Positions 1 to 27,885 of a DNA stretch of 27,885 nucleotides are shown here, piece after piece; positions within the stretch are counted from its first letter, which is position 1, and each line of letters starts with the position of its first letter. This DNA is from Promethearchaeota archaeon (GTDB taxonomy: Archaea > Asgardarchaeota > Lokiarchaeia > Sigyniarchaeales > SOKP01). The stretch lies in NCBI GenBank assembly GCA_004524535.1, contig SDNY01000045.1, positions 1-27,885 of the forward strand. Direction: 5' to 3'. Below the pieces are notes generated by a model. The model made no database searches and was not told the DNA's origin. It saw only the letters and a program-made list of their open reading frames with translations. The translations under genes and the position numbers were made by a program.

Positions 1-1238
1 GGATTTGGATTGTATTCTGTGATTATATGTATAATTGCGAAAATGAACGCTTGAAAAATAAAGCAAAGTCGGAAGAAGAAGGTGCTAATCCCCGCAAGAG
101 TCCCTTCTTGGTGTACTTCATTTGTAATTGTGAATTCATCATTAACATCTGCTGCAACTGGACCTAAAGCGATCCAAAAACCGCCGGAAAATACCCCTCC
201 TAAAAAAGCGTAAAATGTAGCTTCAAAGAGAGTCGTCATCCATAATATTGGAATATATCCCACAGCTATTAAAAAAAGGCCTATTTGCATCGTTTTTACG
301 TGTCCAATTTTTTGTAGTGCAATAGCCCAAAAAGGTAAAAAGAGTAGTATACCGATAAAACCCGCCAATGTCGGAAATATTCCATAATATAAAGGAAGTT
401 TAAGAATATCTTTTATAAAATAAATATGGGAAGTTACATATAAAATTCCTCCCAAAGTCATAAAAAAAGAGACACAAAAGGATACTTTGTAACTTTTCTG
501 GTGAAAAGCCAATTTCATTGACTTCAAAAACGATTCCCTTTCTTTATTCTCAAATCCCCGGAGGAAGCGTTCTTTCATTGCTTCTGTTTCCCGTATACCT
601 GGAATAAATAAAATAAATACAAAAGCTAAAATTATATTACAAATAACTGCCGACAAGATATAAGATGCTCTATTTCCATATTCTACAATAATAAAAATTA
701 TAAAAAACAATGGCATACCTAATACACGCGGAACAATATTATTTATTAAACTTGATTTTCTGCGTTCGGTTTCTGTACGGAAATGCGTAGTATAACCGGC
801 ATTTAAATGGAGTGAAAATAGAGAAGAGAATGTGTCCAGTAAGCACGAGATGATTACAAAATACCAAAAAACTATCCAAACGTTAGAGGGAGATGCATCA
901 GGTGAGAGGAAAAGAAGAACCCAGCATATTATCATTGGTATCGCACTGATTGTGATCCACGGAAACCTCATTCCATATTTTTTAGTCCACCGAAATGGCT
1001 TATCAGTAAAATAGCCTAAAATTGGGTCATTAACCATATTCCATACAGCAAAAATCATGAATCCAATACCCAATAGGATAACAGGCAGGCCTACTTCGAC
1101 TTCATAGTAATAGAATATTATAGTTGTAAAAAAACCCGCTGAACCCCCTAATATAAGATGTCCTAAAGAGAAGGAAAGCATTTTTTTGGTGGAAGCTAGT
1201 TCCCATTTCGAATAGTCTATTTCAGAATCTTCACTCAT
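1..1238 (-). CDS. MFS transporter, GPH/MelB (MFS_2) family; 3' end runs off the window
   Basis: Not in the ORF track. ATG at 1238 with GGAG upstream. Hand translation MSEDSEIDYSKWELASTKKMLSFSLGHLILGGSAGFFTTIIFYYYEVEVGLPVILLGIGFMIFAVWNMVNDPILGYFTDKPFRWTKKYGMRFPW contains the GPH-family W-N/D-x-x-NDP-x-x-G-x-x-x-D...G-x-R-x-PW signature. Confidence 0.9.
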   Translation of the reverse strand, partial: MSEDSEIDYSKWELASTKKMLSFSLGHLILGGSAGFFTTIIFYYYEVEVGLPVILLGIGFMIFAVWNMVNDPILGYFTDKPFRWTKKYGMRFPWITISAIPMIICWVLLFLSPDASPSNVWIVFWYFVIISCLLDTFSSLFSLHLNAGYTTHFRTETERRKSSLINNIVPRVLGMPLFFIIFIIVEYGNRASYILSAVICNIILAFVFILFIPGIRETEAMKERFLRGFENKERESFLKSMKLAFHQKSYKVSFCVSFFMTLGGILYVTSHIYFIKDILKLPLYYGIFPTLAGFIGILLFLPFWAIALQKIGHVKTMQIGLFLIAVGYIPILWMTTLFEATFYAFLGGVFSGGFWIALGPVAADVNDEFTITNEVHQEGTLAGISTFFFRLCFIFQAFIFAIIHIITEYNPN

Positions 1239-1283
1239 TATTAATACTCCTAAATTTCATTTTAATTCAATTTAGTATTCCAA

Positions 1284-1928
1284 TTATCTTAGTTGCGAGT
1301 ACGGTAGTGTATAAATATTTATTAGGCGCTCTTTCGGGGCTAATTGCCGAAGTTGTCGAAAGAAATCTTTTAGAATATCATCGGCTGGTTGATAAGCTTC
1401 TTGGCGAAGTGCCGATTTCCACAGATCAATTACCTCATTAGGACTTCCAGCGACAGGACGCCAGCTCGCTATAATCGGGAAACCTTTAGACGCTTGTTCT
1501 AATGCTGTAAGAAACTCAGGCATTTTATTGGGTGCAACTTCGAGAGTTGCGAGGCTATAGACCCCAAATGCTTTTCTCTGACTACGACGAATTGCTTTAT
1601 GCAAAATTTTTGGTAGTACAGGTTCTAACGGTTCGAGCAGACGTGTTCTTCGTTCAGGGGCGATTTCCTCGAGACGTGCCATATACTCCCCCCATGCTGG
1701 GTCTTGACTAGTTTTCATGCGGAAAGATTTCAATTCTTCCATATCATTGAACTCCATTATATGCGTTACTTGAGAGAACCATTCCACATCGCTATACCAA
1801 GCTGCTACCAGACGAGGTCCCAGACGCTCGCATATAGGAACCAGTTTTTCCTGCGCAAATTTAATAAAAACGTCAAGCGTTTCTGGACTAGCTGGTATGA
1901 GATTTAGCTTTTCTTCTAAATAAATCAT
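1284..1928 (-). CDS. NIPSNAP-family protein (two tandem dimeric alpha/beta barrel domains)
   Basis: Two similar halves (RLVAAW...QVTHIMEF...APERRTRLL and PIIASW...NEVIDLW...APKERLINI) match the NIPSNAP pattern. Co-oriented 45 bp upstream of the transporter. Confidence 0.7.
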   Translation of the reverse strand: MIYLEEKLNLIPASPETLDVFIKFAQEKLVPICERLGPRLVAAWYSDVEWFSQVTHIMEFNDMEELKSFRMKTSQDPAWGEYMARLEEIAPERRTRLLEPLEPVLPKILHKAIRRSQRKAFGVYSLATLEVAPNKMPEFLTALEQASKGFPIIASWRPVAGSPNEVIDLWKSALRQEAYQPADDILKDFFRQLRQLAPKERLINIYTLPYSQLR

Positions 1929-2044
1929 AATTACAATAAAGAGAGATTCAAATATAAATCATTTTTAAACAATTTCAGCATAAAAAAAAATTTTATATGA
2001 ATACCACACTAATATTTATGATATATAATAGGAGTTTTTTTGAA

Positions 2045-2425
2045 ATGTTTCGAATTGAGATAATAGGAGAGAATTGCTTATACATAAAAACTCTAGGGAC
2101 ATTTCCTAAATCTGTAGCTAAGCGATTCGTGAAAGAATTTGAAGAAAAAACGAAAAATTACGAAAATTTCTGCACAATCATAGATAATCTTGATGCTATT
2201 TTGTTAGATGTTAGGTCTTTTAACATAATTTTAGAATTATTAAAAAAGAATAACGAAAAATTAGGAAAAGCAGCGTATGTTATTTCCGCACATAACCTTC
2301 CTTTAGATAAAGAAATTGAAATATTGTTGGAGAAAGCAGATTCTCCCAATCGAAAAATCGTACATAATCTTGACGAGGCTAAAGAATGGGTTGGGATTAA
2401 AGATATTATCATAGGAAAAGAATAA
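2045..2425 (+). CDS. STAS/SpoIIAA-like (STAS/SEC14) domain protein
   Basis: Start moved to ATG 2045, which has GGAG upstream. Pattern YIKTLG...TIIDNLD...GKAAYV...KIVHNLDEAKEWV, with the family's typical C-terminal EA-x-x-W. Confidence 0.65.
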   Translation: MFRIEIIGENCLYIKTLGTFPKSVAKRFVKEFEEKTKNYENFCTIIDNLDAILLDVRSFNIILELLKKNNEKLGKAAYVISAHNLPLDKEIEILLEKADSPNRKIVHNLDEAKEWVGIKDIIIGKE

Positions 2426-2445
2426 ATTATTAGTCTTTTATTATT

Positions 2446-3246
2446 TTATTTGCTATTTAGTCTTTTTTTGGTTAGCTCAATTGCTTTAGGATTATTATCA
2501 ACACCAATCCACCTTCTTTTAAGCTTTTTTGCGACTGCTAAGGTAGTACCCGATCCACAAAAAAAATCTGCAACAATATCTCCTTCATTTGAGGAAGCCA
2601 AAATAATGCGTTTAAGTAATTTTTCCGGCTTTTGAGTAGGATATCCTAAATATTCTTTTGATTTTGTTCTTGTTTGGTAAGAATATATATCGTTCCATAC
2701 ATCTCCTACTAAAGTTCCAGGTTTTTCGTCTAAATATTGTTTTCCACCTCTCCTTTTTCTATAGAGCCGACCATCTTCGTCCTTGTATCGGAACATTTTT
2801 TTTATGTACTCTTCCTTATAAGGTAAATATTGTTTATTAAACGTAAATTCCTCTGATTTGGTATAATACAGGATCGTATCATGCTGACGTACCCATCCTT
2901 TCACTTGACTTTTAAATCCTGAGACACTTCCTACATTCCAAATTATCTCTCTTTTAAAAAGATTTCTTCCAAATATGCTATCACATATCGGTTTTAAATC
3001 GAAAACGGCATTAGGATCACAATGACAGTAGAAACTACCATTCTTTTTTAACACACGATGCATTTCTCTTATTCTTGCTTGCATAAACTCTAAATAATGA
3101 TTTAATGAATTCCATTGATCAGAAAATTCTTGATAATCCACCCCCGTATAGAATGGAGGATCTATATAAATTAAATCTATTATTTCTGAATCGATTTCTT
3201 TTAAAAAATCTAAATTATCGACCAAATGAACCGTGTTGAGTTTCAT
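2446..3246 (-). CDS. Site-specific DNA methyltransferase (N6-adenine/N4-cytosine, beta class), no cognate endonuclease nearby
   Basis: Catalytic DLIYIDPPF near the N-terminus; YPTQKPEKLL and SAM-binding DFFCGSGTT near the C-terminus. Confidence 0.92.
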   Translation of the reverse strand: MKLNTVHLVDNLDFLKEIDSEIIDLIYIDPPFYTGVDYQEFSDQWNSLNHYLEFMQARIREMHRVLKKNGSFYCHCDPNAVFDLKPICDSIFGRNLFKREIIWNVGSVSGFKSQVKGWVRQHDTILYYTKSEEFTFNKQYLPYKEEYIKKMFRYKDEDGRLYRKRRGGKQYLDEKPGTLVGDVWNDIYSYQTRTKSKEYLGYPTQKPEKLLKRIILASSNEGDIVADFFCGSGTTLAVAKKLKRRWIGVDNNPKAIELTKKRLNSK

Positions 3247-3282
3247 GTGAGAATTAAATAGAATCGAAACTTAATAAATATT

Positions 3283-3669
3283 GTGAATAATATGCGATTA
3301 AACGAAGAGTTTCTTGAAGATTTTAAGGATTACAATTTTTCACAAATAAAGGAAGAGAAGATCTTCTTGGTAGGGTCAATAACTAAAGCTAAAGATTATT
3401 TCATTAAAATTGAATCAATTTTGCAAATTATTTATAAAAAAATCGTGTCGATTTGCTCTGTAGATGGTCTTTTAAACAAGGATATGTTTATTACCAAGGA
3501 ATGGAAGGATTTACAGCAAATTGCCTTAAGAAAATTACATGATCAAGACGCAATTTTAGTTTTAGATGTAGACAATTATATTGGTGATCAGTCTAAAGAA
3601 GAGATTGAGTATTTTGAGGAAAAATTAAAGAGACCCGTATATTATTTATCCAAATTAAAAGAATCATAA
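3283..3669 (+). CDS. Hypothetical protein with nucleoside 2-deoxyribosyltransferase-like (DUF4406-like) fold; start may be ATG 3292
   Basis: KIFLVGS...RKLHDQDAILVLDVDNYIGDQSKEEIEYF...RPVYY follows the NDT-like pattern (D-x-I-x-V...G...EI-x-Y). Confidence 0.55.
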   Translation: MNNMRLNEEFLEDFKDYNFSQIKEEKIFLVGSITKAKDYFIKIESILQIIYKKIVSICSVDGLLNKDMFITKEWKDLQQIALRKLHDQDAILVLDVDNYIGDQSKEEIEYFEEKLKRPVYYLSKLKES

Positions 3670-3736
3670 AATTTAATTCATATAGTTCCAATAATTTTAA
3701 CTATAATAAAGCTAAATTCATTCAAGGTTTTCTAAA

Positions 3737-4513
3737 ATTTTATTAAATTACTTTATTGGGACAGCAGGTAGTGGAAAATCCACAATTACAGGACAATTAA
3801 AAGATTATATAATAAATCGAGATCCAGAGATCTCTGCCATTACTATAAATCTAGATCCGGGTGTCAAGATTATACCCTACACTCCAGATATAGATATACG
3901 AGATTTTATTGTCCTCGAAGAGGTTATGGAAGAATACGGATTAGGTCCTAATGGTGCGATGATATTAGCCTCAGATTTAATGATTAATTATTTAGACGAC
4001 TTAAAGGATGAGATCGACGAGTATAATTCTGATTGGGTTTTAGTGGATACTGCTGGTCAGTTAGAACTTTTTGCATTCCGAGAAACGGGACCTTTAATAG
4101 CAAGTTCTTTAGGATTTGGTGATATACAAAGGTCTGTATGTTTCCTTTTTGATTCGAATTTTGTTCTTAGACCAAACGGTTTTATATCAACACTGCTTTT
4201 AGCAGCTTCGGTACAATTCCGGTTCAGAAAAATCTCTCAAATTAATATACTTTCAAAAGCAGATTTATTAGATGAAGATCAGATAGATATGATCGTTAAT
4301 TGGAGCCAAGATTTTCAAGCTCTGGAAGAATCTACGAGTGAGAGAGAGATAGGATTAATCCGGGAGTTATCAATGGATTTAGCTGAGGTGTTTATTCAAA
4401 TGGGATCAACTGCCGAATTAATTCCGTGTACTATTAAAGAAGAAAATGGTCTTGATCTATTATTTGGAAGTTTGCAAAGAGTCTTTGATTCAGATAAATC
4501 AAGGTTTTATTGA
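3737..4513 (+). CDS. GPN-loop GTPase (ATP_bind_1 / PRK13768-type); probable ATT start
   Basis: The frame extends upstream of ATG 3926 through the P-loop FIGTAGSGKST and NLDPG. GLGPNG, VDTAGQLE and SKADLL motifs follow. Confidence 0.92.
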   Translation: MLLNYFIGTAGSGKSTITGQLKDYIINRDPEISAITINLDPGVKIIPYTPDIDIRDFIVLEEVMEEYGLGPNGAMILASDLMINYLDDLKDEIDEYNSDWVLVDTAGQLELFAFRETGPLIASSLGFGDIQRSVCFLFDSNFVLRPNGFISTLLLAASVQFRFRKISQINILSKADLLDEDQIDMIVNWSQDFQALEESTSEREIGLIRELSMDLAEVFIQMGSTAELIPCTIKEENGLDLLFGSLQRVFDSDKSRFY

Positions 4514-4602
4514 AAAAATTAATTTTTCTTAAGATTTAAGTAAATTAGAGTAATTTTATTATTTAGATTAAGACTGAAAAAAAAATCACTACATAATTAA
4601 TA

Positions 4603-5700
4603 ATGAAAATTATTGGTCCTGTCGCAGGAATAGGCTCTCGATTACGCCCTTTTACGTTGAGTAAGCCAAAAGCCTTTATTAGAGTCGCAGGAAAAACGGT
4701 TCTTGACCATATTCTTACAAAATTTAGTCATACTTTTGAGCCAGATACAGAATTGATTATTATTGTTGGATATAAAAAAAGACAAATAATAGAACATATA
4801 AAAAGACAATACAATGATAAGTTCAAGCTAAACTTTATTGAACAAATCCCAAGAGGTTATAAGGATAATATCCCATATTATTGGGGCCTTGCGGAAGCAA
4901 TTTATTTAGCGAATGAAGCGTTTAAGAATATAAAAATCGATTCGCAAGATGAAGATAAAAGAGAAGGGGCGCTAATATTTTTAGGAGATATGATTCCAAT
5001 TGATGAATATTCGTACGTAACGATGAGATATTATGAATCTGACGTGGATGGGATAATTACGGTGATGAGAGTCCCTAAGGAAGATGCCAGTTCTTATGGC
5101 GTAGTAGTTACAGATGATAATAACATAATTACGAAATTGGTTGAAAAACCACCAACGTTTATTTCAGACTTAGCAATTGCCGGGATCTATGCTTTTTCAA
5201 ATTCAGCTATTAAAGCTCTTTTCAATCATATAAAAAAATATTTGGATCAAAGAACGGATGAAACAAAAGAAATTTATATGACTGAAAGCATGCAGGACTT
5301 AGTAGATGATGGGTTTAAAATTGCTGCGGTAGAATTAAAAGGAGGAATGCTTGATTTTGGAAGACCTTCAGAAGTATTAAATGGCAATCGTTTTCTTTTA
5401 GAAAATCATTCTATTAAAAAGGAAGATTTTCAGACTTTAAATATCTCTGTGGAAAGAAGTTTTATTAAGAATCCAATTTACATTGAGAAAAATACACGAA
5501 TTATAAATTCTATTATAGGACCTTACGTTTCAATAGGAAGAAATTGTATAATTAAAAATTCAATATTAGACAATTGCGTTATCGAAAGGAATAATACCCT
5601 TTCGAACATCATATCTAAAAATTCTATTATTGGAAGTAATGTTAAGGTTGAGAATATAAGTAAAGACAATTTAATTATTGGAGATAAAAGTGTCTATTAA
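4603..5700 (+). CDS. Sugar-phosphate nucleotidyltransferase with C-terminal left-handed beta-helix (glucose-1-phosphate thymidylyltransferase-like)
   Basis: AGIGSRLRPFTLSKPK, LGD, YGVV, VEKP and DFGRP motifs; hexapeptide repeats (IINSIIGPYVSIG). Confidence 0.9.
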   Translation: MKIIGPVAGIGSRLRPFTLSKPKAFIRVAGKTVLDHILTKFSHTFEPDTELIIIVGYKKRQIIEHIKRQYNDKFKLNFIEQIPRGYKDNIPYYWGLAEAIYLANEAFKNIKIDSQDEDKREGALIFLGDMIPIDEYSYVTMRYYESDVDGIITVMRVPKEDASSYGVVVTDDNNIITKLVEKPPTFISDLAIAGIYAFSNSAIKALFNHIKKYLDQRTDETKEIYMTESMQDLVDDGFKIAAVELKGGMLDFGRPSEVLNGNRFLLENHSIKKEDFQTLNISVERSFIKNPIYIEKNTRIINSIIGPYVSIGRNCIIKNSILDNCVIERNNTLSNIISKNSIIGSNVKVENISKDNLIIGDKSVY

Positions 5701-5899
5701 GATCTCCTGTAATCCCCTTTACAAAAGCATCCACATGTATAATTATTTTTTCTGATCAAAATTATTAAAAAATTGTAAAAAACCTTTTCATACTATTATT
5801 TTAAATTGAGTAAAGTATTAATTTTAGCAAAATAAATTTATTAGTTAATTAAAAAAGTTTTTTTTAAACCAAAATATAACATTATTACGGAGATTTTTA

Positions 5900-7333
5900 A
5901 TGCCTTATAATATCGCCTTTGACCTTGGACATAAACCAAGAGGTTTGATAGATCAAAACTATACCGAACTCCGAGATTATTTAAACGCTAACGATTTTAT
6001 ATGCTATAATTACTTAGAAATTCCCATAACGCAGGAATCTTTAAAGTCTTATGATATACTAGTCTTTGTGTGTCCTGATTATGCAAAACTCTCACAACAA
6101 GAAATAATTGAAATTGTAAATTGGGTAAAAGAAGATGGTGGAGGCTTATTATTACTCTCACATGCAGGAGGTGATAGAGGCAGAAATAGTAATTTATCAG
6201 AATTAAGCGAATTTTTTGGCATATCCTTTGAAAATGATCAAGTTCTTGACGAGATAAATAATATTGGAATAGAAAATCTGCCCTTAATAACTGCTAATAA
6301 TTTCATTCCCCCACATCCTATTACAAACGGCATTAATGAGATATGCTATCGTGCGGGCTGTTCACTTAATGTTCATGGGGGAGCTATTTCTATAATTTCT
6401 TCAAATGAGACTTCTGAACCCTTTTCTTGTCCGTTAGTATGTGTTTTCGAACCAGAAAACGGCAGAATTTGTGCAATTGGAAGTTATGAGCTGTTTAGAG
6501 ATAATACTGGAGGCGGGTTTCAAAATGATGAGCATGCGGAATTAGGATTAAATATCTTTAAATGGCTTATAAGCGAATATAGGATGGAATTATCACAACA
6601 TGGCACAGTTCCTGTTGCTCAAACTACTCCGGGCGAGACAGAATCTAATTCAACAGAACAATATACCTCACCATATAGTACTGATATTGATACGCAAAGT
6701 ATTGAACATATTGAACATATTGATTCATCTATAACATTTTCGTCAAGAGAAGAATTAACAGGTCTCTTAGAGAGTTATTTACATCAAATTAACACTATTA
6801 AAAATAATATTGAATCTCTCATTAAACATATAAATACTTATGGTGATGCAATTTTTGAACAAGTGCCTCAAGAAAGTGAAGCGACAGAAATTATTGAGGA
6901 AGAGGATAGTATTCCTTTGTCTGCTTTACCACCTAAACCTCAGGATTTTGGGAAAAAAGGTGAGAAAGAAAAAGAGGGTACCCCCGAAGTTATCATTGGA
7001 CTTGAGCCTGTTGAATCTTATGAACGAGATACTGTAGAAAAAGTTTCAGATAATGCTCTAGCTGAAATTGCTAAATCAAAAGAATCTAAATCCAAATCCA
7101 AATCTGAAGCTAAAAAACCACCGATAGATGAAAAAGAAAAATTACAAGCAGAGCTGGAAAGTTTAGAATCAAAATTAAATTCTGTTCATAATTTAATAAA
7201 TTTTATCGAAAAGAAGCATCAATCGGGCAAATTAGATGATAAATCTTACGAAAAACAAACGCGCAAATTACAAAATGATTTAGGAAACACTGAAAATCGT
7301 ATCGCAGAAATTAAAGATATTTTAGAAGGTTAA
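5900..7333 (+). CDS. GIFT (GldG/IFT52/DUF4350-like) domain protein with acidic linker and C-terminal coiled-coil hairpin
   Basis: N-terminal ~225 aa: IAFDLGH...ITQESLKSYDILVFVCP...GGGLLLL...NLSELSEFFGISFENDQV...HPIT...GRICAIGS...NIFKWL. No signal peptide. The rest is low-complexity, then helical. Confidence 0.7.
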   Translation: MPYNIAFDLGHKPRGLIDQNYTELRDYLNANDFICYNYLEIPITQESLKSYDILVFVCPDYAKLSQQEIIEIVNWVKEDGGGLLLLSHAGGDRGRNSNLSELSEFFGISFENDQVLDEINNIGIENLPLITANNFIPPHPITNGINEICYRAGCSLNVHGGAISIISSNETSEPFSCPLVCVFEPENGRICAIGSYELFRDNTGGGFQNDEHAELGLNIFKWLISEYRMELSQHGTVPVAQTTPGETESNSTEQYTSPYSTDIDTQSIEHIEHIDSSITFSSREELTGLLESYLHQINTIKNNIESLIKHINTYGDAIFEQVPQESEATEIIEEEDSIPLSALPPKPQDFGKKGEKEKEGTPEVIIGLEPVESYERDTVEKVSDNALAEIAKSKESKSKSKSEAKKPPIDEKEKLQAELESLESKLNSVHNLINFIEKKHQSGKLDDKSYEKQTRKLQNDLGNTENRIAEIKDILEG

Positions 7334-7360
7334 TAAAAGAACTTTTTTTAAAAAGAAATC

Positions 7361-8701
7361 TCATTTATTTTTAGATTTTCCTAATTTCGGTTTAAATTCA
7401 TCAGGAACATAAGGTTGAGCGTATTTATTAACAATCTCAAAAAAGTCTTTGTCCGAAACTCCTCTTGTAATCTTTTTCAGTTCTTCTTTAATTATATGAA
7501 AAGATTTTCTTAAATCTTCTTTTGAGGTCGATTCGTGTTTAGTTTTTACTTCTGTTACTATCTTCCTTATAATATCTTCGGGAATATCTAAATCTAATAC
7601 TTCTAATTTGTTTTTTAATGCGGCCATAATTGATTTTGAACCGCTAAATTTCCCAAGATAGAATTTTCTTCTTCTCCCAACTATTCTAGGGTTTATGGGT
7701 TCGTAAGTTAGTGGATGAGCTAAAATTGCAGCTATATGTAGCCCACTTTCGTGGCTAAAAGCGTAATCTCCGACAATTGGTTTGTACTGCGATAGAGGTT
7801 TGCAAAAATACTTTTCACAAACCTCACTTAATTCAGGTAAAAGATTGAGCTTTATACCTGTATTAATCCCTAATCTATGTAAATTCATTACTACTTCATC
7901 AAGGGCAGCGTTTCCTGCTCGCTCTCCGTAGCCATTGATACATGTATGAGGATATTCACAACCTTGAATAACGCCTGTTATTGTATTTGCCACTGCCATA
8001 CCAAAATCGTTATGAGTATGGATACCCATGTAAATTTTCTCTTTTGCATGGTCTAAAACCTCTTCTCTAATTCGAGTTATTAAATATCTAGTAGAACAAG
8101 GTGTTAAGACGCCAACAGTATCTCCAAGAACTATTCGTTCGGCACCTGCATCAATGGCCGTCATAAAGACGTTTTTTAAATGTTCGAAATCGCATCTTGT
8201 CCCATCCTCTGACACCCAATTGACCTTTAATCCATTCTCCTTTGCGTAAAGTATTGCAGTTCTAATCTTTTCTAATTGATCTTGTTCAGTTTGTTTTAAT
8301 GTTTTCCTAAAAATTGGAGAGATTGGCATAAATATAACGATTTCTTTAAGATCTGCATCAATACACGCATCTATATCGTCTTTTCTAGGTCTTGCGATGC
8401 CTAATATAGTAGATCTTCTTAAATTTTCATTTACAATTGTCTTTACAATATTTTTTTCAGATTCCGAAACGGCGGGAAACCCTACGGCTATTAATTTAAC
8501 ACCAATGTCATCCATGAGTTTTGCTAAATGAATTTTCTCGTCAAGTGTAAGGGTCACTGTAGGGGATTGCTCACCGTCCCTGAGAGTCTCATCCCATATG
8601 TAGACATTCTTAGGTTGCTCAATTTTGAAATCTCCGCAAGCAATTTTATTATAATCAATGAGGAGTTTTTCCAATTCTTCTGTAGTAAATTTATAAGACA
8701 T
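7361..8701 (-). CDS. Homocitrate synthase / isopropylmalate / citramalate synthase family (DRE-TIM), lacking the C-terminal allosteric domain
   Basis: DETLRDGEQ, HTHNDFG, GYGERAGNA, AFSHESGLH and TYEP motifs. Substrate cannot be assigned from sequence alone. Confidence 0.9.
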   Translation of the reverse strand: MSYKFTTEELEKLLIDYNKIACGDFKIEQPKNVYIWDETLRDGEQSPTVTLTLDEKIHLAKLMDDIGVKLIAVGFPAVSESEKNIVKTIVNENLRRSTILGIARPRKDDIDACIDADLKEIVIFMPISPIFRKTLKQTEQDQLEKIRTAILYAKENGLKVNWVSEDGTRCDFEHLKNVFMTAIDAGAERIVLGDTVGVLTPCSTRYLITRIREEVLDHAKEKIYMGIHTHNDFGMAVANTITGVIQGCEYPHTCINGYGERAGNAALDEVVMNLHRLGINTGIKLNLLPELSEVCEKYFCKPLSQYKPIVGDYAFSHESGLHIAAILAHPLTYEPINPRIVGRRRKFYLGKFSGSKSIMAALKNKLEVLDLDIPEDIIRKIVTEVKTKHESTSKEDLRKSFHIIKEELKKITRGVSDKDFFEIVNKYAQPYVPDEFKPKLGKSKNK

Positions 8702-8901
8702 TAGTAATTCTCCATGAAAATATTTAATATTGAAAATTAAAGAAGTTAAATAAATTTCATTTTACAGAAGTAAAATAAAAAACCATAAATTGATTAATAT
8801 TAATTAGGACTTTTTTTATAGAGACGATTCTAGTAAATCTTGGTAATTATTTTTATTTTCTTAAAATCTCTTTCACCTGATTAATCTCCAATAGCAACAC
8901 C

Positions 8902-9240
8902 TTAATCTTCTAATCTCGTATTTTCTAAGAATCCTAACCCTCGTGGTGTTGACTTCCAACCTTCTTTAGATTCAATAATAAATAGACACTGCTTTAACAT
9001 TGATAAATGGTAATTTAATTGATCTTTTTTTAACTTAAATTCCTTTTCAATCTCATCATTGCTCCTAATTTCATTACCAATGAATTTTAAGAGCTCTCTT
9101 CGGTCTTCATTCATCATTGTCCTATATGCTCGGCTATGATCTAATTTATGATCAAGATTCTCTGTCATTTTCAGAAAATCCTTTAGTTCTTCTTCAGTCA
9201 ATTGTGATTTATTTAGCATTTTCTTCATTTCATCTTCCAT
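8902..9240 (-). CDS. Winged helix-turn-helix protein (ArsR-like)
   Basis: NEDRRELLKFI...QLNYHLSMLK...WKSTPRG. Confidence 0.75.
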   Translation of the reverse strand: MEDEMKKMLNKSQLTEEELKDFLKMTENLDHKLDHSRAYRTMMNEDRRELLKFIGNEIRSNDEIEKEFKLKKDQLNYHLSMLKQCLFIIESKEGWKSTPRGLGFLENTRLED

Positions 9241-9408
9241 AAAATAAACCCCTTAAAAGTTCATTAAATATTTTAATAAAAACAAAAAGAAATTCTTTAC
9301 TAAAATAAAATTTCTTCGATAATTAGGATCTGATCTATTTAATTAAAAATAGTACTATTATATAATAAAATCAGCTTTTTAAAGAAATTAAAAAAATAGG
9401 ATGATATT

Positions 9409-10146
9409 CTATAATAGATTGAGCCAAGCTGAATCGTCTTTTAATTGTTCATATTCATCAATATCTCCAAAATTTCCAATAAATTGTTCTTTTTCCATTT
9501 GAATAACTCGAACTTTCCAGTTTCTTTCTTTAATTCCAATTCTAATTGCTTCAGGGAGTTCTAATTCCCCTCTTTTAGACGGTTTTAAAGTTTTTACTAA
9601 ATCAAATATTTCCTTGGAAAATATGAAAACACCAGTATTATCAAGATTTGAGCTAGATGTTCCTTTTGGGGGCTTTTCAATAATATCTGAACAATAATTT
9701 CCTTCGCAATAAATAGCTGCACCTTTATAGGGATCATCTGTATAACTCGTTACGAGTAGAAAATCTTGCTCTTCTTCTTTGTACACATTGTATAAATCTC
9801 TATATACTTTATATGATACTAAAGTATCTCCCCATGTTAAGAAAAAATGTTGATTTGTTATTGAATTTTCGCAAAGTAATAGCGCTCCTCCTGTTCCATT
9901 TAACTCAATTTGTTCAATATATTCAATAGTAATATTCCAATTGCTTCCATCTTGAAAATAATCAATGATTTGTTCTTTAAGAAAACCTACTACTATAACA
10001 AAATCTTTAATACCAGCGGTTTTAATCCCGTTTATGATATATTCTAATAAAGGCTTTCCGTGGACTGGAATCATTGTTTTCTGGTATTTTTCAGTATAAG
10101 GACGCATGCGTTTTCCATATCCCGCACATAAAATGATTGCTTTCAA
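9409..10146 (-). CDS. Nucleotidyltransferase (NTP_transferase family), TTG start
   Basis: KAIILCAGYGKRMRP, NGTGGA, WGD, IEKP and SKRGELEL motifs; no beta-helix tail. Confidence 0.9.
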   Translation of the reverse strand: MKAIILCAGYGKRMRPYTEKYQKTMIPVHGKPLLEYIINGIKTAGIKDFVIVVGFLKEQIIDYFQDGSNWNITIEYIEQIELNGTGGALLLCENSITNQHFFLTWGDTLVSYKVYRDLYNVYKEEEQDFLLVTSYTDDPYKGAAIYCEGNYCSDIIEKPPKGTSSSNLDNTGVFIFSKEIFDLVKTLKPSKRGELELPEAIRIGIKERNWKVRVIQMEKEQFIGNFGDIDEYEQLKDDSAWLNLL

Positions 10147-10458
10147 AAGAAATCAGCTCTAATTTAAAATATGTTTTAATAATTAAAAATATCAAAAATT
10201 ATTAAATTTAAATTATTCAAATGTAATTGCTGAAAAACTATAAATCTTTATATCAAATTTGGCAATTGGAGGTATTTTACACTTTTTCAAGGTCAGAAAT
10301 TAACGCACTTTTTTCTAATATTTAAAAATAGTTGGAATAAAAAGAAATTTTTATGACAAAAAATATGTAGGATTTAGTTGATTAGAGATTAAAAATTCTA
10401 GCTGTAGAATTATAGGGAGAAATATTCGATTTAAATCAATATTATGAGAAATATACTT

Positions 10459-10626
10459 TCAATAGAAGTATTTTTCATCATATTCCTCTTCTTGATAATC
10501 ATCCCAATCGTCATATCCCTCGTCATCATCATAATCTACATTTTCCTCGTCATCAAAATCGTCTTCATCATCCCAATCTTTCTCATTCTTTTTTTTATTT
10601 GGTCCTGCACAAAATTTTAATACCAT
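10459..10626 (-). CDS. Acidic microprotein A (55 aa): basic leader plus D/E-aromatic tail
   Basis: Below the track cut-off. Translates to MVLKFCAGPNKKKNEKDWDDEDDFDDEENVDYDDDEGYDDWDDYQEEEYDEKYFY. Strong SD (GAGGAG) upstream of the ATG, mixed synonymous GAT/GAC and GAA/GAG codons, and a similar ORF at 20099-20254. Confidence 0.8.
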   Translation of the reverse strand: MVLKFCAGPNKKKNEKDWDDEDDFDDEENVDYDDDEGYDDWDDYQEEEYDEKYFY

Positions 10627-10705
10627 TTCTAACTCCTCAATCTTTTATTTATTTGAATAAGATTAGAAATAATTATTAATTCACTTATCAATAAATCTAA
10701 ACCTC

Positions 10706-10720
10706 TATTTAAATATTTTG
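10706..10720 (-). promoter_or_regulatory. Candidate BRE/TATA promoter of microprotein A
   Basis: Minus strand CAAAATA-TTTAAATA about 80 nt upstream of ATG 10626. The AT-rich background limits certainty. Confidence 0.4.
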
Positions 10721-11149
10721 TAACAAAATTTAAATAAAACAAGATTTAACTCTTAGATACGTATAGTTAAATAAAATTAATTTTGATATGTAATATCATT
10801 TTAAATTGAGAAGATTTAGCTCAAAGCATTTCAAATCTAAGAGATTTTCTCAAACATATCTGAAAACCCCTAAATATATCTCTTTATAAAATCTTTATCT
10901 TTTTCTAATGATATAATTAAAACATTTTATTTATTTAATACATATAAAATAAGATTTATACATATCTAATATGTTAAACTTTTAGAATATCTTATAAATA
11001 TTTGAAATAAATGCTGGAAAATAGATATTAAGATGAATTAAAAACACAAATTAGAAATAAGTTTGAATCAGTTTATTCTTTAATATCTAATTTAAAAGAA
11101 GTTTCCATTTGTACTTAGTAAATTATTTGAGATAATTCTTTTTGACATA

Positions 11150-12151
11150 TTAAATAATATTTAATCTTTGGAATAAACCAGTAACCAGAATCGGTAGTGC
11201 TATTGTAGCATCACACCAAACACTCACATACTGAGAATCTAGAGCATATTTTCCCCATGATTTAGATTCTGAAGTTGTACACCCTGAGAGACCTCCGTCA
11301 TATTCCGTTGCTGTATGAATACGAACAGAATACTTATAACCAGATTCAATTCCATGATCTCTTAGTTGTTCAAGATGCTCTAAATATGGAAAGATTTGTT
11401 GTGCCCAATTTCTTGGTACACCACCACCAACAATAAATAACCCAGCTTTCTTATGTGATTTTATAATTTCTGCAAATTTTTTAACATCCTCAAAAATGTT
11501 AAAATTAAATTCATAACCCTCCTTAATAGTGAATTTAACTAAATCTAATGCTAACTCAGAGTCGCTAAAAGCAGGTATAAAAACAGGGATATTATGTTTA
11601 GTAGCTAGGGAAAGAATACATTTTTTATCTATTTTATTTCCAATTAATTTTAGAAATTCAGAGGGAGAAATTTCTAACTTTTTATCCTTACATATTTGAT
11701 TTATTATCTCTAAAAGTTTATTCCTTGTTATTTTATAATTATCCTCAGGGAGAAATGTATCATATATTCTATTAATTTCAAGGTTATAGAGCTCATTATC
11801 ATCCACATTGGGGCTTCCTATATAATGTCCGATATTAACTATTGTGTCAATTAAATCATGAGTAATATTAGCACCTGTTGTAATCAACACATCAATAATA
11901 TTATGTTCGATTAATGAGCAAATTAATCCTCCCATACCTGCTGGAACCATTGCCCCAGAAAGGGCTAAAATTTTTAGACATTCTTTATCTGAAACCATTT
12001 TTTCAAGGATATCAAGTGCGTTCCCTAAATTTCTTCCTTGAAATCCACAGTATTTAAGATTTTCTAAAAGATCTTCTATATTTCTGATTTTATTCACATC
12101 GAAAGGAATAACTTTCTTTATTAAATAATCATCTTTAATATTAGGTCTCAT
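11150..12151 (-). CDS. dhs: Deoxyhypusine synthase family protein
   Basis: GFQGRNL, SGAMVPAG, TTGANITHD, PAFSDSE, GGGVPRN and DGGLSG...SWGK (catalytic Lys retained). Confidence 0.93.
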   Translation of the reverse strand: MRPNIKDDYLIKKVIPFDVNKIRNIEDLLENLKYCGFQGRNLGNALDILEKMVSDKECLKILALSGAMVPAGMGGLICSLIEHNIIDVLITTGANITHDLIDTIVNIGHYIGSPNVDDNELYNLEINRIYDTFLPEDNYKITRNKLLEIINQICKDKKLEISPSEFLKLIGNKIDKKCILSLATKHNIPVFIPAFSDSELALDLVKFTIKEGYEFNFNIFEDVKKFAEIIKSHKKAGLFIVGGGVPRNWAQQIFPYLEHLEQLRDHGIESGYKYSVRIHTATEYDGGLSGCTTSESKSWGKYALDSQYVSVWCDATIALPILVTGLFQRLNII

Positions 12152-12226
12152 ATAATAAGAAAATGTTTAAATAAATAAAATATTAATTATTATTATTAAA
12201 TTACATAATTTTAATTCTTCCAAAAT

Positions 12227-12775
12227 ATGTCATTAGTTCCTAAAGCGGTATGTTTTGTAAAGGGTAATGGTTTTCATAAATCTAAATTAGGTTCTTTTGA
12301 AAATGCTTTAAGATCTGCTGGTATTGCTAAATTTAATATAGTTAAAGTAAGTTCAATATTGCCCCCTTACTGTATTGAAATTCCACAAAAGGATGGATTA
12401 GCTCAACTTCGTGCTGGACAAGTAGTATATATTGTAATGAGTAGAGCGAGCAGTAATGAATTCAATCGTTTAATTTCCGCTTCTATAGGTGTTGCTAAAC
12501 CTGCTGACCAAAGAACATATGGTTATTTAAGTGAACATCATGCTTTTGGAGTAACACCCGATAAAGCAGGAGAATTTGCTGAAGATTTAGCAGCGGAAAT
12601 GTTAGCAACTACTTTAGGAATTCCATTTGATCCTGAAGCAAATTATGATGAGAAAAAAGAAATTTTTAGAATGGACGAAAAAATTGTTGAAACCAAGAAT
12701 ATAACTGAATCTGTAACTGTTAGAGAAGAAAATGAATGGGCTACGGTATTAGCAGCAGCCGTTTTTATAATTTAA
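12227..12775 (+). CDS. pdaD: Pyruvoyl-dependent arginine decarboxylase
   Basis: SFENALRSAGIAKFNIVKVSSILPP (Ser-Ser autocleavage site), YGYLSEHH and LAAEMLATTLG. Confidence 0.93.
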   Translation: MSLVPKAVCFVKGNGFHKSKLGSFENALRSAGIAKFNIVKVSSILPPYCIEIPQKDGLAQLRAGQVVYIVMSRASSNEFNRLISASIGVAKPADQRTYGYLSEHHAFGVTPDKAGEFAEDLAAEMLATTLGIPFDPEANYDEKKEIFRMDEKIVETKNITESVTVREENEWATVLAAAVFII

Positions 12776-12835
12776 ATTTGCATCCAAAATTTTTATTTGA
12801 TGGATTGATTTTTTTAGCAAAATTTAGGAAAATGG

Positions 12836-13945
12836 ATGATGAATGGCGAAATTGTCTTTTTTCAATTATTTGATGTTGGTCGATATATTGATCTAAATGA
12901 AATTCAATCTATTTTCCCGGGAATTAGAGATAAGAAAATTATTAAAACTAAAGATACTCCTGATTATATTATTATTCCCGAAACAATTCGGGTTGAAATT
13001 GAACAAGATATTATAGTAAAATCTAGTAATCTAAAGAATTTTAAAGCTCAGATAAAACTTTATGAAGATGGGGTAATTTCTTTTACTATAAGAATAGATT
13101 TTGTTGATTTACCGTTAGAACGTTTTCATTCTATTCGAAATACTGAGATAAATACGCCAGATGGCACATATAAAATTGAAAATTGGATTAAACTTCAATT
13201 TAGTAATTTTTATGAACTTTCTGGAGACTATATTGATTCATATTTTAACTCCTTAGATCATATTGAGTCCGAAAAATATACTTGTTTTTGTATAACAGAT
13301 GTTTTTAAAGACCCTAATGCATTTATTGGAGAAAATGAGAATTATTTAGCTCCATTTTTAATGGGAGAAAATCCTGAATTAGATCTTCATCAAAATCAGA
13401 TTAATAATACATTAAAAAATTCATTTTCTTTTTTAAAACAGGATATTGCTATTTTTGATTTTGATCGGTGTCTTATCTTTGATTCGACAAAAGATTATGA
13501 AGATCTCTTGCTTATTATAGAATTAGCAAATTTTCAGCGTTTAGAATTAAGAACGCTAGATCGCTTGTTAGATATACATTTGGATAGCGCAGAAGATGAT
13601 ATACGTAGTATTTTTATTAAAAGTCGATTATTTTTGAGAAGATTGAATAAAAAATTAGGCTATTTATTTAGAATAAGGTATGATTTTATCTTTATCTTTG
13701 AAAATTTAGAAAATGTCTCAAAAATCATTGGGGATTACTATTTAGCTCAAATTTATCGTCATTTGGGAAAAGTTTTCCGATTTAAACAATGGAGTGAAAG
13801 TATACGCAATAGAATGAGAATATTGGATGAGATATATACAACGGCAAAAGCTACTAAGACAGATAAATTAATAATTTACTTGGAAATTCTATTAGGTATT
13901 GTATTTACTCTGGAATTTATACTGTTTCTTCTAGGATTGTATTAA
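12836..13945 (+). CDS. RMD1/DUF155-like protein with single C-terminal TM helix
   Basis: FDVG...LYEDGVISF, LELRTLDRLLD, GDYYLAQIY...W...I.NRM..LDEIY, and terminal LEILLGIVFTLEFIL. Confidence 0.65.
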   Translation: MMNGEIVFFQLFDVGRYIDLNEIQSIFPGIRDKKIIKTKDTPDYIIIPETIRVEIEQDIIVKSSNLKNFKAQIKLYEDGVISFTIRIDFVDLPLERFHSIRNTEINTPDGTYKIENWIKLQFSNFYELSGDYIDSYFNSLDHIESEKYTCFCITDVFKDPNAFIGENENYLAPFLMGENPELDLHQNQINNTLKNSFSFLKQDIAIFDFDRCLIFDSTKDYEDLLLIIELANFQRLELRTLDRLLDIHLDSAEDDIRSIFIKSRLFLRRLNKKLGYLFRIRYDFIFIFENLENVSKIIGDYYLAQIYRHLGKVFRFKQWSESIRNRMRILDEIYTTAKATKTDKLIIYLEILLGIVFTLEFILFLLGLY

Positions 13946-14333
13946 AAAAATAAAGTATTTTTAAACTTCTTTTAAAAAGACTCTTCACGATATTCAGTAA
14001 TATAAAAGCAATATTATATTCGATATCGCTTAACATCATAATTATTCGTCAGGGAGCGAAAAAAACTAAATATTGCAGACATTTTAAAATCTACTTTTTA
14101 TTATATCTCCAATTATAATCTCAATTATTAACTCTCTTCCTCAAAAATTCAAAAAATTAGAATATCGTATAATAAATTAAATGAGACCTAATAAATTTTT
14201 GATTCAATTCTTTTGAAGAGAAAGGTTTAAATGCATGAATTAATTTATATAAGAATTGGGTATATTTGTTTTAATTAATAAGAACAAATTAATTAAAATA
14301 TGGGGTTATTAAATAAATTTTTAATAAGATAAA

Positions 14334-14759
14334 ATGATAAAAATATTTATTGTAGAAGATGACCTTCAATTAAGACTATTGTATGAAAAAGTCCTGAAAC
14401 AAGAGGGATTTGAGATAGTTGACACTGCTATAAATGGTCTTGAGGCTATTGAAAAATTTCATGATTTTGTCGTCAAACCCGATCTCATTTTAATGGATTA
14501 TATGATGCCGATAAAAGATGGTTTGGAAACAATGAAAGAGATTCTTGCCTTCGATGATAAAGCAAAAATAGTCATAATGAGTGTTGATAGAGATATTAAA
14601 GAGCAAGCATTAAGGAATGGTGCCATTGGATTCATCAACAAACCATTCTCATTTAGATATGTTTCCAACTATCTTAAGAAATTAATTAAATCTCAAAAAG
14701 AAAGAACAGATTTAAATAGAAAAAATCCCTTTAAACCAAGTTTAAATTATTGCTTTTAA
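14334..14759 (+). CDS. Single-domain response regulator (CheY-like receiver)
   Basis: IVEDD, PDLILMDYMMP.KDG, IMS and NKPF motifs. Confidence 0.93.
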   Translation: MIKIFIVEDDLQLRLLYEKVLKQEGFEIVDTAINGLEAIEKFHDFVVKPDLILMDYMMPIKDGLETMKEILAFDDKAKIVIMSVDRDIKEQALRNGAIGFINKPFSFRYVSNYLKKLIKSQKERTDLNRKNPFKPSLNYCF

Positions 14760-14801
14760 GATTGCTATAATGTTTTTCATATAAATTTCGGAAAATGACA
14801 G

Positions 14802-15371
14802 TTATTCCGGAAGGGAATGATTATACTTGTTTACATAAGCAAATTTGTTTAAAGACAATCTTCCAGGTCTTTTTAATTCAGTCATTTTCATAAGTTCTGT
14901 TAATTCAGGATTAAGGTTAATAGCTTTTTTACCAATAATAATGAGCGAAATAACTTTCATGTTGTTAGGAATTTCAAGTACTTCTTTTACGTATTGTTCA
15001 TTGAAACCTCCGATTGGATGGGCAACAAATCCTAATTCTGTAGCCCGTAATATTAGAAATGCTGTAGCTAATCCAGTATCAAATAAGTAATAAAGACGTT
15101 CTTTCATGACACAATCATATTCCAAACGGCTAAATACCGCTATTATCATTGATGCTCTCTTAATCCATTGATTACCAGGGATAGCACTTGAAAAAAGTTT
15201 CTTTAATTGATTCTTATCATAAACGAATATAAAACGCCAAGGTTGGGAATTTTTACAAGAAGGGGCTAATTGAGCACACTCTGCTAATTCAGTAATTAAA
15301 TCTTTATCTATTTGAATAGGGTCAAGAGACCGATAGCTTCTTCTCTGATATATTACATCTTTAACAGACAT
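14802..15371 (-). CDS. Nitroreductase family protein
   Basis: RRSYR, APSCKNSQPWRF, DTGLA...LRATELG and HPIGGF. Confidence 0.93.
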   Translation of the reverse strand: MSVKDVIYQRRSYRSLDPIQIDKDLITELAECAQLAPSCKNSQPWRFIFVYDKNQLKKLFSSAIPGNQWIKRASMIIAVFSRLEYDCVMKERLYYLFDTGLATAFLILRATELGFVAHPIGGFNEQYVKEVLEIPNNMKVISLIIIGKKAINLNPELTELMKMTELKRPGRLSLNKFAYVNKYNHSLPE

Positions 15372-15633
15372 TTTTAAACACCTTAAATCAAGATAATTTT
15401 ATTGGATTTAGGTTATTTAATTAATAAAATTAAGCAAAGAATTTCAATCTTCTCTTCTTGAAATATTTTAAATGTTTAAGCGGATAATAAATACTTAAAA
15501 AATTAGTTTCCTTTACATAAACTACCTTAAAAATCCAATATGTTTTCAATACTAAATTAGAGTTTTTTTGCATTCATAAAACTTCATAATCTATTTTTCT
15601 CAATATCTCAAAAAATATTTTTTTAACATCAAA

Positions 15634-16887
15634 TCAAAGAAAATCTTCTTTTACTTTTCCTTTAAAAGTGTATAAAATTATAATAATTCCAAGAACAATA
15701 AATAAAAGATTTATATCCCATATCATAATCAAAGCGATGAAAGGAAAAACTAATGCTCTTATCAACATACGAAACATATTTATAGTGCTTAAAAAAGTTG
15801 CCCGATTGTCCTCCTTTAATTGTTTATTAATACCATTTAGAAGGATTATATATCTAGAAAGGCCAAATCCAACAGTTATTAGAATTAATATAATGATAAT
15901 TGGAGCAAAAAATATAATTCCCATCAAAAAATACCCTATTCCAGGTATTATTGTATTTAAATAAAGAAGTCTTTTTTTATTTTTTACCTCTTTTTCTAAG
16001 GATGATAATAGATTTAAGAAAAAGGCTTGTATTAAAGTCAAAAATGCTTCAATAAATCCCAAATAAAGCAACGAAATATTTAATTCTTTTATTAAATAAT
16101 ATTGATAGCCTAAAACTAAAAAAATAACAAGTAATTCGATTACTATAAGATCGAATGTCAGAATCCTTAATATTTTATTTTCTTTAAATATAGATAATCC
16201 CGATTTTATTGAAGAAAAAAGTTTTTGTTTTTTATTAGTTGAAATTCCATGAGGCTCCTTTATTGTGAGAGAAATAAAGGTGCCTGTTATATAAGGAATA
16301 AACATTAATGTCATAACTAATGGTAAGGAATAATAAAATGCAATCAAGGCTCCTAGAGGGGCTGATATAACAATTCCCAATAAAAATAGGCCATTACTCT
16401 TTCCTATTACTCTCGAAAATTTTTTTTCTTTTCCTAAAACCTTCAGAGATTCATATACTAACGCCTCATTTGTACCTGACATTAAAGCAGTTCCTAATGC
16501 GAATAATGTTTCTCCTACAATAAATAATATTATATTAGGCATAATTCCGTAAATTAAAGCTCCTAAAGCGCTCGAAAGTCCAGCTAAAACTAAACACCAT
16601 TTCTTATTTAAACGATCTGCTATTAATCCGCATGGAATTTCAAAGAGAATTATCATTATTGTATAGTAACTCTGTAATAAAGCAAATTCAAAGAATGTTA
16701 GTCCTCCATAAATAAGAAAGAATGGGATTATAACTCCTGAGATTAAATAACATCCCATTAAAAAATGAAAAATATACATTTTTTTAATATTTGAGCTTAT
16801 TTTAAGTTTGTTTAACTCAATCTTCCCATTAATTTGATTTACATGTTTGCTTTCCAGTTCTTTCAATTTATACATTTTCATCACCAA
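15634..16887 (-). CDS. MFS transporter (exact start uncertain)
   Basis: About 12 hydrophobic segments; FEIPCGLIADRLNKK and SGTNEALVYESL motifs. Confidence 0.9.
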   Translation of the reverse strand: MVMKMYKLKELESKHVNQINGKIELNKLKISSNIKKMYIFHFLMGCYLISGVIIPFFLIYGGLTFFEFALLQSYYTIMIILFEIPCGLIADRLNKKWCLVLAGLSSALGALIYGIMPNIILFIVGETLFALGTALMSGTNEALVYESLKVLGKEKKFSRVIGKSNGLFLLGIVISAPLGALIAFYYSLPLVMTLMFIPYITGTFISLTIKEPHGISTNKKQKLFSSIKSGLSIFKENKILRILTFDLIVIELLVIFLVLGYQYYLIKELNISLLYLGFIEAFLTLIQAFFLNLLSSLEKEVKNKKRLLYLNTIIPGIGYFLMGIIFFAPIIIILILITVGFGLSRYIILLNGINKQLKEDNRATFLSTINMFRMLIRALVFPFIALIMIWDINLLFIVLGIIIILYTFKGKVKEDFL

Positions 16888-17564
16888 TTACGTTTTAGAT
16901 CACCTTTAATTAAAGATGGTTAAGAGTTTTTTATTAAATATTTAAGATGATAATATTCTATACAGATCTAATAATCCTTTTAAAATTTTAAATCAGTTAA
17001 AGGAAATTTATACTAATTCAAAATTGATTAAATCCATGATTAGGGGATCAATTCTTTTTTCCTTTATAGACTTGAAAATATATAAGACAAATGAAATGTT
17101 AAAAGACAATTATCAAGTATTAAGGAGGTGTATCTCTATTAGAACCAGATTTAATACATAAGAGGCATATTCAATTTCGTATGGAATTTTATTTTTCCAA
17201 TTGTAATTAGATATATACAATTTCATATTACATGCACCTATCTTAATATTACTATAATGAAAAAAGATCTTAATAAATTTATCTAATTATATATCGGATA
17301 ATATTGATTAAAATAAATAATTTTCTAAAAATATGATAATTTTTGCATTTTATATGATGGATTATTCAACATTATCGTCCTTCTGCAATTGTTTTCAATG
17401 ATTGATAATGATAACAAAAAAATATTCAAATATAATTGAATTGGAATAGATCTTGTACTATATTAATCTAAATTTAGCTACACAATTAAAGTTGAAAATA
17501 AAAATCAAAAAAAAGAAAAAAAAAAATAGTTCAATATTAGTTTTTTGTTATCTTATTAGGTATT

Positions 17565-18038
17565 TTAGATAATTATTGGCAAGGGGGGCACAAAATTATC
17601 TTGATTTTTAGAGATCCATGGTTGGCCGTTAGGTATAATATATTTATCAATAATCCCTTGACAGTTTTCTGCTCTGCATAAACATTTGAATGTCCATCGA
17701 TTATCCCAGTATCCCGGATCTTCATTTTCATGTACAATATTATAACTAATAGTTAATTCTTCGTTAAATCTTACAGATCGAAGAGTTACAACATCAAGAT
17801 TGTCATTAATTTTACAATTTGGATCACATGAATGATTCAAATAACGAGCATTTGTTATTGGTATGACCCATCTCTCCCTATCTATTAAAAGAGCATAATA
17901 AATTTCCTCAAGCGGGATTTCTTCCTTAAAAACAATTATTCCATTAAAATTTTCAACAATAATTCCCGCGGGTAAATCATATTGAGCAATTAAACATTTT
18001 CCATAGACACAATTATCAACTTTAGAGGGATATTCCAA
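17565..18038 (-). CDS. SET-domain protein-lysine methyltransferase with post-SET Zn motif
   Basis: RYLNHSCDPN, EELTISY and post-SET CLCRAENCQG. TTG start with GGTGA 7 nt upstream. Confidence 0.92.
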   Translation of the reverse strand: MEYPSKVDNCVYGKCLIAQYDLPAGIIVENFNGIIVFKEEIPLEEIYYALLIDRERWVIPITNARYLNHSCDPNCKINDNLDVVTLRSVRFNEELTISYNIVHENEDPGYWDNRWTFKCLCRAENCQGIIDKYIIPNGQPWISKNQDNFVPPLPIII

Positions 18039-18078
18039 GAAATATTCACCAATTCCATTTGAAATAAGTATTGGTTTA

Positions 18079-20007
18079 TTAAATTAATTTATCGTTGATA
18101 CTATTTTCAGTTGCGATTAAAATCTCTTTAAGCATTTCCTGATAGGTAAGCCCTCCATATTTGGCCATTTTAGCGAGATGCCCATCCCAACACCATCCGG
18201 GATTAGGATTTACTTCTAGAAGTTTTGGATTTCCTTCACCATCAAGTCTCCAATCAAAACGAGCATAATCTTTGCATTCCAATCTTTCAAATAACTTTAA
18301 ACTGCAAGATTCTATTATTTCTCTAGTTTTATCAGGAAGTATAGCTGGAATTGACTTTATATTCCAATAAGGTGAGTCAGGTAACCATTTTGCTTCATAT
18401 CCACATATTTTGGGTAATTCTGGAGGTAGATCAGAATAATCATCTTCAGAAATAGGTAATATCCTATATTGATTTGGAGGATTTCCAATGATACCTACAG
18501 TTAGGTCTTTTCCTGTAAGGAACTGTTCAACTATTATGGATTGATCATAGCCAAACTTACCTCTAATTTCATTTATAGCATCAATTAATTCTTCACCATT
18601 ATAAACTACACATCTCTGTGTGATCCCAAAGCTAGAGTCCCCAAAATTAGGTTTAACTATTGCGGGAAAATATAAAGGTAAATCAAAAGCTTTATCACCT
18701 GGTCTAATAAAAATAGCTTCTGGTACAGGAATATCCATCTCTTTTGCAATACCTCTCACAAGCGATTTATCATAACAAAATGCGAGACATTGAGGGCCAG
18801 CACCAGTATAAGGAATATGGAGAATATCTAATAAAGCTGGCACATGTAATTCATTTCTGGCAGTATTATAATACCCTTCATCGCATAGATTAAGGACATA
18901 ATCAATATTTCCATTGATTTTTATTAAATCAGAGATTAATGAATCGTGATTTGTTAAATATATGAATTGATAGCCCTTAATACTTCTTAAAGCATCTTTT
19001 AGTTGATCAATTGTATAGAAATCATCATCATCAAAAATATGAGCAGGTTTCAATACATCTGGCTTATTAGGATCACCCATAATAACAACTACTTTCTTTT
19101 CGGCACTTTTAATTGTTTTTTTAATTGGTGTCCATTGTTTTTTCACAAGGGCACTTATAATAAGCCGTTTTTCCATCATACCTAGATCTTGGTTTCTTCG
19201 GGAATTTGGGGTCAGAGTTCCATGAAATAATACATCACTAAGACCTGCATTTACTAATAATTCTTGAATTTTCTTTTCTGAATAGAGCCTTTCAGCATAG
19301 AATTGATCTACTAAAACTCCATCATTAACATGGCTTATAACTTCTCGAGAAATAAGCCGCTGCTTATCTAGAGAAAGTGAGCGTTCTCTACATACATAAT
19401 GCTCTCTATCTATCCATTCCCAAGATCGCGGTTGATAATTATTTTTTAAGTATTCTCCATCAGTCAAGTCAATTAGGATATGCCCCCACGGTTTTAAAAC
19501 TCGAAATACCTCTTTTAATACTTTTAGATCATCTTGTATTGAGTCAAAATATCCAAAGCTATTCCCTAAAATCATTACAACATCAAAAGAATCAGGGGGA
19601 TAAGGAAGAATTCTAGCATCTCCCTCTCGAAATTTTACAGAGAGATTCTTATTTCTGGCAGTCTTTTTCGCCTCCTGAATAAGGAAACGAGATTTATCTA
19701 AACCTTCTACTCTATTAAAGCCTCTTTTTGCTAATTCTAAAGAATGTCTACCATGTCCACAACATAAATCTAAAATTTTCTTGTTGCTTTCGAGATTAAG
19801 GATTTTTGTGTATATATCAATTTCTCTTGATGTAATTTCCTCATCATTAACAACATCTCCATCGGTCTTTAAATAATAAGAATTAAAAAGATGATTCCAC
19901 CAATCTTTGCGAACATAATCTTCTAAATTTGACACAGGACCTAAGCATGGAAATAAATCATCAACATTTTTGTTTTTTATATTACTAATGTTTACATTTT
20001 TGGTCAT
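18079..20007 (-). CDS. Fusion: class I SAM methyltransferase + D-Ala-D-Ala-ligase-like ATP-grasp domain
   Basis: N-terminal ILDLCCGHGRHS, GDAR and GNSFGYF. C-terminal IPYTG...YDK, IVKP...SSFGI, VEQFLTGKDLTVG, YEAKW, YARFDWR and LLEVNPNPG. Confidence 0.93.
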   Translation of the reverse strand: MTKNVNISNIKNKNVDDLFPCLGPVSNLEDYVRKDWWNHLFNSYYLKTDGDVVNDEEITSREIDIYTKILNLESNKKILDLCCGHGRHSLELAKRGFNRVEGLDKSRFLIQEAKKTARNKNLSVKFREGDARILPYPPDSFDVVMILGNSFGYFDSIQDDLKVLKEVFRVLKPWGHILIDLTDGEYLKNNYQPRSWEWIDREHYVCRERSLSLDKQRLISREVISHVNDGVLVDQFYAERLYSEKKIQELLVNAGLSDVLFHGTLTPNSRRNQDLGMMEKRLIISALVKKQWTPIKKTIKSAEKKVVVIMGDPNKPDVLKPAHIFDDDDFYTIDQLKDALRSIKGYQFIYLTNHDSLISDLIKINGNIDYVLNLCDEGYYNTARNELHVPALLDILHIPYTGAGPQCLAFCYDKSLVRGIAKEMDIPVPEAIFIRPGDKAFDLPLYFPAIVKPNFGDSSFGITQRCVVYNGEELIDAINEIRGKFGYDQSIIVEQFLTGKDLTVGIIGNPPNQYRILPISEDDYSDLPPELPKICGYEAKWLPDSPYWNIKSIPAILPDKTREIIESCSLKLFERLECKDYARFDWRLDGEGNPKLLEVNPNPGWCWDGHLAKMAKYGGLTYQEMLKEILIATENSINDKLI

Positions 20008-20098
20008 TTATATTTAATTCCTTTTTTTTAGTCTTTAATTTGAATTTTTCTATAATTTTATAAAAAAAAATTTGATTTTTCACATTTATTCCGTTGAA

Positions 20099-20254
20099 TT
20101 AGTCATAATATCCATCATTTTCTTCATCCCAGTCTTCATCTTCGTCCCAATCATCATCCTCATCATCCTCATCGTCGTCCCAATCATCATCCACATCATC
20201 TTCCTCTTTTTTTCTTGTTTTGGGGGGTGTAAAAATATTTTTTTTTAGGGTCAT
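20099..20254 (-). CDS. Acidic microprotein B (51 aa): basic leader plus D/E-aromatic tail
   Basis: Below the track cut-off. Translates to MTLKKNIFTPPKTRKKEEDDVDDDWDDDEDDEDDDWDEDEDWDEENDGYYD. SD-like GAAGTGA and BRE/TATA upstream; lies 91 bp upstream of the MTase/ATP-grasp gene on the same strand. Confidence 0.8.
   Translation of the reverse strand: MTLKKNIFTPPKTRKKEEDDVDDDWDDDEDDEDDDWDEDEDWDEENDGYYD
20142..20192. repeat. 18-bp direct repeat (tcgtcccaatcatcatcc) at 20142-20159 and 20175-20192
   Basis: Read directly. The 33-nt period encodes the duplicated DDDWD unit of microprotein B. Confidence 0.85.
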
Positions 20255-20305
20255 ATTTTTCACTTCTTTTCATTAAATTATTAATTGTTGAAATAAATAT
20301 CATAA

Positions 20306-20337
20306 TATATAAATGTTTTCATTGAAAACTTTAAATA
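20306..20337. promoter_or_regulatory. Back-to-back divergent BRE/TATA promoters
   Basis: TATATAAA-T-GTTTTCA-T-TGAAAAC-TTTAAATA: minus strand GAAAACA-TTTATATA, plus strand GAAAAC-TTTAAATA. Confidence 0.65.
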
Positions 20338-20359
20338 CGATGATAAACTTTGCATCGTA
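20336..20359. promoter_or_regulatory. Inverted repeat TACGATG-N10-CATCGTA, candidate operator
   Basis: Perfect 7-bp arms immediately downstream of the plus-strand TATA box of an RHH-domain gene. Confidence 0.55.
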
Positions 20360-20419
20360 ATTTTCATTAATATATTTTTATTTTACAAATCATTTTTGAT
20401 TGAAATATTGACAGCGAAC

Positions 20420-20980
20420 ATGCCAAAGAATAAAAGTAATTTTTTAGGATTTAGATTAGGAGAAAATGATCTTAAGTGGTTAGATAATATTGCAAAAATT
20501 GAAAATAAATCGAGAGGTATTATCGCAAAACAAGCTGTTAAGAATTGGATACAACTTGAATCTTTCCGGAAAACCAATAATATGTTCGTAATTACAAAAT
20601 CAATGTTTTTAAAATTAGTATCAATTGAAGATGAAGATACTTTAAATAAGATAGCTAATGAAATAGCATCGTTAATCGCAGATATACTAAGATATAGTAT
20701 TACTAAACCAATGATTCCTAAAAACTTCGATAACTACTCAAAAAACATTTCAAATTTATTAGGTCCTTCAGGAATAAGTTGGTTTAATAGCATAGATTTA
20801 AATTTTAATGAAAAAAAAATTTTGGTAAAAGGTTTACATGACTTGGATGACAATTTTGCGTACTTTTTTACAAAAGTAATTTTAAATCTATTAGAAACCC
20901 AATTTAATCTTGAATTAAAAGAAGTAGTTAATGAATACTCCTCCAATATATTATATTTAGAATATCAGCTTGAGGTATAA
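20420..20980 (+). CDS. Ribbon-helix-helix (CopG-like) regulator with C-terminal V4R-like domain
   Basis: Start preferred at ATG 20420. FLGFRLGENDLKWLDNIAKIENKSRGIIAKQAVKNWI is a beta-strand/helix/helix RHH pattern. The C-terminal assignment is tentative. Confidence 0.65.
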   Translation: MPKNKSNFLGFRLGENDLKWLDNIAKIENKSRGIIAKQAVKNWIQLESFRKTNNMFVITKSMFLKLVSIEDEDTLNKIANEIASLIADILRYSITKPMIPKNFDNYSKNISNLLGPSGISWFNSIDLNFNEKKILVKGLHDLDDNFAYFFTKVILNLLETQFNLELKEVVNEYSSNILYLEYQLEV

Positions 20981-21047
20981 TTTTTCAATGTATTTTTAAA
21001 TCTTAAATCCTCTACACTCAAAATTAAAATTACTTGGTGATAATTAA

Positions 21048-21692
21048 TTGGGAGAATTAAAAAAAATTGAAGATTTAGCTAAAGATAATTTCAATATCGC
21101 GAAAGAAGAAAGAGAAGTAGCATTCGAGGCTAAAAGAGTTGGAAAATCTGAATTAGAACGAGCGAAAGCGAGATTATTTCTCATCAAAAAAGAATTAGAA
21201 TTAGTAGAAGCATGTGAAACATTTGTTGAAAAAGATACTAACTTACTAAGTAAAAAAAAAGAATGTAAAGACTCACTTAATATTCCAGAAGATTATTTAA
21301 ACGAAATGCATGAATTGTTGCAAATTAATAAAAAAAAAGCGAAAATCCAGAAAAGTATTACTGAAATCCAAAAAAAAATAGTTGTAACTGAATTTCAAAT
21401 TGCTGAAGAAAGATTAGAATTATCAATTAAAACCATGAATGTAGCTAATATAAGGAAAAAATTATCGAAAAAACAATTAATTTATGTGAAAAAAGTAAAA
21501 AGTAAAGCATCTAACGAAAAAATTAAAACAGCAGAAAAGCAATTTACTGAATTACAAGATGAATTAATAGACGCAAGAGAGAAAGTAGTCAAAACTGCGA
21601 ATAAAATAAAGAAGTTGAACGATAAATTAGCTGATTTGAAAATACAATTATCTGAAAAATTATCTGAATGGGAGAAAATAAGGTCTATTTAA
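21048..21692 (+). CDS. Hypothetical all-helical coiled-coil protein
   Basis: K/E-rich heptad pattern throughout. TTG start with GGTGA 7 nt upstream. Confidence 0.75.
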   Translation: MGELKKIEDLAKDNFNIAKEEREVAFEAKRVGKSELERAKARLFLIKKELELVEACETFVEKDTNLLSKKKECKDSLNIPEDYLNEMHELLQINKKKAKIQKSITEIQKKIVVTEFQIAEERLELSIKTMNVANIRKKLSKKQLIYVKKVKSKASNEKIKTAEKQFTELQDELIDAREKVVKTANKIKKLNDKLADLKIQLSEKLSEWEKIRSI

Positions 21693-21861
21693 ATTATAAA
21701 ATAAAATCTCTATATTCAAAATTTAATGCAAATAATCTAAAAAAAAAGATTAAATGATGTAAGATTGATAATAATCTATATATTATTATAATATAGATCT
21801 AATTCTTAAAAATTTAAATTCTGATAAATTAAATTTTTAAATAATTTCAAAAAAGAGTTCT

Positions 21862-23310
21862 ATGATTCTAATTAGTATAATAATAATCTTATCGTGCTTT
21901 ATTGGAGTAATAATTCTTATAGTCTTAGAAAAAATGAATAGAGCTATTGCTGCTCTTTTGGGTGCCATAATTACATATTTTGTTTTAATTTTTCTTGAAG
22001 GATATGATTTCTCAATAGTTGTTGCTCTTTTATTTGGAACCCCTGAAGATGGATATGTAAATTTACATTCACTTATTTTAATTATTGCGATGATGATTAT
22101 CGTCCTGATTTCGCATGAAGCAGGATTATTTCAATTTTTTGCGATTAAATTAATTAAATTATCAGGGGCAAAACCAGTTAGATTAATGATTATAATGTGT
22201 TTTATAACTTTCATAATTTCAGCAGTTTTAAATAATATTCTTACTGTAATCATTCTCATACCCCTAACTATAACTATTTCAAGGATGCTCAATACAAATC
22301 CTACGCCTTATATACTAACTCAAGCTATTTTAGTAAATATTGGAGGGACTTTTTTTTCCATTTCATCGATTCCAAACATTTTAATAACAACTTATGCAAA
22401 AATCTCATTTTTAGAATTCTTTTTAAATGTTGGATTAATTTCAATGATAATTTTCTTTTTTACTTTAATCTTTTTTCTATTTCTTTATAAAGGTGAATTA
22501 TATATACCAGAAGAGGGATCTAAAGTTTTAAAAGAATTTAATGTTTGGAATGTTGTTCAGAATAAAAAATTATTATATATGTCTATGATATCGCTGTTTA
22601 TTTTAATTATATTGTTAATTATAGTACCTTCTTCTTTTATTCCATCGAGTATAATCGCATTAAGCATAGCAATTGTCTTAATCATCATTAGTAGATTAGA
22701 ACCAAAAGAATTGATTTCAAAAATAGATTTCGAGCTGATTTTTTATCTTTTAGGTATTTTTATTATTGCTGGAGCGATAGAAATTACTGGGATTACTAGC
22801 TTATTAGGGAAAATTATAGCAAATTTGGGCAGGGATAGTTTTTTAATTCAATTAATTTTAATATTATGGATATCTGCTTTTTTAAGTAGCACGATCGATA
22901 ATATCCCGATTACAAAAGTATTAATTCCCGTTGTAGGGAGTATGTCTTCAAATGAGACTTCAGAAAATAAAAATCTAATGTTCTATAGTCTCGCAATAGG
23001 AGCAAATTGGGGAGATAATTTAACTCCCTTAGGAGATAATATATTAGTTGTTAATATTGCAGAACAAAATAAGCGTCCGATAAGTTTTAGACAATTTTTT
23101 AAATTAGGTTTCATCACCACAATTTTTCAGTTATCCATAATTACAGTAATTTTTATTTTAATATTTCAATTTGTTATTGGGATAATTATTTGTCTGACTA
23201 TTATATTAATAATTATTTTTATTTATTTAACCCAAAAATTTGGTCCAAGAAGTTTAAGATTAAAAATTAATAAATTCATTAATAAAATCAGATATAAAAT
23301 TATAAGGTGA
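21862..23310 (+). CDS. ArsB/NhaD/SLC13 family (P-protein/OCA2-like) permease
   Basis: ISAVLNNI, NIGG...IPNILI, SSTIDNIP and GANWGDNLTPLG motifs; many TM segments. Confidence 0.88.
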   Translation: MILISIIIILSCFIGVIILIVLEKMNRAIAALLGAIITYFVLIFLEGYDFSIVVALLFGTPEDGYVNLHSLILIIAMMIIVLISHEAGLFQFFAIKLIKLSGAKPVRLMIIMCFITFIISAVLNNILTVIILIPLTITISRMLNTNPTPYILTQAILVNIGGTFFSISSIPNILITTYAKISFLEFFLNVGLISMIIFFFTLIFFLFLYKGELYIPEEGSKVLKEFNVWNVVQNKKLLYMSMISLFILIILLIIVPSSFIPSSIIALSIAIVLIIISRLEPKELISKIDFELIFYLLGIFIIAGAIEITGITSLLGKIIANLGRDSFLIQLILILWISAFLSSTIDNIPITKVLIPVVGSMSSNETSENKNLMFYSLAIGANWGDNLTPLGDNILVVNIAEQNKRPISFRQFFKLGFITTIFQLSIITVIFILIFQFVIGIIICLTIILIIIFIYLTQKFGPRSLRLKINKFINKIRYKIIR

Positions 23311-23316
23311 TTAATA

Positions 23317-23961
23317 CTGGTTTGGAAAAATGTTAAGCGGATCAAAGCGGCATTACCAGAGGTTATTCATATAGCTATGTTCTATAATAATGGAACCATT
23401 TTCGATACCACATTTGAACAAAATATTAATATTCCAAAATTGGGGGAACACCTTGCGGAATTATTAAATCAAATGCGAAAAATATATGAAACTTGCAGCT
23501 ACTCATTAGAGAAATATTCAAAGCTTATTATTGAAACAGAAGATATTTCAGTAATTATCTTAAAATTAGGAGAAGATAGTAATATTGCTCTATTTTTCAA
23601 AAAAGAAAAAGAAGAGGGTTTAAAATTAAAATCAATAAAGCGGTATATAACAAAAATAGAAGAATTAATCGACGCAGATAAATTCGACTTACTAGTGCAA
23701 GAGATGGAAACCAAAGAGGGAATTCTAAAAAACCTTGAGAAAACTCTCATTACTAAACAAGATCAACTCAATATGTTAAAGAATAAATTTGAAACAATTG
23801 ATGAAACATTGAAACATGAAACAAAAGAAATTTCAAAAGATATAGAAGATCTTGAACATAGTTGCACTGAATTACAAATGGAGATTGAAATCAAAGAAAA
23901 GGAAGTAGGAGAAATAGCTGAAAAAATTGAAGGAGAGAGAAAAAAAGAATTAATTGAGTAA
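23317..23961 (+). CDS. Roadblock/LC7-like domain + C-terminal coiled coil; probable CTG start
   Basis: The frame is open upstream of ATG 23377: VWKNVKRIKAALPEVIHIAMFYNNGTIF...KLGEHLAELL...KLIIETEDISVIILKLGEDSNIALFF gives the alpha-beta-beta-alpha-beta-beta-beta-alpha roadblock order. AAGGTGA lies 6 nt before CTG 23317. Confidence 0.65.
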   Translation: MVWKNVKRIKAALPEVIHIAMFYNNGTIFDTTFEQNINIPKLGEHLAELLNQMRKIYETCSYSLEKYSKLIIETEDISVIILKLGEDSNIALFFKKEKEEGLKLKSIKRYITKIEELIDADKFDLLVQEMETKEGILKNLEKTLITKQDQLNMLKNKFETIDETLKHETKEISKDIEDLEHSCTELQMEIEIKEKEVGEIAEKIEGERKKELIE

Positions 23962-24300
23962 ATTTTAAGAATTAAATAATGAATCAAAAATTAAAAATCT
24001 TTTAAGAGAGGACGACAAAAATTCCTTCTATATCACCTCGAAATTTGTCGGAAAGAAAAGGGTATTCAAGAATGATCAAGAACAGCAATTTTCTTATCGA
24101 AAATGGGAAAAAATTCGATTTTCATTCAAAAAACAAAACTCTACCTCTTCCGACATTAAAAGAATTGGTATAGCCAAGATTATTGTCGGTTTTAAATTAA
24201 TGATTTTTAAATTTCAGTCAAAAAGAAAAAACTAAAAATACACTCAATTTAATTATTATTCATTGATAATATTAATCTTAAATAATAAGTCAAAAAAAAA

Positions 24301-24477
24301 ATGAAATTTAAAATATTTGCAGGTAAAGATTTTGGTAAAATAGAAGAAAGAATTAATACTTGGCTAGAAGAAAACCAGGATATAAAAATTATTCATGTCG
24401 GTCAATCAACTCAATTTTTGACTGAAAAATATCCGAGCCATACGATAATTTCAGTATTTTACGAAAAGGAGAGTTAA
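24301..24477 (+). CDS. Small protein (58 aa), Cse60/DUF2758-like
   Basis: Below the track cut-off. MKFKIFAGKDFGKIEERINTWLEENQDIKIIHVGQSTQFLTEKYPSHTIISVFYEKES shows the K.KIF...IE..IN.WL...I..V...I.VFY pattern. Confidence 0.65.
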   Translation: MKFKIFAGKDFGKIEERINTWLEENQDIKIIHVGQSTQFLTEKYPSHTIISVFYEKES

Positions 24478-24614
24478 AAGGCCATAGAAAGAGAGTGTTA
24501 TATTGAAATAAGAGTTATTATAATTTGATCCTCCAATTAAATGTTTTTCTATAGTAATAATAAAAATTAATTCTTTCCCATTAAAGGAAAAAGGTTATTT
24601 GAAATATAAAAGAA

Positions 24615-25631
24615 TCAAATTATTTGAAGAATCAACCATTTTAATGCGTTAATAATCTCATCATCATCTTTTAGAATATTTAATGAATAGAATTGAAGTT
24701 TAACTACTTTTTTTTGCTCCTCTGACAGTTTTAGATAATTATAAACTTCATTTTCTTCTAAAGATCTCTCTCCCTCAGAAATGTTTTCGATTATCAAGAT
24801 TGGAAAATTTATTGTTTTATCTGCAATATTAATAATAATTTTTTCAATATCCTCTTTTAATTTTTTTATATTGTCTTCCTTTCCATTTTTGAATAGATAT
24901 ATAAAAGCCTGTATAGTATCTAAATCAAGAGATGAATTTAAATCAATTCTTGGATATGGAATTTTAATGTTTTCAATTAAAACACTAAAAATACGTGTGG
25001 AGAGACTGAAATCTTTTTGTTTGTAAAATTGGATGGCTTCAATATTCTTTAGTAAAATTTGTTTACCAGCATTTTTTTGCCCTATAATGAAGATTTTTCT
25101 TTTGATTCTTGAATCCTTAGTAATAATATTAATCTCGGGGTCAAGAACTAGTTTATTAAAAAAATGATTGAAAATAGGAAAAAAGTCGACATTATGTTCT
25201 TTACACAATAGATTCAAATCTGTTTCATTAGGATCTTTTTTATGACTATGTAAAATTAAGTTAAAGTTTGGTAATTGCGTAAGCTGAGATTCAAAATCTT
25301 CAAGAATTTCTACTTTAGAATTTAAGTAATTATAAACATCTCCTAATTCATACTTGAAAAAAGAGGTCCGTAGGAGAAATGAGATCATCAATAATTCAGA
25401 TCCGCCCCTTGCCATCTTCGAGGAAATACGGAATATATGGTTAATAGATTGATATCTCCGAAATGAAAATAAAAAGGATCCTGAATGCTCACTAAATTCT
25501 AATATTCGAAAAAGATCTGGAAAATCCTTATCATCTGGTTTGGATGGTTGACAATATAAAAAATTGGGTCCGATTCTTTCATCAAAATATAATATACATA
25601 GATACTTTGCTTCTAACAAAGTTTGAACCAT
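24615..25631 (-). CDS. Longin/uDENN-like domain fused to degenerate small-GTPase-like domain
   Basis: N-terminal ILYFDERIGP...F.I.SKMARGG.ELLMISF; C-terminal RKIFIIGQKNAGKQ, QAFIYLF, PILIIEN and ALKWL. Confidence 0.65.
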   Translation of the reverse strand: MVQTLLEAKYLCILYFDERIGPNFLYCQPSKPDDKDFPDLFRILEFSEHSGSFLFSFRRYQSINHIFRISSKMARGGSELLMISFLLRTSFFKYELGDVYNYLNSKVEILEDFESQLTQLPNFNLILHSHKKDPNETDLNLLCKEHNVDFFPIFNHFFNKLVLDPEINIITKDSRIKRKIFIIGQKNAGKQILLKNIEAIQFYKQKDFSLSTRIFSVLIENIKIPYPRIDLNSSLDLDTIQAFIYLFKNGKEDNIKKLKEDIEKIIINIADKTINFPILIIENISEGERSLEENEVYNYLKLSEEQKKVVKLQFYSLNILKDDDEIINALKWLILQII

Positions 25632-25838
25632 CCAGTTTTTTTAATCCAAAAATTAAAAGAGATTCTCCTATTTATGATTTTCTAAAAGCATTTTATTATA
25701 TTAAATTCTATCAATTAAATTGTATAAACCAAAGACATTAATAAATGCCTCGTGTATCAAGCAAATAAAAAGGGATTAAAAGTCATTAATTAATCCTATT
25801 TACTTATTAAATTTTAGAGGAAAATAAGAAAATATAGA

Positions 25839-26783
25839 TTAATAATTATAAATATCAAAAATCCGCGCCTTGCCTCCTGCTTCTTCAATAGCCTGAGCAA
25901 CTTCTTTTTGTTTTCCAGGGCATAGTGCTAACATACATCCTCCTCCTCCAGCACCCATTTGTTTAGATCCTAAAGCACCTGCCTCAATAGAAGCTTCGCA
26001 TAGCTTTAAGATTTTTTCTGTCTCTGCTTTTAAGATAATCTCTTGTTCTTGTTGCTTATTCATCAATTCTCCCAATTTTTTAAATTCACCCTTCAATAAG
26101 GCTTTTTTTCCTTGATAGACACAATCTTCTATGACTTTGAACGCCGCTAATGTTGCGGGATCTTTTTCTTTTATTTGTGTCTTAACTCTATTTAAGACGG
26201 AAGCCGCCTTTCTTTCTTCCATAGAATCACCTACTACTATTGGTAATTCTTTAATATCTAATACTTCGACACTCGGATTTTCATCCGTATGAATAAAAAC
26301 TACCCCTCCGTGTGCTATTGTGTATTGGTCTAATCTTCCACATTGAATACCAAGATCGTGATTTTCGCCTAAATATGCTAATTCTGCGATTTCATTAGAG
26401 GATAGCTTCAAGCCATATGCTTGTTTAATAGTCTTTATGAACCCAATTGATAGTGCTGCGGAAGTGGACAGACCAGCTCCAATGGGAATGTCTGATTTAA
26501 CATCAAGATAAAATCCTTTTTTTATATATTGTTTTAACCGTTCATATAGAACACTCCAATATCCCAGATCAATTTCATATGGCGGAGATTCACCTATCTT
26601 GAATTTGGTCTTTTCTTTCGTATCATGACTATAGAATTCTATAACTTTATCTTCTTTTTCTTCAAAATTGAATTTCATCAATAAGTTAATCGCCATGCCT
26701 ATAACAGGTTTTCCTAGGAGGTCAACCTTATCTCCCATTAAACAAATTCGACCAGGAACATCAACCGAAATTTTATTATTCAT
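25839..26783 (-). CDS. GHMP kinase (galactokinase/mevalonate kinase-like)
   Basis: PGRICLMGD, IPIGAGLSTSAA, CGRLDQY and GAGGGGC. Confidence 0.9.
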   Translation of the reverse strand: MNNKISVDVPGRICLMGDKVDLLGKPVIGMAINLLMKFNFEEKEDKVIEFYSHDTKEKTKFKIGESPPYEIDLGYWSVLYERLKQYIKKGFYLDVKSDIPIGAGLSTSAALSIGFIKTIKQAYGLKLSSNEIAELAYLGENHDLGIQCGRLDQYTIAHGGVVFIHTDENPSVEVLDIKELPIVVGDSMEERKAASVLNRVKTQIKEKDPATLAAFKVIEDCVYQGKKALLKGEFKKLGELMNKQQEQEIILKAETEKILKLCEASIEAGALGSKQMGAGGGGCMLALCPGKQKEVAQAIEEAGGKARIFDIYNY

Positions 26784-26915
26784 TTTAACTACTTATCTGC
26801 TATTAGAATTACATTTGTATAATTAATGAGAGTATATTAAATTAAGCAAGCATTAATTAATCTTGGATTAGAACTTATTTATCGTTCCTATAAAAAAATA
26901 GAGCCTCTGATTTTA

Positions 26916-27335
26916 TTATTTTATTACGTCAGTGATAAAGCATGTCTCCGCGATCTTTATTCCTTCAATTTGACTGATTTTGTCTTCTATTAAAGGATTA
27001 AATTGTTCTATAGAATCAATTTCAATCATCATAAATAAGCCACAATCTCCGCTTAATCGCCAAATATTGCTAATTTCCTCGATATTTTTTAATTCAGATA
27101 TAATTTTTTTGATTTGTTTAAAATTTGGCTCAATCTTTACCGTAGCGCGGGTTTTAGGCTTCGAATTGATGTTATACTCAATCGTGAACTTTTCAATAAC
27201 TCCCTCTTGTACTAATTTTTTGACACGGCGTCGAACTGTTGCCTCAGTCTTCCCAATCTTTTTTGAGATTTCATTGAACGATACTCGACTATCATGTTTC
27301 AATTCCTCTATTATCTTTAAGTCTATTACGTCTAT
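26916..27335 (-). CDS. Lrp/AsnC family transcriptional regulator; probable ATA (27335) or ATT (27338) start
   Basis: Upstream in-frame DVIDLKIIEELKHDSR restores helix 1 of the HTH. SFNEISKKIGKTEATVRRRVKKLVQEGVI and LSGDCGL motifs follow. Confidence 0.9.
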   Translation of the reverse strand: MDVIDLKIIEELKHDSRVSFNEISKKIGKTEATVRRRVKKLVQEGVIEKFTIEYNINSKPKTRATVKIEPNFKQIKKIISELKNIEEISNIWRLSGDCGLFMMIEIDSIEQFNPLIEDKISQIEGIKIAETCFITDVIK

Positions 27336-27738
27336 AATTACATCAACTTCTTTTATTTAAAAAATGATAATTATTAATAATAAAAAGATTAAAAGAGTTA
27401 TTAAATTTTTACATTTCTAGTTAAAAAACCGACATAAAAATATCCTTAGGAAAAAAAATTATGTTATTTTAACAAAAAATGATCAAAAGTTACCAAAAAA
27501 CCCCCAATAGTAATCAAAAAATTTCATTCTAAAACCATATAAACAAATATCAATAGACTTTTTCTTATCTATTTCTCATTAATAATTAAAAAATAGTTCT
27601 TCATTACTTTAATCCCACAATTTCTACTAAAATCGTTTTTTTAATAGGTTTTTACCTTCCAAAATTATTTTTATAATTCTCTATAATTATCTTATTATAA
27701 GTCAAATTAATTATATAGAATCAAAAAAACTTATTTTT

Positions 27739-27885
27739 ATGAATGTGTTAATAATATATTTTTCACAAACTGGCGGAACTGAAAAAATAGCTAAAATGAT
27801 CCAAAAAGGTATATTAAATAGTGGAAATAAATGCGAAATTGCTAAAATAAAAAGCGTTGATACTAAAGATTTAAAAGATTTTGAC
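27739..27885 (+). CDS. Flavodoxin-domain protein, 5' part (runs off window)
   Basis: MNVLIIYFSQTGGTEKIAKMIQKG carries the flavodoxin phosphate-binding loop. Confidence 0.88.
   Translation, partial: MNVLIIYFSQTGGTEKIAKMIQKGILNSGNKCEIAKIKSVDTKDLKDFD

Follow-up and report, generated by a model that had tools for sequence, protein, structure and literature searches.

Two acidic open reading frames on the minus strand

The window (the whole stretch of 27,885 nucleotides that was analysed) carries two short, strongly acidic open reading frames (ORFs) on the minus strand, here called pepA (10459 to 10626, ATG at 10626) and pepB (20099 to 20254, ATG at 20254). pepA encodes 55 aa, a basic head (MVLKFCAGPNKKKNEK) followed by a tail of Asp, Glu, Trp, Tyr and Phe, and pepB encodes 51 aa, MTLKKNIFTPPKTRKK followed by an acidic DW tail with the end NDGYYD; pepB could alternatively begin at the in-frame GTG at 20263, which adds 3 residues. 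Both peptides quoted in a preceding sequence-only reading of this DNA were recovered exactly by translation, together with the features it had listed as common to them (strand, M-x-L-K start, a Pro followed by a Lys/Arg cluster, 16 residues ahead of the acidic run, DWD motifs and a Tyr-rich tail), and there is indeed no long DNA identity between the two loci (best blastn E 0.024; longest match 43 nt at 77%). Shine-Dalgarno-like sites had been claimed for both ORFs, which is true of pepA (GAGGAG at 10633 to 10638, minus strand, 6 nt upstream of the ATG), whereas pepB has a weak GAAGTGA and nothing better. A T9 tract on the same strand (20062 to 20070, 28 nt past the pepB stop) is likely to function as an archaeal terminator, and a TATA-like sequence spotted by eye some 50 nt ahead of the pepB start codon (TTTATATATT, 20304 to 20313, minus strand), also present in the relative G005, is a candidate pepB promoter.

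The genes between the two peptides use both strands and encode deoxyhypusine synthase, arginine decarboxylase, an unknown 369-aa protein, a response regulator, a nitroreductase, an MFS transporter, a SET protein and, next to pepB, a 642-aa fusion of a methyltransferase with a D-Ala-D-Ala-ligase-type ATP-grasp enzyme (18079 to 20007, minus strand; Pfam).

Rarity and coding evidence

Among the 24,156 small ORFs (25-150 aa) of the 3.66-Mb genome, pepA and pepB are the only two with at least 45% Asp plus Glu, and when 30-residue windows of all six-frame open segments were ranked by acidic residues they came first (25/30) and third (21/30). By simple arithmetic, the chance of two random points in 3.66 Mb lying within 9.6 kb of each other is about 0.5%. 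Their codon-use scores (0.27 for pepA, 0.18 for pepB) fall inside the distribution of real genes (mean 0.30, sd 0.13). Opposite each of them, on the plus strand, lies a hydrophobic ORF of 58 aa (10444 to 10620 opposite pepA, rich in Ile, Phe and Leu; 20072 to 20248 opposite pepB); these antisense ORFs were rejected as genes and regarded as by-products, with codon-use scores of -0.42 and -0.43 that are unlike the genome, the first being below the 1st percentile of real gene chunks (-0.085). The frame opposite pepA is open because the sense strand contains no TTA, CTA or TCA codons.

Translation and termination signals recur in the wider family described below. A 5-mer Shine-Dalgarno sequence at a pepA-like distance precedes 23 of the 46 family genes, compared with 3% of 16,844 small ORFs and 8.9% of long ORFs, and the first T-run past the stop has at least 7 T in 26 of the 46, compared with 8.7% of the genome's small ORFs. 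On these sequence signals pepA and pepB are very probably real, conserved coding genes, and separately transcribed, stand-alone genes would be the best explanation of their arrangement.

Orthologues in close relatives

pepA has a syntenic orthologue in the same-genus genome G008, and its relatives retain the Trp, the V/I-[DE]-Y-D core and the head. Predicted proteins in the ENA, JGI and Logan sets are 78-82% identical to pepA (P0003-P0006) and 69% and 76% identical to pepB, one of the relatives being a JGI "hypothetical protein"; since such ORFs have been called as proteins by gene callers, the supposition that the family is invisible to standard gene callers does not hold. The pepB orthologues P0013 (47 aa) and P0014 (40 aa) differ in length in-frame and keep both ends, the forms of 51, 47 and 40 aa all retaining N-terminal MTLKKNIFTPPK and C-terminal NDGYYD. 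Frameshifts in close relatives, which had been named as a sign against genuine genes, were thus encountered in part: the pepB orthologue in G005 is frameshifted within a poly-A run, whereas the other pepB orthologues remain in-frame. The closest orthologue pair (G000 and G008) is 93.5% identical and differs by 11 substitutions; since about half of these are non-synonymous and the flanking intergenic DNA is equally conserved (92-94%), purifying selection is not demonstrated at the G000-G008 distance.

A microprotein family across Asgard archaea

The search across Asgard and other genomes that had been proposed gave a range much wider than first supposed. The DNA pattern W-D-[DE]...D-W-[DE] was found in 216 of 399 Asgard genomes (reversed control, about 25 genomes, counted from the table), compared with 33 of 301 genomes of another archaeal phylum (control about 50), where only 1 of 41 listed matches was acidic. 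Forty listed matches were picked by eye for acidity and fetched, and 32 of them, from 5 GTDB families, are small ORFs with the same architecture, a proportion that is not an unbiased rate because of this selection; one pattern match is open for 28 codons but has no start. Peptides of this architecture are 29-81 aa long: a short head of Lys and Arg, in many cases G-P-K-K-K, precedes a tail of Asp and Glu that is punctuated by Trp, Tyr or Phe at intervals of a few residues, in DWD, V-E-Y-D and N-D-G-D-Y motifs. About 75% of the tail is acidic (49% Asp, 26% Glu; 46 peptides), and the median net charge is -24. The leader ahead of the acidic run varies from 1 to 26 residues among 46 relatives (median 13), and neither the 16-residue leader nor the M-x-L-K start is family-wide.

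None of the Pfam, NCBIfam, PHROG and PADLOC models matched the peptides, and a search of literature listings found no description of the family. AlphaFold2 returned no secondary structure (mean pLDDT 62, pTM 0.11) and predicts the peptides to be disordered. Judged by pattern and architecture, pepA and pepB belong to a microprotein family that is widespread in Asgard archaea (Promethearchaeota in record titles), and the view that they are genuine small genes, conserved and part of an old family, is borne out.

Whether the two peptides are paralogues, as had been proposed, was addressed with layout-preserving shuffles (n=500), the family profile for pepA being built without its close kin. None of the 500 shuffles scored as well as pepA against this profile, while pepB was matched by 15 of 500 against the family and by 59 of 500 against the pepA-type rows. 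The shared layout of basic head and acidic tail stands, the fit of pepB to the family beyond this layout appears modest, and direct pepA-pepB homology beyond it cannot be demonstrated by sequence. In other genera pepA-like peptides occupy the position of pepB beside the methyltransferase-ATP-grasp gene, and this positional evidence is a better argument for kinship than sequence.

The intervening genes do not form an island

A tblastn map showed that the segment from 13946 to 24614, which contains the response regulator, nitroreductase, MFS transporter, SET protein, ATP-grasp fusion, pepB and four more genes, is absent from this position in G008. There the next gene after the 369-aa gene, 112 nt on, is an Arf-like gene, so that about 13.9-24.6 kb including pepB is missing. 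Metagenome contigs from two runs join 13756 to 18159, and in G005 the pepA-type and pepB-type peptides lie on different contigs. The suggestion that the bracketed genes form one functional island must accordingly be given up: they are unrelated housekeeping and variable genes on both strands, part of which is missing from this position in G008. That the two copies are close together is due to a gene order specific to this lineage, arranged around an old neighbourhood of deoxyhypusine synthase, arginine decarboxylase, the 369-aa protein and the ATP-grasp fusion. The block of about 10 kb owes its existence to chance in the order of genes; what counts is the peptide family. In keeping with stand-alone genes, the neighbours at the 31 loci examined include no family that recurs from one Asgard family to another.

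Possible functions

The best explanation overall, to which we give a probability of roughly 0.5, would be that pepA and pepB are genuine microprotein genes of an Asgard-wide family whose products act in trans as protein ligands. The peptide would serve as a polyanionic, nucleic-acid-like ligand of basic protein surfaces, its aromatic residues anchoring the acidic chain on basic grooves of partner proteins in the manner of DSS1/Sem1, prothymosin-alpha, the acidic tail of the bacterial RNA polymerase delta subunit and SSB tails, and the basic head would either fold back onto the tail or tether it. Taken by itself, this ligand role with a putative partner is a tentative proposal at slightly less than even odds. 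A hint of such a motif in another context comes from PCNA genes beside RFC (7 loci in one Asgard family), which end in ...EDWDEDEDEDEDWDEDEE-type DWD-acidic tails, a resemblance of motif and not homology.

An alternative that we consider unlikely is a cation buffer or sensor without a docking role, in which the tail would take up many Ca2+, Mg2+ or polyamine ions, each of them weakly. The Asp-rich composition (49% Asp, 26% Glu) would suit it, as would an N-D-G-D/Y-type motif in 14 of 46 members including pepB (NDGYYD), which may resemble DxDxDG calcium loops (consensus D-x-[DN]-x-[DN]-G with a downstream acidic ligand). pepA-type copies also lie beside the genes of deoxyhypusine synthase and arginine decarboxylase, both polyamine-linked, at 4 of 31 loci in two genera, and do so in G008 and G005; however, this adjacency is confined to the two genera and its side and strand vary, and the regularly spaced, conserved Trp/Tyr/Phe and the V-E-Y-D core would be superfluous for ion binding.

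A cis-acting leader ORF, which would respond to Mg2+, polyamine or aIF5A status by adjusting how often the T-tract is read through into the gene that follows, is less probable still. Such sensing would follow from the instability of translating an N-proximal acidic run (intrinsic ribosome destabilization), of which we know of no demonstration in archaea. MgtL-type acidic leaders are likewise short ORFs whose acidic run is N-proximal, and many of them precede a gene from which a terminator-like tract separates them; the Asgard ORFs are much longer and have conserved aromatic positions. Their acidic run begins after only 1-26 residues, and N-proximal runs are the position most prone to destabilization according to two papers (PMC12673854, PMC9718836). 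The gene 3' of the peptide lies on the same strand at 26 of 49 loci (median distance 137 nt, with the T-tract between), and pepB is 91 nt before the ATP-grasp gene. At 21 of the 49, however, the next gene is convergent, unlike in MgtL-type leaders, and at 2 there is none; a same-strand gene immediately downstream is therefore not the rule, and may hold for a subset such as pepB. The downstream genes moreover differ (ATP-grasp fusion, MobA-like, sugar nucleotidyltransferase), and specific residues and both termini are conserved beyond the needs of composition.

The methyltransferase-ATP-grasp fusion is the commonest neighbour of the peptides within this archaeal family, and adjoins them in five genera or more, on the same strand in some cases and divergently in others, which could suggest that the peptide is a ribosomal substrate or precursor of the enzyme (RiPP-like, or with RimK/tubulin-ligase-like modification of the tail). 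A peptide lies within about 1.5 kb of the fusion at 5 (plus one frameshifted) of 11 same-family loci and at 8 of 17 loci titled as Asgard or archaeon; roughly half of the loci from Asgard archaea are without it. The enzyme is 62-72% identical across 80 loci, and at none of the 63 whose titles give neither Asgard nor plain "archaeon" (for the most part they name bacterial phyla) was a DW-type peptide found nearby. The consistent co-occurrence of precursor and ATP-grasp enzyme seen in graspetides was not found among the loci compared, and in four other Asgard families the peptides have different neighbours. Nor do the tails offer a graspetide core, in which Thr, Ser or Lys pairs with Asp or Glu: across the 46 peptides Lys makes up 0.5% and Ser 0.6%, almost nothing for cross-links, and Thr is outside the 12 commonest residues. 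pepB also has a T9 tract of its own, and we regard a precursor role as very improbable. That the frames are not genes, being chance openings in GA-rich low-complexity DNA or the shadow of a real antisense hydrophobic ORF, is hardly credible: the low complexity, the codon-phase antisense frames, all of them open, the one frameshifted relative and the closest pair without clear purifying selection are outweighed by codon use, Shine-Dalgarno sites, the preservation of start, stop and both ends despite in-frame changes of length, the phylum-wide recurrence against controls and the antisense codon use below the 1st percentile of genes.

Comparison with known acidic proteins

DSS1/Sem1, which serves the proteasome lid, TREX-2 and BRCA2 as a cofactor in eukaryotes, is a small, acidic, disordered stand-alone protein that docks via Trp/Phe within Asp/Glu runs. 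The Asgard peptides share with it the small, disordered, acidic, stand-alone form with aromatics, in the lineage thought closest to that of eukaryotes, and differ from it in their N-terminal Lys/Arg head. PF05160 (DSS1_SEM1, gathering score 32.2 bits) matched none of six family peptides at E <= 10, nor anything genome-wide at that threshold, and a literature search found no paper combining "Asgard" and "DSS1". The only PDB chain touched by the family profile was 6zfb_D (E 1.3, 12 bits), an RNA polymerase delta subunit (RpoE), and the match is not significant. In the C-terminal region of delta, a protein of Gram-positive bacteria, a Lys tract leads into a long disordered tail of Asp and Glu, which competes with nucleic acid; the order of basic tract and acidic tail is as in the Asgard peptides, an analogy only, since delta has a folded N-terminal domain, lacks regular Trp and belongs to a different domain of life.

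Prothymosin-alpha and the tails of histone chaperones, SSB and T7 gp2.5 are polyanionic disordered chains, some with aromatic anchors, and chains of this type bind highly basic or DNA-binding proteins; unlike the Asgard motif, which forms a free gene of 30-80 aa, they come from eukaryotes, bacteria or phages, or form the tails of larger proteins. By language-model features, the closest clusters are PF28156 ("Highly_acidic"; score 0.75) and the "highly acidic protein" clusters of the ESM Atlas (0.75-0.79, below the 0.9 lead threshold), which are similar in size (51-62 aa) and composition; the likeness is one of feature score, and their recorded taxa are Bacillota.

Significance

No known organisms are more closely related to eukaryotes than Asgard archaea, whose small proteins have hardly been studied. 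The family described here is abundant (by pattern, in more than half of the Asgard genomes searched), has strong translation signals and carries no family assignment. Disordered acidic-aromatic motifs are a hallmark of eukaryotic regulation, and in Asgard archaea they occur both as genes of their own and at the end of PCNA. It is conceivable, although at odds as long as those of the cation alternative, that microprotein and PCNA tail represent one acidic-aromatic motif read by a conserved basic partner in replication/chromatin or translation, for which the clamp loader, histones, polymerases or the translation machinery would be candidates. If true, such a system would be an archaeal forerunner or functional analogue of DSS1/Sem1 or of histone-chaperone tails.

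Two acidic microprotein genes in the window

Both peptides reported by the sequence-only reading were reproduced exactly by minus-strand translation: peptide A (pepA, 55 aa; 10459-10626) reads MVLKFCAGPNKKKNEK followed by DWDDEDDFDDEENVDYDDDEGYDDWDDYQEEEYDEKYFY, and peptide B (pepB, 51 aa; 20099-20254) reads MTLKKNIFTPPKTRKK followed by EEDDVDDDWDDDEDDEDDDWDEDEDWDEENDGYYD. GAGGAG is located 6 nt upstream of the pepA ATG; upstream of pepB only a weak SD-like GAAGTGA was found, and an in-frame GTG lying three codons before its ATG is an alternative start. At the DNA level, the two loci have no significant match to each other (best E 0.024). In the source genome (3.66 Mb, 30% G+C, the window being its contig C121), pepA and pepB are the only ones among 24,156 ORFs of 25-150 aa with at least 45% Asp+Glu, and among the 30-residue stretches of all open segments, theirs rank first and third in acidity. 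Looser criteria added only two weak candidates, C52:38606-38776 (minus) and C47:198-377 (minus): a Lys-rich/acidic ORF of 56 aa that carries DDDW once, and a CxxC...CxxC protein of 59 aa whose tail is Asp/Tyr. They may be distant relatives or unrelated.

Distribution and composition of the family in Asgard archaea

A DNA pattern (W-D-[DE]...D-W-[DE]) was used for the wider search, since a profile search of the relatives, whose records are titled Promethearchaeota (Asgard archaea), returned only 7 places and missed sequences of its own alignment. The pattern matched in 216 of the 399 genomes of the phylum versus about 25 for the reversed control (counted by hand), which supports the proposed family and extends it well beyond the window. 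In another archaeal phylum (301 smaller genomes, reached via a locus titled Nitrososphaerales), the pattern was found in 33 genomes and the control in about 50, and only one of the 41 matches listed was acidic. Forty listed matches, picked by eye for acidity, were fetched: 32 proved to be small ORFs with this architecture (GTDB families f1, with nine genera, f13, f16, f18 and f19), 2 are PCNA tails, 5 lie within larger proteins and 1, an open frame of 28 codons, has no start.

The 46 curated members have a median length of 48 aa (range 29-81) and a median net charge of -24. Their tails consist of D (49%), E (26%), W (8%), Y (5.5%) and F (2.5%), and 19 members have G-P-[KREDN] in the head. A 5-mer SD at the right distance precedes 23 of the 46 (3% of all small ORFs and 8.9% of long ORFs in the source genome), and a T-run of at least 7, as the first T-tract, follows within 120 nt of the stop in 26 (8.7% of small ORFs in that genome). 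Head length ranges from 1 to 26 residues, so the leader of exactly 16 aa shared by pepA and pepB is a coincidence and not a family feature. Two genomes of another Asgard family carry same-strand pairs of family peptides about 600 bp apart (L158:99-227 and 816-968; L159:4985-5137 and 5726-5845); close pairs are thus not peculiar to the window.

The family peptides have no Pfam or NCBIfam match, and PHROGs and PADLOC gave none at E <= 1. A profile search of 1.84 billion representatives returned 8 matches, all of them small proteins (32-83 aa), and no fused form at the threshold used; every ESM Atlas match scored below 0.8. Among PDB chains, the family profile reached only RNA polymerase delta, in its Lys-tract/acidic tail, and this match is not significant (E 1.3). 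AlphaFold2 with the family alignment did not predict a structure (pLDDT 62, pTM 0.11). The family appears to be undescribed in the profile libraries and the part of the literature searched.

In one Asgard family (f16), PCNA genes adjoining RFC encode C-terminal tails of 40-50 residues with a DWDE motif, of the type ...EDWDEDEDEDEDWDEDEE (7 loci: L146:649-1551, L149:682-1566, L150:643-1551, L151:682-1551, L152:1485-2357 on the minus strand, L160 and L163); Pfam confirmed PCNA_N on one of them (L149) and Rep_fac_C and AAA, the RFC domains, on one neighbour gene. In motif, these tails match the acidic-Trp signature of the free microproteins, the sole fusion-type clue. Long acidic extensions also occur on several housekeeping-looking proteins of the source genome (C7:10801-11580 (minus); C188:43062-43601, 32412-32933 (minus)); read by eye, these are a putative Spt5/NusG-like protein ending in ...EEDEWAKFDGF and two putative ribosomal-protein-like ORFs.

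The reading we favor, with a probability of roughly 0.4-0.5, is that a family peptide would act in trans as a disordered polyanion that binds the basic surfaces of proteins, every step of this mechanism being inferred. Alternatively, the peptides could bind cations. The submotif W-D-N-D-G-D-[YW]-E recurs in 14 of the 46 curated peptides (e.g., L186:4926-5141, L193:4961-5071 and pepB, 20099-20254, where it reads NDGYYD) and may resemble DxDxDG calcium-binding loops. A further rival is that the ORF serves as a cis-acting leader peptide. A convergent gene faces 21 of 49 peptides, so a leader role cannot be general.

Conservation and relationship of the two peptides

A syntenic pepA orthologue is present in a same-genus genome (G008; deoxyhypusine synthase, pepA, sugar nucleotidyltransferase), and in a close relative (G005) a 53-aa pepA relative adjoins arginine decarboxylase. 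The genes had been thought invisible to standard gene callers, which is not supported: public protein sets already contain pepA relatives at 78-82% identity, including one that JGI annotates as 'hypothetical protein'. Two pepB orthologues, 47 and 40 aa long, retain both MTLKKNIFTPPK and NDGYYD, their length differences being acidic repeats lost in frame. In the closest relative, the pepB orthologue (L002, G005:C28, ~2812-2915, minus) is frameshifted within an A9/A7 run, and the conserved sequence at either end can still be read; this may reflect a pseudogene, slippage or a mistake in the assembly. Only one DNA pair aligned cleanly, pepA of the source genome and of G008, and it is too close for a selection test: the genes are 93.5% identical (11 changes, about half non-synonymous) and the flanking intergenic DNA is 92-94% identical, i.e., as conserved as the genes, which makes a dN/dS comparison uninformative.

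Against a family profile excluding close kin of the query (500 shuffles of each type), pepA outscored every composition shuffle and every shuffle that preserved the head/tail layout, and the pepB score was reached by 1 of 500 and 15 of 500, respectively. Against pepA-type rows alone, pepB was matched by 59 of 500 layout-preserving shuffles. The sequences alone therefore do not prove direct paralogy of pepA and pepB past their common architecture; of the proposed old paralogous family, the family itself stands, phylum-wide. Position helps here: in other genera, the place of pepB beside the ATP-grasp gene is taken by pepA-like peptides (DWDEDVEYDDD...).

Gene neighbourhood

The commonest neighbour of family peptides, in either orientation, is a fusion of a methyltransferase with a D-Ala-D-Ala-ligase-type ATP-grasp domain (18079-20007, minus, in the window); an unlikely rival reading makes the peptide the substrate of this enzyme. 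A peptide lies near the fusion in 5 (intact) plus 1 (frameshifted) of 11 same-family loci and in 8 of 17 loci with Asgard or archaeon titles; conversely, 8 of 31 pattern-derived loci, the window's own included, have the fusion near the peptide. Yet a DW-type peptide is absent from all 63 fusion loci that bear other titles (for the most part bacterial phyla), and in other Asgard families the peptides have different neighbours, so we interpret the adjacency as gene order that was inherited. Neighbour clustering revealed no partner family common to several Asgard families; a MobA-like gene is downstream of the peptide in 7 loci, all from one archaeal family. The fusion itself, found in loci titled Asgard archaea and bacterial phyla (Planctomycetota, Atribacterota, others), misses the cut-off of every NCBIfam model; with 62-72% identity over 80 loci across these titles, it is by sequence a very conserved putative enzyme.

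The suggestion that the ~10 kb between the peptides forms one functional island did not survive comparison. The intervening genes are functionally unrelated and on both strands, and in G008 the order is pepA, deoxyhypusine synthase, arginine decarboxylase and a 369-aa gene, the last followed immediately by the Arf-like gene found at 24.6 kb in the window; the 13.9-24.6 kb segment with pepB and the ATP-grasp gene is thus not at that place. (The Arf-like gene, 24615-25631, minus, encodes a eukaryote-like protein of 338 aa whose match to the Arf family is weak, its E of 5e-4 missing the cut-off.) Contigs from two marine-sediment metagenome runs (of four DNA runs, which yielded only scattered contigs of relatives) join 13756 to 18159 with 332 other letters between; this is a third arrangement of the locus, in populations lacking the response regulator, nitroreductase, MFS and SET genes at this spot. 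In a further relative (G001), the 369-aa gene is followed by a 71-aa family peptide, and in G005 pepA- and pepB-type peptides are on separate contigs. What recurs in this archaeal family is an old, loose neighbourhood (ATP-grasp fusion, 369-aa protein, deoxyhypusine synthase, arginine decarboxylase, an RHH-like 194-aa protein and CitMHS permease), within which the peptide copies occupy varying spots.

Elsewhere in the window, 5900-7333 (plus) encodes a eukaryote-like protein with an IFT52 GIFT domain (E 3e-14). A GPN-loop GTPase-like ORF (3926-4513, plus; its G008 counterpart is 96% identical) seems to be without the P-loop part, because its Pfam ATP_bind_1 match begins at profile position 57.

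Coding strand and outlook

That the ORFs are no genes at all is the weakest rival: the antisense codon frames of pepA and pepB are likewise open because acidic codons never yield antisense stops, but synonymous codon use settles the coding strand for the acidic frame, with scores of 0.27 and 0.18 (the mean for 55-codon chunks of long ORFs is 0.30, sd 0.13) versus -0.42 and -0.43 for the antisense ORFs, below the 1st percentile (-0.085). For 10400-20300, no RNA run was listed. The Asgard acidic-aromatic microproteins deserve a bench test.

Follow-up and report, generated by a model that had tools for sequence, protein, structure and literature searches.

A polyacidic, tryptophan-repeat microprotein and a methyltransferase/ATP-grasp fusion enzyme encoded side by side in an Asgard archaeon

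The window analyzed here, meaning the whole stretch of 27,885 nucleotides, comprises positions 1 to 27,885 (forward strand) of contig SDNY01000045.1 from Promethearchaeota archaeon (GCA_004524535.1). Its minus strand carries three successive ORFs, for an acidic microprotein, a large fusion protein, and a SET-domain protein (Table 1). The original prediction had read these genes as a RiPP-like operon, with the microprotein as the substrate or scaffold for the two enzymes behind it, and its description of the parts was accurate. The gaps are indeed 91 nt between the microprotein stop and the fusion ATG (20007) and 40 nt between the fusion stop (18079) and the SET start (TTG 18038). The 51-aa ORF can be read as described, with a 16-aa Lys-rich leader, MTLKKNIFTPPKTRKK, and a tail of 35 residues, 27 of them Asp or Glu and three of them Trp as counted from the translation. 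The promoter elements that had been named are present as well, the TATA-like box lying ~56 nt upstream of the ATG beside a purine-rich stretch, and may serve this gene; the block is nearly identical in an alignment with G005, a genome of the same genus. An in-frame GTG at 20263, upstream of the ATG, would make a 54-aa protein. The divergent 194-aa gene, for which Pfam and NCBIfam searches gave no family match, adjoins the microprotein-fusion pair in genera g1 and g6 only (it is kept in L021, L022, and L008), and in G001 and G007 this ribbon-helix-helix-like gene is present without fusion and without microprotein.

Table 1. Genes and candidate signals at the locus, in window coordinates
Feature	Position	Strand	Basis or remarks
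Microprotein gene, 51 aa	20099..20254	-	Translation (ATG 20254 to stop 20099); K-rich leader, poly-D/E tail with three Trp, end NDGYYD
Fusion gene, 642 aa, SAM-methyltransferase + Ddl-type ATP-grasp	18079..20007	-	Pfam
SET-domain protein gene, 157 aa, TTG start, post-SET-like Cys motif	17565..18038	-	Pfam SET, 8.8e-10
TATA-like box TTTATATA with purine-rich BRE-like stretch	20306..20313	-	Candidate microprotein promoter (putative function)
T9 run, 28 nt past microprotein stop	20062..20070	-	Candidate archaeal intrinsic terminator
T11-C-T8 tract, ~40 nt past SET stop	17507..17526	-	Candidate fusion-SET terminator (putative function)
Gene for second acidic microprotein paralogue, 55 aa	10459..10626	-	GPNKKKNEK leader, D/E-W/Y/F tail
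Divergent 194-aa gene	20396..20980	+	N-terminus ribbon-helix-helix-like by eye

Judged by how its sequence has evolved, the 51-aa ORF is a genuine coding gene. This 3.66-Mb genome has 44,705 stop-to-stop frames that are 30 aa or longer; only 13 of them reach 64% D/E within 25 aa, and just two of the 13 are small ORFs like the microprotein, both inside the window; this rarity argues that the ORF is not a chance product. A codon-position-3 bias was seen in all 15 of the orthologue or paralogue pairs compared. For the microproteins of L022 and L024, substitutions by codon position are 1:0:15, with 12 synonymous and 3 nonsynonymous, and this concentration of differences at the sense third position indicates that the gene is truly coding. 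Two motifs are kept in the protein sequences, the GP-basic one at the N-terminus and NDG(D/Y)(W/Y). Copies adjacent to the fusion differ in their C-terminal residue (D, M, F, Y, or E), and in G005 a 58-nt deletion breaks the microprotein frame from the ATG, with the fusion there intact at 85% identity.

The microprotein belongs to what we define here as the Asgard GP-basic/W-acidic family: ORFs of at most 100 aa with a short N-terminus, often GP plus a K/R patch, then at least two [DE]2-W-[DE]3 units and a stop soon past the acidic tract. The window ORF, with PPKTRKK and three W-acidic units, fits this definition. A scan of 251 Asgard genomes for the corresponding double W-acidic DNA motif found it in 103, and a reversed control pattern gave 0 matches; when 14 matches from seven other families were inspected, 12 were small ORFs, and those of family f27 had the same GPK/R leader. 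Members are polyacidic, Trp-repeat proteins of 40 to 80 aa, many with an acidic-aromatic end (EEY, DDY, or YYD, for example), and searches of Pfam, NCBIfam, PDB sequences, and the ESM Atlas gave no match to the family. They are presumably disordered polyanions, in which the N-terminus (often GP and a Lys/Arg patch) is followed by D/E runs with Trp, Tyr, or Phe. W-acidic repeats are also widespread in bacteria and other archaea, so shared descent beyond Asgard is unproven.

Both copies in this genome lie within the window, the second one 524 nt downstream of a deoxyhypusine synthase (DHS) gene and 313 nt upstream of an NTP-transferase gene. Across genomes, paralogues have unrelated surroundings, being found with DHS and pyruvoyl ArgDC (5 loci; this context of the window paralogue recurs in L043, L049, L053, L055, and L071), with PHP and alpha/beta-hydrolase genes (5 loci), and with genes for a HEAT protein, cyclophilin, and ADP-forming acetyl-CoA synthetase (3 loci). 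Since 12 of the 26 listed paralogues precede a convergent gene, these, at least, stand alone.

The fusion protein has both of the domains that had been proposed for it, each above its Pfam cutoff. Methyltransf_25 covers residues 78 to 175 (73.3 bits, cutoff 27; Methyltransf_31 and Methyltransf_11 score 72.7 and 62 bits against 27 and 21.2), and Dala_Dala_lig_C covers residues 444 to 630 (100.9 bits, cutoff 24); the methyltransferase half corresponds to approximately nt 19483-19776 and the three-domain ATP-grasp half to approximately nt 18112-19101. An LDLCCGxGRH string is invariant in the methyltransferase half among homologues, and we take this region to be the GxGxG-type motif of class I SAM-methyltransferases; the N-terminal half is thus a predicted class I SAM-dependent methyltransferase. 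Searches of PDB sequences matched the Ddl 3r23 (8e-21) and the methyltransferase 9ri2 (2.6e-20). In an AF2 model of the fusion (pLDDT 74.7), Foldseek matched the Ddl half to 3r5x and 3r23 (E of 3e-19, TM 0.77 normalised to the target, 343 aligned columns) and the methyltransferase half to 3d2l and CypM. Residues K452, E494, D585/R587, and E598/N600 and the PG blocks, as aligned to Ddl, are invariant in 47 homologues. The modeled ATP-grasp half therefore has a predicted Ddl-type fold of three domains, and its nucleotide- and Mg-binding blocks are conserved. The NCBIfam Ddl cutoffs, however, are missed (TIGR01205, 123.7 bits against 245.65; NF002378, 121.5 against 243), and we therefore speak of a Ddl-type fold but not of an assignable Ddl. 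The Ddl-like loop of the fusion is an invariant YEAKW, and stand-alone Ddl-like paralogues adjoin the fusion in G015 and G038; together with the full Ddl fold and the invariant catalytic-block residues, these suggest a small substrate of the amino-acid or amine type. The methyltransferase half is basic (pI 9.3) and the ATP-grasp half acidic (pI 4.75, net charge about -17).

The third gene was also assigned correctly: its product scores 39.4 bits with Pfam PF00856 (cutoff 22.4), and the translation has NHSC, ELTISY, and CLCRAENC strings, the last post-SET-like, which we take to be SET and post-SET signatures. The 157-aa protein (pI 4.7) is thus a predicted SET-domain lysine methyltransferase. 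Its adjacency to the fusion is confined to this window among the 21 loci checked, suggesting that its presence here is incidental. Orthologues occur in 8 of 60 relatives and in 4 of the 251 genomes of the phylum sample, nowhere else adjacent to the fusion; their contexts include thioredoxin-reductase-like, MobA-like, metallophosphatase, and URO-D-like genes. The fusion accompanies SET in each of the 9 genomes that carry a SET orthologue, among them the sole fusion-positive genome found in 14 from f2. In G016 the orthologue is followed, after 79 nt, by a stand-alone Ddl-like ATP-grasp gene, and G005, from the same genus as the window, has the fusion and lacks SET. The 40-nt gap between fusion and SET is free of a T-run, and the two are probably cotranscribed, in this genome only.

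Gene orientation and candidate terminators do not fit the proposed operon. In family f1, 18 of 25 microprotein-fusion pairs are divergently transcribed and 7 are tandem; in all 7 of the tandem loci a T8-T11 run lies 27 to 74 nt past the microprotein stop, to be set against a background of T7+ in 6.9% of random 70-nt windows drawn from the window. Oligo-T tracts end archaeal transcription. The T9 run of our locus is kept in G005, and spacers between microproteins and their downstream genes measure 86 to 490 nt and contain a T-run. With most pairs divergent and a T-run between all the tandem ones, the microprotein is probably transcribed separately from the fusion, and the two are unlikely to form an operon. 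Given also the rarity of SET beside the fusion, the notion of a conserved three-gene peptide-modification operon is not supported. Pfam searches of the fusion, the SET protein, and their neighbors returned only methyltransferase, ATP-grasp, SET, and MFS domains, and no RRE-type leader-recognition domain, protease, or exporter; the downstream MFS gene is kept in 4 of 21 loci.

That leaves the relationship of the microprotein to the fusion itself. Within f1 the two are preferentially adjacent: of 38 loci, 25 have an acidic Trp-repeat ORF upstream of the fusion, at a distance of no more than 2.2 kb. No such ORF was found near the fusion at 18 loci from six other Asgard families, and the expectation that homologous fusions would have an acidic ORF beside them was thus borne out inside f1 but failed outside it. 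The microprotein was the most persistent neighbor of the fusion (12 of 21 loci, compared to at most 5 of 21 for other neighbor clusters), and the pair spans at least three flanking contexts and both orientations. At 30 loci with a MobA-like (c11) gene, the microprotein adjoins only in the 4 where the fusion adjoins too. Such persistence, and the way in which the microprotein tracks the fusion over other neighbors, make some tie within f1 plausible. Furthermore, the W-acidic motif was found in 31 of 40 fusion-positive f1 genomes versus 6 of 15 fusion-negative ones (Fisher p = 0.02, the relatives not being independent); combined with pair retention and tracking, this enrichment favors a real functional tie, possibly covalent.

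At the scale of the phylum, enzyme and microprotein are independent. The fusion occurs in 56 of 251 Asgard genomes at 64-85% identity, including 4/4 genomes of f8 and 6/6 of f24 (64-68% identity), in none of which the double-W motif was found; in two nearly complete genomes that have the fusion (G060, 98%, and G071, 97% complete), not a single run of seven D/E codons was found. Conversely, the W-acidic motif is found in 34 of 59 genomes of f12 and 10 of 16 of f27, families in which the fusion is present in 0/59 and 0/16. The counts in these four families lack the co-occurrence of precursor and enzyme across genomes that would mark a RiPP system. In genus g2 the microprotein is missing from about half of the loci with a fusion.

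Several known systems resemble this one in part. LysW, of ~54 aa, is an acidic protein that has a globular Zn-ribbon domain and whose C-terminal Glu, in EDWGE, is invariant; like the microprotein, it is small, has a Trp-bearing acidic tail, and is encoded near a carboxylate-acting ATP-grasp ligase (LysX or ArgX). The microprotein, however, has no Cys and a variable C-terminus, and so lacks the hallmarks of a LysW-type carrier; the fusion ligase matches Dala_Dala_lig_C rather than RimK in Pfam, and no lysine or arginine pathway genes were seen by Pfam among fusion, SET, and neighbors. RimK with S6 and TTL/TTLL with tubulin likewise pair ATP-grasp enzymes with D/E-rich tails, which these enzymes extend or decorate, and several microproteins end in an EEY-like sequence, but the microprotein is free-standing and does not form the tail of a folded protein, RimK and TTL are absent from the 10 Pfam families listed for the fusion, and enzyme and microprotein are phyletically independent outside f1. 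Graspetides of the microviridin type, and PGM1 of pheganomycin synthesis, a Ddl-like ATP-grasp peptide ligase that uses ribosomal peptides, share with our locus a ribosomal peptide and an ATP-grasp ligase. The 35-residue acidic core, though, has no Ser, Thr, or Lys for ester or amide links, the leader-recognition domain (Pfam), protease, and exporter typical of RiPP clusters are missing, and over the phylum as a whole the precursor is not inherited together with the enzyme. Ddl and Van ligases share the full three-domain fold, the ATP/Mg blocks, and a YEAK-aromatic loop, but in the fusion the loop aromatic is an invariant Trp, the segment after PG is WCWDGH where aligned Ddl chains have a Ser-Leu/Met region, and a methyltransferase is attached; D-Ala-D-Ala is not known to have a role in Asgard archaea. 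Finally, DSS1/Sem1, other small acidic disordered proteins with Trp, and eukaryotic W-acidic short linear motifs are small, disordered, and D/E-rich, with conserved Trp/Phe anchors that dock on basic grooves; the eukaryotic motifs dock on trafficking and cytoskeletal adaptors. The likeness is compositional only: six microprotein family members gave no Pfam match to DSS1_SEM1 at E values up to 10, and a profile search of PDB sequences gave 0 matches.

On balance, we think it probable, though well short of certain, that the microprotein is a stand-alone, trans-acting protein, that the fusion is a small-substrate enzyme, and that there is no three-gene operon. This account starts from what was observed, namely, that the gene is real, how widely its family is spread, in what order the genes lie, and that enzyme and microprotein are independent of each other in the phylum at large. 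The microprotein gene would have its own TATA-type promoter and oligo-T terminator and would not be a first cistron. The fusion would be an older, more widespread, and very conserved enzyme, functioning without such a microprotein in other Asgard lineages and presumably both ligating and methylating a small amino-acid- or amine-type substrate; with the rare SET gene it would form a local bicistron in this genome alone. The microprotein itself would presumably work in trans, a free polyanion that carries aromatic anchors and binds a basic partner or a cation. Its retention beside the ligase in f1 could reflect shared regulation, noncovalent modulation, or inherited synteny, the last perhaps in a loosely conserved block that includes DHS, ArgDC, MJ0711-like, and MobA-like genes. 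Counting against this explanation are the persistence, tracking, and motif enrichment described above for f1; in addition, carboxylate activation and methyl transfer, the chemistries of the fusion, could in principle act on D/E side chains, and the basic methyltransferase half could be counted on the same side.

The same features are what a covalent relationship would draw on, a narrowed form of the original prediction in which the f1 microprotein is a ribosomally made polyanionic scaffold, the ATP-grasp half amidates its Asp/Glu side chains or C-terminus or loads them in the manner of LysW, and the methyltransferase methylates it; in lineages that lack the microprotein, different acidic tails or small molecules would serve the enzyme instead. 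We consider this unlikely. It would account for the pair being kept at 25 of the 38 f1 loci, for the tracking, and for the enrichment of the motif; EEY, DDY, and YYD tails are reminiscent of those of alpha-tubulin, the TTL substrate, and of LysW, and partnerships of ATP-grasp enzymes with small acidic proteins are established for LysX/LysW, RimK/S6, and TTL and TTLL. It is difficult to reconcile, however, with an enzyme that stays ~65% identical where such a protein is absent, with microproteins often lost or degenerate next to a retained fusion (G005, half of g2), with an unconserved C-terminal residue, with a core unsuited to graspetide-type cross-links, with an acidic ATP-grasp half that is Ddl-type and not of RimK, LysX, or TTL type, or with pairs that are mostly divergent and, when tandem, split by a T-run. 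Distinctly unlikely, in our view, is the joint proposal that the f1 microprotein is a genetically templated polyanionic scaffold amidated or methyl-esterified by the fusion, at Asp/Glu carboxylates or at the acidic-aromatic C-terminus, and that Asgard archaea have a family of W-acidic linear-motif microproteins. The scaffold would then offer, in the prokaryotes closest to eukaryotes, a counterpart to tubulin-tail or cyanophycin-type decoration that is encoded for the ribosome and stands free.

The same comparisons bear on two further readings. In one, the ORF is a cis-acting leader whose D/E-rich nascent chain senses Mg2+, polyamine, or aIF5A status and so controls the gene downstream, or is untranslated, the hydrophobic antisense product being the real one. 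Roughly half of the cases do lie 5' of a same-strand gene, one paralogue group adjoins the hypusine/polyamine genes DHS and ArgDC, acidic nascent chains that destabilize ribosomes are known in bacteria, and the antisense frame 20072-20248(+) is open across the microprotein. But the paralogues that precede a convergent gene cannot be leaders, long spacers with a T-run oppose coupling, the conserved protein motifs speak against a noncoding ORF, and changes at the sense third position fall at the first, nonsynonymous position of the in-register antisense frame; we regard this reading as very improbable. To the full RiPP-like trio, in which the microprotein is the precursor, the fusion tailors it, and SET methylates the lysines of the PKTRKK leader, we give hardly any credence. 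The arrangement exists in this window, the fusion accompanies SET in every SET-bearing genome, including the single fusion-positive one from f2, and G016 again places SET near a Ddl-like ATP-grasp gene. Yet SET adjoins the fusion at one locus and is far rarer than it (4 versus 56 of 251 genomes), it has unrelated neighbors elsewhere, and G005 does without it; the K-rich leader sequence is not conserved and is out of frame in G005, and the SET protein and the microprotein, by computed pI, are both acidic.

A literature search found nothing on a fusion of methyltransferase and Ddl-type ligase or on the microprotein family. Hence, an enzyme that is 64-85% identical over distant Asgard families appears undescribed in the literature searched, and the polyacidic Trp-repeat microproteins are an Asgard-wide family left unnamed by ordinary annotation tools. 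If the tie between the two in f1 is covalent, ATP-grasp enzymes would be seen to modify proteins in a new way, and in the lineage closest to eukaryotes, which themselves make prominent use of acidic-tail modification (the tubulin code) and of W-acidic docking motifs. If it is not, an attractive but unsupported operon model is corrected, and the small-protein family merits proteomic attention.

The locus carries the three ORFs that the original prediction described, and that description was correct in every detail that could be checked (ORF readout, gaps, and Pfam domains): a microprotein, a fusion of a SAM-methyltransferase with a Ddl-type ATP-grasp ligase after a gap of 91 nt, and a SET gene after a further 40 nt. 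The microprotein begins with MTLKKNIFTPPKTRKK; its remaining 35 residues include 27 D/E and three Trp and end in NDGYYD. The window is AT rich (GC 23 to 38% in 1-kb windows), and its close homologues come from organisms named Promethearchaeota, Lokiarchaeota, or similar, which places it in an Asgard archaeon. Small ORFs of such acidic kind number two in the whole genome (G000; 3.66 Mb, 99% complete), both inside the window.

Features of the locus and of its surroundings in the window
Feature	Position	Strand	Remarks
Microprotein ORF, 51 aa	ATG 20254 to stop 20099	-	Alternative in-frame GTG at 20263, 3 residues longer
Fusion ORF, 642 aa	18079-20007	-	Pfam: class I SAM-methyltransferase and Dala_Dala_lig_C ATP-grasp
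SET ORF, 157 aa, TTG start	17565-18038	-	Pfam SET domain
T9 run	20062-20070		Past the microprotein stop; kept in G005, a genome of the same genus
Second microprotein paralogue, 55 aa	10459-10626	-	Between deoxyhypusine synthase gene (11150-12151) and NTP-transferase gene (9409-10146)
Pyruvoyl arginine decarboxylase	12227-12775		Near second paralogue
369-aa protein gene	12836-13945	+	ESM Atlas groups product with MJ0711_N (PF27233) proteins, score 0.98
Divergent 194-aa gene	20396-20980	+	N terminus ribbon-helix-helix (RHH)-like by eye
214-aa protein gene	21048-21692	+	Lys/Glu-rich predicted coiled coil, pI 9.4; no family match
338-aa protein gene	24615-25631	-	C-terminal half weakly Arf-family small GTPase (PF00025, E 4.6e-4, below cut-off)
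Antisense open frame	20072-20248	+	Encodes Ile/Val/Phe/Pro-rich peptide

Among the surrounding genes, the RHH-like one, which has no Pfam or NCBIfam match, is kept beside the microprotein/fusion pair in genera g1 and g6 only. The MJ0711-like protein has no match in the Pfam copy used; in f1, the Lokiarchaeia family to which the window belongs, 13 of 42 loci have a homologue facing the fusion convergently, and homologues adjoin the arginine decarboxylase gene in the window and in G001. Of 21 fusion loci, 3 keep the coiled-coil gene nearby. Arf-family small GTPases, which the 338-aa product weakly resembles, are typical of Asgard genomes.

The original prediction joined the three ORFs in a RiPP-like operon, with the microprotein as first gene and as substrate or scaffold, its tail carboxylates serving the ligase and its leader lysines the SET protein. 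The gene arrangement speaks against this. The microprotein and the fusion are divergent in 18 of 25 pairs, and a T run of 8 to 11 lies 27 to 74 nt past the microprotein stop codon in all seven tandem loci; of 70-nt windows drawn at random from this DNA, 6.9% contain T7 or longer. Oligo-T tracts are termination signals in archaea. Given the T run past the microprotein, the lack of one in the 40-nt fusion-SET gap, and a T11-C-T8 tract downstream of SET, the sequence suggests two likely transcription units, one with the microprotein and one with the fusion and SET.

Nor does the SET gene appear to be part of a conserved system. One of 21 loci has it adjacent to the fusion (blastp at 1e-5), and its orthologues were found in 8 of 60 close relatives and in 4 of the 251 genomes sampled across the Asgard phylum (nine genomes in all), compared to 56 of 251 for the fusion. 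No such SET was found in 47 of the 56 fusion-bearing genomes of the phylum sample, and its other contexts are unrelated. All nine SET-bearing genomes carry the fusion, including the single fusion-positive genome of family f2. At one locus in a different genome (L059, G016:C22), a SET orthologue of 51% identity (1411-1947, +) precedes, by 79 nt, a stand-alone Ddl-like ATP-grasp gene (2017-3009, +) with 27% identity to the ligase half of the fusion. This second SET/ATP-grasp adjacency is a weak hint that SET is tied somehow to Ddl-like ligases; the most fitting view is that SET is a rare accessory gene, by chance the downstream cistron of the fusion in the window. A recent preprint reports that its representative Asgard archaea lack any SET orthologue of the histone methyltransferases of eukaryotes, and that archaeal histones carry D/E methylation (bioRxiv 10.64898/2026.07.02.735847).

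That leaves the tie between the microprotein and the fusion. When wide flanks of 21 fusion loci were scanned in six frames upstream of the fusion, an acidic Trp-repeat ORF lay within 2.2 kb at 12 of 17 f1 loci, with only 241 nt of upstream sequence at one f1 locus (L031), and at none of four loci of families f2 to f4. Seven of the ORFs were tandem, 86 to 487 nt upstream (the window, L021, L022, L024, L008, L032, and L035), and five divergent, 511 to 2141 nt away (L025, L027, L028, L029, and L034). The phylum sample supplied 21 more f1 loci, 13 of them with the ORF, always divergent, in flanks of only 1.5 kb and with less than 700 nt upstream at three loci; the ORF was near the fusion at none of 14 loci of f8, f9, f13, and f24, about 3.4 kb being covered on each side. 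The expectation that acidic ORFs would lie upstream of fusion homologues thus held within f1 (25 of 38 loci) but failed outside it (0 of 18).

The microprotein is the most persistent neighbor of the fusion; among protein clusters (at least 70 aa, within 3.5 kb), the best recurs at five loci of 21. The gene that the microprotein immediately precedes in genera g11 and g2 encodes a MobA-like NTP-transferase (cluster c11). Among c11 orthologues in 30 genomes, scanned at one locus per genome, it adjoins c11 in four, exactly those with the fusion adjacent too, and where the RHH-like gene occurs without the fusion (G001 and G007), no microprotein stands beside that gene. Of the f1 genomes, 31 of 40 with the fusion and 6 of 15 without it contained a double W-acidic motif (D/E runs punctuated by Trp), searched as a DNA pattern (Fisher p = 0.02, relatives not being independent). 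Because the microprotein tracks the fusion rather than c11 or the RHH-like gene, and the motif is commoner in fusion-positive genomes, the pair behaves as a unit within this one family, and to that extent the original prediction holds up. The tie probably does not go as far as an operon or an obligate enzyme-substrate pairing. About half of the fusion loci of genus g2 lack the microprotein, with a transporter gene in its place in G021.

The microprotein family is spread more widely than the fusion. Clustered matches to a single-motif pattern turned up on other contigs and in relatives that lack the fusion, and the double motif was present in 103 of 251 Asgard genomes (reversed control, 0), including 34 of 59 and 10 of 16 genomes of the fusion-less families f12 and f27. 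Inspected double-motif matches in seven other families were small ORFs in 12 of 14 cases, and those of f27 share a GPK/R leader. The recurrent contexts of the paralogues are unrelated to peptide modification: deoxyhypusine synthase with pyruvoyl arginine decarboxylase (the second copy in the window, L043, L049, L053, L055, and L071), a context that recurs in at least five other genomes; a PHP-domain protein with an alpha/beta-hydrolase (five loci); and a HEAT/coiled-coil protein, cyclophilin, and ADP-forming acetyl-CoA synthetase (three loci).

Triple W-acidic repeats, sought across prokaryotes with each species represented by one genome, matched at least 120 stretches; 80 of these loci were examined and contained 77 matching ORFs, 25 of them of 100 aa or less. 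Since the repeats are found in many bacteria and other archaea, the motif class is not Asgard specific; common descent of W-acidic ORFs beyond Asgard archaea is unproven. The scanned loci (L187, L226, L250, L255, and others) include EEEW-repeat ORFs of 26 to 50 aa ending in Trp, from Thermoproteota, Bathyarchaeia, and an Acidianus genome, and a Chloroflexota form of 75 to 76 aa with a Cys-containing N-terminal part. An 83-aa ORF (L052, G050:C116, 1737-1988, -) has several CxxC pairs, Zn ribbon-like, and then a W-acidic tail ending in EDEDY, an acidic tail fused to a small folded domain; an Anaerolineae ORF (L228) has a possible Zn ribbon (one CPAC motif in the excerpt) and a W-acidic tail. Likeness to LysW was considered for these two and set aside, no LysX-type neighbor being recognized by eye from the termini of the listed ORFs.

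The fusion has a distribution of its own. Full-length homologues (58 to 85% identity) were found in 21 of 60 close relatives and 56 of 251 phylum-sample genomes: 39 of 54 in f1, 4 of 4 in f8, 2 of 2 in f9, 4 of 5 in f13, and 6 of 6 in f24, with none in that sample in f12 (0/59), f10 (0/26), or f27 (0/16). The enzyme is highly constrained (mean column identity of 77% over 47 sequences). Its ATP-grasp half is a complete Ddl-type fold, with PDB sequence matches to Ddl and VanA (1e-21 to 1e-15) and a Foldseek TM score to target of 0.77 (AF2 model of the fusion, pLDDT 74.7), yet the fusion falls well below the NCBIfam Ddl cut-offs. Its loop motif YEAKW has an invariant Trp at the position of Tyr in aligned Ddl chains, and the segment past the conserved PG reads WCWDGH. 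The methyltransferase half is like generic small-molecule or peptide N/O-methyltransferases (9ri2, 3d2l, CypM, and glycine-sarcosine methyltransferase), a resemblance compatible with more than one acceptor. Ddl-like ATP-grasp paralogues that stand alone lie beside the fusion at L034 (G015:C49, 5508-6503) and L038 (G038:C257, 3005-4177), and Ddl-like ligases form tandem pairs in f2 genomes G041, G045, and G049; both arrangements are more typical of stepwise small-molecule ligation. The pI contrast (ATP-grasp half, 4.75; SET, 4.7; methyltransferase half, 9.3) is weak evidence. A Rosetta-stone link was also considered and rejected: longer fusion homologues (718 to 770 aa) carry no acidic N-terminal extension.

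One can ask whether the microprotein is a gene at all. The opposite strand is also open, as it is by construction in D/E-rich DNA. In codon-by-codon comparison of 15 pairs of orthologous or paralogous copies, differences pile up at sense codon position 3 in every pair (L022 versus L024, 1:0:15 by position, with 12 synonymous and 3 nonsynonymous changes); read in the in-register antisense frame, they would fall at first positions and change amino acids. Two protein-level motifs also recur beyond the low-complexity stretch, an x(5-10)-GP-(K/R)n patch at the N terminus and NDG(D/Y)(W/Y). Given this bias and these motifs, we take the sense frame as coding. Profile databases are silent: Pfam at E up to 10 gave noise for six members (4 matches, E above 1, to one member), NCBIfam and a PDB profile search gave no match, the best ESM Atlas score (0.82) is below lead level, and 5.8 billion proteins searched with a profile yielded two matches with E of 1e-3 or less, E values being defeated by low complexity and by the size of the database. 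A leader-ORF reading was rejected on the ground that 12 of 26 paralogues are followed by a convergent gene, which marks them as stand-alone genes. Leader-ORF and noncoding readings are, taken together, highly improbable.

We consider a role of the microprotein as covalent substrate or carrier, limited to f1, unlikely. In f8 and f24, all 10 genomes carry the fusion and none has a double-W match; two f8 genomes (G060, one contig, 98% complete, and G071) lack any run of seven consecutive D/E codons. Judged by 64 to 68% identity, the fusion chemistry is very probably the same across lineages, and so it would need no such microprotein. In G005, the microprotein orthologue (L021, G005:C28, 2809-2925, -) lacks 58 nt of the repeat tract, so that the conserved ATG and the acidic tail are in different frames, while the adjoining fusion is intact (85% identity), which argues against an obligate pair; A-runs near the deletion make an assembly error possible. 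Read pieces over 19900-20450 of the window were short, of low likeness, on the repeat, and from other contigs, none spanning the stretch. Co-folding of the fusion (47-row alignment) with the microprotein (12-row alignment) scored 0.00 and 0.00 against a mark of 0.32, which speaks neither for nor against binding. The full three-gene RiPP-like model, which the window's gene order had suggested, can be given next to no credence. A literature search, supplements being outside its scope, returned nothing on this methyltransferase/Ddl-type fusion or on W-acidic microproteins in Asgard archaea, and the ATP-grasp passages of PMC11237513 hold nothing bearing on the fusion.

We think it reasonably probable, instead, that the microprotein is a polyanionic small protein made from its own transcript and acting in trans, a member of an Asgard-wide family, and that the fusion works autonomously as ligase and methyltransferase, with a small substrate most likely. 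A lineage-specific tie would then underlie the adjacency of the two in f1, and it may be one of co-regulation, noncovalent modulation, or inherited synteny; in the last case, the pair may belong to a loosely conserved block that also holds deoxyhypusine synthase, arginine decarboxylase, the MJ0711-like gene, and the MobA-like gene.
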